From: Chloroherpetonaceae bacterium
Lineage (GTDB): Bacteria; Bacteroidota; Chlorobiia; Chlorobiales; Thermochlorobacteraceae
DNA length: 64,000 nt
Assembly: GCA_025056565.1 (NCBI GenBank)
Contig: JANWWA010000006.1
Span: 48,102 to 112,101 of the forward strand
Direction: 5' to 3'
The notes under the pieces are model-generated. The model worked only from the letters and a program-made list of their open reading frames with translations, was not told the DNA's origin and did not search any database. Positions 1 to 64,000 of the stretch are shown here, piece by piece. Made by a program: the position numbers and the translations under genes. Positions within the stretch are counted from its first letter, which is position 1. Every line of letters begins with the position of its first letter.

Positions 1-124
1 AGTGCAAAAGACGCGCGAACCGATTTCTCTGGCTACAACTCTTCTGCCTTATATCACTACTCTGGTGTATCTTTTGAGCGGCATTTAGCGAAGAAATGCC
101 GAAACGACCAAATTTGCTTGCACT

Positions 125-3100
125 ATGCCTCGCATTATCTTGCTTCTTTTGCTTCTCTCTCTTCTAACTCAATCGCTTTCTGCGCAACCGGTGCCAAAAC
201 CCAAACCGAAAGACGGCTACCAAAAAGAGTGGGAAGCCGTCGAGAAAAAGGAACGCGAGGGCCTGCCGAAATCTGCACTCGAACTCGTAGCGAAAATCTA
301 TCAGAGAGCCAAAGCCGAGCGCAATGCACCTGAACAAGTCAAAGCTTTGATTCATCTTGCCAAATACACAGCACAAGTAGAAGAGGAGGGCTTGGTCAAG
401 GCAATTCTACTCTTTGAAGCGGAAGCAAAAGGTGCACTTTTTCCTGTTCAGCCAGTGCTCTACTCGCTCCTTGCTGATTTCTACTGGCAATACTACCAGC
501 AAAATCGCTACCGCTTTCTTAACCGCACTGCAACGGCACAAATACTTGATAGCGACATTCGCACATGGGATTTGCAGAGACTCCTCGAGCGCGTCATCGC
601 AACGCACGAACTTGCGCTCTCAAACCAAACTGCGCTGCAAAAAACGCCGCTCTCGCTTTACGATTCCATTCTCGACACTGCTAAAGATTCCAAGAAGTAT
701 CGCCCCACGCTCTTTGACTTTCTTGCGCATCAAGCGCTGATGTTCTACAAAAATGAAGAATCGTCGCTACCCAAGCCGACCTACGAATTTGAACTCACGT
801 CGCTCGATGGCTTTAAGCCTGCAAAAGCCTTTGCGCGCCTCCGGTTCGAGACGCAAGATACCTCGTCGCTCAAATATCGCGCGCTGCGGCTCTATCAAGA
901 CCTCATCAAGTTTCACCTTGACGACAAAGAACCCGACGCTCTGATTGACATTGACCTTGCACGCTTAGCATATGTGCGCCAGATTACCTTTCACGAGGAG
1001 AAAGATGCGGCTTTCGAGCAAGCCTTAAAGCAACTTGATGCACAGTATCGCCATCGAGCCGCTTCGACCGATGTGCTTTATGAGCTTGCGAATTACTACT
1101 TCACGCTGGGCGCGGCAAAAGACAAGGAGGGACTAAACGGACGTCAGCGCGCCTTGAAACTCTGCGAGGAAGCGCTTCAGCGCGCGCCCAATTCGCGTGG
1201 GGCGATTAATTGCAGAAGTCTCAAAAGCCAGATTCTCCAGAAGCAATTCCGTCTCACAGGTGAGCAATGCGTTGCGCCAAATCAACCTTTTCGCGCGCTG
1301 GCGCAGTATCAAAACTTTAACAAGGCATACTTCCGAATCGTGCGCCTGCCTGATACAGATGAGTGGCGCTATGCCTATCGCACTGACCGACTATCGCAAG
1401 CCTTACAGCTAAACCCGATTCGTGAGTTTGTGCAAGAATTTCCTTTGCCAAATGATTTGCTGGAACACTCTGCTGAGTTTAAAGTCGATGGCTTACCCAC
1501 AGGGCATTATGCGCTGCTGATGAGCGCCCGCAAAGACTTCAAGCGCGAAGCGAATATTCTTGAATTGCTCGAGTTCTGGTCGACTTCGCTTTCGCTCGTT
1601 ACCATCAGTCAGTCAAGCGATGAAGATGCGACAAAGACTTTCCTTGTGCTTGATGCACAAACAGGCAAGCCGATTGCGGGGGCAACCGCTGAACTTTTCC
1701 GTGAAGAGTATGACTACAAGAGCCAGCGCTACCGCACGGTCAAAATCGGCAAATATATAAGTGACAAGGCGGGCAAATTCACCGTGCGTGAGACGAAATA
1801 TGCGTTCCAAATTGACTTGCGTCATCAAGATGACCGCTTTATTGTGCCTGACCAATTCTATGTTTCGCGTCGTTACGACCAACCTGAACGTGAGCCTTAC
1901 TTCGTTGCGCTTTTCACCGACCGCAGCCTTTATCGTCCCTCGCAAACGATTTACTTCAAAGGGATTCTCTTGCACCACAATTCCAACCGCACAAAGTATG
2001 ATGTCGTGCCGAATGAGCCTGTAAAGGTTACTTTCTACGATGTGAATTATCAAGTCGTCTCTACGCTTTCATTGCGCACAAACGAATACGGCACCTTTCA
2101 CGGCAGTTTCGCCGCGCCAACTGGCGTGCTGACTGGCAGAATGCAGATTGAAGCCAAAAGCAAAGGCACGGGTCGCGCGTTTGTGCAAGTCGAGGAATAC
2201 AAGCGCCCAAAGTTTGAGGTCTCGTTCAAACCGATTCAAGGTGCTTATCGCTTAGGCGAGACGGTGAAAGTTACGGGTGTTGCAAAGTCTTACGCAGGCG
2301 CGGCTGTTACAGACGCAATGGTCAAATTCCGTGTGGTGCGCAATACCGCATTTCCGATGTGGTGGCGTTGGTGGATTCCGCGTCCCACCGTGCCTGACCG
2401 CGAAATTGCGCATGGCACGCTCACAACTGATGCCCATGGCGAATTTGTGCTTGAGTTCCCCGCCTTGCCCGATAGGAGCATTCCAGAAAGCGACGCGCCT
2501 GAATTTACCTACACGGTCTATGCCGATGTAACAGACCTTAGCGGCGAGACGCGCACGGGGCAAACTTCGGTGCAAGTGGGCTACCTTGCACTGCGTGTTT
2601 CGCTCAATCTTCCTGAGATGATTGATAAAACCAAGCCCATCAAAGCGAGCGTGCAGACGGAGAATCTCAGCGGCACGTTTGAACCTGCGCAAGGCACACT
2701 GAAACTTTATAAGATTCCTGAGCCTTCGCGTCCCTTGCGTGAGCGGCTCTGGCAAGCGCCCGACCAATTTACTCTGACAAAAGCCGAATACGGCGCACTT
2801 TTCCCCGACGATTACTACGCTGACGAAGACCGCCTCACCAGCGAAACGGTCGGCACAACACCACGCAGCTTTTCGTTCAATAACCGCGCGGCGGCTGAAC
2901 TGATTGAAATTCCATTTGCCTCAATGGAATCGGGCAGATACCTTGCCGTCGTGGAGACCAAAGACCGCTTCGGCAAGCCCATCAAACTTGAACGGCGACT
3001 TACGCTCTACTCGCCCAGCGACGCAAAGCCTGCTGCCACTCTGCCTTCATTTTTTGTAATTCCCGAAGCAAGAAATTATGAGCCGGGCGAAACTTTCCGA

Positions 3101-6100
3101 TTCATTTGGGGTTCTGCCTATCCTGATGTGGAGGCTTATTACGAAATCGAGCATCAGGGCAAAATCATTCGGTCAGAAATCCTCAAAGTCAGCAACTCGC
3201 AAAAAGTCTATGACATCCCCATCAAGGAAGAGCATCGCGGCAATCTTTCGTTTCGCATCTATTTTGTGCATCGCTATCGCTTCTATCAGGTGCAGCATAC
3301 TATTGTAGTGCCTTGGACGAACAAAGAGTTACGAGTGGAGTGGTCATCGTTCCGCAATAAACTGCTGCCCGGTGCAGAGGAAGAATGGTCACTGAAACTC
3401 TCTGGCTTGAAGGGTGAGAAAGTATCAGCAGAAATGGTCGCGGCGCTCTACGATGCCTCGCTTGATGCATTCTTGCCACATAGTTGGTCGCTTTCGCTCT
3501 ATCCTTATTTTTCTACACAAGGCCATGTAAGCGCAGGCAATGCATTTCGCGCTGTTCAAGCCGAAAGCGCAGAATCAAACTGGAATCGCTACGAACAGCC
3601 TTACTACCAGAATTACGATGCGCTGAAAGATTACGGACTGTTTTTCGCTGTATCCGAGTTCGGCGGTATGGGCTTCGTTGGCACTGGGCGCACTGGTTTG
3701 GGCGATGCCAGAGCTGGCGGTCTTGGCAGTGCGGCACTGCGTGCAACCGCCCGCAATCGGACGCGCAATGGGGTAATGAACGGTGAGGAAAGCACCGAAG
3801 CTCTAATGGCTGCCCCTGCCAAGCAAGCTGCAGCTACAAGTGAAGTTGTAGCGATTGGCACTGAGACAAAATCTGCACCCAGCGCTGCACAAAAGCCTGC
3901 AACGGATTTCCAGAGTGTGAAGGTGAGAAGGAATCTTAGCGAAACTGCATTCTTTTTCCCGACGCTTACGACCAACGAAAACGGTGACATCATCTTTCGC
4001 TTCAAAGTCCCTGAAGCCTTGACCAGATGGAAATTCTTAGGTCTTGCACATACGAAGGATGCACGCATCGGTCAGATTTCGGCTGAGAGCATCACGCAAA
4101 AAGATGTGATGGTGCAGCCCAATCCACCACGCTTCCTGCGCGAAAACGACGAGATTGAATTCCCCGTCAAAATCACCAACCTTTCCGACAAAGACCAGAG
4201 CGGCGTAGCAATGCTCTCACTGCTTGACGCCACCACGATGAAACCGCTTCCCCTAACAGGCTTAGGCGAGAAGCCTTTTAGCGTAAAGGCGGGCAGCAAC
4301 GTGGCACTTTTCTGGCGTGTCAAAATTCCCGAAGGCATCTCGGCAATGATGTATCGGGCCGTTGCCAAAGCGGGCAATTTTTCAGACGGCGAAGAAAACG
4401 TGCTGCCCACGCTCACGGACAAAATGCTCGTTACCGAAACCCTGCCGTTACCTGTGCGCGCCAAGCAAACGCGGTCGTTTGAGCTGACGAAACTTCTCCA
4501 ATCGCAAAGTTCCAACACGCTGCGCCATGAGCGACTTACACTGGAATTTACTTCAAACCCTGCGTGGTATGCCGTGCAAGCCTTGCCGTATCTAATGGAA
4601 TTTCCATATGAGTGTGCTGAGCAACTGTTCTCACGCTACTATGCCAATAGCATCGCGTCGTTTGTGGCAAATTCTTCGCCGAAGATTCGGCAGGTCTTTG
4701 AGCAGTGGAAAAACGCAGAGCCTTCTGCGCTTCTTTCCAACTTGGAGAAAAATGAAGAATTGAAGCAAGCGTTGCTGGAAGAAACGCCATGGGTTTTGGA
4801 CGGCAAGAGCGAATCGGAGCGCAAGCGTCGCATCGCGTTGCTCTTTGAACTTAACTTGCTTGCGCAGCAGCTAAAACAAACGGAGCAGAAACTTGTGGCG
4901 ATGCAACTTCCAAGCGGCGGATTCCCTTGGTTTTCTGGAATGTCTGAAAGCCGCTGGGTTACGCAGCACATCGTTGCGGGCGTTGGGCATTTGGATAAAC
5001 TCGGCATTTACAAGCGTCCCAAAAGTGTGCAACTGATTAGCGCGCTGCCCGCATCGCTGGGCACTGCAATGAATCGTGCCATCGAATATCTGGACGAAGA
5101 AATGACGCGCGAATACGAATGGATTATGAAACATGCGCAGAAGCCCGAAGACGACCACCTCAGTTACCTTGCGATCCATTACCTCTATGCGCGGAGTTAC
5201 TTCCCTGACATTCCCATTGACGGCGGCGAGCGTCAACTCAAAGCGTTAGACTACTGGAAACGCCAAGCCGAAAAATATTGGACAACGCGCCACGTGATGC
5301 TCAAAGGAATGCTTGCGCTGGCGTTTCACCGCTTTGGCGCGCCTGAGGCAAAAGCCCTTTCCAAGAAAATCATGCATTCTATCAAGGAATATGCGCTCAC
5401 GTCCGATGAACTTGGAATGTATTGGAAAGAAAATACGGGCGGTTACTATTGGCACCAAGCCCCGATTGAAACGCAGGCCTTGCTGATAGAGTGCTTTGAC
5501 GAAATTCTGGACGATAGAGCATCGATTGAGGCAATGAAGACATGGCTCTTGAAGCACAAGCAAACCCATAATTGGCGCACCACGAAAGCCACTGCCGAAG
5601 CATGTTATGCTTTGCTTCTGCGCGGCGCGGATTTGCTCGCAAGCGATAAACTTGCGGAAATCACCTTAGGGTCGCTTGCCCTTAACCCAAAAGCGATGCC
5701 TGACGTGAAAATGGAAGCAGGCACGGGTTACTTCAAGACGGCGTGGACAAAAGAGGCGGTGAAACCTGAATACGGCAAGGTTACGGTGAAGAATCCGAAT
5801 GATGTCGTAGCATGGGGCGCGCTCTATTGGCAATACTTTGAGCGAATGGATAACATCACGGCGGCAGAAACACCCCTGAAACTTAGGAAACAACTTTTCA
5901 TTGAACGCTCGACCGACAAAGGCAAAGTGCTCGAGCCTATCACAGAGAAAACACCAATTAAAGTTGGCGACGTGGTGAAAGTTCGCCTCGAACTGCGTGT
6001 GGATAGAGACATGGAGTTTCTTCATCTCAAAGATATGCGGGCTGCTGGCTTTGAGCCACTAAACGTGATTTCAGGCTACAAGTTTCAAGACGGCTTAGGC

Positions 6101-6292
6101 TACTACGAATCCACGCGCGATGTGGCAACGCATTTCTTTATGGATTATGTGCGAAAGGGCGTTTATGTGTTCGAGTATGCGCTACGCGCTACGCATCGTG
6201 GCAAGTTCCAGAACGGCGTTGCGAGCATTCAATCAATGTATGCGCCTGAATTTAGCAGTCACAGCGAAGGCATCATTGTGGAAATCAAGTAG
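125..6292 (+). CDS. alpha-2-macroglobulin family protein (large, secreted, thioester type)
   Basis: 2055-aa ORF. Signal peptide MPRIILLLLLLSLLTQSLSAQ with no lipobox Cys. Thioester motif CAEQ (FPYECAEQLFSRYY) is encoded at 4613-4624. A Gly/Ala-rich bait-like segment is followed by RRNLSETAFFFPTLTTNENGDI, which is typical of Bacteroidota-type A2M homologues. Confidence 0.9.
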   Translation: MPRIILLLLLLSLLTQSLSAQPVPKPKPKDGYQKEWEAVEKKEREGLPKSALELVAKIYQRAKAERNAPEQVKALIHLAKYTAQVEEEGLVKAILLFEAEAKGALFPVQPVLYSLLADFYWQYYQQNRYRFLNRTATAQILDSDIRTWDLQRLLERVIATHELALSNQTALQKTPLSLYDSILDTAKDSKKYRPTLFDFLAHQALMFYKNEESSLPKPTYEFELTSLDGFKPAKAFARLRFETQDTSSLKYRALRLYQDLIKFHLDDKEPDALIDIDLARLAYVRQITFHEEKDAAFEQALKQLDAQYRHRAASTDVLYELANYYFTLGAAKDKEGLNGRQRALKLCEEALQRAPNSRGAINCRSLKSQILQKQFRLTGEQCVAPNQPFRALAQYQNFNKAYFRIVRLPDTDEWRYAYRTDRLSQALQLNPIREFVQEFPLPNDLLEHSAEFKVDGLPTGHYALLMSARKDFKREANILELLEFWSTSLSLVTISQSSDEDATKTFLVLDAQTGKPIAGATAELFREEYDYKSQRYRTVKIGKYISDKAGKFTVRETKYAFQIDLRHQDDRFIVPDQFYVSRRYDQPEREPYFVALFTDRSLYRPSQTIYFKGILLHHNSNRTKYDVVPNEPVKVTFYDVNYQVVSTLSLRTNEYGTFHGSFAAPTGVLTGRMQIEAKSKGTGRAFVQVEEYKRPKFEVSFKPIQGAYRLGETVKVTGVAKSYAGAAVTDAMVKFRVVRNTAFPMWWRWWIPRPTVPDREIAHGTLTTDAHGEFVLEFPALPDRSIPESDAPEFTYTVYADVTDLSGETRTGQTSVQVGYLALRVSLNLPEMIDKTKPIKASVQTENLSGTFEPAQGTLKLYKIPEPSRPLRERLWQAPDQFTLTKAEYGALFPDDYYADEDRLTSETVGTTPRSFSFNNRAAAELIEIPFASMESGRYLAVVETKDRFGKPIKLERRLTLYSPSDAKPAATLPSFFVIPEARNYEPGETFRFIWGSAYPDVEAYYEIEHQGKIIRSEILKVSNSQKVYDIPIKEEHRGNLSFRIYFVHRYRFYQVQHTIVVPWTNKELRVEWSSFRNKLLPGAEEEWSLKLSGLKGEKVSAEMVAALYDASLDAFLPHSWSLSLYPYFSTQGHVSAGNAFRAVQAESAESNWNRYEQPYYQNYDALKDYGLFFAVSEFGGMGFVGTGRTGLGDARAGGLGSAALRATARNRTRNGVMNGEESTEALMAAPAKQAAATSEVVAIGTETKSAPSAAQKPATDFQSVKVRRNLSETAFFFPTLTTNENGDIIFRFKVPEALTRWKFLGLAHTKDARIGQISAESITQKDVMVQPNPPRFLRENDEIEFPVKITNLSDKDQSGVAMLSLLDATTMKPLPLTGLGEKPFSVKAGSNVALFWRVKIPEGISAMMYRAVAKAGNFSDGEENVLPTLTDKMLVTETLPLPVRAKQTRSFELTKLLQSQSSNTLRHERLTLEFTSNPAWYAVQALPYLMEFPYECAEQLFSRYYANSIASFVANSSPKIRQVFEQWKNAEPSALLSNLEKNEELKQALLEETPWVLDGKSESERKRRIALLFELNLLAQQLKQTEQKLVAMQLPSGGFPWFSGMSESRWVTQHIVAGVGHLDKLGIYKRPKSVQLISALPASLGTAMNRAIEYLDEEMTREYEWIMKHAQKPEDDHLSYLAIHYLYARSYFPDIPIDGGERQLKALDYWKRQAEKYWTTRHVMLKGMLALAFHRFGAPEAKALSKKIMHSIKEYALTSDELGMYWKENTGGYYWHQAPIETQALLIECFDEILDDRASIEAMKTWLLKHKQTHNWRTTKATAEACYALLLRGADLLASDKLAEITLGSLALNPKAMPDVKMEAGTGYFKTAWTKEAVKPEYGKVTVKNPNDVVAWGALYWQYFERMDNITAAETPLKLRKQLFIERSTDKGKVLEPITEKTPIKVGDVVKVRLELRVDRDMEFLHLKDMRAAGFEPLNVISGYKFQDGLGYYESTRDVATHFFMDYVRKGVYVFEYALRATHRGKFQNGVASIQSMYAPEFSSHSEGIIVEIK

Positions 6293-6313
6293 GAAAGCCT
6301 GATTGGGCGTGCC

Positions 6314-8176
6314 TCAATCTGGTGCAAAAGTTTCCTCGAAGCGAGCTTTGGCTTGGACTTGACGCTGAGCCGCTTTTTCAAACACATAATTGCCTATCAC
6401 CAAACAGTCCATCTCGGTGCGCATAAAGCAGCGATAAGCATCGTCTGGTGTGCAGATGATTGGCTCACCTCGCACATTAAAGCTTGTGTTGACCACCACT
6501 CCACAGCCCGTCAGGTCTTCAAAGGTTTTCAGCAGTTGCCAGTATCGTGGGTTAGTATCACGATGCACGGTTTGAATGCGTGCGGAAAAATCAATGTGCG
6601 TAATTGCAGGGAGTACAGAGCGTACTGTGTAGAGCTTTTCTTTCAGCGGCAAGTCGTGATAGTTTTCAGGCAAAGTTTTCCGAAGATGCGTGCGCACAGC
6701 TTGCACCAAAAGCATATACGGTGAATCGTGCTGCAGCTCAAAGTAATCGCTGGCACGCTCTGCCCGCACCGATGGTGCAAACGGCCGAAATCCCTCCCGA
6801 TACTTAATTTTGAGATTTAGTTTCTTCTGCATGTCAGGGCTGCGTGCATCGGCTAAAATGCTGCGTGCTCCCAAGGCTCTCGGACCAAATTCCATTCGGC
6901 CTTGCACCCAGCCGATAACTTTGCCCTCATCCAGCCACTTTGCCACATCTTGACACAGGGCCTCAAAGTCATCGTAGTAGCGTGCCGATGCCTCGTATTT
7001 GCGTATCATGCGCTCTATGTCCAAGTCAGAAAATTCAGGTCCCAAAAACGCTCCCTTCATTGCATCACGGCTTGCGGGCAACACTCGCGCTTGTTCAAAA
7101 TAAAGGTAGTAGGCGGCAAGGGCTGCACCCAGTGCCCCACCTGCATCGCCTGCTGCTGGCTGAATGAACACATCACGAAACCAGCCCGTGTTTAGCACTT
7201 TTCCATTCGCTACACAGTTGAGAGCCACGCCACCCGCCAAGCATAGATACTCTGCTTTCGTGAGACGCTTTGCTTCGGCTGCCATTTTCAGGACAATCTC
7301 TTCCGTTACACACTGAATTGCCATCGCAAGGTTGCACTGCGCTTGAGTTGGCTCATCTTCGGGCTTGCGTTTGGACACACCGAAGAGCCGCTCCCACTTT
7401 TTCTCATCAATCATCTCAAGCCCTGTGGCATACTTGAAATACTTCTGGTTTAGCCAGATCGAGCCATCGTCATAGATTCTCACCAAATGCGTTTTGATAA
7501 GCTCAATAAACCGCTTGACCTCCGCAGAATTTGGCTGACCATAAGGCGCTAACCCCATTAGCTTATACTCACCCGAATTTACCTTAAAGCCTAAAAAGTA
7601 GGTGAAAGCAGAGTAAAGCAGTCCGAGTGAATGCGGAAAATGCAGTTCCCTTAACACGGTAATCTGACTGCCCTCTCCCAGTGCGATAGAGGCCGTTGCC
7701 CACTCTCCTACGCCGTCAATCGTGAGAATTGCGGCGCGCTCAAATCGTGATGGGTAAAATGCACTTGCTGCATGCGAGAGATGATGCTCTGAAAAAAGGA
7801 GCTTTACACTTTGAGTATCGTCGCCGTTTATTTTCTGCAGCTCTTCTCGCAAAAGTCTTTTGAGAAACAGCTTTTCACGCAGCCACACTGGCATTGCTGC
7901 AATGAAGGAGCGCACTCCCTTAGGGGCAAAGGCGTAGTAGGTTTCAAGCAAGCGTTCAAATTTCAGCAGCGGTTTATCGTAAAAAACAATTGCATCCAGC
8001 TCACTTAGCGTTGTGCCTGCATAGTCTAAGCAGAACCTCACTGCGTTAGCTGGGAACGCCGCATCGTTTTTCTTTCTTGTAAAACGCTCTTCTTGAGCGG
8101 CTGCTACAATCTCACCATCTTTAATCAGTGCTGCCGCCGAGTCGTGATAAAACGCAGAAATTCCGAGTATTTTCAC
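6314..8176 (-). CDS. carbamoyltransferase (NodU/CmcH/TobZ family)
   Basis: 620-aa ORF with a GTG start. The N-terminus MKILGISAFYHDSAAALIKDGEIVAAAQEERFTRKKND and the C-terminal VVNTSFNVRGEPIICTP are characteristic of this family. Confidence 0.9.
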   Translation of the reverse strand: MKILGISAFYHDSAAALIKDGEIVAAAQEERFTRKKNDAAFPANAVRFCLDYAGTTLSELDAIVFYDKPLLKFERLLETYYAFAPKGVRSFIAAMPVWLREKLFLKRLLREELQKINGDDTQSVKLLFSEHHLSHAASAFYPSRFERAAILTIDGVGEWATASIALGEGSQITVLRELHFPHSLGLLYSAFTYFLGFKVNSGEYKLMGLAPYGQPNSAEVKRFIELIKTHLVRIYDDGSIWLNQKYFKYATGLEMIDEKKWERLFGVSKRKPEDEPTQAQCNLAMAIQCVTEEIVLKMAAEAKRLTKAEYLCLAGGVALNCVANGKVLNTGWFRDVFIQPAAGDAGGALGAALAAYYLYFEQARVLPASRDAMKGAFLGPEFSDLDIERMIRKYEASARYYDDFEALCQDVAKWLDEGKVIGWVQGRMEFGPRALGARSILADARSPDMQKKLNLKIKYREGFRPFAPSVRAERASDYFELQHDSPYMLLVQAVRTHLRKTLPENYHDLPLKEKLYTVRSVLPAITHIDFSARIQTVHRDTNPRYWQLLKTFEDLTGCGVVVNTSFNVRGEPIICTPDDAYRCFMRTEMDCLVIGNYVFEKAAQRQVQAKARFEETFAPD

Positions 8177-8243
8177 AGTAAATTCTCAAGCTCTGAAGTT
8201 CTGTAAGTATAAACGGCTTTGCAGAAATTTACCAGTAGGCAGT

Positions 8244-10130
8244 ATGGCAAAATCCAAGGTGCTCTCTGCGAGTTCATCGCTTTCTTCGAAAAGAAAAAGC
8301 TATCCTGTTTGGTTCTACGGCGTGCTATGGCTTCTGCCGATTTTGTTCTTTGCTGCACTCGAAGGTGGCTTGCGGCTCTTCGGCTACGGTGATTCTTATC
8401 CGATTTTCGTGCCCTTTGAGCATAACCCAAGTCAATTGCGGCTAAATCCTCGTATTCCCGAAAAGTATTTTGGCAAGTCAGCTGTTACGCCCTCTACCAT
8501 TCTTGACGTATTCGATAAGGTTAAAGCGCCGAATGCCCTACGTGTGTTTATCTTGGGCGAAAGCAGTGCGGCTGGCTGGCCTTATCCGCCGGCCGTTGCC
8601 TTCTCAAGCACGCTTCGACGCGCTCTGCAGGCACTTTACCCTGAGCGCAAAATTGAAGTGATAAACTTAGGCATTGCCGCTATCTGCACCTACACTCTTA
8701 AAGACTTTCTACCGGCGGTGCTGGAGCACCAACCTGACCTTGTCATCTTCTACAACGGGCACAATGAATATTACGGCGTCTTAGGCGTTGGCTCTTCAAT
8801 GCGTCTTGGCAGTTCTCGCTGGCTGACCAACCTGAGGTTGGCTCTCAGAGACTTGCGGCTCTATCAGCTTCTTCAAAATCTTTTTTCCAGCGCAGCCCGC
8901 GCCCTTTCTTCTCGCTCCAGTGAAGACTCAGGCACTTTGATGGCAAGAGTAATTGGTGAAAGTGCGATTGCCTACAACTCAGATACTTACCGTAAGGGTC
9001 TGGAACAGTTTGAAGCTCATCTGGACGAAATGCTTGGACAACTTGAGAAGGCGGGTGTGCCGACGCTTGTCGGCACACTGGTTTCCAATTACCGTGACCA
9101 GCCGCCCTTTGTGTCGCTTGATGAATCACCGAATGCGCAAATGCTTTTTCAGCAGGCACGTGCTGCACTTCAGGCTGGTGATTCACTTTCCGCAAAATCA
9201 CTTTTTCTCCAAGCAAAGGACTTAGATGCTCTGCGATTTCGTGCTCCTGAGGCGATGAATGAAATTATCCGCAACTTAGCAATCAAGCACCACGCCACGG
9301 TAGCTGAAATTCAGCAAGGTTTTGAGCGTGCCTCACCTTTTGGCATCGTTGGCAATTCTTTAATGTGCGACCACTTGCATCCCACCGTGCACGGTTACCA
9401 ACTAATGGGCAAAATTTTCCTGCAAACAGCCCTTGAGCACCACCTTCTGCCGCCCCACTTCAGACCGCTTCCCCCTGCCGCATTAGATAGCCTTCTTTTT
9501 TCCCCTGTCTTTTCACCGCTTGATGCCACTATCGCTGACCTTAAGCTGCGTTTGCTCAAAGGCTCATATCCGTTTGTCCCGAAAGGTGAACCCAATCGGT
9601 TGCTGCTATCTTTCCGCCCCCAAACCCTTGTCGATACGCTGGCTATGCGTGTTGTGAGTGAAGAGCTGACGATTGAGGAAGCGCACTACGCTGCTGCGGA
9701 CTACTTCCTTGCACAGCGCGATACGCTCTCTGCACAGAGCGAGCTGCAATCTTTTATTTCCAAACTGCCCTTTCTTGAACTGCCCTATCGCAAGGCAGGG
9801 CAACTTTTCATCAAATATCAACTGTTCGACCGTGCCCTGCCCTACCTTCTTGAAGCCTACCGCCTTTCGCCGACGCTCTACAGCACCAAATGGATTGGAC
9901 AAATTTTGCTCTACCAGCACAAAATTCCCGAAGCGATTGCGTATCTGGAGCGCAGTCTTTCATTAGGCGGGCAGAGCGATAGCCAACTTTACTACAACTT
10001 AGCAGGCGCATACTATCAAGCTAATCAACTTGAAAAAGCCCTTCAAGCCTTGCAGCGCTGCTTGGCACTCTCACCTAACTATGCCCCTGCACGCGCATTC
10101 TACGAACAGCTCACGGCTCCCTCTCAGTAG
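8244..10130 (+). CDS. SGNH/GDSL-like hydrolase with C-terminal TPR repeats, membrane anchored
   Basis: 628 aa with an N-terminal TM segment (VWFYGVLWLLPILFFAAL). Block-I-like FILGESSAAGWPYP, GHNEYYG, and block-V-like CDHLHP (DxxH). TPR-like C-terminus (YYNLAGAYYQANQLEKALQALQRCLALSPNYAPA). Confidence 0.6.
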   Translation: MAKSKVLSASSSLSSKRKSYPVWFYGVLWLLPILFFAALEGGLRLFGYGDSYPIFVPFEHNPSQLRLNPRIPEKYFGKSAVTPSTILDVFDKVKAPNALRVFILGESSAAGWPYPPAVAFSSTLRRALQALYPERKIEVINLGIAAICTYTLKDFLPAVLEHQPDLVIFYNGHNEYYGVLGVGSSMRLGSSRWLTNLRLALRDLRLYQLLQNLFSSAARALSSRSSEDSGTLMARVIGESAIAYNSDTYRKGLEQFEAHLDEMLGQLEKAGVPTLVGTLVSNYRDQPPFVSLDESPNAQMLFQQARAALQAGDSLSAKSLFLQAKDLDALRFRAPEAMNEIIRNLAIKHHATVAEIQQGFERASPFGIVGNSLMCDHLHPTVHGYQLMGKIFLQTALEHHLLPPHFRPLPPAALDSLLFSPVFSPLDATIADLKLRLLKGSYPFVPKGEPNRLLLSFRPQTLVDTLAMRVVSEELTIEEAHYAAADYFLAQRDTLSAQSELQSFISKLPFLELPYRKAGQLFIKYQLFDRALPYLLEAYRLSPTLYSTKWIGQILLYQHKIPEAIAYLERSLSLGGQSDSQLYYNLAGAYYQANQLEKALQALQRCLALSPNYAPARAFYEQLTAPSQ

Positions 10131-10179
10131 CACAGGCAGAAAATTTTTTGCAGAAAGCAAAATTCTCGCTATCTTAATT

Positions 10180-10196
10180 CCGATAAAATTTGTCGG
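10180..10196. promoter_or_regulatory. candidate Rrf2/IscR operator, site A (CCGATAAAATTTGTCGG, palindromic CCGA-N9-TCGG)
   Basis: Imperfect palindrome 142 nt upstream of the iscR ATG. It shares 11/15 positions with site B, and its right arm GTCGGATTTTT (10192-10202) is the exact reverse complement of AAAAATCCGAC at 10273-10283. Confidence 0.35.
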
Positions 10197-10277
10197 ATTT
10201 TTCAAACATCAGAGAAACCTTTGTGCCAAGAAAAGCGTTAAAACCAGCGAAAATTTGAGAAGTTTTGTCTCCAAAAA

Positions 10278-10297
10278 TCCGACTAAAATAGTCTTAT
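10278..10297. promoter_or_regulatory. candidate IscR type-1-like operator, site B (core GACTAAAATAGTC at 10281-10293)
   Basis: The core matches the central GACTRwwwYAGTC of the E. coli IscR type-1 consensus as I recall it. It lies about 45 nt upstream of the iscR start, consistent with autoregulation. Confidence 0.45.
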
Positions 10298-10337
10298 TTA
10301 GCTCACTGGAAACTGTGAAAAGGAGAGGGTTACTCGG

Positions 10338-10736
10338 ATGCTGCGGTTAACGAAAAAATTTGAATATGGGCTTTTGGCAGTGCGCTACATTGCCACTACT
10401 CAAAATGGCGATGTTGCGACCGCAAAGGAAATTGCAGAAAAGACAAACATTCCATATGAGCTGGTTGCCAAGACCCTGCAGCAGATGGCGAAGTCTGGCA
10501 TTATTACCTCTGTTCAAGGCGTCAAAGGTGGCTATAAGCTCAACAAACCAGCTTCTGAGATTTCCTTCTCAGAAATCGCTGAGGCAATTGGTGAGCCGAT
10601 TCAGCTCATTGATTGCGAAACCAATCCAGAGGGTTGTGAAGCCTTTTCGGGCTGCGCGGTTAAAAAGCCGCTTAGCAAGATTCAGAAACGATTCCGAGAA
10701 ATTTTCAGCGAAGCCAAAGTTGCAGAAATTCTTTAA
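10338..10736 (+). CDS. iscR: Rrf2-family transcriptional regulator, IscR-like
   Basis: 132 aa. Rrf2 N-terminus MLRLTKKFEYGLLAVRYIA. Three clustered Cys (CETNPEGCEAFSGC) suited to Fe-S ligation. SD AAAAGGAGAGGG upstream. First gene of the isc cluster. Confidence 0.85.
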   Translation: MLRLTKKFEYGLLAVRYIATTQNGDVATAKEIAEKTNIPYELVAKTLQQMAKSGIITSVQGVKGGYKLNKPASEISFSEIAEAIGEPIQLIDCETNPEGCEAFSGCAVKKPLSKIQKRFREIFSEAKVAEIL

Positions 10737-10821
10737 GATAAGCCTTAAAATTTTTAGTATCGCTACTTGCTGAGGAATTGACACATACCATAAAACCTTA
10801 AATTCAAAGGAGATACTGATT

Positions 10822-12051
10822 ATGGCACTTGACCTGAGCCGACCGATTTATATGGACAACAATGCCACGACGCGAATGGATCCTCGCGTTCTGGAGGCTA
10901 TGCTCCCATACTTTACTGAAAAGTTTGGCAACGCTGCTTCTCGTAACCATAGCTACGGCTGGGAAGCCGAGGAGGCGGTTGAGAAAGCCCGTGAGCAAGT
11001 AGCAAAAGCCATCGGCGCAGATGCAAAGGAAATTATTTTCACCAGCGGCGCAACGGAGTCAGATAACATTGCGATAAAAGGCGCAGTCGAGATGTATGCC
11101 GAGAAAGGCAACCATATCGTTACGATGCAGACGGAACACAAAGCCGTGTTAGACACCTGCCGCCGCTTGGAACGTGAGGGTAAAGCTAAAGTTACTTACC
11201 TTCCACCGAAGCCCGACGGACTTGTTGACCTTGACCAGCTTGAAGCCGCTATCACCGACAAGACCATTATGGTCGCTATTATGATGGCCAACAATGAAAT
11301 TGGCGTCATTCAGCCGATGAAAGAAATCGGCGAAATTTGTCGCAAGCACGGGGTGCTCTTCTTTACCGATGCGGTGCAAGCGGTCGGCAAGGTGCCCGTT
11401 GATGTCAATGACATGAAGATTGATATTCTCTCAATTTCTGGGCACAAGATTTACGGTCCGAAGGGTATTGGTGCACTCTATGTGCGCCGCAAGAATCCCC
11501 GCGTCAAGCTTGCTGGAATTATTGACGGCGGCGGTCAAGAGCGCGGAATGCGCAGTGGCACGCTGAATGTGCCCGGCATAGTCGGTTTGGCTAAAGCCCT
11601 TGAGCTTTGCATTGAGGAGATGCCTACGGAAATGAAGCGCTTGACATACTTGCGCAATAAGCTTAAAGATGGCATTCTCTCTCAGCTCGAGGATGTCTAT
11701 GTCAATGGCTCAATGGAAAGCCGCTTGCCGGGCAATCTCAATATGAGCTTTGCATACGTGGAAGGCGAAGCCCTTCTGATGGGCTTAAAGGGATTAGCCG
11801 TCTCCAGCGGTTCAGCTTGCACTTCTGCTTCGCTGGAGCCATCGCATGTGCTCAAAGCCTTAGGTGTTGGCGACGAACTGGCCCACTCTTCAATTCGCTA
11901 CGGACTAGGTCGCTTCAACACCGAAGAAGAAGTTGACTACGCTATTAAAGTCACAGTAGAAGCAGTCAATCGCCTGCGTGAAATGTCGCCACTCTATGAA
12001 ATGGCAAAAGCAGGCATTGACCTGAAATCTGTGCAATGGAATCATCATTAA
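10822..12051 (+). CDS. iscS: cysteine desulfurase IscS/NifS (PLP-dependent)
   Basis: 409 aa. PLP-lysine region [20 protein letters not shown]. Active-site loop [26 protein letters not shown] upstream. Confidence 0.95.
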
Positions 12052-12081
12052 CTTTAACTTCAACCTTATACGGAGGACAAA

Positions 12082-12507
12082 ATGGCTTACTCAGAAAAGG
12101 TCATTGACCACTACAACAATCCACGCAATGTCGGAAGCCTTGACCCCAACGATGAAACTGTAGGCACAGGCTTAGTCGGTGCACCCGAGTGCGGCGATGT
12201 GATGAAGCTCCAAATCAAGGTCAATGAAGAAACTGGCATCATTGAAGATGCAAAGTTCAAGACCTTTGGATGCGGTTCTGCAATTGCTTCTTCCTCGCTA
12301 GCCACAGAACTGCTTAAAGGCAAGACTATTGAAGAGGCGTTTGCCATCAAGAATACACAAATCGTACAGGAACTTAATCTGCCACCTGTCAAGATTCACT
12401 GCTCGGTGCTGGCAGAAGATGCTATCAAAGCCGCAATTGCTGACTTTAAGCGCAAGCAAGAAGCCAAGCGCCAAAAAGCACAAGAAGCGCTCTCTGCTAA
12501 TACTTAA
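12082..12507 (+). CDS. iscU: Fe-S cluster assembly scaffold IscU
   Basis: 141 aa. GAPECGDVMKL, FKTFGCGSAIASSS and KIHCSVLAEDAIKAA carry the three conserved Cys of IscU. SD GGAGGA upstream. Confidence 0.95.
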   Translation: MAYSEKVIDHYNNPRNVGSLDPNDETVGTGLVGAPECGDVMKLQIKVNEETGIIEDAKFKTFGCGSAIASSSLATELLKGKTIEEAFAIKNTQIVQELNLPPVKIHCSVLAEDAIKAAIADFKRKQEAKRQKAQEALSANT

Positions 12508-12573
12508 CCAATTTGGTCGGAAAGTTAGTTGCTGCGCTCTAACTTTCTGACCTACTCAAAAGGAGGTGAACCA

Positions 12574-12900
12574 ATGATTACGGTTAGCGAAAAAGCTCGC
12601 CAGCAAATTGAACGCCTGAAGGCACAGCAAAATTTGGGGCCAGAATACGGCATCCGCATTAGTGTCAAAGGTGGCGGTTGCTCTGGGCTTTCATATGGGT
12701 TAGACTTTGAGAACGAGGAACGTAAAGGCGATCAAATTTTTGAAGACAAGGGTATCAAGCTCTTCGTCGATATGAAGAGCTTCCTTTACCTTGCGGGCAC
12801 TCAGCTTGACTTCTCGGATGGTCTCAATGGTAAGGGGTTTCATTTCATCAACCCGAATGCTACTCGCACCTGTGGGTGTGGGGAGTCGTTTTCAGTCTAA
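12574..12900 (+). CDS. iscA: A-type Fe-S carrier (IscA/HesB/ErpA family)
   Basis: The ORF track starts at 12529. I prefer the ATG at 12574, preceded by AAAGGAGGTG. MITVSEKARQQIERL, GGGCSGLSY, and the C-terminal CGCGESF motif. Confidence 0.9.
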   Translation: MITVSEKARQQIERLKAQQNLGPEYGIRISVKGGGCSGLSYGLDFENEERKGDQIFEDKGIKLFVDMKSFLYLAGTQLDFSDGLNGKGFHFINPNATRTCGCGESFSV

Positions 12901-12912
12901 ACCCAAGTCGCT

Positions 12913-13511
12913 ATGCTGACTGCTACTGCCGCTGTCCCAGCTCCTCATCGTGAGCTTCATGAGCCAGATTATCCTGTGGAGGAGAAATTGGGACAGGGGA
13001 AAAACATGAGCTTCGGTTCACTGAGCTGCTGTCGTTCCTGCATATTCTTTTCAATGGCAGAAATGACATTATTGTCGGTGGTGACAGGTTTATTTACTAC
13101 GAGAAAGGCAATCTGAAGAAAGCCGCTCTACCCGATGCCTTTGTCATCAAAGGCTTTGTGGGCGATGAACCTGATGCGTTCAAAATCTGGGAAACTCCAA
13201 TTGACTTGCGCTTTGTGTGTGAGATTTGGTCAAACCAAAACGATGAAGCCGAGCGCCATCGCAAGTTTGCCATCTATCAAAACATTTTGCAAGAAACGGA
13301 ATATGCCGAGCTGACCCGAGATGAGGTGCTTTATGCTTATCGCTTGAACAGCGACGGTGAGTATGAACAAATCCTGCCCAATTCACCAGGGCGTCTCTGG
13401 CTCAGAGAGCTTGATGCTGAGCTGGCATTTGAAGATGGTCTCATTCGGGTCTATCGCAACGGAGAAAAAATCCCAACACTTAAAGAAGCCTTGAAAGACA
13501 GAAAAATGTAA
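12913..13511 (+). pseudogene. Uma2-family (DUF820) PD-(D/E)xK endonuclease, split by one frameshift near a G4A5 run
   Basis: The frame starting at ATG 12913 gives MLTATAAVPAPHRELHEPDYPVEEKLGQGKN. The adjacent frame, open from 12963, continues HELRFTELLSFLHILFNGRNDIIVGGDRFIYYEKGNLKKAALPDAFVIKG...FKIWETPIDLRFVCEIWS...LIRVYRNGEKIPTLKEA. Joined together these match the YPxSDG...H....YYEeGN...PDvFVv..ExxS layout of cyanobacterial-type Uma2 proteins. The frames switch at GGGGAAAAA (12996-13004). The second frame has no standard start before GTG 13158. Confidence 0.7.
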
Positions 13512-13846
13512 TGGGCGAAGTGCGAAGAATTCCTGTCCGAACACAGGAAGAACTCTGGTTCTTTGAAAAGCAGATCAACCTCTTTGATATTTTGGAGTTT
13601 TTCCCCTTCGATGCAATTGGCAAGAAAGATGGCACGCCGGGAAAAACGCTCATAATTGAGACAGATTTAGGCTGGTCATTTGAGACAGACATTGAGCACG
13701 GGAAGTTTTGCTTTCGCAAAAAGTCCAAATCTATGCCAGGCACAGGCAAGTGGGTTGTGGAGTCAGGCTTGAAAGTTGGCGACATCATTTGCCTCGAAAA
13801 ATTAGGCGAGTATCATTACAAGCTTTACAAAGAAACTTCATCTTGA
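13511..13846 (+). CDS. hypothetical protein (111 aa), translationally coupled to the Uma2 gene
   Basis: Its ATG overlaps the Uma2 stop (TAATG at 13509-13513). No family recognised with certainty. The C-terminal half (GKTLIIETDLGWSFETDIEH...GKWVVESGLKVGDIICLEKLGEYHYKLY) loosely recalls B3/EcoRII-N pseudobarrel DNA-binding domains. Confidence 0.5.
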   Translation: MGEVRRIPVRTQEELWFFEKQINLFDILEFFPFDAIGKKDGTPGKTLIIETDLGWSFETDIEHGKFCFRKKSKSMPGTGKWVVESGLKVGDIICLEKLGEYHYKLYKETSS

Positions 13847-13847
13847 A

Positions 13848-14030
13848 ATGTTTATGGATATGCTCTCTGCTTGCAGCGGTGCTGCATTGTTTTTGTCGCT
13901 TTTTCTCGGTTTTCCACGAGAAATTATGTCGAACTTTCTGAGCATTGCTGCGGAAAAAATCCAAGCACTCTACCAGCAGTCTCAGTTCTATGAGCTTTTC
14001 GGCGATCACGCCCAACCTAACTTAAACTAA
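13848..14030 (+). CDS. possible small membrane protein (60 aa)
   Basis: The ATG lies 1 nt after the stop of the 111-aa ORF. Hydrophobic N-terminus (LSACSGAALFLSLFLGF). Support is spacing only. Confidence 0.25.
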   Translation: MFMDMLSACSGAALFLSLFLGFPREIMSNFLSIAAEKIQALYQQSQFYELFGDHAQPNLN

Positions 14031-14040
14031 GCACACAACA

Positions 14041-14337
14041 ATGGATAACAAGGGCTTGATGGAATTCGACATTCAGGATTTTCTCTGGAACGGTATCCTC
14101 AAAGAGTCTGAATTTCGCAAGAAACTGGAAGAACACGATTGGTCGCAGTATGATAACCGTAAGGTAATTATCAAAGGCTGCGGCTCGACACCTATTCCAA
14201 CTTGGGCGTATATGGTCGTTACAGCCTATCTTGTTCAGCACGCTGAAAAAGTGATGTATGGTGAAGCCTGCTCCGCCGTGCCGATATTTAGGCGCACCAA
14301 AGCTAGCGCTACGACCGATATCAATTCCACCACTTAA
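14041..14337 (+). CDS. hypothetical protein, possibly DUF2480-like
   Basis: 98 aa. The segment FLWNGILKESEFRKKLEEHDWSQYDNRKVIIKGCGSTPIPTWAYMVVTAYL resembles my recollection of the Bacteroidota DUF2480 family. It appears shorter than typical members. Confidence 0.4.
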   Translation: MDNKGLMEFDIQDFLWNGILKESEFRKKLEEHDWSQYDNRKVIIKGCGSTPIPTWAYMVVTAYLVQHAEKVMYGEACSAVPIFRRTKASATTDINSTT

Positions 14338-14380
14338 CTGTCTACAACTTTTTCACTACTTGCTCATTCGTGTGCTCTAA

Positions 14381-14427
14381 GACCGATTTGCGATGCAAGG
14401 TCGGTAATTTCTGCCTTCTTGTTTTTT
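14381..14427 (+). terminator. Rho-independent terminator candidate after the 14041-14337 gene
   Basis: Imperfect hairpin GACCGATTTGC-gat-GCAAGGTCGGT (14381-14405, one bulge), followed by the T-rich AATTTCTGCCTTCTTGTTTTTT. Confidence 0.45.
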
Positions 14428-14437
14428 AAAAAGCCAC

Positions 14438-15211
14438 ATGGAAATTGCGCTGCCTGCTTTCGTCTCATTTGTTGCCTCACTTCTCACACTTTTCTCTGGC
14501 TTTGGGCTGGGCACACTGCTCTTTCCAGCTTTTGCACTTTTTTTCCCCGCTGAACTTGCTGTTGCCACTACTGCTGTGGTGCATTTTCTCAACAATCTCT
14601 TCAAGCTTGCTTTCTTAGGGAGATTTGCGGACAAAGAGGTTGTCTTGAAATTTGGTCTGCCTGCGATTGCCGCTGCATTTTTGGGCGCACAGCTTCTCTC
14701 TCTTCTTTCAGACATTCCACCTCTGTTTCGCTATACCGCACTGGGTATTGGTGGAGAGATCTCGCCTCTCAAGCTGGTTCTTGGTCCTGTGATGCTGGTC
14801 TTTGCCTTGATTGAGTTTTCCGATCGTGAGCACCGCTTCAGCTTCGACCGCCGATACCTGCTGCTTGGTGGGATTCTGAGTGGTTTTTTTGGAGGCTTGT
14901 CTGGTCATCAAGGGGCTTTGCGCACGATGTTTCTTCTGCGATGCAACTTGGAGAAAAAAGCCTTCCTTGCTTCAGGCATTGCGATTGCTTGCTTGATTGA
15001 CATATCACGCCTTACGGTTTATCAACATCGGTTTTCTACTACTCTACTTTCCGAAAATCTGCTTGCAATTGGCTGCTCGATTTTATCTGCGTTTTTAGGC
15101 GTCACCATCGGCACACGTCTTCTCGAGAAGGTAACGATGAAAGCCATTCAACGCACTGTAGCGGCGATGTTAATTGTTTTTGCACTGCTTCTGATGGCGG
15201 GTCTTATTTGA
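14438..15211 (+). CDS. TauE/SafE (DUF81) family anion exporter
   Basis: 257 aa, multi-pass membrane protein with an internally duplicated hydrophobic architecture. GFGLGTLLFPAF and GFFGGLSGHQGALR motifs are typical of DUF81. Confidence 0.8.
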   Translation: MEIALPAFVSFVASLLTLFSGFGLGTLLFPAFALFFPAELAVATTAVVHFLNNLFKLAFLGRFADKEVVLKFGLPAIAAAFLGAQLLSLLSDIPPLFRYTALGIGGEISPLKLVLGPVMLVFALIEFSDREHRFSFDRRYLLLGGILSGFFGGLSGHQGALRTMFLLRCNLEKKAFLASGIAIACLIDISRLTVYQHRFSTTLLSENLLAIGCSILSAFLGVTIGTRLLEKVTMKAIQRTVAAMLIVFALLLMAGLI

Positions 15212-15225
15212 GTTGGCACAGCTCC

Positions 15226-17199
15226 TTACGACAGCGGCAATTCAACAGTAAAAGTTGTGCCTTTGTTTTTTCCTTCAGAGTGCGCCCAAATTGTGCCACC
15301 GTGTAGCTCGACCAGCTGTTTGGCAATAGAAAGACCTAAGCCTGTTGAAGACTCTCCGCCTGTTGGTTTTGCAGAAAGTCTTTGAAAGCGCTTAAACAGC
15401 TTTTGCATATCTTCTTCCGTTAAGCCTTGCCCTTCATCTTGAACTACAATTTGCACGACAGGTAGATTGAGTTTTTCCCCTCTTTCTTGCCGCCTTAGAT
15501 GCACCCATATTTCTTTTTCAGGGTAGGAATACTTGATAGCGTTAGAAATCAAGTTTTCTATCACTTCACTTAGGCGACTTTCATCGACCGATACTGTAAT
15601 ACCTTCTTCAATATTTTCTTTTAGTTGAATGCGTTTCTTTACGGCACACGGCTCATAACTTGCTACGATATGCTGCGTTAGCTGGCTCAAATTGATGCGC
15701 TTGCGTTTTAGTTGAAGGTTTCCGCTATCCAGCACGCTCATTTCCAAAACCTGCTGCACAATGCTCAGCATTCGTTCTGCCGAGTCACGAATAAAGCACA
15801 GGATGCGCGTTTGTCGCTCAAGGTCAGCAGTTTGCAAGGCAATTTGCACCAATTCCAAGATGGCAGCCAATGGATTTTTGAGGTCGTGCGCTGCAATCGC
15901 CAGCAGCTCGCTTTTAAGCTGATTGGCTTCTCGAAGCTTCTGGTTAGCATCTGCCAGTTTTTCGTTTGCCTCAACTAACTCAATATTTCTTAGTCGATAA
16001 ATCTCTGCTTCCTGCTGGGCTTTTTCGACCTCATACTGCACTGATAGCGTATGAATTCGCTCTTCGGAGCGCTCTTTGAGCAACTGCACATTTATATGCT
16101 CATAGAGTTTGAAATATTCAAATGCTTGCTTGACATCGCCTTGCGTTTCGTAGCATTCCGATATTGCCTTGCACGCCTCTGCCACATACCGCTTCGAGCC
16201 AATTTGTGCCGCAAGGCTTTTGGTTTGTAGAAGATATCTTAAGGCACTCTGCCTTGCATCTGCATCGTGCTTTTGTTTGGCGTATAGATTGCCGATGTTG
16301 AGCAACGTTTCTACCTCAAAGAATGTATCACCCGCTTGACGAGTCAGGCTCAAACTTTTTTCATAGCACTGCAAAGCTTTCTCATACTCCCCTCTTTTCG
16401 CCCAGAGCAAACCTAAGTTGTTCAGAGCGTTGGCTTCGCCTTGCTTATCACCAAGTTCGGCATAGATTTTCTGGCTTTCTTGATAGCAGCGTTCTGCCTC
16501 TGCCTCTTCTCCTAACTCAACATAAACTAGCCCAAGATTACTGAGCGCGTGTGCATAACCTTGCAGATTCAGATGCTCGCAAAATCCATCTAAACCCTTC
16601 TGAGCGTACTCCTTAGCCTCCTTATACTTACCTGTTCGGTAATAGATAATACCAATGTTTGTGAAAGTTGCCGCTTGACCTTCCTTGTCTCCAATTTCTT
16701 CTCGGATTTGCAGGGCATTCAGGTAGTAGGAGAGCGCTGTAGGATAATCTTCCAAGCGCAGGTATAAGTTACCGATGTTATTTAGGCTAATTGCGATACC
16801 CTCTTTGTCGCCCAGCTGCTTGCGCAGCTCAACAGCGCGCAAGTGGCAATTCAGTGCTTCAACATTTTTTCCCAGTCGCTCCAGCGTGTTTCCGAGCCAG
16901 TTAATTGCTTTTGCTTCACCGAGTTTATCACCCAGTTCAACCATTTTCTTGCGAGCTTCTCCCAAGCATTGGTAGGCTTCCCCGAAGCTGGAGAGCACCC
17001 ACTGTGCCACACCTTGATGAAGCAAGCTATATGCTAACCCTCTCTGATAGCCGTTTTGCTCGGATAACTGCTGTGCAGCCCTTGCATCTTGCAACGCTTG
17101 CTTTGGGTTTTGAAATCGCTTCGCCCAGCTCCGTTCATTTAGCTCATCAATCTGTCGAATGCAGCTCCACAATTCGTGTGTCTTTGCTTGTTGCTCCAT
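15226..17199 (-). CDS. TPR-repeat sensor histidine kinase (orphan)
   Basis: 657 aa. About 380 aa of TPR repeats (LNNIGNLY, FTNIGIIY, LSNLGLVY, LNNLGLLW). Coiled coil. H-box IAAHDLKNPL. HATPase boxes NLISNAIKYS, QDEGQGL, GLGLSIAKQLVELHGG. Confidence 0.85.
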   Translation of the reverse strand: MEQQAKTHELWSCIRQIDELNERSWAKRFQNPKQALQDARAAQQLSEQNGYQRGLAYSLLHQGVAQWVLSSFGEAYQCLGEARKKMVELGDKLGEAKAINWLGNTLERLGKNVEALNCHLRAVELRKQLGDKEGIAISLNNIGNLYLRLEDYPTALSYYLNALQIREEIGDKEGQAATFTNIGIIYYRTGKYKEAKEYAQKGLDGFCEHLNLQGYAHALSNLGLVYVELGEEAEAERCYQESQKIYAELGDKQGEANALNNLGLLWAKRGEYEKALQCYEKSLSLTRQAGDTFFEVETLLNIGNLYAKQKHDADARQSALRYLLQTKSLAAQIGSKRYVAEACKAISECYETQGDVKQAFEYFKLYEHINVQLLKERSEERIHTLSVQYEVEKAQQEAEIYRLRNIELVEANEKLADANQKLREANQLKSELLAIAAHDLKNPLAAILELVQIALQTADLERQTRILCFIRDSAERMLSIVQQVLEMSVLDSGNLQLKRKRINLSQLTQHIVASYEPCAVKKRIQLKENIEEGITVSVDESRLSEVIENLISNAIKYSYPEKEIWVHLRRQERGEKLNLPVVQIVVQDEGQGLTEEDMQKLFKRFQRLSAKPTGGESSTGLGLSIAKQLVELHGGTIWAHSEGKNKGTTFTVELPLS

Positions 17200-17388
17200 A
17201 CACCTACCTGCGCCTCCTTTCTCGTTAGGGTTTTTTGATGCATGGCTAAGCCTGAGCTATGCGACTGCAACGCTCGGTTCGGAATCTATCGGGAAGATAC
17301 GGCAAATCTCTTGAAACGCGAGAGGTTGCTACAAAGCTGCATCAGATGTTTTTCAAGCCTTGAACCTATTTGGGCTGTTTCATTTCTC

Positions 17389-18324
17389 TCAACGCATAAC
17401 AATGCCAAATTGCAAGATGTTAGGCGAAATGGTAGTGCGTCCAAAGGCACGATTGTGGTAATCGAAATAAAAGCTAAGGGTAGGTGATGCGAAGAATTCA
17501 AAACCAATGGAGAGTTGCAAGTAGGATTCGTCACCGACAAGACGAATTGGTCGATCGCGCTGAAAATTCTCAATGATGCCAACAGGGCTTTGAAAATCCA
17601 GTGTTATGACACCGTTCAGTGAAGCACGCAGCATTAGTTCCTTTGCTGCAGCAATACCAAACTCAGCTCTGAAAGGCACTTGGTCGCCAAACTCCCCTCC
17701 TCGTAACCGAAATCCCACATCCATCGTGAAGGAACTGGGTGCGCTGCCAATTTTTTGCTGTATACCAAGTAGCGCACGCAGCTCATAATCCAAATAACCT
17801 GTGCCTGTTGGCACACGCAATGTTACATCACCGGTTGGAAATTTGATGCCCAGCTGTGCCGACAAACTGATGCCTTCGCTACTCAGGATAGGGCGAATAA
17901 TTGCGTATCGTGCTGCCAGCCATGAATCATCAAAGCCGCTTGCTTCTACTCGAAAGAGCCGCTCAGCTGGCAACAGACGTGGGTTGAGATTGTCAATATA
18001 GGTAAACTGAATGAAGCGATAGCCGAGCCGTGCAACCACTGTCAACCGTTCCGCCAGTCCATATTCGTAGTGGAAGGCAATGAGCCGTTCTGAGAATCGT
18101 CCATCGCTCAGTCGCTCTCCTGAAAACAGCGGGCGGCGAAATCCATCTTCAGCAAATTCATCGCTACCGTCAAGGAAGAGAGACTCAAACTGAAAGTATG
18201 AACGCCCTAAAGGCTGGGGCTCCACTCTTGCTGCTAAGCGCACTTGCGCACCCAGCACAACTGGCACGCATAGCAGCACAAACGAGGTTGCAAGTCGGCT
18301 CAGTATCCCCATTCTTTGCGTCAA
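17389..18324 (-). CDS. putative outer-membrane beta-barrel protein (hypothetical)
   Basis: 311 aa. Signal peptide (LSRLATSFVLLCVPVVLGAQ). Alternating amphipathic beta-strand pattern with aromatic girdle residues throughout. No family assigned. Confidence 0.5.
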   Translation of the reverse strand: MTQRMGILSRLATSFVLLCVPVVLGAQVRLAARVEPQPLGRSYFQFESLFLDGSDEFAEDGFRRPLFSGERLSDGRFSERLIAFHYEYGLAERLTVVARLGYRFIQFTYIDNLNPRLLPAERLFRVEASGFDDSWLAARYAIIRPILSSEGISLSAQLGIKFPTGDVTLRVPTGTGYLDYELRALLGIQQKIGSAPSSFTMDVGFRLRGGEFGDQVPFRAEFGIAAAKELMLRASLNGVITLDFQSPVGIIENFQRDRPIRLVGDESYLQLSIGFEFFASPTLSFYFDYHNRAFGRTTISPNILQFGIVMR

Positions 18325-18384
18325 GAATTCGCCGCAAAGATAACGCCCTACTGCATGGCTATCAAGCCCAATTTCCTTACTCTT

Positions 18385-19734
18385 TCAGAAGTAATCCTGA
18401 ATCTCAATACCAACCTTAAATTCTGACGCCCTGTTGTCTTCACTTGCATTGTGCCCATTCAGGGACGCACTACTGAATGTTTGTCCATTCCCACAGGGCG
18501 CGTTGGGCTGGGTCAGTATGTGCTCCTGCACTTGTGGGTAGATGTAGGTGTCGCCCTTGTAGTTTTTCATCACGACTTCCTTGTCATCCATCTTTTGGAT
18601 GTAGTGTGGCAAGAGTGGAATTTTGCCGCCACCGCCGGGCGAGTCAATCACAAAGTGCGGCACCCCTAAGCCAGAAATATGCCCGCGCAAGGCTTGAATA
18701 ATTTCCAGCCCTTTCTCGACACGCGTGCGGAAATGCTCTGTGCCACGCACAATGTCAGCTTGGTAGATATAGTAAGGTCGCACACGCATTTTCAGCAGCC
18801 CTTTCATTAGCTCTTTCATCGTCTCTGGGTCATCATTGACCCCTTTCAGCAGCACTGCCTGATTGCCAACTGGAATACCTGCATCCACCAAGCGCTCACA
18901 AGCCAGTTTGGCTTCTGGCGTGAGTTCTCTTGGGTGATTGAAGTGCGTGTTTACATAGACAGGGTGATACTTCTTGATGATATTCACCAGACGCTTGGTA
19001 ATGCGCTGAGGCAATACACAAGGGATTTTTGTGCCAATGCGGATAATTTCCACATGCGGAATTTCGCGCAGTGACTTTAGGATGAATTCAATGCGTCGGT
19101 CGGAGAGTGTCAGCGGGTCACCGCCCGAGAGCACCACATCACGAATTTCTGGATGTGCCTTGATGTAATCTAGACCAGCTTGGAGATACTTCAAGCTAAT
19201 TTTTGACGCATCTGAAACCTTCCGCTTGCGCGTGCAAAAGCGGCAATACACGGCACACTCGTGGGCAACAAGGAAGAGCACACGGTCAGGATAACGATGC
19301 GTGATACTAGGCACGGGCGAATCGCGCTCCTCATTAAGTGGGTCATCTACACCACAACCTTTAATCAGCTCGTCTCGGCTGGGCACGACCTGCCTATAAA
19401 TCGGGTCCCCCTTTTCTTTGATTAGCGAGGCGTAATAGGGGTTGATGCGGATGTTAAATTCTTTTTCCAGCTCCTTCATCGTCTCGAGGTCTTCTCCCCA
19501 GATGCGATGTACCTCTTCTGGCGTTTCAATGCTCTTAGCTAAGAGCGTTTTCCAAACTGTGTCCTCATCTTCTTCTTTGGGCGGCTGCTCAGTGTGAAGT
19601 GTTAGCAACTTCTGCTCCAAAGACTTCTTCACTAAGGTGCGAGACTTTCTTACGCGATGAGTTGGAGCCGTTACCAGCGTTACCTCTTCTGCAAGTGTCT
19701 CTTTCGTAACGGTCAGATTTTGGCGAGTCGACAT
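18385..19734 (-). CDS. kamA: lysine 2,3-aminomutase (KamA-family radical SAM / PLP enzyme)
   Basis: 449 aa. Radical-SAM CxxxCxxC as CAVYCRFCTRK. INPYYASLI. PLP region FVIDSPGGGGKIPL. Confidence 0.9.
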   Translation of the reverse strand: MSTRQNLTVTKETLAEEVTLVTAPTHRVRKSRTLVKKSLEQKLLTLHTEQPPKEEDEDTVWKTLLAKSIETPEEVHRIWGEDLETMKELEKEFNIRINPYYASLIKEKGDPIYRQVVPSRDELIKGCGVDDPLNEERDSPVPSITHRYPDRVLFLVAHECAVYCRFCTRKRKVSDASKISLKYLQAGLDYIKAHPEIRDVVLSGGDPLTLSDRRIEFILKSLREIPHVEIIRIGTKIPCVLPQRITKRLVNIIKKYHPVYVNTHFNHPRELTPEAKLACERLVDAGIPVGNQAVLLKGVNDDPETMKELMKGLLKMRVRPYYIYQADIVRGTEHFRTRVEKGLEIIQALRGHISGLGVPHFVIDSPGGGGKIPLLPHYIQKMDDKEVVMKNYKGDTYIYPQVQEHILTQPNAPCGNGQTFSSASLNGHNASEDNRASEFKVGIEIQDYF

Positions 19735-19934
19735 AGAAAGTGGCGTTTAGTTTTCGTCAAACCTTTGCCCTTTCTTAGTCAACTCTAATGCCAATTTTTC
19801 TCGCCTTCCTTGCTTTGAGGGCGTCTCTCGAGGCTTGTACAATCAAGGGGCTTTAGGCAGGCTGTTTTTTATGCTTTGCACTGCTCAGTGCATATTCTCA
19901 CAATGAGAAGCACAACCAAACTTTTTTGCTTAAA

Positions 19935-20426
19935 TCATTTCACTTTGACGTGCTCCATGCCTGCAGTGATGCTTTTTGCATACCTTTTGAGCGATGTTGT
20001 GCAGAGCAAAGCAAGGTAGTAGTCCTCTTTCTCTGTCATTAGCGACCTTTGTGAATCTGTCTCGTCGTTATACCCGACAAGATGCAAAGTGGAGTGAATT
20101 GTAACACGCAGCAACTCAGCTATAAAACTCTGCCTGTATCGGCGTGCATTGCGCCGCACTGTATCGAGCGAAATGTAAAACTCGCCCTCTACAGCGCTGC
20201 CTTCATTAAGGCGAAAAGAAATGGTGTCGGTAGCGTAGTCGTGTTGGAGATACTGCTGGTTTATCTTTTTGATAAATCGGTCGCCACAATAGACTGCAGA
20301 AATCATTAGGGGTGTGTGCTGCTCTTCATACAGCACGGCTGCAATTGCACTTTTTAGGGCTTTCTTTGGCAACCACTGCCTTGTTGTGTTGAAAATCTCA
20401 ACAGTGGAATTATCTAATTTCAGCAA
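19935..20426 (-). CDS. ybeY: rRNA maturation endoribonuclease YbeY
   Basis: 163 aa with a TTG start. Metal motif IHSTLHLVGYND (H-x3-H-x5-D). Followed by MTEKEDYYL, typical of FCB-type YbeY. Confidence 0.85.
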   Translation of the reverse strand: MLKLDNSTVEIFNTTRQWLPKKALKSAIAAVLYEEQHTPLMISAVYCGDRFIKKINQQYLQHDYATDTISFRLNEGSAVEGEFYISLDTVRRNARRYRQSFIAELLRVTIHSTLHLVGYNDETDSQRSLMTEKEDYYLALLCTTSLKRYAKSITAGMEHVKVK

Positions 20427-20429
20427 GCT

Positions 20430-20463
20430 TATGCTCCGTTAAAGCATATGCTCCGTTAAAGCA
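20430..20463. repeat. perfect 17-bp tandem duplication (TATGCTCCGTTAAAGCA x2)
   Basis: 20430-20446 is identical to 20447-20463. It spans the stop codon of the 143-aa ORF and the 12-nt gap before the ybeY TTG start. Confidence 0.95.
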
Positions 20464-20870
20464 AGCTGCACAGCACAGCCGATGACTTCCCCTGCAAGTT
20501 TAAGTAGGTCTTTTGAGAGCAGGTCTTTGTCCACATTAGCGTAGTAAGTTACGCCCGCATCTTTGCTTACAATCAGACCAGAGATTTTAGTGCCATTTTC
20601 TGCAAACAAAATCACTTCACCGAGTTCTTCACTGACTACATAGCCGGTGCAAAAGTGCAGTTGCAGAAGGCCTAGTGGCGTGTAGACCTGAACTAGGTTA
20701 CCAATGCGGTTTCCTATCTCAAGCTCAGGGTAGATTTCCAGCGCCACCTTTCGCCTGCTAGTCAGGTCTTCCACCTCTATGCGCATGTGATTATGCTCGA
20801 CCGCTGGTTCTTTCGCCTTTAGCGCTTTCGCAATTTTCCGAATATCTTTCTTGGTAAACTTGTAGCTCAT
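20439..20870 (-). CDS. hypothetical protein (143 aa)
   Basis: ATG start. Tightly packed upstream of ybeY on the same strand. No recognisable motif. Confidence 0.5.
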   Translation of the reverse strand: MSYKFTKKDIRKIAKALKAKEPAVEHNHMRIEVEDLTSRRKVALEIYPELEIGNRIGNLVQVYTPLGLLQLHFCTGYVVSEELGEVILFAENGTKISGLIVSKDAGVTYYANVDKDLLSKDLLKLAGEVIGCAVQLALTEHML

Positions 20871-20920
20871 CTCCCGATTCGTTTAGGCGTTGGTCAAGGA
20901 TTTCTTAGGTAACTGGTGTT

Positions 20921-21448
20921 TCAAAATGGTGACGGTGTTACTTGCCCTAATGCAATTGCAAGTCCAACCAAAGCAGCTACAACTGCAGCGAAGATACCGA
21001 AATTTCGTGGTGTAAAAATCGGCTCAAGCTCAGCCGTCGTTATGCGCAGCGAGTCGGGCGGTGCGAGCACTGCTGGCAGCGATTCACCTGACACTATCTT
21101 CTCCTGCTCCCCTTTTGCCGTCTGCGGCACTGCGTCTTCTTCACTCTTTACTCTGGGCTGCTGCTTAGAGGTTTGTTCCTTTGTTTGCTGCATCCATGCA
21201 GCTTGTGAAGTCAATGAATCACCACTTACGCTCTCCTCTTTTCGGGCTTTGCTTGCAGAGAACTCGGCACACTCCTTCTCTTTTTGCTCCAGATACTTCC
21301 GCTCTGACGCCGTAAGAATAGCCTTCGGTACTTGTCTTAGTCTTAGAAAAAGTGAATCCTTACACGGGTCTCTCCATGCATTCTCTTGCGCAAAGAGCCT
21401 CAGTGGCAGCAAAAACAGCACTGCTACTGCAGCATGTTGCCATTGCAT
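20921..21448 (-). CDS. hypothetical secreted or C-terminally anchored protein (175 aa)
   Basis: N-terminal signal-like segment (AAVAVLFLLPLRLFAQE), a charged low-complexity middle, and a C-terminal TM helix (FGIFAAVVAALVGLAIAL). Preferred over the Cys/Ser-rich antisense ORF 20916-21500. Confidence 0.45.
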   Translation of the reverse strand: MQWQHAAVAVLFLLPLRLFAQENAWRDPCKDSLFLRLRQVPKAILTASERKYLEQKEKECAEFSASKARKEESVSGDSLTSQAAWMQQTKEQTSKQQPRVKSEEDAVPQTAKGEQEKIVSGESLPAVLAPPDSLRITTAELEPIFTPRNFGIFAAVVAALVGLAIALGQVTPSPF

Positions 21449-21839
21449 TTGTCTTGCCTATGTTTTTCAGAATATACAAAAGCCTTTACAGGCTTGCTAA
21501 CTCAGGCTGCGGTTGGAAGCCTAAAGAACACTAAATTTCGAGCACTATCTCTTGCATGGTTTCCTGAAAAACTGCACTTTTGCTTGAAGGTCAGGCTTTT
21601 GCAAGAAAGGGGTTAGAGATGCGTAACTTTCTGTTAAGCTGCTTCTCAAATCTGGGATTCTTTGTGCAGTCTCCTTATGCTGTGAAGCCTGTTATTGCTT
21701 AGTGCGTAGAATTAAACTTGCAAAAGCAACTTTTTGTCAGTTACATACTGACTTCAACACTCTGATTGCAGCCTTGATGCAGAAACTGTATAATGTTGCT
21801 GCGTATATCGGCTCACGGCTGGTGCGGCACTCCTCCGAT

Positions 21840-22952
21840 ATGAGCCAGCCAAGTTTTCTTTCCCAGAAGATTCAGCAAGGTGAGATTCAAAAGATTCTCA
21901 TCGTGGCGCTCCAGCAGCTAGGTGATAACCTTGTCTTTACCCCCACACTTAGAGCGATTGTGGAGCAATTGGGGCACTTGCAAATTGATATGCTGGTCAA
22001 CTCTGTCGGGTATGAAGTCTACAAGAACGTGCCCCAGATTCGGCGATTCTATGTTGATCACACTTGGTATTGGGGGAAAGGGGAGCGGCGATTGCTCCCT
22101 CTCCTAAAGCTACTGGCCAAGATTCGCAAAGAGCAATATGACCTTGCTATTTTGGATGCCACTTGTGTTGCGCTCAAGTATCCCACGATTACCTACCTGA
22201 CAGGGGCTCGCTATCGCTTAGGTATTGATCAACACCAGCGCGGTTTTCTAAACAACATCCGCATCTCCTATCAGCACCACCTCAATCTGGTTGAGCGAAA
22301 CCTCGCCCTTCTTTCCTTTTTGGGCCTTACGCGTCCTTCTTCTAAGCTCTGGCTTGTTACCTCCGAACAAGATAGGCTTTCGGCCGCTCAACTGATGCAG
22401 TCTATTAAATCCTCTTCCTCTGACAAGGTCATTGTGATTCATCAAGGCAGCAATTGGTCCTCGAAGCAGTGGTTTAGTGAACGCTGGGTTGCTTTGTCGC
22501 AGCGCTTACTTACGCTGCCTGAGACTAAACTTGTCTTCACGGGTGCTGAACGTGAGCGTGCACAAGTTGACGCAATTGTCTTGCAGCTTAAGAGATCAGA
22601 CCGCGTTTTTTCACTTGTTGGTAAAACTTCGATTCACATCCTTAAAGAGTTTATTGCGCTGGCTGACCTCTTTTTGACGGTGGACACAGGCCCAATGCAT
22701 ATCGGTAACTGCACCGATACGCCAATGGTGGTTCTGGCGAGTGCGATTGATTATGAAAATTTCTGGATTCAGCCTTCGGAGCGGGTTATCGTTCTACGCA
22801 AAGAAGTCAGTTGTAAATATTGCCGTGCTGAGGTCTGTCCTTTGGGCACAAAGGAATGTATGCGACTTATCGAGGTGGATGAGGTATTTGAGGCTGCACG
22901 GTATCATCTAACAAAGTTGCGCAATGCTAACGCGTCATTATCAGATTTCTGA
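21840..22952 (+). CDS. glycosyltransferase family 9 (heptosyltransferase-like)
   Basis: The ORF track starts at GTG 21702. I prefer ATG 21840, with ATG 21777 as an alternative. N-terminal KILIVALQQLGDNLVFTPTLRAI and C-terminal LFLTVDTGPMHIGNCTDTPMVVL are GT9 hallmarks. Confidence 0.8.
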   Translation: MSQPSFLSQKIQQGEIQKILIVALQQLGDNLVFTPTLRAIVEQLGHLQIDMLVNSVGYEVYKNVPQIRRFYVDHTWYWGKGERRLLPLLKLLAKIRKEQYDLAILDATCVALKYPTITYLTGARYRLGIDQHQRGFLNNIRISYQHHLNLVERNLALLSFLGLTRPSSKLWLVTSEQDRLSAAQLMQSIKSSSSDKVIVIHQGSNWSSKQWFSERWVALSQRLLTLPETKLVFTGAERERAQVDAIVLQLKRSDRVFSLVGKTSIHILKEFIALADLFLTVDTGPMHIGNCTDTPMVVLASAIDYENFWIQPSERVIVLRKEVSCKYCRAEVCPLGTKECMRLIEVDEVFEAARYHLTKLRNANASLSDF

Positions 22953-23721
22953 AGAAGCGCACGTCTTGTCCATCAACTTGCTCTCCCTTTTCTTCGACAA
23001 AACCAAGCTGATTTAAGCGATGGAGTATCGCTGTGTTCTTTTCAGGGTCGTTACCATGAATCTCCACAAGGAGATATCGAACGTGTCTCATTGCATTATG
23101 ATGCGGGTAGGCAAACACTTCATGCTCAGCACCTTCAATATCCATTTTGCATAGGTCAATCGTCTCACCTCTAAAGTAAGTTTCATAGAGCTCGTCGATA
23201 GTTATTCCTTGTATCATCATTACCTTGCCTTGCCGCCTATTGACTGGATTGTAGATGTTATCTGACGTACCACCTCTGCCCAGCTGCAAACACAGTGATT
23301 TTGCTTCACCGCACACGGCGGCGTTCAATGCCACAAATTCACACTCTAAGTTCTGACGCAAGTTGAACGTCATTCTGGAATGAGTGTAGGGGTTGAATTC
23401 TACTGCCACTACTTTTTTGAGTGGAATCTTGCGATGCTGCAGCATCAATGCAAAGCCTCCTCCATTTCCCCCCAAGTCCAAGACATTGATACTGTTTGGA
23501 AAGGTCATTTTTGCAAGAAATTGCTGATACATTGGAGATACCAGCACGTGGCGTGTGCCACTTTCATCACCAGCAGAATGATCAATCAGGATTTTCATTT
23601 CATCCAAGCAATACACATTCAGTCCATTTTTGCGGAACAAGAGACGAGAAAGCAGAAGTTGCCAGCGGTTATCAAACTTCCAAATTGATTTCAAGCCATC
23701 GAGCTTATCGGAAAGTGCCAT
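22927..23721 (-). CDS. FkbM-family SAM-dependent methyltransferase
   Basis: Gly-rich SAM motif NVLDLGGNGGGFALML. CKMDIEGAEHEVF is typical of FkbM. ATG at 23721 (the track starts at GTG 23730), 5 nt after the hflX stop. Confidence 0.8.
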   Translation of the reverse strand: MALSDKLDGLKSIWKFDNRWQLLLSRLLFRKNGLNVYCLDEMKILIDHSAGDESGTRHVLVSPMYQQFLAKMTFPNSINVLDLGGNGGGFALMLQHRKIPLKKVVAVEFNPYTHSRMTFNLRQNLECEFVALNAAVCGEAKSLCLQLGRGGTSDNIYNPVNRRQGKVMMIQGITIDELYETYFRGETIDLCKMDIEGAEHEVFAYPHHNAMRHVRYLLVEIHGNDPEKNTAILHRLNQLGFVEEKGEQVDGQDVRFFRNLIMTR

Positions 23722-23726
23722 AACTT

Positions 23727-25121
23727 TCACTGTGTTTCTGCTGCATAGTCGTTTAGCTTTCGAAGCGTTGCGTCAATTTGAGCGAGCATTTTCTTTGGCG
23801 CTCGAAAACGCACCTCGATGTACTCTCCATCGTAGTGCTTCTCAAGCACTTCTGCTTTGTCGTGCAAGAAGCTAATGAATTTGTAGTGCGACACATGCAC
23901 CCTTACCTGTCTTTCCTGAAACTCTGCACTGATAATGCTGGTAATGCAAGATTTTAGCTGCTGAATTCCAATTCCTCGCTCTGCGGAGACAAACACGGCA
24001 TTTGGATAGCACTCTCTTGCATGCGCAAAATCAAAGTCAGCGGGCAATTTATCCAATTTGTTGAAGACCGTGATAATCACTTTGTTTATGGCTTGAATCT
24101 CTGCCAGCGTTTGCTCTACGACCGCAATTTGTTCCCCGTAATTCGGGTGACTGGCATCAACCACGTGCAAGAGAATATCCGCATCACGCACCTCTTGCAG
24201 CGTAGATTTGAAACTCTCCACCAACTTATGTGGCAGCTTGCGAATGAAGCCCACCGTATCGGAGAGCAGCACTTGCTTATTTGGAGGCAACACCAGTTGC
24301 CGCGTGGTGGTATCTAACGTCGCAAACAGTTGATTTTCACCTCTGACATTCGCTCTTGGGCAGAGTGCATTCATTAGAGTGGTTTTGCCAGCGTTGGTAT
24401 AACCTACTAGGGCAATGCGCATGGCGTTTTCACGCCACTTTGTTTGCGTCTGATGCTGTCTGTCGAACTCCCGCAATTTCCGCCGCAGTGTAGCGATGCG
24501 CTGCCAGACCAACCGCCGGTCAGTTTCAATCTGCGTCTCTCCAGGACCCTTTGTGCCGATACCCCCTTTTTGCTTTGAGAGGTGCGTCCACTGTCGTGTG
24601 AGACGTGGCAGAAAGTATTCAAGCTGCGCTAACTCAACTTGCAACTTGGCTTGGGCAGACTTCGCATGCACAGCGAAAATCTGCAGAATTAGCGCAGTTC
24701 GATCCAGAATCTTGCACTCGAGTGTGCGCTCCAAGTTGCGCACCTGCACAGGCGAGAGGTCTTCGTCAAAAATGACAACGTCAACCTGTTGCGCCTTGAC
24801 AAAGGATGCCAGCTCACTGACTTTGCCTTTGCCAATGTAGAACGCAGGGTCTAACTCAGTTCGCTCTTGGATAATCTTGTGGAGAACGATTGCACCAGCT
24901 GTGTCCGCCAGTTGCTCGAGTTCATTGAGGTAGTCTTGCACTTGCGCTTTCAGCACCTCAGGTGGGCGGCTCACCCCAACCAAAACGGCTTTCTCGCGAG
25001 CGACTTTTGTATCCAATGTGGGCTTGTTTGGTTCGCAAAACTTCTTTTTAGCGCCTGAATTTAAGAAAAAACCGCTTTTGCGCAACGGCTTTCTCACATA
25101 CTGCCTGCTTACGAGGAGCAA
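23727..25121 (-). CDS. hflX: GTPase HflX
   Basis: 464 aa with a TTG start. G1 GYTNAGKTTLMNAL. G3 plus HflX signature DTVGFIRKLPHKLVESFKSTL. G4 FNKLD. N-terminal HflX domain (VLVGV...AGAIVLHKIIQ). Confidence 0.9.
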   Translation of the reverse strand: MLLVSRQYVRKPLRKSGFFLNSGAKKKFCEPNKPTLDTKVAREKAVLVGVSRPPEVLKAQVQDYLNELEQLADTAGAIVLHKIIQERTELDPAFYIGKGKVSELASFVKAQQVDVVIFDEDLSPVQVRNLERTLECKILDRTALILQIFAVHAKSAQAKLQVELAQLEYFLPRLTRQWTHLSKQKGGIGTKGPGETQIETDRRLVWQRIATLRRKLREFDRQHQTQTKWRENAMRIALVGYTNAGKTTLMNALCPRANVRGENQLFATLDTTTRQLVLPPNKQVLLSDTVGFIRKLPHKLVESFKSTLQEVRDADILLHVVDASHPNYGEQIAVVEQTLAEIQAINKVIITVFNKLDKLPADFDFAHARECYPNAVFVSAERGIGIQQLKSCITSIISAEFQERQVRVHVSHYKFISFLHDKAEVLEKHYDGEYIEVRFRAPKKMLAQIDATLRKLNDYAAETQ

Positions 25122-25215
25122 ACATTGGTTTAGCTTACTTCTGCAGTGCTTCTAAATTGCTTGCGATTTTGTATCTTTTGTTTTCGTTTCCTTTAACCAC
25201 TAAACCTTTCGAGCC

Positions 25216-26571
25216 TTGAACAACACGATTACACCGCTGAGCGACACCGAGCAAGAAATGATGCTCACCTTAGAACCGTCAGAATTTGCACCAACTATTG
25301 AGCAACGCTTCAAAGAAGTTCAAGCAAATGTGCAAATCAAAGGCTTCCGCAAAGGCAAAGCCCCGATGGAGATGATTCGTCGCCTAATGGGCAAGGAAAT
25401 TGAAGCGGATGCAATTGAGCAGCTTGCCAGCAAGTTTTTCTCACAAGTTGTCGAGGAAAAGAAACTCAAACTTATCGGCAAAGCGCGCCTTCGGCACTTT
25501 GAGTATGTGCCTAATGAGAAACTCACTATTTATATGCAGTATGAAGTGCAGCCCGAGTTTGAGCTTAAACCTTTTGAAGATTACACCTTCACCAAAATTC
25601 AGTATGAAATTTCCGACGAGGATGTCGAGCAGGAAATCAAGCAGTTGCTTGCTGAGCAAGGCGTTTGGGTGAGCAAGGACGGCGCAGCAGAGGCAAACGA
25701 CTTGGTTATTGCTGATATGCAAAAGCTTGACAGCTCTGGGCTTGCGATTATCGGTGGGCGTTATGAGCAGCAAGAATTCGTGCTTGCCAATATGCCCAGT
25801 GACAGCTCAATGAAAAAAGCACTTCTTGGCACTAAGGCTGGCGACGAGCGCTTCGTAGATGTGGAGCTTAGAAAAGAAGACGGCAGCTCAGAGCTTGTGC
25901 GCTTTAAAGTCTCCATTAAAGACGTCAAGCGACTGGACTTGCCTGAGCTGACCGATGAGCTTGCCAAAGAACTCTCTGGCGGCAAGTGCCAAACCACAGC
26001 TGAACTTCGCCAAGACATCCGCCGCACTTTGGAGCAATACTATGAAGAAAAATCTGAAGACGATTTGCTCGAGGAGATTGCACAGCGTTTCGTGAAGGAC
26101 AATCCCGTCGCAGTTCCCCCTTCTCTTGCGCGCTCGTTTGAAAATCTCTTGGTTGATAATGCCCGTCAGCGCTTAGGTGGCAAATTTCCACGTGGTTTTA
26201 GTGAGGAAGCCTTCCGGCGAGACATCCACCCCAGCGCTGAATTACAAGCTCGTTGGGCACTCATTCGCTACAAGCTGGCTTCGCAGTATAACATTCAGGT
26301 TACAGCTGACGATTTTAGGGCTGAGGCTGAGAAAACTTCTGCGGCACTGGGTCTGGACGCTGGTCGCCTTCTGCAGGCATATTCTGGCGACTCGATGCGA
26401 GAATTTATCTACGACCGTATCTTGCGCGACAAGATTTATGACTTTCTCAAAACCAAAGTGAAAATTGTGTTGGAAAAGCGGCCACTTTCCAGCCTAAAAA
26501 ATGCAGCGGCTAGCCAGCCTACTGAGCCCTCTCAATCCACTCTCTCCTCAGAATCGAACACGCAACCCTAG
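25216..26571 (+). CDS. tig: trigger factor
   Basis: 451 aa with a TTG start. Ribosome-binding signature GFRKGKAPMEMIRR. Typical three-domain length. Low-complexity Ser/Thr/Pro tail. Confidence 0.9.
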   Translation: MNNTITPLSDTEQEMMLTLEPSEFAPTIEQRFKEVQANVQIKGFRKGKAPMEMIRRLMGKEIEADAIEQLASKFFSQVVEEKKLKLIGKARLRHFEYVPNEKLTIYMQYEVQPEFELKPFEDYTFTKIQYEISDEDVEQEIKQLLAEQGVWVSKDGAAEANDLVIADMQKLDSSGLAIIGGRYEQQEFVLANMPSDSSMKKALLGTKAGDERFVDVELRKEDGSSELVRFKVSIKDVKRLDLPELTDELAKELSGGKCQTTAELRQDIRRTLEQYYEEKSEDDLLEEIAQRFVKDNPVAVPPSLARSFENLLVDNARQRLGGKFPRGFSEEAFRRDIHPSAELQARWALIRYKLASQYNIQVTADDFRAEAEKTSAALGLDAGRLLQAYSGDSMREFIYDRILRDKIYDFLKTKVKIVLEKRPLSSLKNAAASQPTEPSQSTLSSESNTQP

Positions 26572-28659
26572 GCTTAGGGTGTTGAGAGTATTGCTCGGAA
26601 AAGCTTCGTTGCCACTGCCTATGCTTGCCACATCATCACGAAAGACATTGGCGAACCGCGCTGCCAGTTCTACTTGTGCCAAAATTTGGTAGCGCAGATT
26701 GACAAAAGCACGCTGCCCTCTGCCATTATGCGCATATACTGTAAAGGTTAGTGGCAAGTCGTTCTCAAAAGCATAGATTGCTGCATCAAACGAATCGGTC
26801 TGGAAGAAGGCAAGGCGCGCATCAATTGAAAGGCGCTGGTCAAATAAGTCCAAATTTATATCTTGTGCAATTAGCCAGCCTAAATTGCGTCGTGTGCCCT
26901 CTACCAGCTCTTGCGTAAAGTGTTTTACTTCCATGCGGGTGCGCAGTCGCACTTGCGGCGACAGCTCATAGACAAAGTCGGTGCGAATGCGCTCGGCGCG
27001 CTGCGGCGTGGCAATTCGGTATTCCCGCCCCGAAGCATCTACTTGTGTCAGGGCCTCCTCACGCGTCTTGGTTTGCAGGAGTGTCTCAATTAGGATGTCG
27101 CGGCGCGGCTTGTAGGAGACTTGCAGGAGCATGTCGTTTCCTGCCGATGGCAAAACCGTGTTAGATGCGATAAAAGGAAATTGGTAGTAGTCGTAATACG
27201 CCCGCAATTTCAAATCTGGCAACACTCGCAATTCTGCGCCTAGGTAGATGCCACGCTCATTGCGCCCCTGTGCTCCTCCACTCGTCTCTGAAAATGCATT
27301 GGCTCTGGACGAGTAGTATGCGGGTGCATAGTTTCGCACATGTATCACGCCTTTTACACCTTTTGCGAATTCCGTTTGCATACCCAGCATCCACGAGAGA
27401 CTCCGCTGCTCCACCGAATATGCTGCCTCGCCAAACAGATTGAACTGATAGAAGAGATAATCCCAATCCAGCGATATGACATTTGACTGCTCACCTCGAA
27501 AGCGCATTCGGTTAAACAGTTCATCTTGCGGGATAAAAGGTCGGTCGTAACGTGTTTGATAAAATGATGCCCCGATGCTTATTAAATTCTCCAGTAGTTC
27601 CGTGTTCAGCTGTGCTCTTGCGCCAAATACCTGCTCGTCGATGTTGTGTTTGCGCGCAATCTGTGACTCTGTGCGGAAAATCCCGTCCAAGTTAAGGCTT
27701 GAGAAGGCCGTATCATTAGTTGTGCCACTGATTTTGTTGCGCGAGTAAAACCCAATCAAGGTGAGTATGCCCAGTTCTATTTCGGTGGCAACGCCACGAA
27801 AGTAGTTTTGCTCGGACGTAGAGGTGTAGGGTCGCACCTGCCTCAGCGACTGTTTGACGCTGGCTACGGCTTCTGGGCTTTTGAAAAATGCCCTTCCGCT
27901 TTGAATCGCCAGACCTTGTCCAAACGAAAGGTTGTAATCGCCAATCACGAGTGTCTTCAGCGCATAGAGGTCCCGCACCAGCAATGTCGCTGATGCAAAG
28001 TCTGAGAGCGAGACCTCGCCTACATCTTTTTCGGCTAACACAGAGACCATAAAGTTATCCGAGAGAAAACCCTGAATGCGGCTATAGAGGCGTGGCGGCG
28101 AGCCTTGATACGCTCCATTCTGGAATCCGACACGGTTTGGCGTTTCGAAAAGTGAGCGACCGATGTATTCCAGTGAGGCACGCTGCCAAAGCACTCCACG
28201 CCGTAGATCATCCAAAAATGAAGGTTCCTCGAGCTGGTCGGGTCTGATGCGTCCAACAGTCAAAAAGTCACGGATAAGCTCGTAGGTATCTTCATCAATG
28301 AGTGCGCGCAGTTCGGCAACCGCCTTAAATCCACCGTGCGTTCTGCGGTAAGCTAAAATTCTTTCCACGTCAAGTGCGGTGAGAAATGGCATCGAAAGCA
28401 ACTTGGCTAAGCCTGCAGTATTCAGATTCACTTTTTGGCGGCGCAGCCAGTTAAATTGCTCCAAAAGTTCGCTGTTTCCACTTTGTTCTTCGGAGAGGTC
28501 AAGTAGGCGGTCTAAGGTTTGGCGACGCAGCGTCTCAATGCTATCTGCTGGGATGTTGCCGGATTGTGCAAAGAGCCGCATGGTGCATACACATACCAGC
28601 AGCAGTAGAGCACACGCACCAGTCACCCTTGCTGAAACCGCATAAATCCAGTGTTGCAT
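26548..28659 (-). CDS. helix-hairpin-helix (ComEA-like) domain protein fused to a large predicted outer-membrane beta-barrel
   Basis: 703 aa. Signal peptide ([18 protein letters not shown]). HhH segment [43 protein letters not shown]. About 550 aa of alternating beta-strand pattern ending in LGLRVRF, an OMP-like terminal Phe. Confidence 0.7.
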
Positions 28660-28838
28660 TTGCAGTAGTAGAATTCCTCGCTCTGATTTTACTTGGTTCT
28701 ATCGCTCCGTTTTATCTGGCAGGACCAGATGAAAAATATCCTTATTCCTTAGCGCAACTTTTCACTGGCTTCTGTAAAGGGAATGGTGCCAAAGATGTAT
28801 TTTTCAAGGTAGCACAACCATCAATTCAGCCCAACACT

Positions 28839-29456
28839 ATGCGATATACTTCACAAGCGATTGAAACGCTCATTGAAGAATTTGCCAAGTTGCCGGGCAT
28901 TGGACGGAAGACGGCGCAACGACTGGCCCTGCACATTTTGCGCGAAAAAAAAGAGAATGTTGAACTGCTTGCAAAAGCTCTGATGGCTGCCAAAGAGCAA
29001 GTGATTTACTGCTCGGTCTGTCAAAATATGACAGATGCACACCAAGACCCTTGCCCGATTTGCTCCAGCCCGAAGCGCAATCGCTCGCTCATTTGCGTGG
29101 TAGAGTCGCCTAGCGATGTGATTGCTTTTGAGAAAACGAATCAGTATAATGGTCTTTACCACGTGCTTCATGGCACGATTTCGCCACTGGAAGGCATCGG
29201 GCCTGACGACCTTAAAATCAAGGAGCTACTGGCGCGCCTATCCACAATGAACCTTGAAAACGCCGAAGTGATTTTAGCCTTGAACCCTACGGTAGAAGGT
29301 GAAACCACGGTGCTTTATCTTACGAAATTGCTCTCACCTTTGAAAGTGCGGCTCTCCAGAATTGCTCGTGGCGTGCCAATCGGCAGTGAGCTGGAATACA
29401 CTGATGAAGCGACACTTACACGCGCACTGGAGGGCCGTTCTGAGATTAAACCTTGA
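28839..29456 (+). CDS. recR: recombination protein RecR
   Basis: The track ORF starts at 28566, but RecR begins at ATG 28839 ([34 protein letters not shown]). Cys4 zinc finger [18 protein letters not shown]. Toprim [15 protein letters not shown]. Confidence 0.95.
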
Positions 29457-29522
29457 GTGCAACTTTCTTTGTGCTTTATCGCATAGCTTGCTACTCTTTA
29501 GTTGAACCAATCTCTTTCAGCA

Positions 29523-29966
29523 ATGAAAAGGCTCTACCGCTCTTCGGAAGACCGCATTATTGGCGGCGTCGCTGCGGGTATCGGCGAATACTTCGATGTT
29601 GACCCTGTCTTTACCCGCGTCCTGTTTGTGCTTCTTGCTTTTCTCAGTGGTCTTGGCTTGCTTCTCTACCTCGTGCTCTGGATTATTATGCCGAAGCGCC
29701 CTTCACTTCTTGCCAATTCGACCGAAAGCACAGGCACAGTCACGACTGGTGTAGTCAGCTCAGTTCTTACACCTTCACCTCGGGAGCTGGAAGCAAAAAG
29801 AAAGCAGCGTACTACCATTGCAGGTATTATTCTAATTGTGCTCGGGATTTTAATTTTGCTTGATAGACTTATTCCAGAATATGCGGTGCCACTTGTTTTA
29901 ATTGCCATCGGTGGCGTGCTTCTCTGGCAGGCTTTTTCAAAATCAGATTCTCAGTCGCTCCAGTAA
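29523..29966 (+). CDS. PspC domain-containing membrane protein
   Basis: MKRLYRSSEDRIIGGVAAGIGEYFDVDPVFTRVLFVLLAF is the PspC domain. ATG 29523 preferred over the TTG at 29502. Confidence 0.85.
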   Translation: MKRLYRSSEDRIIGGVAAGIGEYFDVDPVFTRVLFVLLAFLSGLGLLLYLVLWIIMPKRPSLLANSTESTGTVTTGVVSSVLTPSPRELEAKRKQRTTIAGIILIVLGILILLDRLIPEYAVPLVLIAIGGVLLWQAFSKSDSQSLQ

Positions 29967-29986
29967 TTAACTCACTTTAACGAACT

Positions 29987-30904
29987 ATGAAGCAGCGTAA
30001 GATTTTTCTGGGTTCATTTTTAGTTGTATCTGGCATTATCTTTTTTCTACGTAACCTCGACCTTTTTCCACTTGAACTTGGATATGCATCTCGATACTGG
30101 GCAGTGATCCTAATTCTCATTGGTGGCAGCTTGCTGATTGAGAACCAACTGCTCAAAGGTATTTTGACAGGTGGCGCTGCCGCCGTGCTGGCACTTGTCC
30201 TCTGGTCTTCCATCTTCAATTTCAAAGGTTTTTGGAAATCTCGAGTTACGGAAATTTCTGGATTTCCAAAATCTGCAAAATCTTACTTTCTCTCCGAAGA
30301 TTTCGACTCCACCACTCAGCGCGTCAAGCTCAAAATTGATGCCGGTGTTGGTGAATACACACTTGCTGACACTACCACTGGCTATCTTATCCTTGCAGAA
30401 GCCTATACGAACTTTGGAGATTATGCCTTGAAGCGAGAGCGCCATCAAGGATACGATGAACTATCACTTAAAATCAAACCCGAGTCCGTTTCTTTTGGCT
30501 GGGGGATTTCCCTGAAAAACCGTGTTACACTTCAACTTAATCCCAACCCAATCTGGGAGTTAGAACTTGATGCAGGCGCTTCCTCTGTTGATTTTGACCT
30601 TAGTAAATTGAAAGTCGAGAAACTTAGTATTGGTGCTGGTGCTTCATCAGTAGATTTAAAGTTAGGCGATTTAGCAAAGGAGCTTTTTGTTCGAATTGAC
30701 GCTGGCGCTGCGTCGCTGGATATCTCTCTTCCCAAAAGCGTTGGTTGCAAGATTGAAAGTCGTGGTGCACTTGCGAGCCATGATTTTGAGGGCTTTATGC
30801 GAAAAGGCAGAGACTACTACACTGAGAATTTTGAGTCCAGTGCCAAGAAAATTTACATTGATATTGATTCAGGTGTCTCGAGCATTTCCATTCATCGCTA
30901 CTAA
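29987..30904 (+). CDS. LiaF-like / toastrack-type membrane protein
   Basis: 305 aa. Two or three N-terminal TM helices. The C-terminal domain has a threefold internal repeat (LDAGASSVDFDL / IGAGASSVDLKL / IDAGAASLDISL). Its position right after a PspC gene is a common envelope-stress pairing. Confidence 0.6.
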   Translation: MKQRKIFLGSFLVVSGIIFFLRNLDLFPLELGYASRYWAVILILIGGSLLIENQLLKGILTGGAAAVLALVLWSSIFNFKGFWKSRVTEISGFPKSAKSYFLSEDFDSTTQRVKLKIDAGVGEYTLADTTTGYLILAEAYTNFGDYALKRERHQGYDELSLKIKPESVSFGWGISLKNRVTLQLNPNPIWELELDAGASSVDFDLSKLKVEKLSIGAGASSVDLKLGDLAKELFVRIDAGAASLDISLPKSVGCKIESRGALASHDFEGFMRKGRDYYTENFESSAKKIYIDIDSGVSSISIHRY

Positions 30905-30907
30905 GTT

Positions 30908-31756
30908 TTACTCCTTTACGCTTCCCAAAGTCAAGCCACTGATGAGGTAGCGCGAAAGGCTGACAAACAACACGACGACTGGCACGCTTACCACGATAGC
31001 AGCTGCTGAATACAGCCCCCACGCTACCTCTAAATCGCTTTGGAAGGCTTTTAGCCCCATCGGCAGCGTAAATAAACTGGGATCTTGGATCAAGACAGCA
31101 GCTACCAGATATTCGCTCCAAGCAGTCATAAAGGAAAAGAGTGCAGTGATTGCCAGCGCTGGCTTTGCTAGTGGAAAAATAATTTTCCAAAATGTTTGGA
31201 TTTCTGTGCATCCGTCAATTCTTGCCGCTTCTTCCAAGCTGCGTGGAATGGTATCATAAAATCCTTTCATTTGCCAGACACAAAAAGGCAGTGCAGTTGC
31301 TGTGTAAGCCACAATTAAACCTGAATAGGAATCATAAATTTCTAGCTTAATTAGCATGATGAAAAGTGGCAGCAGCAGCATCGTAACAGGGAACATTTGA
31401 GTTGCAATCAGTAAAATCATCGCAGGGTCGCGCCCGATAAACTTGTATCGGCTAAATGCATAGCCAGCCGTGGATGCCAGTCCAACTGAAACCAGCGTTA
31501 CCACCAACGACACCAACATACTATTAAATGCCCACTTCAAAAAAGGATGTTTTGTAAAGATATCGACATAGTTCTGAAATGTTGCGCCTTCTGGAATTAA
31601 CTCTAGCTTTGATGAAAAGAGGTTATTACTCGGTCTTAGTGAAATCTTGAAGACTTCAACAATTGGGAAGAGTGAAAAAAGGCAAAACAAAACAAGTATC
31701 GCGTAAATTCCTATCTTTGTGATTGGTGAAACATCTCTTGGATTTCTCATTTTCAA
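30908..31756 (-). CDS. ABC sugar transporter permease (MalG-like, CUT1)
   Basis: 282 aa with six TM segments. EAA loop EAARIDGCTEIQTFWKIIFPLAKP. Confidence 0.9.
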   Translation of the reverse strand: MKMRNPRDVSPITKIGIYAILVLFCLFSLFPIVEVFKISLRPSNNLFSSKLELIPEGATFQNYVDIFTKHPFLKWAFNSMLVSLVVTLVSVGLASTAGYAFSRYKFIGRDPAMILLIATQMFPVTMLLLPLFIMLIKLEIYDSYSGLIVAYTATALPFCVWQMKGFYDTIPRSLEEAARIDGCTEIQTFWKIIFPLAKPALAITALFSFMTAWSEYLVAAVLIQDPSLFTLPMGLKAFQSDLEVAWGLYSAAAIVVSVPVVVLFVSLSRYLISGLTLGSVKE

Positions 31757-31770
31757 ACCAACTTTTTGTT

Positions 31771-32730
31771 TTAGTAAACGCTTTGCGTTGCCTTTGTTCT
31801 CTTAATGAAATTCCAACTAAACACAAGCAGCATCACAAAGATAATCATTGAAAACGCAGCTGCATAACCAATTCGGAAGTAGTTCAAACCCACCTTATAG
31901 ACCCAACTTACGAGAATGTGTGTTTGGTCAGATGGCTCACCACCATTGCTTACTAGCCACACTACGTTGAAGTTATTAAAAGTCCAAATTGTGCCTAGTG
32001 TGATAGCAGGTATCATTACTGGCTTTAGGAGCGGAATTGTAATGTGTCGCAACTTATGATACCAGTTCGCTCCATCGATCTCTGCAGCCTCATATAGTGC
32101 ATCAGGGATAGACTGCAGGCCTCCTAGTGCTACTACCATCATAAACGGAAACCCTAACCAGATATTTGCAATTAAGCAAGCGGCAAATGCTCCCCACTCG
32201 GTGCTGAGCCACTGCACACGCTCTAACCCTAGTACTGCCAACACTTGATTTACTGCACCGTATTCCGAATTAAACAGACCGCGCCAGTTCAGCGCCGTAA
32301 TATATTGGGGCACTGCCCAAGGTAAAATCAAGATAACACGAAACAGGTTTTTTGCCCGAATATTTTTATCCAATAAAATCGCCAAAAATACACCGATTGT
32401 TACATGAAAGAAAACATTTGTTGCTGTCCAAAGTATTGTTTTGAATAAAAACCACCAGAACTTCGAATCGGTCAGCACACTGATATAGTTTGAAAAACCT
32501 TTGAAGCGCCAATCTTGGAAATGCTCTAAGTTCATATTGCTAAAGCTTACCACCACATTGTAAATAAATGGGTAAAGCACCACCGCTGCCATCACAATTA
32601 GAGCAGGTAGCGCATAAAGGTAAGGCACAGGATTAAATTTCTTCCCTGCTGGTTCGTGCGTCTGACCATCTTGCGTCGTTGCACTTTGCTGTGCAACGCT
32701 CGTCCTCTCCAATTTCGTGGCTACTTGCAT
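31771..32730 (-). CDS. ABC sugar transporter permease (MalF-like, CUT1)
   Basis: 319 aa. EAA loop EAAEIDGANWYHKLRHITIPLLKP. ILILPWAVPQYITALNWRGLFN is typical of MalF-type permeases. Confidence 0.9.
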   Translation of the reverse strand: MQVATKLERTSVAQQSATTQDGQTHEPAGKKFNPVPYLYALPALIVMAAVVLYPFIYNVVVSFSNMNLEHFQDWRFKGFSNYISVLTDSKFWWFLFKTILWTATNVFFHVTIGVFLAILLDKNIRAKNLFRVILILPWAVPQYITALNWRGLFNSEYGAVNQVLAVLGLERVQWLSTEWGAFAACLIANIWLGFPFMMVVALGGLQSIPDALYEAAEIDGANWYHKLRHITIPLLKPVMIPAITLGTIWTFNNFNVVWLVSNGGEPSDQTHILVSWVYKVGLNYFRIGYAAAFSMIIFVMLLVFSWNFIKRTKATQSVY

Positions 32731-32734
32731 ACTA

Positions 32735-34021
32735 CTATTCTCTCATTTCTTTAATGAGTTTGACAGCTAAGTCTTGCATTTCTTTAGCTGCTTCGGTCGG
32801 CGACTTGCTGCCATTAATAACCGATTGATAAGCCGGTCGCATTGAATCCCAGATTACACGCATTTCGCTCACAACAGGCATTGCCACTCCAACGCTTAGT
32901 TGTTCAAACGACCCTCGCAAAATTTCGTCTTCCTGCAGGATAGGGTCACGGTAGGCTTCCACACGCGCAGGAATAGTGCCTGCTCGACGTGTGTATTCTA
33001 GCATCACCTCTGGGCTGCAGAGAAACCTTAACAATTTGCAAGTTGCTTCCAATTTTTCCCCTTTCGTGTTGACATTAATACTGTAGCCTCGTGGCGAAAT
33101 CATCGGTGCAGGGTATTTTCCTGTTTCATCAATCATCGGTATTCTTGCCACACCGAAATTAATTCTCGCTTCTTTGTAGCCTGCCCACGCCCAAGGACCG
33201 TTGATAATCATTGCTGCTTTTCCTTCTCTGAATAGCGTATTCGCTGTGTTGTAATCGCATTCCTGTGGAATAATTCTATGCTTGTCTCGCAAATCTTTAA
33301 TTAGCTGAGCCGCTCTCACAGTTGCTTCACTATTTAATTTTGGTTCGGCGTTTTCATTCATTACGATTCCACCGTATCCGCCAAGAAACGGCACAAAAAA
33401 ATACGGCTCGGTGTAGTTCCATACCAATGCGTATTGGTCAGGCTTTCCATCGCCGTCGAGATCTTTCGTGAAAGTCTTCCCCCACTCAATGAGTTCATTC
33501 ATCGTTTTCGGGGGCGTTGGAATTAAATCCTTGTTATACACTAAGCAAAGGTGGTTACCAATCTGGTCACCAATTTGGTATAAATGTCCATCTAAGTAAG
33601 TGTTTGCAGGAATAGGCTTTGTGATAAAACTATCTAAAAAGGCTGGCTCAAACAAGTTTTCCAGCGGTTGAATAACCCCCAACTTTACAAACGGTCCTAC
33701 CATATCGCTTGGACCGTAGACCAAATCTGGGCCTGAGCCACCTAACGCTGCAATCATAAAATTTGTCCGAAGTTGCTCCGTCTCGTAATACAACTCTCGA
33801 AAGCGGTATCCTTTTTCTGTAAGTAATTTGCCATCAGGGTGCTCCACTGCGAACTTTACTAACATTTCACTTAACACCTTCCGCTCACCGGGATTCATTT
33901 GCGTCCAAACCGTAATCACTTTTTCGCGTTCATTTGCACAGCCCCAAAGTAAGGCAGCAACAATTAAAAGCCATTTTTTTGACTCTAAGATTCTTGCGCT
34001 TCGCTTCGTGCGCTGCTTCAT
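32735..34021 (-). CDS. ABC substrate-binding lipoprotein, MalE-like (maltose/maltodextrin-type)
   Basis: 428 aa. Lipobox LLWGC. IINGPWAWAGYKEARINFGVARIP parallels E. coli MalE [23 protein letters not shown]. The C-terminal MPVVSEMRVIWDSMRPAYQSVING parallels MalE [21 protein letters not shown]. Confidence 0.85.
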   Translation of the reverse strand: MKQRTKRSARILESKKWLLIVAALLWGCANEREKVITVWTQMNPGERKVLSEMLVKFAVEHPDGKLLTEKGYRFRELYYETEQLRTNFMIAALGGSGPDLVYGPSDMVGPFVKLGVIQPLENLFEPAFLDSFITKPIPANTYLDGHLYQIGDQIGNHLCLVYNKDLIPTPPKTMNELIEWGKTFTKDLDGDGKPDQYALVWNYTEPYFFVPFLGGYGGIVMNENAEPKLNSEATVRAAQLIKDLRDKHRIIPQECDYNTANTLFREGKAAMIINGPWAWAGYKEARINFGVARIPMIDETGKYPAPMISPRGYSINVNTKGEKLEATCKLLRFLCSPEVMLEYTRRAGTIPARVEAYRDPILQEDEILRGSFEQLSVGVAMPVVSEMRVIWDSMRPAYQSVINGSKSPTEAAKEMQDLAVKLIKEMRE

Positions 34022-34028
34022 ACCGCGG

Positions 34029-34070
34029 AAAAATATTAAAAGACAAGGCTCGGCAGTATGCCGAGCCTTG
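34029..34070 (-). terminator. intrinsic-terminator-like hairpin between the CBM-like gene and the SBP gene
   Basis: Perfect 12-bp stem (CAAGGCTCGGCA at 34044-34055 and TGCCGAGCCTTG at 34059-34070) with a 3-nt loop. On the minus strand it is followed by TCTTTTAATATTTTT. The T-tract ends about 8 nt before the SBP ATG (34021). Confidence 0.55.
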
Positions 34071-34085
34071 TCGATTTTGCAGCAA

Positions 34086-35672
34086 TTACTTCACCAGCAT
34101 CATCTTCATTGTTTGCCTGAAGTTGCCGGCGCTGATGCGGTAGAAATACATTCCACTCGAGAGGTTTGTTGCGTTGAACTGCACGGTGTATGTGCCCGCT
34201 GCCAAGCGCTGGTCAACCAGTGTCGCGACTTTGCGACCTAACACGTCAAAGACATCCAGCTGCACATTCTCCGCTGTTGGAATGGAGAAGCGAATGGTCG
34301 TGCTTGGGTTAAACGGGTTCGGATAATTTTGCTCTAAGCGATACTGACGTGCAACAGGCGCTGACAGGTCGCGCTCTGGGGCACTAAGTGATGCATTCCC
34401 GCCTGCAAACACTGCACGCACTGTTGCTGTTGAACCGACTGGAATTGTTGCTGGGAAGTTCACTAAGTAGTCTGCCCCCACCAAGCCTTCATTATCCAAA
34501 CGTCCATTTGCTGGTGATGGATCGTCGAAGATGCCACGGTAGAAGATAGAAAACTTGAATGGCCCAAATGCTGTCGAAGTTGCTGGAATCACTGCCTCAA
34601 AGACACCTGGCGGTTCAGTGCGGCTGGAATCGAGGAAGATGAATCGTTGTGCGGCTGGAATAGCCTGACCAGGTGGTGGTGGGTTCGAGTTGCGCAAAAG
34701 TGAGGTATCGTTCCAGTTCGGCCAAGCTCCGAAGACTCCCTCACCAGCGATATAGAGACCGTAACGCAAGCCGTTTAGGTCGCCACGCAGCGCCCCCGCC
34801 GCACGCAGTGAATCAATGCTTCTGCCGCCCAGCGTGCGCCGGCCGCGCGTATCTAGCACGACACGCACATTGAAGTTTCGGCTTACGCGAATTGCAATCA
34901 CGGGCTTGAGTGGCGTTGGCGTAGCGTCGAGGTCAGCAGTGCCTGTGCCGAAGTTGAATCGACGATTTTCCCCGATTTCCCAGCCACCGTTTGTAAAGCG
35001 CCCACCTGTTGGACTATACGCTTTGAACTTCCACTCCACAGTGCTGTTTTCTTCTGCAGTGATGCTGATTGTATCTACGAAGGTTGAAGTCAAGCCCACA
35101 CGGCGCATTGCGGGTGGCGTGCCTGTCCAGTCTCTGAAAGGTCCTGTAACCCCAATCGTATCGCCTGCACCAAAGCCTGACGCCAAAAGGTCACTCATAT
35201 CGGCTCGGAAAATCACACGGCGAGTGCGGCGTGGAAAGCCTTGCGATGGGTTATCGTTCCAGTAACGTGAAACGGTAAGTGTTTCTGCTGCAGCTTGACG
35301 GAATTCAACTCGGCGGTCATCTCCATCCTCAAATCTCAGTGGGCGACCTGCGGCAAGGTTGCGGTAAGTGAACTTGTAGGTAATTGTGCCGATGTTTGCT
35401 GCACCCAGTGGTCTGAAAGGCCCTGTATAGACAGTGTCGTTTGCATTTGCACTTACCACGCCAATGCGCGTTGAGTCACCCGGTTGCGAGTAGCGACCTC
35501 CTGCACCTGAAAAAATGAGTGCATAGAGCGTGTCGCCCGCTTGAATTTCACCTGTCTGTCTTAAGCGTCGGATATTCACTGAAAAGCGCACCACATCTTG
35601 CGCCTGCGCCCACACATCGGTGGAAGATAGCAGCAGTAGTAACAGTAAAAGCAAGTGATACCTCTTGAACAT
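34086..35672 (-). CDS. secreted T9SS cargo protein with tandem CBM20/48-like modules
   Basis: 528 aa. Signal peptide MFKRYHLLLLLLLLLSSTDVWAQA. C-terminal Por secretion tail (NYPNPFNPSTTIRFSIP...SGMYFYRISAGNFRQTMKMMLVK). Internal modules carry starch-binding-like motifs (GDTIGVTGPFRDWTG...VEWKFKAY...GGWEIGENRRFNF and ITYKFTYRN...RFEDGDDRRVEF). Confidence 0.7.
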   Translation of the reverse strand: MFKRYHLLLLLLLLLSSTDVWAQAQDVVRFSVNIRRLRQTGEIQAGDTLYALIFSGAGGRYSQPGDSTRIGVVSANANDTVYTGPFRPLGAANIGTITYKFTYRNLAAGRPLRFEDGDDRRVEFRQAAAETLTVSRYWNDNPSQGFPRRTRRVIFRADMSDLLASGFGAGDTIGVTGPFRDWTGTPPAMRRVGLTSTFVDTISITAEENSTVEWKFKAYSPTGGRFTNGGWEIGENRRFNFGTGTADLDATPTPLKPVIAIRVSRNFNVRVVLDTRGRRTLGGRSIDSLRAAGALRGDLNGLRYGLYIAGEGVFGAWPNWNDTSLLRNSNPPPPGQAIPAAQRFIFLDSSRTEPPGVFEAVIPATSTAFGPFKFSIFYRGIFDDPSPANGRLDNEGLVGADYLVNFPATIPVGSTATVRAVFAGGNASLSAPERDLSAPVARQYRLEQNYPNPFNPSTTIRFSIPTAENVQLDVFDVLGRKVATLVDQRLAAGTYTVQFNATNLSSGMYFYRISAGNFRQTMKMMLVK

Positions 35673-35762
35673 ATTTGCTCCATTAAGTTTTAGTTAAAAA
35701 AGAGTGCCAAACGTTGGTTTGACTAAACAAATAAAGAACGAATTCGTATACTTTGAAATTTA

Positions 35763-36791
35763 TCAAAATTCCAGACTTAATGCGAACCACTGTGGCGGAT
35801 TTAGTCGCCCAAAAGTCTGATAAGTGTAGTCAAAGCGCAGGACAACAGTACTAATCGGGTAGCGCAGGCCTGCACCAAAAGTCAGGCCTTTTTCACTTTC
35901 TCGCTCGAAGAGTGCATTGTAGCCGATGCGCACAAAGAAAATATCTTTCCACGCATATTCGCCGCCAAGATTCAGCGTCTGCCCGTTGTCGAGCGGAATT
36001 GCAGTATCTAAGGCAAACGAGAACCGATTGGTCTCATCACGCAAGACATCGTAACTAACGCCGATTCGGTAAATGAGTGGCAAGTTAAACTGATCGGTGA
36101 GTAGGCGTGCAGGCACATTGCTATTGACGCCCCGCTGCGTGCCGCCAGTTTGGTCATAGTTCACCGTCAGTCCTTCGCCGTCCAAGCGCATTTGCGTGCC
36201 AAAGTTGCTGATGCTTGCACCGAGTTTTAAGCCATTTGGCAGAAGACCCGTATCGTAGTAGAACCCGATATCGAGTGCAAAGGCATTAGCTGCGGTGCGG
36301 AAGATGGATTGATTGATAAACTTCAAGGTGATGCCAACGGAGAAGCGGTCTGTGAGACTTTTACCCCAAGAGAGCTGAGCCGCAAAATCACTGGCAGAAA
36401 AGGTCTCGCCTGTGCCATCTGGGTTAGAGATGGTCGTCACTTCAAAGTTGCCATAGTTTAGCGCTGTAATTGCCACGCCGAAACTGCCTGCAATACCTGC
36501 CGGGACTGTAGCACCTGCCCAGTTGATTTGTGTGCCAATGAGCCACTGCGTATGCGTAAAACCCACGCGAATCTTATCGCTCCGCACAATTCCTGCGGGA
36601 TTCCAGTAGAGTGCAGAAATGTCGTCTGCCAGTGCTACAAAGGCACCGCCAAGTGCCGTTGCTCGCGCTCCCATTCCAATACCTAAAAATGGCGCGGCTG
36701 TAGTGCCAAATTTCGATTGCGCCTGTGCTGCACAGAACGGCAGCCCAACCGCCGTTAGAATGATGAGCCACTTTGAAATTCCCTGCTTCAT
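35763..36791 (-). CDS. porV: PorV/PorQ-family outer-membrane barrel (T9SS-associated)
   Basis: The track ORF starts at 36884. I prefer ATG 36791, preceded by AAGGAGGAAAAA. Signal peptide MKQGISKWLIILTAVGLPFCAAQAQ. GTTAAPFLGIGMGARATALGGAFVALADDISALYWNPAGI matches the PorV N-terminal signature. C-terminal Phe. Confidence 0.75.
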   Translation of the reverse strand: MKQGISKWLIILTAVGLPFCAAQAQSKFGTTAAPFLGIGMGARATALGGAFVALADDISALYWNPAGIVRSDKIRVGFTHTQWLIGTQINWAGATVPAGIAGSFGVAITALNYGNFEVTTISNPDGTGETFSASDFAAQLSWGKSLTDRFSVGITLKFINQSIFRTAANAFALDIGFYYDTGLLPNGLKLGASISNFGTQMRLDGEGLTVNYDQTGGTQRGVNSNVPARLLTDQFNLPLIYRIGVSYDVLRDETNRFSFALDTAIPLDNGQTLNLGGEYAWKDIFFVRIGYNALFERESEKGLTFGAGLRYPISTVVLRFDYTYQTFGRLNPPQWFALSLEF

Positions 36792-36801
36792 TTTTTCCTC
36801 C

Positions 36802-39800
36802 TTACTTGATAACGGCGAACTTGCCGGTTTTTGTGCCAATGCCGGGCGCATCGACATGGTAGAGATAGATGCCATAAGCGACATCTAAATTCTCCGATGT
36901 TTTCAAGTCCCACTCTACTTGCGAGGTTGGATAGGAAAACGTGCCAACGCCTTCATTTTCTCGGTCACGCTTGCCGAAACTGGTATTGCCATCGGGGTTA
37001 TCGGCGTAGAGCGTGCGAATCAGTTCGCCACGAATGGTGTAGATGCGAATCGTAGAGCGCAGCGGCACATTCTTGAAGAAAATTTTTCGTGCCGCGCGTC
37101 CGCGCGTATCGGCACCCACCAGATTGCCTTCGGCTGTGTTGGTTACAATGTAAGGATTCGGGAATACCTTGATATTGTCTAACGCACTCTTTACGCGCTC
37201 AGGGTCTTCAGTTTGTGCTTTGAGTTCGACTGTAAATCGGTCAACCGCTGTGATAGGCCGCTTCGTGCGAATAAACAGCGTATCACCCGGCTTCGGGAAG
37301 TAGCGTGCTGGCGAGATGTTGATGTTCCATGAAAAGAGTGTATCGATTGCTGAACCTTCTGGCTGCTCGCAGATACTGAGATTGACGCCAAATTCGCCAA
37401 TTTCGCTGCCTGTAGCAGGGTCTAAGAAAAACCGCTCGGGTTGCCCAGTCAGTAGGTTAATGACTTGGAAATTCGTGTTGCGCGCAGGCAGCGAGGTTAG
37501 GACGCCATCGACGATTAAGTTCACAGGGCTCGATCGCCCCGGACGCATCACGATAGCGTATTCAGCAGGTTTGCGAATCGCTCTGCCACGAATGCTTGGT
37601 GCAAGCAGTTGTGCAGTAAAGGCATTGAGCCGCGGCACAGTATCTTCGAAAATCGTGCGCACGCCTGGCACACGCCAAAATGCACGATCGAGCCGCGTCT
37701 CTGGCACATTGACAATCGTAAAGAATGTGCCGATTTTGTCAATTAGTGCCGTCTCTTCGGTGGCGCGGTAGAAAAGGTCTCCTTCCTGCGTTTGCTGATA
37801 CAGTGCAGGGTTCCCCAAGAAGCGCTGAAAGACGCCGTTGATAATACCGCTCTGCCGAAGCAGTGTATCAGGACGCGAGGGATTTGTTATATCCAACACG
37901 CGAAAGAAACTTGTGCGTGGTTCAAGTGTTTCGTCAGGGTCAGCCGCATCAAGTAACCCATCGCCATCATTGTCAATACCGTCGTTGCTAGTATCTCTGA
38001 ACTCTACTTGAATGCGCCTATCTCGGTCAATTTTGCGTGGGTTGATGAGGTCATAAATCACGCGACCTGAACCCCGATTTAGTGCACTGGGTCGCAAGGT
38101 ATCAGATGACGGGCTATTGTTACGCAGCCCCGCTTGCTCGGCACGTGGGGTAACCGCTACAGTGTTGGGGCTAAGCAACAATCGACCACGGCCGTCAATA
38201 AAGCCACCAATGCTATTTTCACTCGGTGGAATCGCGGCTGCAGGGTTCGGCACCACGATGACCGAATCACGGCTGATGCGATAGAGCGTATCAAACGGAA
38301 TGTAGCCCCGTGAATATGCTGCCACCGCATAGTAGTAAGTGCGTCCGTTCTCAACATCGGTATCGGTGAAAGTGTGCGTGAGTCCTGTTTCTTTGCCAAG
38401 ATAGAATGCGACACCACGCGATTGCTCTGACAAACCGCGTCCCACCAGTGGGAAGTATCCAAAAACACCGTTGATTTTGTCGAACTGTGCAATTGGCGCT
38501 AATCTAAAGCGCTGCTCGCCTTGTCCGCCTGAAATCACCCGTGCATCGCTGAACTGCGGGTCTGTGCTTTTGTAGATTTTGTATCCCTCGAAGGTAAAGG
38601 CTCTTGGGTCGCGTCGTGTGCCTTCTGCTCCCACAATGCGGCGGTTGATGAAGACATCAAAGTAGTCTTCGGCTTCGCTTGTCCAATAGAGTGTAACGCG
38701 CCGGTCACCTGGAATAGCAGAAAGACGCGGTGCAGGGCGCGGCGGTCCAGCAAAGTTGTAGTTATTGTCATAAATCTCTTGCACAATGTCTTTATTGGTC
38801 AAGATTTCATCGGCGGTTTGACCGAAGACCAGTGCAATGGAGAGCCGTTCCGTTTGTCCGCGCTTCAAAGGAAAGTAGCCTGTGCCGTAGGTATAGTCGC
38901 CATCTTTCGGCACAAGGTCCAGCGTATCGAAGACACCGGGCGTCGTAACACGCCAGAGATCATCAGAGTTGCCCATCTGTGGCGAGGCAGACAGGTCAAA
39001 CTTGTAGCTTGTTAATCCAATCTGGTCTGCTTCTACCACATCTGTTGCATCAAATGCCGATTCGCCCGTCGTCGGTGTGGCGTTGTTTTCACCTCTATCA
39101 CCTGTGCCAGGCCTGCCATCGGTGCCAACATCGTCCAAGAGTGTCCAATTTCCATTGTTGTCTAAACCGTCGTCTCGCCGCTCATCAATCATTGGGAAGC
39201 GTGTGGGGTCATTCAAATTCTCCCCATTGCGCGCCAGTTGAATGTAGTTGATAAAGCGCAGGGGCGGCAAAAGAATGATGCGTGAGCGTCCCGTTACGAT
39301 GTCTGCTTCTAAGCGCGTTCGGCGGAAGTGTAGGCGGTAGTCTTCGTCAATGATACCGTTCAGGTTGTTATCAATCAGGTCGCCTGTGATTTCACGCAAT
39401 GTATCGCCAACCGAAATGGTGCGCGTAATGCCCTGTGAGGTAATGGTAATGCTGCCCGAAGCCGGCATTGTTACGGCACGTCGCCACGAGACTGTATATG
39501 GCTCTGTATAACCTGCTGCTACGCGTGCAGGGGTTTGAATTAAGGTATCATTAATCGTGATAAGAATATCGCCGCCACGGATCACTCTCGGAGCGTTTTC
39601 GCCACGAAAAATACCTCGCTGCACATCTGCGACAAATTCATAAAAGTCGTAGCCTGTCGGCGAGATTTGTCCAACAGGAATTGCCGCAAATTGGCTTGGT
39701 GTCCCTCGATTAGGAATCGCAAACGGCCCACTACCGATTTTGTTCCAGTCATCATCGTTATCAATGCCATCGAAAGGATTGCCTGGGCTTTCTAAGAATG

Positions 39801-40905
39801 CCACGCCTACATAGCCTACAGGAAAATTGCGATTCCATGCGCCATCGACGGCTGTTGGGTCAGGACGCAAGTTAGTTTCTGAGACAGGGTTCCATGTGTA
39901 GGTAATCGAGCGACTCTGGTCAAAGACAGACACATTGCGCTGAAACTGTCGTCCAACCGCTGTACCGACTACTGAGCCAAACACTACCTTGTCGTAGTCG
40001 TAATCGCTAATGTTTTTGATTTCGTAGAGCCAGAAAATGTTGTCTTGTGCAAGAAAACTTGACCATTGTAAGCCACGTGCTTTAACTTGGAAGCCTACGC
40101 CGTAGCGGTTTGGGTCAGAGGTTGGACGGAAGCCAAACTCTTCAAACCAGCGGCGGTCTGTAGCGTCATCGAAGACGAAGTAACTTTCTTGGTCTGCATT
40201 GAAGACTCCACGCCCGAAGTAGCCGTTCCAATCCGCTTTGCCTGTTGCTGGGTTAATCCAAGTCGGTTGGTCTGGCCAGCGGTCAGGCCATGAGGAAGGA
40301 ATGTGGCTCATTGCAGGAAATTCTTCGGCGGGATTGAAAAATCCTTCAACGGGCTGCAAGCCTTCGAACTGACCATTGACGATACGATATCCTCCTCCTC
40401 GCGGTCCTTGATGCGTCGTAACATAGCGCGCTACAGCCGTTACATCTGCTGCTCGCTGTCCATTTACCACAATGTTGCGAATCGTCGTATTGAGTCGGCC
40501 ACGCGGAATGGTTACAATCTGGTTATCGCGCAGGCGTCGTCCTGTCAGAGCAGTGGTATCGTTGTTGGTGTAAATGATAGTATCGCGAAAGACGCGCTCC
40601 ACGCCGAGAATGATGTTCAGGTCGTAGATGTATTCGTTTTCATCAACCGGCCAAGCACAGGTAGGCAAGAGTGGCGCAATAAAAGTTTTGCTACCGATAA
40701 GACCATCATTTTGGAACTTTGTGCGCACGCGATTGCCATTGTGCAATCCCACACGCCGATTGGCTCGACTGCTGCGCAAATTGAGCGGAATGTTCTGTGC
40801 CATTGCGTCTATGCTCTCGCCTGCAAGTATCCAAAAGGCCAGTAGCCACACCAGTTGGTATGGGAGACGCTTGGCGCAGTGTGCAGCTGGGAAAGAGTTT
40901 CTCAT
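36802..40905 (-). CDS. very large secreted protein of unknown function with Ca-binding-like Asp/Asn loops and a T9SS-like C-terminal domain
   Basis: 1367 aa. Signal peptide (LVWLLAFWILAGESIDAMAQ). DxDxDG-like loops are encoded at 39742-39771 (DGIDNDDDWN), 39340-39381 (DLIDNNLNGIIDED), about 39083-39189 (DDGLDNNGNW..DDVGTDGRPGTGDRGENN) and 37930-37986 (NDGIDNDGDGLLDAADPDE). The C-terminus KVFPNPYIV...TIRIYTIRGELIRTL...WDLKTSENLDVAYGIYLYHVDA...GKFAVIK resembles an expanded T9SS sorting domain. Confidence 0.7.
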   Translation of the reverse strand: MRNSFPAAHCAKRLPYQLVWLLAFWILAGESIDAMAQNIPLNLRSSRANRRVGLHNGNRVRTKFQNDGLIGSKTFIAPLLPTCAWPVDENEYIYDLNIILGVERVFRDTIIYTNNDTTALTGRRLRDNQIVTIPRGRLNTTIRNIVVNGQRAADVTAVARYVTTHQGPRGGGYRIVNGQFEGLQPVEGFFNPAEEFPAMSHIPSSWPDRWPDQPTWINPATGKADWNGYFGRGVFNADQESYFVFDDATDRRWFEEFGFRPTSDPNRYGVGFQVKARGLQWSSFLAQDNIFWLYEIKNISDYDYDKVVFGSVVGTAVGRQFQRNVSVFDQSRSITYTWNPVSETNLRPDPTAVDGAWNRNFPVGYVGVAFLESPGNPFDGIDNDDDWNKIGSGPFAIPNRGTPSQFAAIPVGQISPTGYDFYEFVADVQRGIFRGENAPRVIRGGDILITINDTLIQTPARVAAGYTEPYTVSWRRAVTMPASGSITITSQGITRTISVGDTLREITGDLIDNNLNGIIDEDYRLHFRRTRLEADIVTGRSRIILLPPLRFINYIQLARNGENLNDPTRFPMIDERRDDGLDNNGNWTLLDDVGTDGRPGTGDRGENNATPTTGESAFDATDVVEADQIGLTSYKFDLSASPQMGNSDDLWRVTTPGVFDTLDLVPKDGDYTYGTGYFPLKRGQTERLSIALVFGQTADEILTNKDIVQEIYDNNYNFAGPPRPAPRLSAIPGDRRVTLYWTSEAEDYFDVFINRRIVGAEGTRRDPRAFTFEGYKIYKSTDPQFSDARVISGGQGEQRFRLAPIAQFDKINGVFGYFPLVGRGLSEQSRGVAFYLGKETGLTHTFTDTDVENGRTYYYAVAAYSRGYIPFDTLYRISRDSVIVVPNPAAAIPPSENSIGGFIDGRGRLLLSPNTVAVTPRAEQAGLRNNSPSSDTLRPSALNRGSGRVIYDLINPRKIDRDRRIQVEFRDTSNDGIDNDGDGLLDAADPDETLEPRTSFFRVLDITNPSRPDTLLRQSGIINGVFQRFLGNPALYQQTQEGDLFYRATEETALIDKIGTFFTIVNVPETRLDRAFWRVPGVRTIFEDTVPRLNAFTAQLLAPSIRGRAIRKPAEYAIVMRPGRSSPVNLIVDGVLTSLPARNTNFQVINLLTGQPERFFLDPATGSEIGEFGVNLSICEQPEGSAIDTLFSWNINISPARYFPKPGDTLFIRTKRPITAVDRFTVELKAQTEDPERVKSALDNIKVFPNPYIVTNTAEGNLVGADTRGRAARKIFFKNVPLRSTIRIYTIRGELIRTLYADNPDGNTSFGKRDRENEGVGTFSYPTSQVEWDLKTSENLDVAYGIYLYHVDAPGIGTKTGKFAVIK

Positions 40906-40938
40906 CGTCAGTTACAGCTTTCTTGCATGGGTTAGGTG

Positions 40939-43900
40939 TTACAGAGCAAAACTTACACCCACCAGCACCTGACGCGGTGGTGCAAAGAGTTGTGGTCGCC
41001 GCTGATATTCTTCTGGTGTATTGACGCTTGAGCGCACACGCGTATTTTGGAAAATGAGGTCTGGCGTCAGCAACGCAAAAGGATAGTTTCCTGACTGGTT
41101 GCTAAAATCCAGAAGGTTGTAGACCTGCACATAGAGGCTCAGCTTACTCTTGTCGAGTGTGAAGGTTTTTTGTGCGCGCACATCTAACGTGAAAGTTGCC
41201 GGCCGTGTCAGCGAGTTGGTTACAATTTCACCTCGGCTGCCACGCACAAGAATTGGGAACGGCGCATTGAGGTCAGGCGTGTAGGGGAATCCGCTGCCAA
41301 AGCGTGCAATTGCACTTAGCATCCAGCCGTCAATATCAAAATTGCCTGTCAAGTTTAAAGTGTGCGTTTGATTCCAGTCCAGCGGCACCAGTGTCGTTGG
41401 CAATGGCGCATTTGCAGCCAGTGCAAAGGCTGCAGCGGCTGGATCGGATGCATTACCTTGAGCCACTTGGAAGGTGTAATCCACGCCGAAGTTGAAGAGC
41501 TGAGAGAAGCGCTTATCGATGCGAATCGTTAGACCTCGCGTCAAGGCATAATCGGTGTTTACAAATTGTGTGTAGGCGCCTCTGTCAAAATACTCTCTAA
41601 TGAATGCGCTGCCGTTAAGGTCGCGAATGTCGTTAAAATACAGTGCCACATCGACGGAGATGTCTTCTCCAAACTGTTGCTGTAAGCCCAGTTCGCCCTT
41701 GATAGTGCGTTGCGGTTTCAGGTCAGCATTGCCAAATGGACCGCTGACACTGGCAGCAGGGTCTCGTCGAAAGAAGGGATTGCGATAAAGAAACTCGAAG
41801 TTTGGGATTTGAAAGACTTGCCCGAAGAAAAAGCGCAGCACGCTGGTCTCGGCAATCGTAAAGGCTACCCCCAAGCGTGGGCTAAGCTGCCACTTAAGAC
41901 TTGCGCGCTCATAGTTGCGACTGAGCAATTCCTGACCGTTGCGCACATAAATCGGCAGATTTTCTCGGATGTTCGGCACTACATTGCCATTTGCATCACG
42001 GGGTAAGTTTTCAGGACGGAGCGGGTCATATGGACTTGGGTCCGACGGATCTTTGGGCACGATGCCATCGGGGTAGAACACATCTAAGCGCAGCCCAAAG
42101 TTGACAATGAAGCGGTTGATTTCAAACTTATCTTGAATGTAAGCAGCAAACTCAATCGGTCGGCGGTCATAAAACTCGTAGCCTGCTTCCCCCAGTTCAG
42201 CGCGCCGCAGCCGAATCACCCCTGTTTGCAAAGAGCTTTCATCAAGAAATAGACTGGCACTTTCCAAGAGCAAGCGATGAAACTTGATATCGAAGCCTGC
42301 TTTGACCAGATTTTCCGTGTTGACCTGCGAGGCAATATCGCCCTTGATGTTAATCGTGGTTGTAGAGCGGTCGAAATACCCTGTTTGTGCACCCGTTACG
42401 AGAAATTCCTGCCCGAAATCCGCTTGTCCAGGACGATACGCTCCAGCAGGTGTCAGCCCATTGATGCCCCAATTGAGATAGCGTTTATCCAGTGGGTCTT
42501 CGTAGAGGTAGTTCTTCACGCTCACATGGAGCAGCGATGCGCCCAGTGTGAAGTAGGTTGCAGCGGAAATGGGCTGCGTAAGATTCACAATCCCGGTGTA
42601 AGAGCGGCGAAAATTATTGCTGACCCCGTCTGGAATGAACTGCCAGTCAAAGTCAAACTCTCGGAAGCGCTCATCAGAGAATTGAAACTGCGCACTGATT
42701 TTGGATAGTCCGGGTCGGAAGGTAAGCTTGCCCAGCCCAGCAAACTTTCGATAGGGGTTCATTGGCACAAACTCTCCGTTGCCCGTTGCGAACTGTCGGA
42801 AATTGTCTGTCGCTTGACTTAGCACGCGATAGACCCTAATGCCTTTGGTCGCAATTTCCGCATCGTTTCGTGGCGGATCACTGGGGTCAACAGGATAGAA
42901 GAAAAAGTCTCGTGCGTCAGGATTTTGGCGTTGGTAATCGGCAACCAGTCGGTCTCGTTCCTGCACGCTTCGTGCCGTACCAATGTAACCACCGATTCGA
43001 TTGCCCGTGAAAATGCTTGCAGGCAAAATATCACCCGGGTTAAAGATGCGCTGCCCATAGAAGCGTCCCTCGTCTTCGAAGTATCGTGCATTGACAAAGA
43101 ATGTGAGCAAGTCTTTCTGTGCATCTGCAATCGGAATCGGCCCGCTGAAACTGCCTTGAATATCGCGAGAGCCTACTGTGCGAATGTTATTGACATTTTG
43201 GAACAAATCGGTGCGCGGCGTAAGGTACCCACCGAAGAAGGTTTGTAGGTTGCCTTCGTAGTTCGTGCCCCCTTCTTTGGTTACGATGTTGATGATGGCG
43301 GACATTGCTTGACCGTACTCGGCATTGTATCCGCCTGTGAGCAGTTCCAGCTCTTGAATCGCCTGTGACTCGACGCCTAAATTGTTGATACCACGCCCCT
43401 GATTACCGTCATAGACGTCATTGACCATAAAGCCGTCGACAATGTAGGCTGCTTCCCCGCGCCGTCCGCCGCGGAAGGTCCCCCCCACTACACCAGCTTG
43501 AATCTCCAGCACCTGCGCAGGGTTCTGAATCGGAAGCGCAAGAATTTCCTCATTTCCGACGGCGGCACGAGTTGCGGTCATATCTTTGACCACCAGTGGG
43601 CGTTCAGCCGTGATGACTACCTCTTGTGCCTGCACGCTCTCAATGCGCAGCTTGAAGTCTGCTCGGGTCGTCATATCCACACTAACCTTGACGTTGCGCA
43701 GCGTTGCAGTTTGGTAGCCCACATATGAACAACGTAGCGTGTAGGTGCCGGGCGGCACATTGAGAATGACATAGTCACCGTCAATGTTGGTTTTGCCACC
43801 CAGTTTTGTGCCTTCTACCACTACAGTGGCTCCAATTAGTGGCTCATTGGTCTCTGCATCGACCACTCTGCCAGCAATCTTCCCTGTTGTGCCGAGCCAC

Positions 43901-44031
43901 TTGCCGCACTCTGACCGCTCTCGTGGCAGTGGACTTTCGCTCGCAAGCAGCGTCGGTGCACAAAGCAAAATATGCAGCAAAAGGTAACACAAGGTAGGGA
44001 AGGCGTGTGGGACTACACTGCTTGACTTCAT
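40939..44031 (-). CDS. TonB-dependent receptor with N-terminal carboxypeptidase-regulatory-like domain
   Basis: The track ORF begins at GTG 44094. ATG 44031 is preferred (purine-rich AAAGGGGA upstream; signal MKSSSVVPHAFPTLCYLLLHILLCAPTLLA), with ATG 44049 as an alternative. CarboxypepD_reg segment GKIAGRVVDAETNEPLIGATVVVEGTKLGGKTNIDGDYVILNVPPGTYTLRCSYVGYQ. Plug (AQVLEIQAGVV) and about 750 aa of barrel. Confidence 0.9.
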   Translation of the reverse strand: MKSSSVVPHAFPTLCYLLLHILLCAPTLLASESPLPRERSECGKWLGTTGKIAGRVVDAETNEPLIGATVVVEGTKLGGKTNIDGDYVILNVPPGTYTLRCSYVGYQTATLRNVKVSVDMTTRADFKLRIESVQAQEVVITAERPLVVKDMTATRAAVGNEEILALPIQNPAQVLEIQAGVVGGTFRGGRRGEAAYIVDGFMVNDVYDGNQGRGINNLGVESQAIQELELLTGGYNAEYGQAMSAIINIVTKEGGTNYEGNLQTFFGGYLTPRTDLFQNVNNIRTVGSRDIQGSFSGPIPIADAQKDLLTFFVNARYFEDEGRFYGQRIFNPGDILPASIFTGNRIGGYIGTARSVQERDRLVADYQRQNPDARDFFFYPVDPSDPPRNDAEIATKGIRVYRVLSQATDNFRQFATGNGEFVPMNPYRKFAGLGKLTFRPGLSKISAQFQFSDERFREFDFDWQFIPDGVSNNFRRSYTGIVNLTQPISAATYFTLGASLLHVSVKNYLYEDPLDKRYLNWGINGLTPAGAYRPGQADFGQEFLVTGAQTGYFDRSTTTINIKGDIASQVNTENLVKAGFDIKFHRLLLESASLFLDESSLQTGVIRLRRAELGEAGYEFYDRRPIEFAAYIQDKFEINRFIVNFGLRLDVFYPDGIVPKDPSDPSPYDPLRPENLPRDANGNVVPNIRENLPIYVRNGQELLSRNYERASLKWQLSPRLGVAFTIAETSVLRFFFGQVFQIPNFEFLYRNPFFRRDPAASVSGPFGNADLKPQRTIKGELGLQQQFGEDISVDVALYFNDIRDLNGSAFIREYFDRGAYTQFVNTDYALTRGLTIRIDKRFSQLFNFGVDYTFQVAQGNASDPAAAAFALAANAPLPTTLVPLDWNQTHTLNLTGNFDIDGWMLSAIARFGSGFPYTPDLNAPFPILVRGSRGEIVTNSLTRPATFTLDVRAQKTFTLDKSKLSLYVQVYNLLDFSNQSGNYPFALLTPDLIFQNTRVRSSVNTPEEYQRRPQLFAPPRQVLVGVSFAL

Positions 44032-44140
44032 AGAGTTCCCCTTTCTCATTGTCACAGCAACGGGTTTCCAGAGTGCCGATACCGCACTACGCACTCCTTG
44101 TTTCCCCGCTTCTCATTGTCTTGGTTTTAGGTTACAGCTA

Positions 44141-44195
44141 GCCTTTGCGCAGAGCAACTTACACCTTGAATTTGCAACCTGCGCAAGGTTTTTTT
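44141..44195 (+). promoter_or_regulatory. terminator-like hairpin plus T7 run in the leader upstream of the photolyase-family gene
   Basis: CCTTTGCGCAG (44142-44152) pairs with CTGCGCAAGG (44179-44188) with one bulged T and a 26-nt loop, followed by TTTTTTT (44189-44195). There is no plus-strand gene upstream that it could terminate. Confidence 0.3.
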
Positions 44196-44353
44196 CGTTA
44201 AGTTTTACTTTCGAAAGTTAAAACAAATCTCTCCCAGTTGCAAATTTTGCGTTGCCATCACAGCGTTTTTCTTGCATACGGCCTACTAGTAGCTGGGAGC
44301 ACAGCAAAACGAATTTCAAGCTACCGCTTGTTATTCCTGCCAAACTTCCTTCT

Positions 44354-45934
44354 ATGCAAACTTCACGCTCAACCCATACTTTTTTTCGCCGTGCAGCGTG
44401 GATTTTAGGTGACCAGCTTTCGCTGCAAAACGCTGCTTTGCTCGCTCTCGATAAGCACCAAGATGTGGTAGTAATGATTGAATCACTCGAGCATGCCACC
44501 GCCATGAATCATCACAAAGCTAAACTTCTGCTTTGCTTTTCAGCGATGCGGCACTTCCGTGATGAACTGCGTGCGCTGGGCTATACTGTTTTTTACTATG
44601 AACTACCTTGCCGCTACAATTTTCTATCGGGCTTGCAAGCACTGGTCTCGGAGCACGGTATTTGCGAACTGCTGGTCATGGAACCACACGAAATTGCGAC
44701 CGTGCGCTTTGCGGAAACATTGCCTGCATTGCTTGGCATACCAGTTCGCCTCATGCCGAACACGATGTTTCTTACCTCACGCACCGAGTTCATTGCGGAG
44801 TATCAAGGTGAGTCGCACCTTGTGATGGAAAATTACTACCGCAAGATGCGCCGAAAGCTACGTGTGTTAATGGAGAATGGTAAGCCAATTGGTGGGCAGT
44901 GGAACTTCGACAAAGCCAATCGTCACACAGCAAGAGATTTCTACGCTGCTCGCCTTTGCGTGCCTCCACTTTGGCAACCTTCCTTTGACACAATTGACCG
45001 AGAAGTCCAAGACATGGTAGAGACTTTTTTCCCAAACCACATTGGCTCTCTATCGCATTTTGCTTTACCCACTACACGCAAAGATGCTGAGCGATTTCTT
45101 GATGACTTCATTACGCACCGCCTAAGGTATTTCGGCGAGTTTGAAGACACAATGATTCAATCTGAACCCGTGCTCTTTCACTCTGTTCTTTCGCCTCTTC
45201 TCAACATCGGTTTGCTCAGCCCGATGCAGTGCGTCGAAAAAGCAGTAACCGCATTTGAAGCTGGTTTTGCACCCCTCAACTCGGTTGAAGGCTTTGTGCG
45301 TCAAATTATCGGTTGGCGTGAGTTCATCTATGGCTGCTACTGGCTTAAAATGTCCAAGACCGATTACCACGAAGAAAACTACTTTCACCATACTCGCCCC
45401 CTGCCCCAGTTTTATTGGACTGGCGACACTCCGCTCAATTGTCTTTCTCAGGTCATCAAGAAGGTGCTAAAGTATGGCTACACACACCACATTGAGCGTT
45501 TGATGATACTCGGTAATTTTGCCCTGCTGGCAGGCGTTTGCCCAAAGCAACTCAATCAATGGTTCTGGGAGCTTTATGTCGATGCATATGACTGGGTGGT
45601 TACGCCAAATGTGATGGGAATGTCGCAATTTGCAGACGGCGGCTTTGTGGCCACCAAGCCTTATTGCTCCAGTGGCGCTTACATTGAAAAGATGAGTGAT
45701 TACTGCAAATCATGCATTTACCGTGTAAAGGACAAAGTTGGTCCAAACGCTTGTCCGTTCAACTACCTTTATTGGGACTTTTTGATGAGGCACGAAGCCA
45801 AACTGCGTCCAAACCCACGCATTGGTATGATTTACGGCACACTAGATAGAAAATCTGCGGCGGAAAAAGCCGCAATTCGTGAGTCTGCCGAAGCTTTTCT
45901 GGCTTCACTGCCCGGCAACTCTTACTACACGTAG
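44354..45934 (+). CDS. cryptochrome/photolyase-family protein, FeS-BCP (CryPro / (6-4) photolyase PhrB-like) type
   Basis: The track ORF starts at 44252. I prefer ATG 44354 (MQTSRSTHTFFRRAAWILGDQLSLQN). COG3046-like N-terminus. Four Cys with spacing C-x87-C-x2-C-x12-C (LNCLSQV ... YCKSCIYRVKDKVGPNACPF), matching the [4Fe-4S] ligand spacing I recall for Agrobacterium PhrB. Confidence 0.85.
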   Translation: MQTSRSTHTFFRRAAWILGDQLSLQNAALLALDKHQDVVVMIESLEHATAMNHHKAKLLLCFSAMRHFRDELRALGYTVFYYELPCRYNFLSGLQALVSEHGICELLVMEPHEIATVRFAETLPALLGIPVRLMPNTMFLTSRTEFIAEYQGESHLVMENYYRKMRRKLRVLMENGKPIGGQWNFDKANRHTARDFYAARLCVPPLWQPSFDTIDREVQDMVETFFPNHIGSLSHFALPTTRKDAERFLDDFITHRLRYFGEFEDTMIQSEPVLFHSVLSPLLNIGLLSPMQCVEKAVTAFEAGFAPLNSVEGFVRQIIGWREFIYGCYWLKMSKTDYHEENYFHHTRPLPQFYWTGDTPLNCLSQVIKKVLKYGYTHHIERLMILGNFALLAGVCPKQLNQWFWELYVDAYDWVVTPNVMGMSQFADGGFVATKPYCSSGAYIEKMSDYCKSCIYRVKDKVGPNACPFNYLYWDFLMRHEAKLRPNPRIGMIYGTLDRKSAAEKAAIRESAEAFLASLPGNSYYT

Positions 45935-45962
45935 TGTATTTTTTCACGCCATGTAGCTTAGT

Positions 45963-47024
45963 ATGCAAAAACCTCTTCGTTTGGGTATTGTAGGCGTTGG
46001 CAAACTGGGTGAAGTGCACGCCAAATTGCTCTCTGAGCTTTCTTCGGAGCGCAAAGACGTGGTGTTTGTCGGCGTCTATGACAAGAATCCTGCCCGCTCC
46101 GCTGAGATTGCAAGACGATTTGGCACCCGCGCCTTCGCCTCTCTGGCCGAATGTGCCCAGAGCGTTGATGCCGCAATTGTTGCTACCACGACCTCTGCCC
46201 ACTTTGAAGTTGCTTCGGCGCTTATGCGCTGCGGCGTGCATCTCTTGATTGAAAAGCCAATGACCGCCACGCTCGAAGAAGCTGATCAACTTCTTAGGCT
46301 TGAGAAAGAGACTGGCGTAAAGATTCAAGTTGGGCATGTGGAACGGTTCAACCCTGCTTTTGTGGCTGTGTCGCAATACATCGGCGAGCCCGTCTTCATT
46401 ACGGCGGAGCGGCTCTCCAGCTTTTCCCGACGCGCCACAGATGTCTCTGTAGTCTTGGACTTGATGATTCATGACATTGACCTTATTCTCTCTCTGGTGC
46501 CTTCTGACATTATGCATATTTCAGCTACTGGCGTGGAAGTCTTTTCAAATGAGCTGGATATTGCAAACGCACGCTTGGAGTTTGAAAACGGTGCGACAGC
46601 CACCGTTACCGCCAGTCGCATTAGCCGCACACGTGTGCGCAAGATGCGCTTCTTTTGTCGCAATCCGCAGAGCTATGCTACGCTTGATTTGATGACGGGT
46701 AAGTCAGAAATTTTCCGCTTGCTGGATGCCCCACCTTTGCGAACCCCCTCGCTCAAAGAATTTGCGACGCAAAAGGTGCTTTCGCTTTTTGGCGACCTTG
46801 AAGGTGTGCTAAATGGCCGTGTGATTGATTTCATCAGCCCTGATGTGCCCAAAATCAATGCTCTCAAAGCCGAGCAGCAAAGTTTTATTGATGCAGTGCT
46901 CTACGACCGACCAATTTGCGTGCGTTCATCTGAAGCACGTCGTGCATTGGATATTGCTACTCGCATTACCACACGAATTGAAGATCACCTTCGCCGCCTA
47001 CGTGCACATTCCTCTACGCCTTAG
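45963..47024 (+). CDS. Gfo/Idh/MocA-family NAD(P)-dependent oxidoreductase
   Basis: 353 aa. Rossmann N-terminus LRLGIVGVGKLGEVHAKLL. LLIEKPMT and the GHVERFNPAF motif are typical of the family. Confidence 0.85.
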   Translation: MQKPLRLGIVGVGKLGEVHAKLLSELSSERKDVVFVGVYDKNPARSAEIARRFGTRAFASLAECAQSVDAAIVATTTSAHFEVASALMRCGVHLLIEKPMTATLEEADQLLRLEKETGVKIQVGHVERFNPAFVAVSQYIGEPVFITAERLSSFSRRATDVSVVLDLMIHDIDLILSLVPSDIMHISATGVEVFSNELDIANARLEFENGATATVTASRISRTRVRKMRFFCRNPQSYATLDLMTGKSEIFRLLDAPPLRTPSLKEFATQKVLSLFGDLEGVLNGRVIDFISPDVPKINALKAEQQSFIDAVLYDRPICVRSSEARRALDIATRITTRIEDHLRRLRAHSSTP

Positions 47025-47043
47025 GAGAGACAGACACTTACTG

Positions 47044-48738
47044 TTAGAACTTCGTGGGTGGGAGAAAGTCTACGGCTGGAATCTTGACAAAAAAACTTGT
47101 GCCTTTCCCTTCTTCAGTCTCAAAATACAGCTCGCCATTATGCTTCTTTACAATGCTGTAGCAGATGGACAGTCCAAGCCCTGTTCCTTTGCCAACTGGC
47201 TTTGTGGTGAAGAAGGGGTCAAAAATTTTTGCTTGAATGGCTCTTGGAATGCCTGTGCCATTGTCTTGCACTTTTACGACTACATAACCATCTTGAAATG
47301 AAGTTGAAATGTGAATATGTGGCTTTGGACTTTGTTCTACGGCATGCACTGCGTTCTGAATAAGGTTCAGGAACACTTGATTAAGCTGCGCTGGGTAACA
47401 GTCGACCATTGGAATGTTGCCATACTCAGTAGTGAGCCGAATGTTTTGTTCTTTGAATTGATGTCCGATAATTAGCAAGCAACTCTTTATGCCTTCGTTG
47501 AGGTCGGCTTTTTTCATTTCTGCTTCATCGAGTCGTGCGAAGTTTCGCATTCCTTTCACCAATGCAGCCATCTGCTCTAAGCCTGTGGTCATTCCACTAA
47601 AAAGCCGTTCTGTGCGCACTACAATTTCCTGCAAGGCTTCTGGCGTTGAAAGGTTGGAATCGCTAATCGCTTGAAATTCCTTTACGGCTTGCTCAATTTC
47701 TCCACGGTTGAGTGCCTCGAGCGCTTGCAAGGCGCTGGCATAGAGCCTTGCTAATTCTTTGAAGCGACGCTGGGCAATTTCGACATTGTTACTTACATAG
47801 CCGATTGGTGTGTTTAGCTCGTGCGCAATTCCTGCTACCATTTGCCCAAGCGAGCTCATTTTTTCGGACTGAATCAGATGCGCTTGTGTTTCTTGAATCT
47901 CTTTGAGTTTTGCCGCCAGCTCTGCCTCCAAGCGTTTTCGTTCTGAGATATCGGTGATGAATCCGACTAGCACCATTGGTAAGTCATTCTCGTCAAAGAG
48001 CGCTCGTCCATACTCCAGCGCCCATTTGGTTTCGCCCAGCTTTGTAACCAAGCGATACTCGACTTGGAACGGCTCTCGCAACTCGACAGCCTGCTGAATT
48101 TCATACCAAACCCGGTCTCGATCGTCAGGGTGAATCACTTCTTCGCCTAAACTGACCTTGTTGCTCATAAACTCTTCGGCCGAGTAGCCCGTCAGCTTCA
48201 TACAGCCTTCATTGACAAACTCCATTGCTCTAGACTTGTCGTTCTGACCCAAATAGACCATTCCGACCACGTTGCTTACGATATTATGTAGCTGCTGGCG
48301 GTTTGCAGCCAGCGATTCTTCCAGTTTTTTTCTTTCTGTCGAGTCAATCGCTGCGCCGCTAAAGAGCGTGCCGCCATCGGCAAGCTGACGTGGCTTTGCA
48401 GTCCACTGGACAAACTTTTGCGCGCCATTTGGGAAGAAAAGCCAATCTTCAAACACAAAGTTTGTGCGCTTGCTGACGGCTTCTTTGACGGCGCTGAAGA
48501 ATCTCATCTGACTTGAGCGCAACATTAGCTCAAAGAGCCGCTCTGGATGAGCCAGCAACTCTGCCGCAGGCATAGCCAGCAAGGTTTCGCAAGCTGGATT
48601 GACGTAGCAAAAGTAGAACTCCATCTCGCGCGTTACGAGAAACTCATAGATCATCACAGGCGAGTGCTCCAACATCAAACGGTATCGTTCCTCGCTTTGC
48701 GTGTCGGATTTTCTCAGCGTATCGAGTTGCATATTCAT
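47044..48738 (-). CDS. PAS-domain sensor histidine kinase
   Basis: 564 aa, cytoplasmic (no TM seen). Two PAS-like segments. H-box VAGIAHELNTPIGYV. N-box LNLIQNAVHAV. G-boxes DNGTGIP and GKGTGLGLSI. Confidence 0.85.
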   Translation of the reverse strand: MNMQLDTLRKSDTQSEERYRLMLEHSPVMIYEFLVTREMEFYFCYVNPACETLLAMPAAELLAHPERLFELMLRSSQMRFFSAVKEAVSKRTNFVFEDWLFFPNGAQKFVQWTAKPRQLADGGTLFSGAAIDSTERKKLEESLAANRQQLHNIVSNVVGMVYLGQNDKSRAMEFVNEGCMKLTGYSAEEFMSNKVSLGEEVIHPDDRDRVWYEIQQAVELREPFQVEYRLVTKLGETKWALEYGRALFDENDLPMVLVGFITDISERKRLEAELAAKLKEIQETQAHLIQSEKMSSLGQMVAGIAHELNTPIGYVSNNVEIAQRRFKELARLYASALQALEALNRGEIEQAVKEFQAISDSNLSTPEALQEIVVRTERLFSGMTTGLEQMAALVKGMRNFARLDEAEMKKADLNEGIKSCLLIIGHQFKEQNIRLTTEYGNIPMVDCYPAQLNQVFLNLIQNAVHAVEQSPKPHIHISTSFQDGYVVVKVQDNGTGIPRAIQAKIFDPFFTTKPVGKGTGLGLSICYSIVKKHNGELYFETEEGKGTSFFVKIPAVDFLPPTKF

Positions 48739-48771
48739 TATCGGTTAAGGCATTGCGTGATGGCTCTGACC

Positions 48772-49974
48772 TCACTTCGCTTGCTTGCTGCGCAAATTTT
48801 GAAGTGCCTGCAATGCTTCCAGCGATGGGACTGCACTTTTTTTCTGCGCTTTGAGCTCACTTTGTGGCTCAACTGGTGCACTACTCTTTTCTTTCATTGA
48901 AAGCGAAATTTGCAGCATATACATTTCTACAGCTTCGCTGATTAGTGCCTTCAGTCGCTCTGCATTCCAAGGCTTTTGAATGTAGCGGTAAATTTGTCCC
49001 TCGTTAATTAGGCGAATGATGTCCTCCACATCGGTGTAGGCTGTAATCAAGATTTTTGGCACTAGTGGCGCATACTTGCGTGACTCAATCAGCAGGTCTG
49101 CCCCTGTTTTGCCCGGCATTCTCTGGTCGGTGATAAGCAGCGCTACAAAGGCATCTCGTTTCAGAAGGTCAATTGCCTCATTTGCACTTGTGGCACTTAT
49201 GACATCGTAGTCATCTGCAAGCAACTCTGTTAGCGCAGTATGCACTGCCGCTTCGTCATCTACCACAAGTATCTTGGGCTTGCCGCTTTTGCCACGAAAG
49301 GCATTTTCGTAGCCGCTACGCTGTGCTGCTTCACTGAGGCGATCAAAAAACGCCGCCTCATCCTTTTGCTGCTGCTCTAAGCGAGAGAGTGATTCTTCGG
49401 TTAGGTGAATGCCGAAATCCTGTGTGTCCAGTGCGATATCAGATTTGGTAGCAGGCGGCACGGCTTTTTGCGAAAGCTTGCTTAGCGCTGCCAGCGATGC
49501 TCGAAGATCTTGAGTCAGTCGTTCTGTTTTCTTCGTTTCTGCTGGCTCAGTTTTTTCCTGCTGTCCTTTCTGCTCGAGCAGTGCCTGTTGCTGTGCCACA
49601 GCGTTTCGGTGTGCTGCTACTGCCATCTCAATTACATCTTCCAGCTCTTTTGCCTTCCAAGGTTTTCTAATGTAGCGAAACACGGACCCCAGATTCACTG
49701 AGTCGACTACAGCATCGGCATCAGCAAAGCCTGTCAGCAAAATGCGTGTGGCATTTGGCACGCGCTCTGCTGCCGCTGCCAGCACCTCTGTGCCTTTTAT
49801 GCCCGGCATTCGTTGATCGCTGACAATGACGGCTAAATTGGGCAAGCGCTCTAGTGCCGCAATTGCAGCCTCACCTCCTAAGGCGGTGTGCACTTCATAG
49901 CGCATGTCGAATAGTTGCGCCAGTGCTTCCAGCACTTGTGGTTCATCATCAACAAACAAGATTTGCGGTTTCAT
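48772..49974 (-). CDS. dual-receiver response regulator without recognisable output domain
   Basis: 400 aa. REC1 (ILFVDDEPQVL...VSDQRMPGIKG...YIRKPW). About 110-aa charged linker. REC2 (ILVVDDEAAVH...ITDQRMPGKTG...YIQKPW). No HTH or enzymatic domain evident. Confidence 0.85.
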   Translation of the reverse strand: MKPQILFVDDEPQVLEALAQLFDMRYEVHTALGGEAAIAALERLPNLAVIVSDQRMPGIKGTEVLAAAAERVPNATRILLTGFADADAVVDSVNLGSVFRYIRKPWKAKELEDVIEMAVAAHRNAVAQQQALLEQKGQQEKTEPAETKKTERLTQDLRASLAALSKLSQKAVPPATKSDIALDTQDFGIHLTEESLSRLEQQQKDEAAFFDRLSEAAQRSGYENAFRGKSGKPKILVVDDEAAVHTALTELLADDYDVISATSANEAIDLLKRDAFVALLITDQRMPGKTGADLLIESRKYAPLVPKILITAYTDVEDIIRLINEGQIYRYIQKPWNAERLKALISEAVEMYMLQISLSMKEKSSAPVEPQSELKAQKKSAVPSLEALQALQNLRSKQAK

Positions 49975-50187
49975 ACTTTTGCCACATTTAGTTTTCGGTG
50001 AGGCTTTTGACCTCAGAAGTTACACAAATTATGCGTTCTCTCGAGCTCGTTAAAAAACTTTAAATCGTTTTTTGAAATTTTGTTTTTTTGTATACTTGCC
50101 AGAACAACAGAGCAACAAGCAGTCTCAGCTGCTCCTATTGGTTACACAATCATTTCAACGAAAATCTTTTAACGAACTTCAAACGCT

Positions 50188-50943
50188 ATGAAGCAGGGCA
50201 CGTTCACAATTGTATTGCTTACACTGGCGCTTGCCGTAGGCATTGCTATCTACATCTGGTTCGGTGCACAACCGAAGGGTACAATCTTCCACGCCATTTT
50301 TGAAGGCGGACCGCTGGTCTCTGTCTTGATTGCCTTCATCATTATGATTTTCGCATATGTGATTGAACGCACAATTGCGCTTAACAAAGCAAAGGGCAAA
50401 GGCTCAATGGCTGACTTTATTCGCGAGGTGAAGGAAGAAATTGAAGCAGGACGCATTGATGGCGCAATTGCTAAGTGTGATGCTCATCAAAGCTCACTGG
50501 CTGCTGTGATTCGCGCTGGTTTAGACAAGTATAAGTCGCTGGTGGCACGCAAGGTTACTGACCCAGAGAAACGCCGCACTGAAATGCAAAAGGCAATTGA
50601 GGATGCAACTGCAGTCGAAATGCCTCTTCTCGAAAAGAACCTTGTTGCCCTCTCTACAATTGCCTCAATTTCCACGATGGTCGGACTGCTTGGCACGACG
50701 ATTGGCATGATTCGTGCCTTTACGGCACTTGCCACAGGCGGCGCGCCCGATGCGGTCCAGCTTTCGCTTGGTATTTCAGAAGCGCTCTTCAACACAGCTG
50801 GCGGCATTTTTGGCGGCATTGCTGCGATTGTAGCATATAACGTCTTCACCAGTCAGGTTGACAGCTTCTCATACCAGATTGACGAATCAGCCTTTTACAT
50901 TGTCGAGACGCTCTCTACGCGTGAAGAAAAGTCAGTTGCCTGA
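50188..50943 (+). CDS. exbB: MotA/TolQ/ExbB proton-channel protein
   Basis: 251 aa with three TM helices. The signature LSTIASISTMVGLLGTTIGMIRAF is typical of ExbB/TolQ. Confidence 0.9.
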   Translation: MKQGTFTIVLLTLALAVGIAIYIWFGAQPKGTIFHAIFEGGPLVSVLIAFIIMIFAYVIERTIALNKAKGKGSMADFIREVKEEIEAGRIDGAIAKCDAHQSSLAAVIRAGLDKYKSLVARKVTDPEKRRTEMQKAIEDATAVEMPLLEKNLVALSTIASISTMVGLLGTTIGMIRAFTALATGGAPDAVQLSLGISEALFNTAGGIFGGIAAIVAYNVFTSQVDSFSYQIDESAFYIVETLSTREEKSVA

Positions 50944-50966
50944 ACTCTTAACTGACAGCACTGGGT

Positions 50967-51536
50967 ATGGCAAAGGTCAAAAAGACAACAAGAACTGGTA
51001 TTAAGCAAGATATGACGCCAATGGTCGATGTCGCTTTCTTGCTTCTTACCTTCTTTATGCTCACCACGCAGTTTCGTCCGCCAGAACTGACACCGATTAA
51101 CTTGCCCAATGCGACGGCAGAACGCAAGTTGCCTGACCGCGACATTTTGACGGTTACGATTGGCGCTAAAGGCGATGTCTACTTGGGCGTCGATGCACAG
51201 CCGACCCGTGACCGCATTTTTAACAACTACATTGCAAAGCGTTTGGGCGAAGCAGGTATGGGCGCCGCAGCCGTTGAGGACTCGGCGCGTAAGTTTCGAC
51301 TGGCTGAGGGCTTTTTCATCGGCGATGGAAGCGATATGGCACGGCTTGCGACCAACTTAGAGACAATGATTATCCAAGCACGTTTAGCCGAGCCGCGTCT
51401 TCGCCCCGTTATTAAAGCCGATGTAACGACCGATTATCAGTATGTAAAGCTCACGATGGATATTTTCAGAAAAACCAATATGCCGACCTTTAACCTCATC
51501 ACCAGTCTTGAAGCTCTACCAAAACCTAAAAATTAA
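50967..51536 (+). CDS. exbD: ExbD/TolR biopolymer transport protein (paralogue 1)
   Basis: 189 aa. DMTPMVDVAFLLLTFFMLTT TM segment carrying the conserved Asp. Periplasmic ExbD domain. Confidence 0.9.
   Translation: MAKVKKTTRTGIKQDMTPMVDVAFLLLTFFMLTTQFRPPELTPINLPNATAERKLPDRDILTVTIGAKGDVYLGVDAQPTRDRIFNNYIAKRLGEAGMGAAAVEDSARKFRLAEGFFIGDGSDMARLATNLETMIIQARLAEPRLRPVIKADVTTDYQYVKLTMDIFRKTNMPTFNLITSLEALPKPKN
51009..51064. repeat. 56-bp segment identical to 51639-51694 (exbD paralogue TM region), copy 1
   Basis: GATATGACGCCAATGGTCGATGTCGCTTTCTTGCTTCTTACCTTCTTTATGCTCAC occurs identically in both exbD genes, at an offset of 630 nt. Confidence 0.95.
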
Positions 51537-51551
51537 AGGAGAGAGACAAAT

Positions 51552-52136
51552 ATGGGTGGTGGAATTGCGGCACCAGAATCACAGAGTACTCGCAAAAAAG
51601 GCAAGAAAAAGAAGCGAAAGCGTCTTGGCTTTACACTGGATATGACGCCAATGGTCGATGTCGCTTTCTTGCTTCTTACCTTCTTTATGCTCACGACGAC
51701 CTTTGCCAAGCCAAACACGATGGAGGTGAACTTGCCTTCCAAAGATATGAGTGAAGTAAAGGTCGCTGAGTCGAATGTGCTCACCATCCGGGTTACGGAG
51801 GGCGACAAAGCCTACTGGAACATCGGCTTCGATGAACCGAAACCGTTTGAGCTATATGACAAAAGCGGCGAAAAGCCTACCATTAGCAATGAGTTTCGCA
51901 ATATCTTGAAAACCGAGAGTGAGAAAATTCGCCAGCGTGTTGGTGAAGATGTGATGGCTATTGTCTTGAAGTTTGATAAGAAGGCGCAGTATCGCAATCT
52001 TGTAGATGTTTTAGATGAACTCAACATTTTGCAGTATCGGCGTTTCAGTATTGCGGACTACACGGAGCAAGATGCCGCAGAAATTGAAAAAGTGTCGGGC
52101 ACTCAAGCGGGGGCTGCCCCAGCCAATCAACCCTGA
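51552..52136 (+). CDS. exbD: ExbD/TolR biopolymer transport protein (paralogue 2)
   Basis: 194 aa. Lys/Arg-rich N-terminus. Same DMTPMVDVAFLLLTFFMLTT segment. SD AAAGGAGAGAG upstream. Confidence 0.9.
   Translation: MGGGIAAPESQSTRKKGKKKKRKRLGFTLDMTPMVDVAFLLLTFFMLTTTFAKPNTMEVNLPSKDMSEVKVAESNVLTIRVTEGDKAYWNIGFDEPKPFELYDKSGEKPTISNEFRNILKTESEKIRQRVGEDVMAIVLKFDKKAQYRNLVDVLDELNILQYRRFSIADYTEQDAAEIEKVSGTQAGAAPANQP
51639..51694. repeat. 56-bp segment identical to 51009-51064, copy 2
   Basis: See copy 1. The flanking coding sequence of the two paralogues is strongly diverged. Confidence 0.95.
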
Positions 52137-52152
52137 AAGGAGGATACACATA

Positions 52153-53037
52153 ATGAGCGAGATTCTGGAAAAAGAGACGAAGACAGCCGCTTCTAATACT
52201 GAATACAGCAATGGTCACCACAACGATAGTGGGTTCATCAAGCTTGACTACCTTGATACTGAGCGCTTCCGCAACATCAACTACGGCAACCTCATTTTGC
52301 GGAAAGAGTCGCACAAGTATCTTGCGCGCGGTGTCTTCACCTCTATTGGATTTGTCGCAGGTTTGCTTTTCACCTACATTGCTTGGGGGATTATTCACAA
52401 CTTGCTCAAAGGTGATGAGGAGGAGAACGTCCCCGTAGTTGTGCAGAAAATCGACATCGCCAATCTGCAGCCGCCGCCGCCAATGGACGAGAAAGCGCCA
52501 CCGCCACCACCACCTGCCGCTATTAAGCCGCCGCAAGCACCTGACATTGGCGAAATCAAAAAAGTCAAAGATGAAGAGGCGCCACCTAAGCGCACCATTG
52601 CTGACCAAAACAAGCTCAAAGAAGCTATTGAGAAAAACGCTATCACGGGCGAAGATTCGACTGGCTTTTCCGAGGCTGTTCGCTTAGTTGCTCCTGCCGC
52701 GCCTTCTGGGCCAGCGGTTGCCGTCGACGACAACGCCGATCCACCAGACTTTGTTGCTGTCGAAAAGGAGCCACAATTTATCAATCAGGTAAAACCAGTC
52801 TATCCTGAAATTGCCCGTAAAGCAGGCATTGAAGGCCGTGTGGTCTTGCGCGTGCTCATTGATAAAGACGGCAAGCCACAAAAGGCACAAATTCTCAAAA
52901 ATCCGGGCACAGATATCTTTGATGAAGCGGCGATTGCGTCGGTGATGCAATCGAGTTACTCGCCTGCTATTCAGAACGGCAAACCTGTCAAGTGCTGGCT
53001 GACTGTGCCCATCAAGTTCACCCTAAGCTCGAAGTAA
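52153..53037 (+). CDS. tonB: energy transducer TonB
   Basis: The track ORF starts at 52015. I prefer ATG 52153, preceded by AAAGGAGGA. One TM helix. Pro-rich spacer PPPPMDEKAPPPPPPAAIKPPQAP. TonB_C domain YPEIARKAGIEGRVVLRVLIDKDGKP. Confidence 0.85.
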   Translation: MSEILEKETKTAASNTEYSNGHHNDSGFIKLDYLDTERFRNINYGNLILRKESHKYLARGVFTSIGFVAGLLFTYIAWGIIHNLLKGDEEENVPVVVQKIDIANLQPPPPMDEKAPPPPPPAAIKPPQAPDIGEIKKVKDEEAPPKRTIADQNKLKEAIEKNAITGEDSTGFSEAVRLVAPAAPSGPAVAVDDNADPPDFVAVEKEPQFINQVKPVYPEIARKAGIEGRVVLRVLIDKDGKPQKAQILKNPGTDIFDEAAIASVMQSSYSPAIQNGKPVKCWLTVPIKFTLSSK

Positions 53038-53060
53038 GTTTCGACTGCCTTTGAGACAAG

Positions 53061-53092
53061 AAGGTAGGCTAAGTTGTAAGCCTACCTTTTTT
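53061..53092 (+). terminator. Rho-independent terminator after tonB
   Basis: Perfect 10-bp stem AAGGTAGGCT (53061-53070) / AGCCTACCTT (53079-53088) with an 8-nt loop, running into TTTTTT. Confidence 0.7.
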
Positions 53093-53257
53093 CTTCGCTT
53101 TTAACCTACTTGCTTTCTTCAAATGCAATATGGGACTTGGCTTAGCGTTGAACCAACCGCATCAATGCTTTTTGCGAGTGCTTGAACGTTTGCTACATTT
53201 TTTTAGTTTTGCCGGCAAAGTAACTCTTTCAACAAAACGCAAAACGACTGTTTGACT

Positions 53258-56086
53258 ATGCTGAAAGTCTTTACGCACGGTTGGCGTTTTGCCATCGCAG
53301 TCACCTTCTTAGGCTTTTCGATCTGCTCTTTCTCATACCCAGTTTTTGCTCAGGAATATGGCACCATTTCAGGCAAGGTTACAGATGCAAAGTTTGGTGA
53401 GCCTTTGCCTTTTGTGCGCATTCAAGTCGTGGACTCCAAGCTCGGCACCGTGTCGCAGACAGATGGGCGATACAGTTTTCGCGTGCCGCCGGGCGAATAT
53501 ACCTTGCGCGTCTCCAGCATCGGCTATGCCCCACAGATCGCAAAAGTCAAAGTCGGTGCTGGCGAAACCGTCGTGAAAGACTTTGTGCTGGTCGAGACCT
53601 TCGTGCAAGCGCAAGAACTGGTCGTTACAGGCACACGCCGCAGCGACCGCACGGTGACCGAATCACCTGCTCCGATTGACATCATTACGGCCAAAGAAAT
53701 TCGTCAGATGGGGCAAGTAGAGACAAACCAAATCCTACAGTTTCTTGTCCCGTCTTACAACTTCCCGCGTCCCTCAATTACTGATGGCACTGACCATGTG
53801 CGTCCTGCCACACTGCGCGGAATGGGGCCTGACCAAGTGCTGGTGCTTCTAAACGGCAAGCGCCGTCATACCTCCGCGCTGGTTAATGTTAACGGCTCAA
53901 TTGGACGTGGTGCGGCAGCTGTAGATCTGAATGCGATTCCTGCCAGTGCCATAGAGCGCATTGAGATTTTGCGTGACGGCGCTGCGGCACAATATGGCTC
54001 TGATGCCATCTCAGGCGTTATTAACATTATTTTGAAAAAGGACGCGCCGTCTAATGTCTCTGCACAGTTTGGGCAAAATCTTGAGGGCGATGGACGCGTT
54101 TTGCAGGCTGATTTTTCACATAGTTTTCGCCTGAGCGAAAACGGTTTTCTTAACCTTAGTGGCGAGCTGCGCGACCGTGGCTTTACTAACCGCTCAGGGC
54201 GCGATGAACGACAGCTTTTTTCACTTGTAAATGGTAACCCTGACCCACGCGAGAATACCATCAACCGCATTAACCATCGCTTTGGCGATGCCGCCACGCT
54301 TGATGGCACATTTTTCTTCAATCTTTCACAGCCTATCTCTGAGTCGTTTGCCGTCTACAGCTTCGGCGGTTTCGGTTACCGGCGTGGGGAGGCCACTGGC
54401 TTTTTCCGGCCGTCGCAAGACGACCGTGTAGCGCGTTCCCGAGATGCAAATGGCAACATTGTTGCCTTGCATCCCGATGGCTTTTTGCCAATGATTCGCA
54501 GCAACATTTACGATATGTCGGCGGCGGCTGGACTGGAAGGTCGCTTGGGAAGCTGGGACTTGAATGTGGGCGTCGTGCACGGACGCAACTACTTTGATTT
54601 CAATGTGGTCAATAGCAATAATGCTTCTTTGGGCGCAATTGTCTCGCCGCAAGATGCACCAATTTTAGGCTTACCTGTTGGCGCACCGACTCCGACTTCT
54701 GCCTACTGCGGCACAATCTCATTTTTCCAAACTACTGTCAATGCTGATGCCCACACACAGCTTTTCTGGGGTCTTGCTGCTCCGCTCAATCTTTCGCTCG
54801 GCGCAGAGTATCGCAACGACCAATATGGCATCCGCGAGGGTGAGCCAGCCTCGTATATGCGCGGTCGGGGTCCTGATACACTGGTTCTGCGTGCTAACGG
54901 CACACGAGGAGGCTTAGCCGCTGCTGGCATTCAAGTTTTCCCCGGCTTTCAGCCTGTCGATGCCAAGCAGATTGGACGCAATAGCGTCGCCCTGTATGTC
55001 GAGGCAGAACAAAACTTCACAGAGTCTTTTCTTTTGAACCTTGCAGGTCGCTTTGAGAACTTTAGCGACTTTGGCTCTACCATTAACGGTAAAGCAGCTT
55101 TCCGATTTGAGTTTCTCAAAGGCTATGCGATTCGCGGCTCAGTGAGCACGGGTTTCCGTGCACCCTCCATGCAGCAAATCGGGTTTTCGACGGTTTCCAC
55201 GAACTTTATCGGTGGTGTGCCGTTTGAAATCAAGACCTTTACCGTCGATGACCCTGTGGCACGTGCGCTTGGCGCAAAGCCATTGAAGCCTGAACGCACG
55301 CTGAATTTCGCAGGCGGCTTAACCTTAGACCCCGCTCCGAATTTTTCTCTTACCGCCGACTACTACCACATTACCGTTACTGACCGAATTGTACTCTCTG
55401 GTAACTTTATTGGCGATGCGATTCGCAACTTCCTTGCACAGCGAGGCTTTTCAGGTGTCGGTGGCGGGCGCTTCTTTACGAATGCGATTGATACGCGCAC
55501 ACAAGGCGTAGATGTGGTCGCACGCTATGTGCAGGACTTGGGTCAGTATGGCGTGCTTCGTTTTACAGTTGGTTTCAACTACACACAAAACCAGATTATC
55601 AACATCAACACACCGACACCGCCTGAATTAGGCAATCTGAACGAAACTCTCATTGACCGTGTAGAGCGCTTCCGCATTGAGCGCGGTCAGCCACAAACCA
55701 ACTTGAACCTGATGCTCAACTACAACTATGGTGATTTTGCCTTGATGCTTCGCACAGTGCGCTTCGGTGAAATTGCAGCTCCTGCATTTGGTCAATTACC
55801 CGAAATTAATCCTACCATTACCATCAACAATGTCATTTACCCTGACATTACAGTCTTTGACCAGACCTTTGGTGCGCGCTGGATTACAGACATTGATCTC
55901 TCCTATCGCTTCTTTGATAGGCTGACCGTCGCTGTAGGAGGCACTAACATTTTCAACATCTATCCCGACCGCACGATTTTGATTCCTAACAACGCCAACA
56001 GCGGTCGCATTTTGCCCTTCTCTGGCGCTTCGCCATTTGGATTCAATGGTGCACATTTCTACTCACGCATTTCATATGCGCTGTAA
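53258..56086 (+). CDS. TonB-dependent receptor (CarboxypepD_reg + plug + barrel)
   Basis: About 942 aa from ATG 53258 (the track begins at TTG 53252). Signal peptide ending FAQE. GTISGKVTDAKFGEPLPFVRIQVVDSKLGTVSQTDGRYSFRVPPGEYTLRVSSIGYA. Plug (DRTVTESPAPIDIITAKEIRQMG, ATLRGMGPDQVLVLLNGKR). Terminal aromatic-rich strand ...HFYSRISYAL. Confidence 0.9.
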   Translation: MLKVFTHGWRFAIAVTFLGFSICSFSYPVFAQEYGTISGKVTDAKFGEPLPFVRIQVVDSKLGTVSQTDGRYSFRVPPGEYTLRVSSIGYAPQIAKVKVGAGETVVKDFVLVETFVQAQELVVTGTRRSDRTVTESPAPIDIITAKEIRQMGQVETNQILQFLVPSYNFPRPSITDGTDHVRPATLRGMGPDQVLVLLNGKRRHTSALVNVNGSIGRGAAAVDLNAIPASAIERIEILRDGAAAQYGSDAISGVINIILKKDAPSNVSAQFGQNLEGDGRVLQADFSHSFRLSENGFLNLSGELRDRGFTNRSGRDERQLFSLVNGNPDPRENTINRINHRFGDAATLDGTFFFNLSQPISESFAVYSFGGFGYRRGEATGFFRPSQDDRVARSRDANGNIVALHPDGFLPMIRSNIYDMSAAAGLEGRLGSWDLNVGVVHGRNYFDFNVVNSNNASLGAIVSPQDAPILGLPVGAPTPTSAYCGTISFFQTTVNADAHTQLFWGLAAPLNLSLGAEYRNDQYGIREGEPASYMRGRGPDTLVLRANGTRGGLAAAGIQVFPGFQPVDAKQIGRNSVALYVEAEQNFTESFLLNLAGRFENFSDFGSTINGKAAFRFEFLKGYAIRGSVSTGFRAPSMQQIGFSTVSTNFIGGVPFEIKTFTVDDPVARALGAKPLKPERTLNFAGGLTLDPAPNFSLTADYYHITVTDRIVLSGNFIGDAIRNFLAQRGFSGVGGGRFFTNAIDTRTQGVDVVARYVQDLGQYGVLRFTVGFNYTQNQIININTPTPPELGNLNETLIDRVERFRIERGQPQTNLNLMLNYNYGDFALMLRTVRFGEIAAPAFGQLPEINPTITINNVIYPDITVFDQTFGARWITDIDLSYRFFDRLTVAVGGTNIFNIYPDRTILIPNNANSGRILPFSGASPFGFNGAHFYSRISYAL

Positions 56087-56177
56087 TGAGGGGAAGTATG
56101 GCGCAAGTCTTTGTCCTTCATAAAATCCTTTTGCATAGACTTGCGCCATTTTGCGAACTACAAAACCACAAAAAGAT

Positions 56178-56981
56178 ATGAAGCATACTTGCTTACCACT
56201 AAGCCACACCTTTCTGATTTGCATCACACTTTTAATGCTTTCTCTCTTGGGCTGTGAGAAGCCGACCGTTAGCCCTGACCCTTTGGAGAACACTGCGAAT
56301 GTGCGCGTCTTGCACTTTTCTCCGGGCGCGCCAGCAGTTAATTTGCAAATTAATGGTCGTCGCCCGACCGTTGCTCCAGGCGCCACTTTTCCTGACACGA
56401 TTCGCTACTTGGACAGCCGCCCCTACTACAATGTGCCTGCCGGACCTGTTACGGTCTCTTTGACGAGCGCGCCGACCTTTGCTATTCCGAATCCACCTTC
56501 GCTGTCGCTCAGCACCACCATTCAGGCTGAGCGCAATCAGGCGCGTTACACTGTCACTCTGACGGATACTTTTCCGCGCACCACGCTTACGGTCTATCGT
56601 GATACCTCGGTTGCCCCTACCTTTGAGACGATTCCACCTGGGCGTTCACTTGTACGGGTTGTGCATCTTTCGCCAAATGCGCCGACTGTCCGCCCCGTTC
56701 TTCGTGTGATTACAGGCGGCACAGATAGCGTGCGCACTTTTTCTGACCTCTCATTTCGACAAGCCTCAAGCTACCTGCTCATCAATGCTGGCTCTGGCAC
56801 TTTGCAGCTTTTAAATCCTGCGACACAAGCCCCGATTACATCGTTCAGTGCAGCTGTGCCAGGTCCCGCATTAGGCTCTGCTTCTCCGACACCTGGCTTT
56901 ATTTACACGATTTACATTCGTGGGCTGGTGGGCGTTACAGGCACGAATGCTTTGGGCGTAACGGTCGTAAGAGACAACTAA
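56178..56981 (+). CDS. DUF4397 domain-containing lipoprotein
   Basis: ATG 56178 preferred (MKHTCLPLSHTFLICITLLMLSLLGC, lipobox LLGC). Two DUF4397-like repeats (VRVLHFSPGAPAVNLQINGR...YYNVPAGPVTVSL and VRVVHLSPNAPTVRPVL...YLLINAGSGTLQL). Confidence 0.8.
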   Translation: MKHTCLPLSHTFLICITLLMLSLLGCEKPTVSPDPLENTANVRVLHFSPGAPAVNLQINGRRPTVAPGATFPDTIRYLDSRPYYNVPAGPVTVSLTSAPTFAIPNPPSLSLSTTIQAERNQARYTVTLTDTFPRTTLTVYRDTSVAPTFETIPPGRSLVRVVHLSPNAPTVRPVLRVITGGTDSVRTFSDLSFRQASSYLLINAGSGTLQLLNPATQAPITSFSAAVPGPALGSASPTPGFIYTIYIRGLVGVTGTNALGVTVVRDN

Positions 56982-57086
56982 GCCAGAAAGAAGCAAGGCG
57001 CAAGCCAATGCACTGCACCACAGCTTTTCCTACTTGGCTTACTCTTAGGTGTGCTTACACGGTGCAATTAGTCAAGCTGAGTGTGT

Positions 57087-57118
57087 GGGTGAGTTTACCT
57101 CACCCTTCATTTTTCTTT
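57087..57118 (+). terminator. Rho-independent terminator after the DUF4397 gene
   Basis: GGGTGAG (57087-57093) / CTCACCC (57099-57105) with a 5-nt loop, followed by TTCATTTTTCTTT. Confidence 0.55.
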
Positions 57119-57234
57119 CAAAAGAGAGAAGATGCCCCTTAATTTCTTAGTGGCAACCTTCTCTGGGGCTATGCACTGCCAAATTTTTCTGTAACTTAGG
57201 TTTTCAAAACTTAACTTGACTAACACACCCTAAG

Positions 57235-58572
57235 ATGGCAAGAATTTCAGCTCTGACACTTTTTGCGCTTTGGGCGCTGGCTTCTATGTGTGCTTGGGCA
57301 CAAGACCGCTATGTTGAAATTGTGCAGCGCTACGGTCGCCCACAGTTTTACTTAGAGACCGCAATGTTTCCCACTGCTTCGCCAGACTCTATGCGACTGG
57401 TGGTGCATATGAAAATTTCATATGACAATGCTTTCTTTGTGAAGCGCCCTGATGGCAAGTTCAGTGCAGAACTTAACTTCTCCACTGAGGCACTTTCTCG
57501 CCAAGTTTCCGTAGCGCGGCGTAGCGCCAAGCGTCTTATTGTGGTTGACAGCTTTGCTACTACCAAAGACCGCTCACTTTTCGTTGAGGCTACTTTTGAC
57601 CTCACGCTCAAGGCAGGTGAGTATGAGCTTTTCTCCGAGATTTACAGCGATGAAATTCAGAAGCAGATTCGCTTTGACCGTCGTAGCATTGCGCCGAAGC
57701 CTAAGAAAGTCGTGCAAGTGTCTGATGTAGTAATGGTTTATCGCCCTGAGCTTAAAAGAGAGCCGCTGCGCTTTAAGCTCTTGGGTGCAGCTGGCAACGG
57801 CATTTTTGGTCGTGATTATGTGGGGCTTGTTGAAATTATCTCGCCCCAGCCTATTGATGAACTAAGTTGGGAGCTTTTTGAAAAGCAAGGTCAGAAAGAA
57901 AAGTCCATTGAAAAAAAGACTGTGCCCAAAGAGGCAATTTTTGCGGTTCGCAGCCTTGATGTCAATTCAGATGAGAAACAAGAGTATTCACTTTCGGCTG
58001 CGCGCCTTGAGCGCTCGGTGCGCTACCTTGCGATACTGGACTTTCAGGCTGAAAAATTAGCGAACACGCGCTTTGTGCTTAAACTTACAGCACGTGCTGG
58101 CAAAGAAGTAACGGAAACCACCAAAGAGTTTGAAAATGCTTGGATTGATATTCCTTTTGGACTCTACGACATCACGCTTGCGATTCGCTTAATGGAATAC
58201 ATTTTGAAGCCAGAAGAGCTAAGCGAAATGCAAAGTGGCTCGGCTGAGGAGCAACGCAAAAAGTTTTTGGACTACTGGAAAAAGCGAGACCCGACACCAG
58301 AGACAGAGTTTAATGAACTGATGGCTGAATACTTCCGCCGTGTCGATTACGCCTTTTTCAATTTCTACACGCCCCGTGAATTTGGCTGGCGTACAGATCG
58401 CGGCAAAACTTACATTCTCTACGGCGAGCCATCCAGCATCACGCGTGAATTTCCGATTAACCGCCCTACGCAGGAAATTTGGACTTACAACGAAATTAAA
58501 AAGCGATTTATTTTTGCAGACCGAAACAATACAGGAAACTACGAGCGCATTGCCGTAGAAGACCTGCCGTAA
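57235..58572 (+). CDS. GWxTD domain-containing protein
   Basis: 445 aa. Signal peptide (LTLFALWALASMCAWAQ). C-terminal FLDYWKKRDPTP...EYFRRVDYAFFNF...GWRTDRGKTYILYGEP matches the GWxTD signature. Confidence 0.85.
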   Translation: MARISALTLFALWALASMCAWAQDRYVEIVQRYGRPQFYLETAMFPTASPDSMRLVVHMKISYDNAFFVKRPDGKFSAELNFSTEALSRQVSVARRSAKRLIVVDSFATTKDRSLFVEATFDLTLKAGEYELFSEIYSDEIQKQIRFDRRSIAPKPKKVVQVSDVVMVYRPELKREPLRFKLLGAAGNGIFGRDYVGLVEIISPQPIDELSWELFEKQGQKEKSIEKKTVPKEAIFAVRSLDVNSDEKQEYSLSAARLERSVRYLAILDFQAEKLANTRFVLKLTARAGKEVTETTKEFENAWIDIPFGLYDITLAIRLMEYILKPEELSEMQSGSAEEQRKKFLDYWKKRDPTPETEFNELMAEYFRRVDYAFFNFYTPREFGWRTDRGKTYILYGEPSSITREFPINRPTQEIWTYNEIKKRFIFADRNNTGNYERIAVEDLP

Positions 58573-58593
58573 CCTAACATTTTTGCAGTATCC

Positions 58594-59106
58594 ATGACTG
58601 AAGTATTTGTCTATCCACAAACCCAACCTTCTCTTTGGTTGGAACACTATGCTACGATTACATGGCTGCTCTCAATGTTGTTTCTTGCCATCGTGTGGGC
58701 TATTTTCTTTCGATATGGCAATTTCCGATACGGTATCGACGTTGGCTGCTTAGTTAAAACCGTGCTGATTATTCTTGCCACGACTATTGCTTTCGGTGCC
58801 CCCTTGATGTATAACACCAAGTTTTACGCCGAACACGGACATGAGGGCGACAAAATCGTGCTAAGCGAAAACGAAATCATCTATGAGACACGGAGCGGCA
58901 AACGTAAAGCATTGCGCTACAGCGACATTCAGCGCATCTACCGCGAGCCTCTCACCTATAACCCACCCAAGAGCTACCACATCATTGGGCTTATTGATTC
59001 TATCCGCGTTGACTCCATCAGTGTCAAGGAAAACTTGCCTGACTTTGAACGATTTTTGCAGCGCATCTCTGAAAAAACCAAGCGCCCGATTGAACGCTCA
59101 ATTTAA
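58594..59106 (+). CDS. hypothetical membrane protein (170 aa)
   Basis: Two or three N-terminal TM helices and a soluble C-terminal domain of about 80 aa. No family recognised. Confidence 0.5.
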   Translation: MTEVFVYPQTQPSLWLEHYATITWLLSMLFLAIVWAIFFRYGNFRYGIDVGCLVKTVLIILATTIAFGAPLMYNTKFYAEHGHEGDKIVLSENEIIYETRSGKRKALRYSDIQRIYREPLTYNPPKSYHIIGLIDSIRVDSISVKENLPDFERFLQRISEKTKRPIERSI

Positions 59107-59117
59107 CTTCGCTAATT

Positions 59118-59894
59118 GTGCTAAACACGCACCGCATTGAGCAAGCACTTAGCCAGACTCGGCGTCTTGGGAAAGTGCTCTACTACTTTGAGCAATTAGA
59201 CTCCACAAATAGCGAGATTTTTCGTGCCACGCACTTACCAGAAGGTGCAGTCATCCTTGCCGAATTTCAGACAGCTGGCAGAGGGCGTGCCGGCAAAGTG
59301 TGGCACTCCCCTATGGGCGAAAACTTGCTCTTTTCAGTGCTGCTTCGCCCAGCTTGCGAGACCAAGTGGCTGGGCTTGCTTTCTATTATGGCATCGGAAG
59401 CGATTGCAGAAACTGCAGAATTTCTCACAACTTGCACAGCGACGGTCAAGTATCCCAATGATGTGTATGTTAGTGGGAAAAAGCTCGCTGGGGTTCTTGT
59501 AGAAACCCGCACGCAAGGTCTCCGTGCGCCAACTGTTGCACTTGGCATTGGTCTCAATGTCAATCAAACTGCCTTTGAAGGTGAGCTGAGCGAGCGCGCC
59601 ACTTCTTTGCGCTTGATTGCACAAAGAGAACTTGACCGCGCTGCTGTGCTGACTTACTTGCTTCAGTGCCTCGATGCACGCTACGACGAGTTCATTCAAG
59701 GCAGAGCAGAACTTTTTTTAGAGCGTTGGAAAGCCCGATGCCAGATTATTGGCAAAGAAGTTTCATTTCGCTATGCCAATGCAGAGCTTTCGGGCAAAGT
59801 GGTCGCTATTGATGAGCAAGGCTGCCTTTGGATTGAATCCAACACTCAACGCATTTGCTATGCACCGACCGACATCAGCTACGTCCGATACTGA
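59118..59894 (+). CDS. birA: biotin--[acetyl-CoA-carboxylase] ligase (group I, no HTH)
   Basis: 258 aa with a GTG start. Signature EFQTAGRGRAGKVWHSPMGENLLFSVLL (GRGRxGxxWxSPxG). KYPNDVYVSGKKLAGVLVE. Confidence 0.85.
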   Translation: MLNTHRIEQALSQTRRLGKVLYYFEQLDSTNSEIFRATHLPEGAVILAEFQTAGRGRAGKVWHSPMGENLLFSVLLRPACETKWLGLLSIMASEAIAETAEFLTTCTATVKYPNDVYVSGKKLAGVLVETRTQGLRAPTVALGIGLNVNQTAFEGELSERATSLRLIAQRELDRAAVLTYLLQCLDARYDEFIQGRAELFLERWKARCQIIGKEVSFRYANAELSGKVVAIDEQGCLWIESNTQRICYAPTDISYVRY

Positions 59895-59898
59895 TGTA

Positions 59899-60675
59899 AT
59901 GCTTGCAATTGACATCGGCAATACGCACACTCGCTTTGCGATCTTGCAGCGCGGGCTGATTGTCTGGCACAAAGCCCTTTCAACCGACTTACTGCGTTCA
60001 GCGCGTCAGGCACAGAAACTTATCAGACCAATGAGCCAAGACCTATTAGCAAAGTTTGGTCAAATTCGCCAGATTGGCGTGGCTTCAGTCGTGCCCCAAG
60101 CCAGCGCCCATCTGTTGCCAGCGGTAGAACAGGTGTTCAGCACCTCTATTCTAAACATTTCTGCTCATCTCAAACTGCCGTTTAAGATTTGCTACAAGAC
60201 ACCAGAGACGCTCGGTGCAGACCGCATCGCTTTACTGGCGTTTGCTCGTCTTCATTTTCCCAAGCAAGCTGTCATTGCTATTGATTTCGGCACCGCTATC
60301 ACTTACGACATTTTGCGTGCCAATGGAGACTATCTTGGCGGAATGATTCTGGCAGGAATGCATACTGCTGCAACTGCGCTCTCACAGCGTGCGGCGCAGC
60401 TACCGACATTCGATCTTCCATATCAGCCTCGTTTAATTGGGCGCAGCACGATTGAATGCTTACAATCTGGCACATTCTGGGGCACTGTAGCACAAACCGA
60501 TGGCTTAATTGCACGGCTTAAAGATGCCCTTCGACTTACCTATAAGGAACCTAACGTTGCAGTGCTTGCGACAGGTGGCGATGCAAAGCGGCTTGCTACG
60601 GCTGTGAAAGCTATTGACGCAGTTGAACAAGATGCTGTGCTATTTGGGATCCGCATCATTGCTGCTCACCAATGA
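59899..60675 (+). CDS. coaX: type III pantothenate kinase
   Basis: The track ORF starts at 59749 inside birA. I prefer ATG 59899 (MLAIDIGNTHTRFAIL), 4 nt after the birA stop. GADRIA, IDFGTAITYD and the C-terminal ATGGDA motifs. Confidence 0.9.
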   Translation: MLAIDIGNTHTRFAILQRGLIVWHKALSTDLLRSARQAQKLIRPMSQDLLAKFGQIRQIGVASVVPQASAHLLPAVEQVFSTSILNISAHLKLPFKICYKTPETLGADRIALLAFARLHFPKQAVIAIDFGTAITYDILRANGDYLGGMILAGMHTAATALSQRAAQLPTFDLPYQPRLIGRSTIECLQSGTFWGTVAQTDGLIARLKDALRLTYKEPNVAVLATGGDAKRLATAVKAIDAVEQDAVLFGIRIIAAHQ

Positions 60676-60715
60676 CGCTGGATTTGTCAAAGTGCCTTTG
60701 CACTCTGCTCTGTGC

Positions 60716-61591
60716 TTAGTGTGGCGGCTCGTAAATCAAGCGGAAGAAAATGCTGAGTCGCTCACTACTGCGCACAAGCGGCAGCCCTACTACAATACCG
60801 ATAAGCACATTGTCAGCAATGCCTAAGCGCATTTGTGGTCGGAACACTGCATTAAAACGCTCTCCATCGAAGTATTTGTTTATCTCCAGCCCGATGAAAT
60901 TGCGTGTCCCACGAATCATATAGTGAATGTTCGTATGCCACTCATACTCCACGCTAACTGGCACAGCTTTGAAAAACGGCTGCTCAATTCTTATGCCTGC
61001 ATAGACCATTGTGTGAAAATTATTTCCCCACCGCTTTGCGGCAATAAAGAAGGGGTTGTAGAGATTGCTTTTGAAAATCGGTCCTCTGTGAATGATATCA
61101 AGGTCGCTGAGCTCCAGCTCATTGATGTAGCCCAGTGCCATCGAGGTAGAGATTTCTTCTGAGACGAAAAAGCTCCATTGCATAGCTGCTTTTAGCGACT
61201 CGATGCGGTTTGAGGGGGCTACAATATCGGCTCGCGCTGAGTATAGCGTAACAGGGATTTCAAACTCCATGCCCAAGTGATAGAACGGTGCAAACTCATA
61301 CTCAATTAGCATCAGGTATTTGTCGTAATCCAGCCTATCTGTTAGCCCAAAACCGATGTTCCACTCAGCTTCTCCCTGCCGAGCGCCTAGGTCTCGAATC
61401 AGGTCAATAAACAGCGGCTCGGCGTGCAAGACTTTCTCACCTTCTTTCTTGTCCTCAACTTCGTAGATGTAAAGTGTATCGCGAATGGTCTTTCGGTCTA
61501 AGGTATCGAGGGGCCGTGCTGCAAGGGTGTTGGCAGCTAAAATGGAAAATGCAAAAGCCAGCCCCACTATTTGTTGCAGCGACCTTCTCAA
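60716..61591 (-). CDS. HAEPLYID-family-like protein (putative outer-membrane barrel)
   Basis: 291 aa. Signal peptide (IVGLAFAFSILAANTLAA). It contains HAEPLFID, matching the motif that names the NCBIfam HAEPLYID family as I recall it. Confidence 0.55.
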   Translation of the reverse strand: MRRSLQQIVGLAFAFSILAANTLAARPLDTLDRKTIRDTLYIYEVEDKKEGEKVLHAEPLFIDLIRDLGARQGEAEWNIGFGLTDRLDYDKYLMLIEYEFAPFYHLGMEFEIPVTLYSARADIVAPSNRIESLKAAMQWSFFVSEEISTSMALGYINELELSDLDIIHRGPIFKSNLYNPFFIAAKRWGNNFHTMVYAGIRIEQPFFKAVPVSVEYEWHTNIHYMIRGTRNFIGLEINKYFDGERFNAVFRPQMRLGIADNVLIGIVVGLPLVRSSERLSIFFRLIYEPPH

Positions 61592-61610
61592 AGCGCAATC
61601 TTGAGTGAGT

Positions 61611-62066
61611 TTAGGAAGTGTGGTCTAACACGATTTTCCAGCCTTCTGCGGTTTTTTCAAATAGCAAGGTAAAGTAACCACTTAGCGTTTGTGCCTCACC
61701 TGCCACAGTTCTGCGCACCAGAATGAATTGACCGTTCACAATTGCGTATCGCTCAGAGAGCAGTTTCACCTGTAGCCCCTCAAACCTCAGACTGCCCATT
61801 GCAGCTTGGTCAGGGTAGGCTCGCAGATACCGCTGCAAAATTTTCTCGTAGCCTTGCTCAATTCCTTTGGAGGAAATAAACCTTGTTGAGTCAGAGCGCT
61901 TGTAGCCTTGCATAAAGCCGCGTATATCCCCTCTGTTCCAATCTGCAACTTGCGCATTTAGCACGGCTAAGATTGCCTCTCTGTCACCTGTTTCCCTATC
62001 GCCCGTTTGCGCCATCGCCAGCGAATAGAGCGCAATGAACACACTCAGTATTGCAAACTGTTTCAT
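61611..62066 (-). CDS. DUF4440 / SnoaL-like (NTF2-fold) secreted protein
   Basis: 151 aa with a signal peptide. AILAVLNAQVADWNRGDIRGFMQGY ... YFTLLFEKTAEGWKIVLDHTS is typical of DUF4440. Confidence 0.7.
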   Translation of the reverse strand: MKQFAILSVFIALYSLAMAQTGDRETGDREAILAVLNAQVADWNRGDIRGFMQGYKRSDSTRFISSKGIEQGYEKILQRYLRAYPDQAAMGSLRFEGLQVKLLSERYAIVNGQFILVRRTVAGEAQTLSGYFTLLFEKTAEGWKIVLDHTS

Positions 62067-62207
62067 CGGGTTTCAAATTTTAGCCAGCGAAGATAGGGAT
62101 TAGTATGCTAAATTTGCATACCAAATTAAAGGCATTGCTACGCCGAAGAGTGCCGAACTCGGTTGGTCGACCTTATGCGTTAGAAAAAAACATCCTCAAG
62201 CTTCACG

Positions 62208-62867
62208 ATGTTTATCAAAGGCTTTGAGTGCGGACCGCTCTACACCCTTGCTTATTTGGTTAGTGACGGCCGGATGGGAGAAGATGGTTTTGCGACTGCT
62301 TGCGTGATTGACTGTTCTTACGGCTCGACGCCACTTATTCTTAGCGAAGCTCAACGGCGCGGATTCCGCATCCAAAAAATTTTAAACACGCATGGTCACT
62401 TTGACCATACCGCTGACAACTATCCATTGCAGCAAGCTACCCAAGCGCCTATCTACATTCACCCCAGCGACGAGTGGCGGCTGAAGGAGCCTTACAAAGA
62501 GCCTTTCCCTATTCCTTTTTCTATCATACCCACTGAGGCTAGTGCGCATTTGCACGATGGCGACCGCATTACAGTTGGCACTTTGCAGTTTGAGGTCATC
62601 TACACGCCTGGGCATACCTTGGGGGGTGTTTGCCTTTATGAACCTACGCACAAAGTGCTCTTTTCAGGTGATACCCTCTTTCGAGACTCTGTTGGTCGCT
62701 GGGACTTTATTGACGGCAATCTCGAGCAACTGGTTCAATCGCTTGAGCGGCTTTTGCGCTTACCTGCTGACACCAAAGTTTATCCCGGGCACGGCGAACC
62801 CACCACCATTGGTCGAGAACGGCAGCTCAATCCGTTTGTGCGTCAACTGGTTCCGTCTTTTCACTAA
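62208..62867 (+). CDS. MBL-fold metallo-hydrolase (glyoxalase II-like)
   Basis: 219 aa. HxHxDH motif as NTHGHFDHTADN. TPGHTLGGVCLY. GDTLF. PGHG. Confidence 0.85.
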   Translation: MFIKGFECGPLYTLAYLVSDGRMGEDGFATACVIDCSYGSTPLILSEAQRRGFRIQKILNTHGHFDHTADNYPLQQATQAPIYIHPSDEWRLKEPYKEPFPIPFSIIPTEASAHLHDGDRITVGTLQFEVIYTPGHTLGGVCLYEPTHKVLFSGDTLFRDSVGRWDFIDGNLEQLVQSLERLLRLPADTKVYPGHGEPTTIGRERQLNPFVRQLVPSFH

Positions 62868-62929
62868 TGTGATGGAGCGCCACCACCGTTTGCTTTACCC
62901 GAATCTGCTTTGATGGGACAGCTCAAACC

Positions 62930-64000
62930 CTAACGCACCACAAACACCAGTCCCTCGTGCGGACGCAACCGCACTGAGACACCTCCTTGCCACAACTCAA
63001 ACTGCGGGCTTTTTCTTGGGTCAGTTACGAAGACTTCAATGTGTTCGTAATCCTGAATGTGATTGAGCGCTATGGTTGGGAAGTAGCTTTCACACGGTTC
63101 TGCGGTTAGGTTGACAAAAGTCAGCGTATGCCCTGTATGTCCGCCACTCTGCCTTTCAAAGGCGATGATGCCCGCATCGCTGTAGCCTGACAGCACATGA
63201 AAATCGCCGTTAGTGATAGAGGCATTTTGGCACAGCCGCATCAAGCGATGATAAAAATCGACTGTGCTGAAGTCAACTTCTTCATTTGGACGTCGGATAA
63301 GCTGAACAGGCAATCTGGTGCGCAGTCCATCGTGTTCACCTTCGTGCAAAAGATGTGCCCCGATTGCCGTGTAGGTGAGCAGCGCAGCTGCACGATGGTT
63401 GGCGCCAAATGCTTGTGCTGCCCGCTCTTCGTTGTGATTTTCAATGAAACGAATGAGCTTCTGTTGATACCGCACCGCTCCACGCAGATGTGCCTTGATG
63501 CCCTCAATGTCTCGGCTGCGAATGCGGTCGTAGAGCCGTTTGTCATAAACAAAATCAAACCCCTGTTGCTGGAGTGCCCATTCTGTGTCCCAGTAGGCTT
63601 CTGCCACGAAAAGAAAGTGGGGGAAGTTTTCTTTAACTGCACAAATTGCTTTCTGCCAAAACTCTTCTTTCATTTCCAATCCGAAGTGCCCCCATGTGTG
63701 ATTGAAGGTATCTTTCAGGACCAGCATTGCCATACTGCAGCGCACACCATCGCACAAATTAGCCACTTTGCGCAGCACTCTGCACATTGCCTCATGCACA
63801 GCAGGATTAGCGTAGTTCAGTTGCAGCGTATCTGTCCACGCTGGAAAATAGGGGTCTTTGCCACAGGCATAGTAAAGTCCACCGTGTTCTACAAAGTCAT
63901 CAGGCATTTTTTCTGCAATGTGCGCGGGCACGGAGATGAAGAATTCGGGGTGCGTTTCAATCCACTCGCAGTCCAGTGCCAGATGATTCGGCACAAAGTC
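62930..64000 (-). CDS. GH13 alpha-amylase-family protein, 5' end beyond the window, with non-canonical catalytic residues
   Basis: The reading frame is open to the window edge (DFVPNH, GH13 region I, at 63983-64000). Region II DGVRCSMAM. Region III FVAEAYWD. Region IV FIENHNEE. AEAYWDTEWALQQQGFDFVYDKRLYDRI is typical of a GH13 subgroup. Partial gene. Confidence 0.8.
   Translation of the reverse strand, partial: DFVPNHLALDCEWIETHPEFFISVPAHIAEKMPDDFVEHGGLYYACGKDPYFPAWTDTLQLNYANPAVHEAMCRVLRKVANLCDGVRCSMAMLVLKDTFNHTWGHFGLEMKEEFWQKAICAVKENFPHFLFVAEAYWDTEWALQQQGFDFVYDKRLYDRIRSRDIEGIKAHLRGAVRYQQKLIRFIENHNEERAAQAFGANHRAAALLTYTAIGAHLLHEGEHDGLRTRLPVQLIRRPNEEVDFSTVDFYHRLMRLCQNASITNGDFHVLSGYSDAGIIAFERQSGGHTGHTLTFVNLTAEPCESYFPTIALNHIQDYEHIEVFVTDPRKSPQFELWQGGVSVRLRPHEGLVFVVR

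Follow-up and report, generated by a model that had tools for sequence, protein, structure and literature searches.

A large unannotated protein with a divergent type-A T9SS domain is a candidate extracellular partner of a TonB-dependent receptor

BIG is a 1367-aa protein of a Chloroherpetonaceae bacterium, encoded within a stretch of 64,000 nucleotides that was analysed as a whole and is referred to here as the window (Table 1). It is the founding member here of a large unannotated family. [quoted passage not shown] A preliminary description of this DNA had placed BIG at the surface as a partner of the neighbouring TonB-dependent receptor (TBDR), an interpretation that is supported with corrections on strand, loop count and the basis for Ca2+ binding. 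Its overall observation is confirmed, as all of the quoted strings are located in the translation. The ORF and its length hold, with the strand corrected to minus. BIG is the largest gene of its operon, as had been said, but not of the window, where the ORF at 125-6292 encodes 2055 aa.

Table 1. Features of BIG and its neighbours, in window positions; BIG domain boundaries were set from secondary structure, pLDDT and conservation only.
Feature	BIG residues	Position	Strand	Basis or remark
BIG gene		36802..40905	minus	ORF list and translation; ATG start, 1367 aa
Signal peptide	1-36	40798..40905	minus	Read from sequence; predicted SPase I site between AMA and QN
Conserved N-terminal all-beta region	37-721	38743..40797	minus	Holds Trp-rich segment and acidic loops 1-3
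Trp-rich segment SWPDRWPDQPTW	205-216	40258..40293	minus	Conserved in 114 sequences
Acidic loop 1	N376-N388	39742..39780	minus	Consensus NPxDGIDNDGD
Acidic loop 2 DLIDNNLNGIIDED	509-522	39340..39381	minus	Consensus DGxDNDLDGLIDEN
Acidic loop cluster 3	574-634	39004..39186	minus	DERRDDGIDNDGDW...DDVGADG.PGT.D.GEGD...FD.TDV.ESDQIGLTSF
FN3-like domain	722-865	38311..38742	minus	Conserved motifs; weak profile and Foldseek matches
Variable C-terminal beta-sandwich region	866-1235	37201..38310	minus	Includes acidic loop 4
Acidic loop 4 NDGIDNDGDGLLDAADPDE	974-992	37930-37986	minus	Outside conserved region
Type-A PorZ/PorU-like T9SS CTD	1236-1367	36805..37200	minus	hhalign, NCBIfam, Foldseek, AF2
Family-wide CTD insertion	1259-1273	37087-37131		E..LP..RGRGER
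Lineage-specific CTD insertion	~1301-1328	36922-37005		
Upstream TBDR gene, SusC-like CarbopepD_reg domain and Plug		40939..44094	minus	Pfam and NCBIfam matches
Downstream PorV/PorQ-family 14-strand-type barrel gene		35763..36791	minus	NF033709
Fourth gene, 528 aa, tandem CBM20/CBM48-like starch-binding modules and canonical type-A CTD		34086..35672	minus	TIGR04183, homology
Terminator-like hairpin, 14-bp stem, 9 G-C pairs, T-rich tail		34042..34072	minus	Consensus scan only; between 528-aa gene and malE
MalE/MalF/MalG-like sugar ABC transporter genes		30908..34021	minus	NCBIfam and Pfam matches; downstream of 528-aa gene

Both neighbours named in the preliminary description, a TBDR upstream of BIG and a PorV/PorQ-family barrel downstream, are confirmed by Pfam and NCBIfam matches. 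The TBDR has CarbopepD_reg_2 and Plug domains. The barrel scores 221.7 bits against NF033709 (cutoff 90) and does not reach the equivalog cutoff of either PorV or PorQ; by these model scores, it is a bona fide family member and an equivalog of neither. From its N-terminal sequence, its start is probably the ATG at 36791. Across genomes, the linkage proposed for the three genes is upheld, with TBDR, BIG and PorV-like gene found together in 53/53 complete loci. The order is TBDR > BIG > PorV-like in 50 of these and TBDR > PorV-like > BIG in 3, and both the TBDR and the PorV-like gene are reported to adjoin BIG in all 53. Median intergenic gaps are ~17 and ~12 nt; in the window, the TBDR ends 33 nt before the BIG start and the barrel begins 10 nt past the BIG stop codon. 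The module occurs in at least nine FCB lineages (Chlorobiales, Kryptonia, Calditrichota, Ignavibacteriota, Stahlbacteria, Neomarinimicrobiota, Rhodothermales, Balneola and KSB1), and at least one sampled genome has two modules (loci L035 and L058, same MAG). Pairwise distances correlate between TBDR and PorV-like protein (0.86), BIG N-terminus and TBDR (0.80) and CTD and PorV-like protein (0.73), values that carry no p-value and are confounded by shared phylogeny. With the BIG N-terminal signal removed, the CTD-PorV-like correlation is 0.44, compared to 0.04 for FN3-PorV-like.

The genes around the modules are rich in carbohydrate functions. Among 67 genes just downstream, 36 encode Por_Secre_tail (type-A) CTDs, 13 CBM_20 and 6 alpha-amylase, with GH66, GH94, GH26 and GH10 also present. 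On the upstream side are, among others, LacI-type regulators, GH31, amylase, CBM9 and ABC permeases, and 13/108 genes there carry type-A CTDs. PPIase genes recur beside the modules, and proteins of ~500 aa like the 528-aa protein of the window come after the module in many loci. The latter scores 47.5 bits against TIGR04183 (cutoff 23) and, over 96% of its length, aligns at 28% identity to a CBM48/CBM20/CTD protein. In this locus, glycan binding could thus fall to a separate CBM-bearing protein, which counts against the receptor-partner reading. Because the gene next to the module encodes a starch-binding-module T9SS cargo and is followed by malEFG, the substrate of the window module is probably an alpha-glucan or maltodextrin.

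The claim that BIG belongs to no recognised family has held up. Pfam gives 0 matches and NCBIfam none beyond a short acidic repeat, the ~1100 residues outside the CTD are covered by no model of either database, and a PDB sequence search returned no match. BIG homologues number at least 1601, and every source-named one is a "hypothetical protein"; members are ~1150-1400 aa, and residues 40-722 are matched by 610 50%-identity clusters at E<=1e-3. Conservation is strongest in the N-terminal region 37-721 and weakest in the variable region 866-1235, which has many indels (mean p-distance 0.54 vs 0.73). An N-terminal signal peptide is plausible from the sequence, and Q37, right after the predicted cleavage site, is at least 90% conserved. 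A lipobox was not found on reading the BIG sequence, in which the only Cys are C10, C83 and C1179.

The AlphaFold model of BIG is confident (pLDDT 89.5, pTM 0.82). Its pLDDT is mostly >85 across the N-terminal region, 45-76 for residues 866-925 and >90 from ~925 onward. Foldseek against the PDB found nothing at E<=1e-3 for the N-terminal region, FN3 tandems as the best matches for the body (E 7e-3) and generic Ig/MG/FN3 arrays only for the variable region; the body has no significant match. The FN3-like domain has the conserved motifs VTLYW...FEGYKIYK...NG.TYYYAV, and the BIG profile matches an Fn3-like PDB chain weakly (E 0.29). FN3/Ig-like sandwiches and Ca2+-type loops resemble bacterial adhesins, and generic Foldseek matches include the adhesin repeat arrays 6xi3, 4p99 and 5irb. 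BIG could be an adhesin or surface-layer protein exported as ordinary T9SS cargo, with its CTD cleaved off; the barrel would then be a FadL-type channel acting independently, and co-regulation alone would account for the order of the genes. We consider this very unlikely, since adjacency in 53/53 loci over phylum-level distances, with gaps of ~10-20 nt, would be hard to keep by co-regulation, each module has a dedicated PorV paralogue, and the CTD has a family-specific insertion and PorZ-like character.

A T9SS-like CTD had been described in BIG, and KVFPNPY (1246-1252), GIYLYHVDA (1345-1353) and GKFAVIK (1361-1367) lie within it. The claim stands for the family, whose CTDs match canonical type-A CTDs with 98% probability (hhalign, E 2.2e-13). 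Of 28 isolated family CTDs, the NCBIfam models match 28 (PorZ C-terminus), 25 (PorU) and 23 (TIGR04183). The CTD of the window BIG itself is matched weakly by the PorZ model (E 0.004) and goes undetected by TIGR04183. The absence of such a match, named earlier as grounds for doubt, thus applies to this protein and not to the family, because 23/28 family CTDs match. This failure and the lack of any T9SS core gene within the window both count against the receptor-partner reading. In the AF2 model, the CTD has seven strands, and Foldseek with the C-terminal model gives a single significant match, to PorZ (5m11, E 5.9e-5, prob 0.99). Insertions within the CTD had also been claimed, and two are present, one family-wide (~16 aa) and one lineage-specific (~20-28 aa). 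Judged from sequence and model, BIG has a true type-A T9SS CTD, though a divergent one, closest to the CTDs of PorZ and PorU.

In the T9SS attachment complex of Porphyromonas gingivalis, the PorZ-PorQ and PorU-PorV pairs each consist, like BIG and its partner, of a large secreted protein that ends in an Ig-like CTD and a PorV/PorQ-family barrel. PorZ and PorU have CTDs that are not cleaved (PMC10947112). By analogy, BIG may be a locus-specific attachment or scaffolding factor rather than a receptor partner itself, capturing with its barrel the CTDs of same-locus CAZyme cargo and retaining or processing them near the receptor. The BIG CTD matches those of PorZ and PorU best by model and fold, BIG and PorU are similar in size, the BIG barrel belongs to a family of known CTD binders (PMC10947112), and the flanking genes supply type-A CTDs at the frequencies given above. 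We nevertheless find this role rather unlikely. Outside the CTD, BIG resembles neither the beta-propellers of PorZ nor the C25 protease of PorU, it scores far short of the whole-protein model cutoffs, an invariant Cys or His is absent, the flanks sampled at several loci contain no cargo with a CTD, and strict TBDR adjacency is left unexplained. Unlike the P. gingivalis pairs, BIG and its barrel are tied to TBDR and CAZyme loci, not to secretion machinery, and their modules may number two per genome.

The Trp-rich segment had been called conserved-looking, which its near-invariance in 114 homologues of ~40% identity bears out (W206, P207 and W210 invariant; P211, D212, P214 and W216 at least 90% conserved). 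The four acidic loops that had been claimed are all present; loops 1-3 are near-invariant, whereas loop 4 is not conserved. Loop 1 contains DGIDNDDDWN at 379-388, with D379, G380, I381, D382, N383, D384 and D386 kept in 107-114/114 sequences, and in loop 2, D512, G517, D520 and E521 are invariant. Loop cluster 3 contains DDGLDNNGNW at 578-587 and DDVGTDGRPGTGDRGENN at 591-608; D574, D582, D622, E625, D627 and G630 are invariant, many others are at least 90% conserved, and the AF2 model shows ordered coil (pLDDT ~85-90). Loop 4 is not a family feature, because its position is gapped in 56-78/114 homologues. The core D[GD][IL]DN occurs 3 times in BIG vs 0.0085 expected (2000 shuffles). As for the Ca-binding character ascribed to these loops, the motifs are present but the Pfam TSP_3 and EF-hand models match none, and Ca2+ binding is suggested at the motif level.

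The conserved core has many invariant Asp/Glu residues (E240, D247, D250, E372, D622, E625, D627 and D670), an observation that counts against the partner reading. Together with the location of the gene in CAZyme-rich loci and weak, non-significant Foldseek matches to glycoside hydrolase/phosphorylase beta-supersandwich domains (9ju0, 8rf9, 6b9o, 5mhf, 6gh3 and 2ciq; E 0.06-1.1), these residues would fit a new surface enzyme family that processes substrates ahead of the receptor, either carbohydrate-active or a Ca2+-dependent hydrolase. Such an enzyme is improbable: no enzyme fold or model is matched significantly, most of the acidic residues fall in loops of DxDxDG type, which are typical of Ca2+ sites, and one and the same core is found with unrelated sets of CAZymes (alpha-amylase/CBM20, GH66, GH26, GH10, GH94), which is unexpected for a substrate-specific enzyme. 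Across the homologue alignment, there is no catalytic signature in the form of an invariant Cys, His or Ser.

The receptor-partner reading has a parallel in the SusC/SusD (RagA/RagB) pairs found in polysaccharide utilisation loci of Bacteroidota. BIG directly follows a TBDR with a SusC-type N-terminal CarbopepD_reg domain, in loci that hold CAZymes, regulators and sugar transporters, where an extracellular transporter partner is expected. SusD is a ~550-aa lipoprotein of alpha-helical TPR repeats. BIG, in contrast, is all-beta and much larger, lacks both a lipobox and a SusD Pfam match, and would be anchored by T9SS and barrel, not by lipid; the window TBDR scores 68.9 bits against TIGR04056 (cutoff 368). 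T9SS substrates can adjoin a dedicated outer-membrane barrel needed for secretion or anchoring, as with SprB-SprF of Flavobacterium johnsoniae (PMC9143113, PMC12618676). BIG shares this arrangement, but its CTD is type-A-like rather than type-B as in SprB, despite weak CHU_C matches in 27/40 family members, and its barrel is of the PorV/PorQ rather than the PorP/SprF family and TBDR-linked. In the Bacteroidota BAM platform, BamG-BamH, a FadL/PorV-type 14-strand barrel packs on another barrel and bears an extracellular protein canopy (PMC12578637). The PPIase genes beside BIG modules recall this platform; however, BamH-K are lipoproteins, the partner barrel is BamA, and the window barrel reaches 19 bits against the BamG model (cutoff 250). 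The published alginate PUL of Rhodothermus marinus contains TBDR - hypA (T9SS type-A CTD) - hypB (PorV/PorQ family), the same three-gene architecture as drawn in the figure of that locus; hypA, at ~727 aa, is smaller than BIG and was assigned no function by the authors (PMC9530828).

From synteny, we infer that BIG is a surface-displayed receptor partner; physical interaction, surface exposure, CTD retention and glycan binding are read from gene order and homology. BIG would be exported by Sec through its signal peptide and would then cross the outer membrane via T9SS using its CTD. The CTD would be retained and dock BIG on the co-encoded barrel, as PorZ on PorQ and PorU on PorV, holding a large, Ca2+-stabilised all-beta ectodomain beside or over the receptor. 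There, BIG may be the functional counterpart of SusD and of the surface lipoproteins that partner Bacteroides transporters. Generic contacts would fall to the highly conserved N-terminal two-thirds, whose most conserved part remains constant despite differing nearby CAZyme families and is therefore unlikely to determine specificity; the variable C-terminal sandwiches may be the locus-specific part. The TBDR, BIG and barrel probably form a so far undescribed T9SS-dependent nutrient-capture complex, and the module appears to organise glycan-utilisation loci in FCB-group lineages outside classical Bacteroidia.

BIG, the 1367-aa secreted protein encoded in the window, and its homologues form, with two flanking genes, a real, conserved and unannotated protein family and gene module. 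Literature searches turned up no description of this family, or of the three-gene module. The BIG reading frame begins with ATG, and the plus strand of the same interval is full of stops on translation. A Chloroherpetonaceae MAG encodes a "hypothetical protein" that matches BIG at 100% identity. Homologues are about 1150-1400 aa long; at least 1601 were scored, and every one with a source name, from Ignavibacteria, Calditrichota, Marinimicrobia, Kryptonia, Rhodothermia and unclassified "Bacteroidota" MAGs, is called hypothetical. Residues 40-722 alone retrieve 610 clusters at 50% identity with E<=1e-3, and 183 with E<=1e-30.

The preliminary description assigned BIG to no recognised family, and for the body of the protein this holds across Pfam, NCBIfam, PDB and Foldseek. 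Pfam-A gives 0 matches to the window BIG, and the sole NCBIfam match is a sub-threshold acid_disulf_rpt hit on the fourth acidic loop (19.5 bits vs a cutoff of 41). In permissive scans of 40 full-length members, only models of the C-terminal domain (CTD) type matched and nothing outside the CTD did: CHU_C in 27/40, FlgD_ig in 12/40 and Por_Secre_tail in 3/40 with Pfam, and PorZ in 29/40, TIGR04183 in 12/40 and PorU in 9/40 with NCBIfam. Neither sequence nor profile searches against the PDB gave anything significant; the matches below significance were a Teneurin-4 acidic peptide (E 0.05), the PorU CTD and an Fn3-like chain (E 0.29). The family deserves a Pfam or NCBIfam model of its own.

All peptides quoted in the preliminary description are present in the BIG translation. 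The core of the acidic loops, D[GD][IL]DN, occurs 3 times against 0.0085 expected from composition shuffles. Conservation is the stronger argument for these motifs. Among 114 homologues with a mean identity of about 40%, W206, P207, W210, P211, D212 and W216 of the Trp-rich segment are invariant or at least 90% conserved. The same is true of acidic loops 1-3, but the fourth loop of the original proposal is gapped in 56-78 of the 114 homologues. Pfam TSP_3 and EF-hand models have no match in 40 members at E<=1, and on these models BIG does not classify as a Ca2+-binding repeat protein of the thrombospondin type-3 or EF-hand-like kind. The N-terminal sequence resembles a Sec signal peptide, with an AMA/Q site and no lipobox Cys, and the Gln directly after the predicted signal-peptidase site is at least 90% conserved in the family. 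A Gln also follows the predicted cleavage site in the PorV-like protein and in the 528-aa protein encoded next to it (AQA/Q in both). According to the paper on the Q-rule, it does not hold throughout the FCB group (PMC5837995).

Features of the locus and of BIG. Nucleotide positions are those of the window and residue positions those of BIG; domain boundaries are approximate, being drawn from secondary structure, pLDDT and conservation.
Feature	Position	Strand	Remarks
TonB-dependent receptor (TBDR), predicted	40939-44094	-	CarbopepD_reg_2 78 bits; Plug 24.8 vs cutoff 23.9
BIG	36802-40905	-	1367 aa
PorV-like barrel, predicted	35763-36791	-	NF033709 221.7 bits vs cutoff 90
528-aa protein	34086-35672	-	canonical type-A CTD
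Terminator-like hairpin	34042-34072	-	14-bp stem, 9 G-C pairs, T-rich tail
Post-cleavage Gln codon, BIG	40795-40797	-	
Post-cleavage Gln codon, PorV-like	36716-36718	-	
Post-cleavage Gln codon, 528-aa protein	about 35598-35609	-	
2055-aa ORF	125-6292	+	
Second TBDR	53252-56086	+	SusC-like N-terminus
GWxTD-domain protein	57235-58572	+	TIGR04514, 99 bits
Signal peptide	residues 1-36		
Conserved all-beta core	residues about 37-721		holds Trp-rich segment and acidic loops 1-3
Trp-rich segment, SWPDRWPDQPTW	residues 205-216		
Acidic loops 1-4	residues 379-388, 509-522, 578-608, 974-992		
FN3-like domain	residues 722-865		
Variable beta-sandwiches	residues 866-1235		mean pairwise p-distance 0.73 vs 0.54 for core
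CTD	residues 1236-1367		
KVFPNPY	residues 1246-1252		
GIYLYHVDA...GKFAVIK	residues 1345-1367		

An AlphaFold2 model of residues 40-1239, built on the 114-sequence alignment, is almost entirely beta (pLDDT 89.5, pTM 0.82). Foldseek found no PDB match to this 1200-residue model at E<=1e-3; in line with the preliminary description, the body of the protein has no known fold. The top matches are FN3 tandems (E 7e-3 to 4e-2, TM about 0.07 for the best), and the Pfam fn3 model is unmatched. Among viral structures the only matches were tail proteins that carry FN3, with TM <=0.1. A non-significant scatter (E 0.06-1.1) fell on beta-supersandwich domains of glycoside hydrolases and phosphorylases. These matches probably come from the N-terminal region, because they are missing from the list for a second model covering residues 866-1367, and they are a lead rather than a result. 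Low confidence in the second model (pLDDT 85.3, pTM 0.80) is limited to the N-terminal end, about residues 866-895, and a lineage-specific insertion.

The CTD is homologous to the type-A, PorZ and PorU CTDs. Aligned with each other, a profile built from 28 family CTDs and one built from 23 canonical type-A CTDs of neighbouring cargo genes match at 98% probability (E 2.2e-13); following the PNPY strand, the family as a whole has an insertion about 16 residues long (consensus E.PLP..RGRGER). The CTD of the window BIG is 132 aa long vs about 111 aa in the typical family member. When the 28 CTDs are scanned in isolation, the C-terminus of the PorZ model is matched by 28/28 (best E 3e-9), PorU by 25/28 and TIGR04183 by 23/28 (best E 6e-6); the PorZ match is confined to the last ~90 model positions. 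The Por secretion tail proposed earlier is thus recognised by TIGR04183 at the level of the family but not in the window BIG itself, where neither TIGR04183 nor PF18962 matches the whole protein (E<=0.01) or the isolated CTD (E<=1), and where PorZ is the only model matched (E 0.004, 15.7 bits). In the second model, residues 1246-1365 hold seven strands, and the predicted domain would have the seven-stranded Ig-like beta-sandwich of the RgpB, PorZ and PorU CTDs. The sole PDB match of this model at E<=1e-3 is PorZ (5m11, E 5.9e-5, prob 0.99). PorU and PorZ are the T9SS substrates with uncleaved CTDs, and PorZ complexes with PorQ (PMC10947112). From the profile, model-scan and Foldseek matches, together with that paper, the BIG CTD is a real but divergent type-A-like domain, closest to the retained CTDs. 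The window contains no T9SS core genes; the canonical CTD encoded by the adjacent 528-aa gene suggests that the organism has a T9SS.

Several known identities were considered for BIG. PorZ (NF052228, whole-protein cutoff 260 bits) matches at the level of the CTD only, and predicted secondary structure gives no sign of the repeated blades of its two beta-propellers. The PorU sortase (NF033707, C25-type Cys/His protease, cutoff 420 bits) likewise matches only at the CTD, and no Cys or His is invariant. An M6-like inactive protease is rejected as well, with CTD-level matches only and without the catalytic residues. SusD/RagB has no Pfam match in 40 members (E<=1), and the BIG model is almost all-beta and the protein lacks a lipobox Cys; SusD is an alpha-helical TPR lipoprotein, and the two have only their position after a TBDR in common. 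Since the defining features were tested and not found, BIG lies outside the SusD, PorZ, PorU and TSP-3 families. NCBIfam also holds models named "PorV2" (NF052325) and "T9SS-dependent M6-like inactivated metalloprotease" (NF052323), which, judging by these names, may represent a further case of a PorV paralogue paired with a large protein that bears a CTD.

On the minus strand of the window, the TBDR gene is followed by a 33 nt gap, BIG, a 10 nt gap, the PorV-like gene, the 528-aa gene, and MalE-, MalF- and MalG-like genes. The receptor scores 68.9 bits on the SusC/RagA model TIGR04056, against a cutoff of 368 and over its N-terminal 130 residues only; by these model matches it is a TBDR outside the SusC subfamily. 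The barrel protein falls below the equivalog cutoffs of PorQ (106.5/220 bits), PorV (101.9/250) and PorV2 (72.3/325), and its sequence places it in the PorV/PorQ family. As mechanically called, its ORF overlaps BIG by 83 nt (36789-36884, minus strand); the true start is likely the ATG at 36791 (MKQGISKWLIIL...), 10 nt past the BIG stop codon. The 528-aa protein consists of tandem CBM20/CBM48-like starch-binding modules, which in this copy escape Pfam; it has internal module repeats and 28% identity over 96% of its length to CBM48/CBM20-bearing CTD proteins. In many of the other loci, relatives of ~500 aa are encoded immediately after the module. With this protein and the MalE/F/G-like genes, the locus points to alpha-glucan or maltodextrin as a probable substrate. 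Because a strong terminator-like hairpin, a consensus match only, lies between the 528-aa gene and malE, the four outer-membrane genes may form a transcription unit that is separate from, or attenuated before, malEFG. Elsewhere in the window, the 2055-aa ORF, larger than BIG and with no NCBIfam match at E<=1e-5, may be another giant uncharacterised protein, and the second TBDR, with a GWxTD-domain protein two genes after it, may represent a different receptor-associated module.

The placement of BIG between a TBDR and a PorV-type barrel, noted earlier for this locus, proved to be a conserved linkage. A synteny scan with one genome per species gave 80 loci, from Chlorobiales, Kryptonia, Calditrichota, Ignavibacteriota, Stahlbacteria, Neomarinimicrobiota, Rhodothermales, Balneola and KSB1. 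In tblastn searches with the window neighbours, TBDR and PorV-like genes directly flank the BIG homologue wherever the contig is long enough, and all three occur together in 53/53 loci with complete genes, an obligate module with median gaps of about 17 and 12 nt. Of these loci, 50 are arranged TBDR > BIG > PorV-like and 3 are arranged TBDR > PorV-like > BIG. That BIG is an ordinary cleaved adhesin whose linkage is coincidental is improbable. Pairwise-distance matrices correlate at 0.86 for TBDR and PorV-like, 0.80 for BIG core and TBDR, and 0.73 for CTD and PorV-like; with the core regressed out, the CTD retains 0.44 with PorV-like vs 0.04 for the FN3 domain. Shared phylogeny inflates such mirror-tree values, so they lend the module weak support. 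In about 12 loci, especially those of the variant order, the module is flanked by a gene for a SurA-like PPIase (rotamase); locus L023 has one at 13387-14823, and L019 and L020 have a gene of the same position and size. This calls to mind the Bacteroidota BAM dome, which has surface PPIases and rests on BamG, a barrel of the PorV/FadL type. Two BIG modules (L035 and L058) lie on different contigs of one MAG (isolate SRP323688_co1_225), and several loci (L014, L018 and L057) have a second PorV-like or TBDR gene nearby, which suggests paralogous modules within one genome, as with PULs.

The module lies in glycan loci. Among 67 genes just downstream are Por_Secre_tail (36), FlgD_ig (17), CBM_20 (13) and alpha-amylase (6) matches, along with GH66, GH94, GH26, GH10, glucoamylase-like proteins and sodium:solute symporters. 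The 108 upstream genes include 14 response regulators, 7-9 LacI-type regulators, 13 CTD proteins, amylase, GH31, CBM9, GDSL esterases and ABC permeases, and no SusD family is found among their 25 most frequent families. Two Melioribacteraceae loci are of a mannan type (GH26, CE2, CBM9 and a SurA-like PPIase). The module is thus a generic organiser of glycan loci with differing specificities. Alternatively, BIG could be a factor specific to its locus that attaches or scaffolds the CTD-bearing CAZymes, a reading we consider unlikely. That it is a new surface enzyme is a shade less likely again, since the same core accompanies unrelated CAZyme sets and no catalytic Cys, His or Ser is conserved.

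Two earlier reports may bear on such loci. A figure of a Rhodothermus marinus alginate locus depicts the same architecture with a shorter CTD protein, to which the authors assign no function (PMC9530828). The Melioribacter roseus genome paper labels Mros0761-0759, after a TonB receptor, as "SusC, SusD, SusE" (PMC3534657); the M. roseus-labelled locus in our set, L076, is of the mannan type and different from Mros0761-0759. Whether or not those three genes correspond to the module, SusD may be present in these phyla. By analogy, BIG would work most like two known principles combined, a receptor with a surface partner and a retained CTD on a barrel. Precedents are the PorZ-PorQ and PorU-PorV pairs (PMC10947112), PorP/SprF-like barrels that hold their cognate type-B CTD proteins (PMC9143113, PMC12618676), and BamG, whose FadL/PorV-type barrel bears an extracellular dome next to BamA (PMC12578637). 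BIG would be exported by the T9SS, keep its CTD and use this domain to dock on the PorV/Q-like barrel encoded with it, as PorZ does on PorQ, and would act at the surface alongside the co-encoded receptor. Generic contacts would fall to the conserved core, and the variable sandwiches would be locus-specific. Overall, we give T9SS export, CTD retention on the barrel and action with the receptor an about even chance of being correct.

The current account of glycan capture in Bacteroidota invokes SusC/SusD pairs, in which the partner is a lipoprotein. Hot springs, sediments, groundwater and the dark ocean are dominated by sister lineages that possess TonB receptors and export CAZymes through the T9SS, and to our knowledge the receptor partners of these lineages have so far been left undefined. 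With ~1200 residues, and encoded in each locus sampled between the receptor and its own private PorV/Q-type barrel, BIG is a testable candidate for the missing partner. We tentatively propose, at somewhat below even confidence, that the TBDR, BIG and the dedicated barrel form an undescribed outer-membrane nutrient-import complex, a SusD-independent, T9SS-anchored organiser of polysaccharide utilisation loci in which the 700-residue core would be a new Ca2+-dependent fold capping or gating the receptor. If true, the complex would span Ignavibacteriota, Chloroherpetonaceae, Rhodothermota, Calditrichota, Marinimicrobia, KSB1 and relatives. Anchoring by a retained CTD on a PorV/Q barrel, seen to date in the secretion machinery itself, would then extend to nutrient uptake, and the three-gene signature could reveal polysaccharide utilisation loci where SusD-based PUL predictors find nothing.
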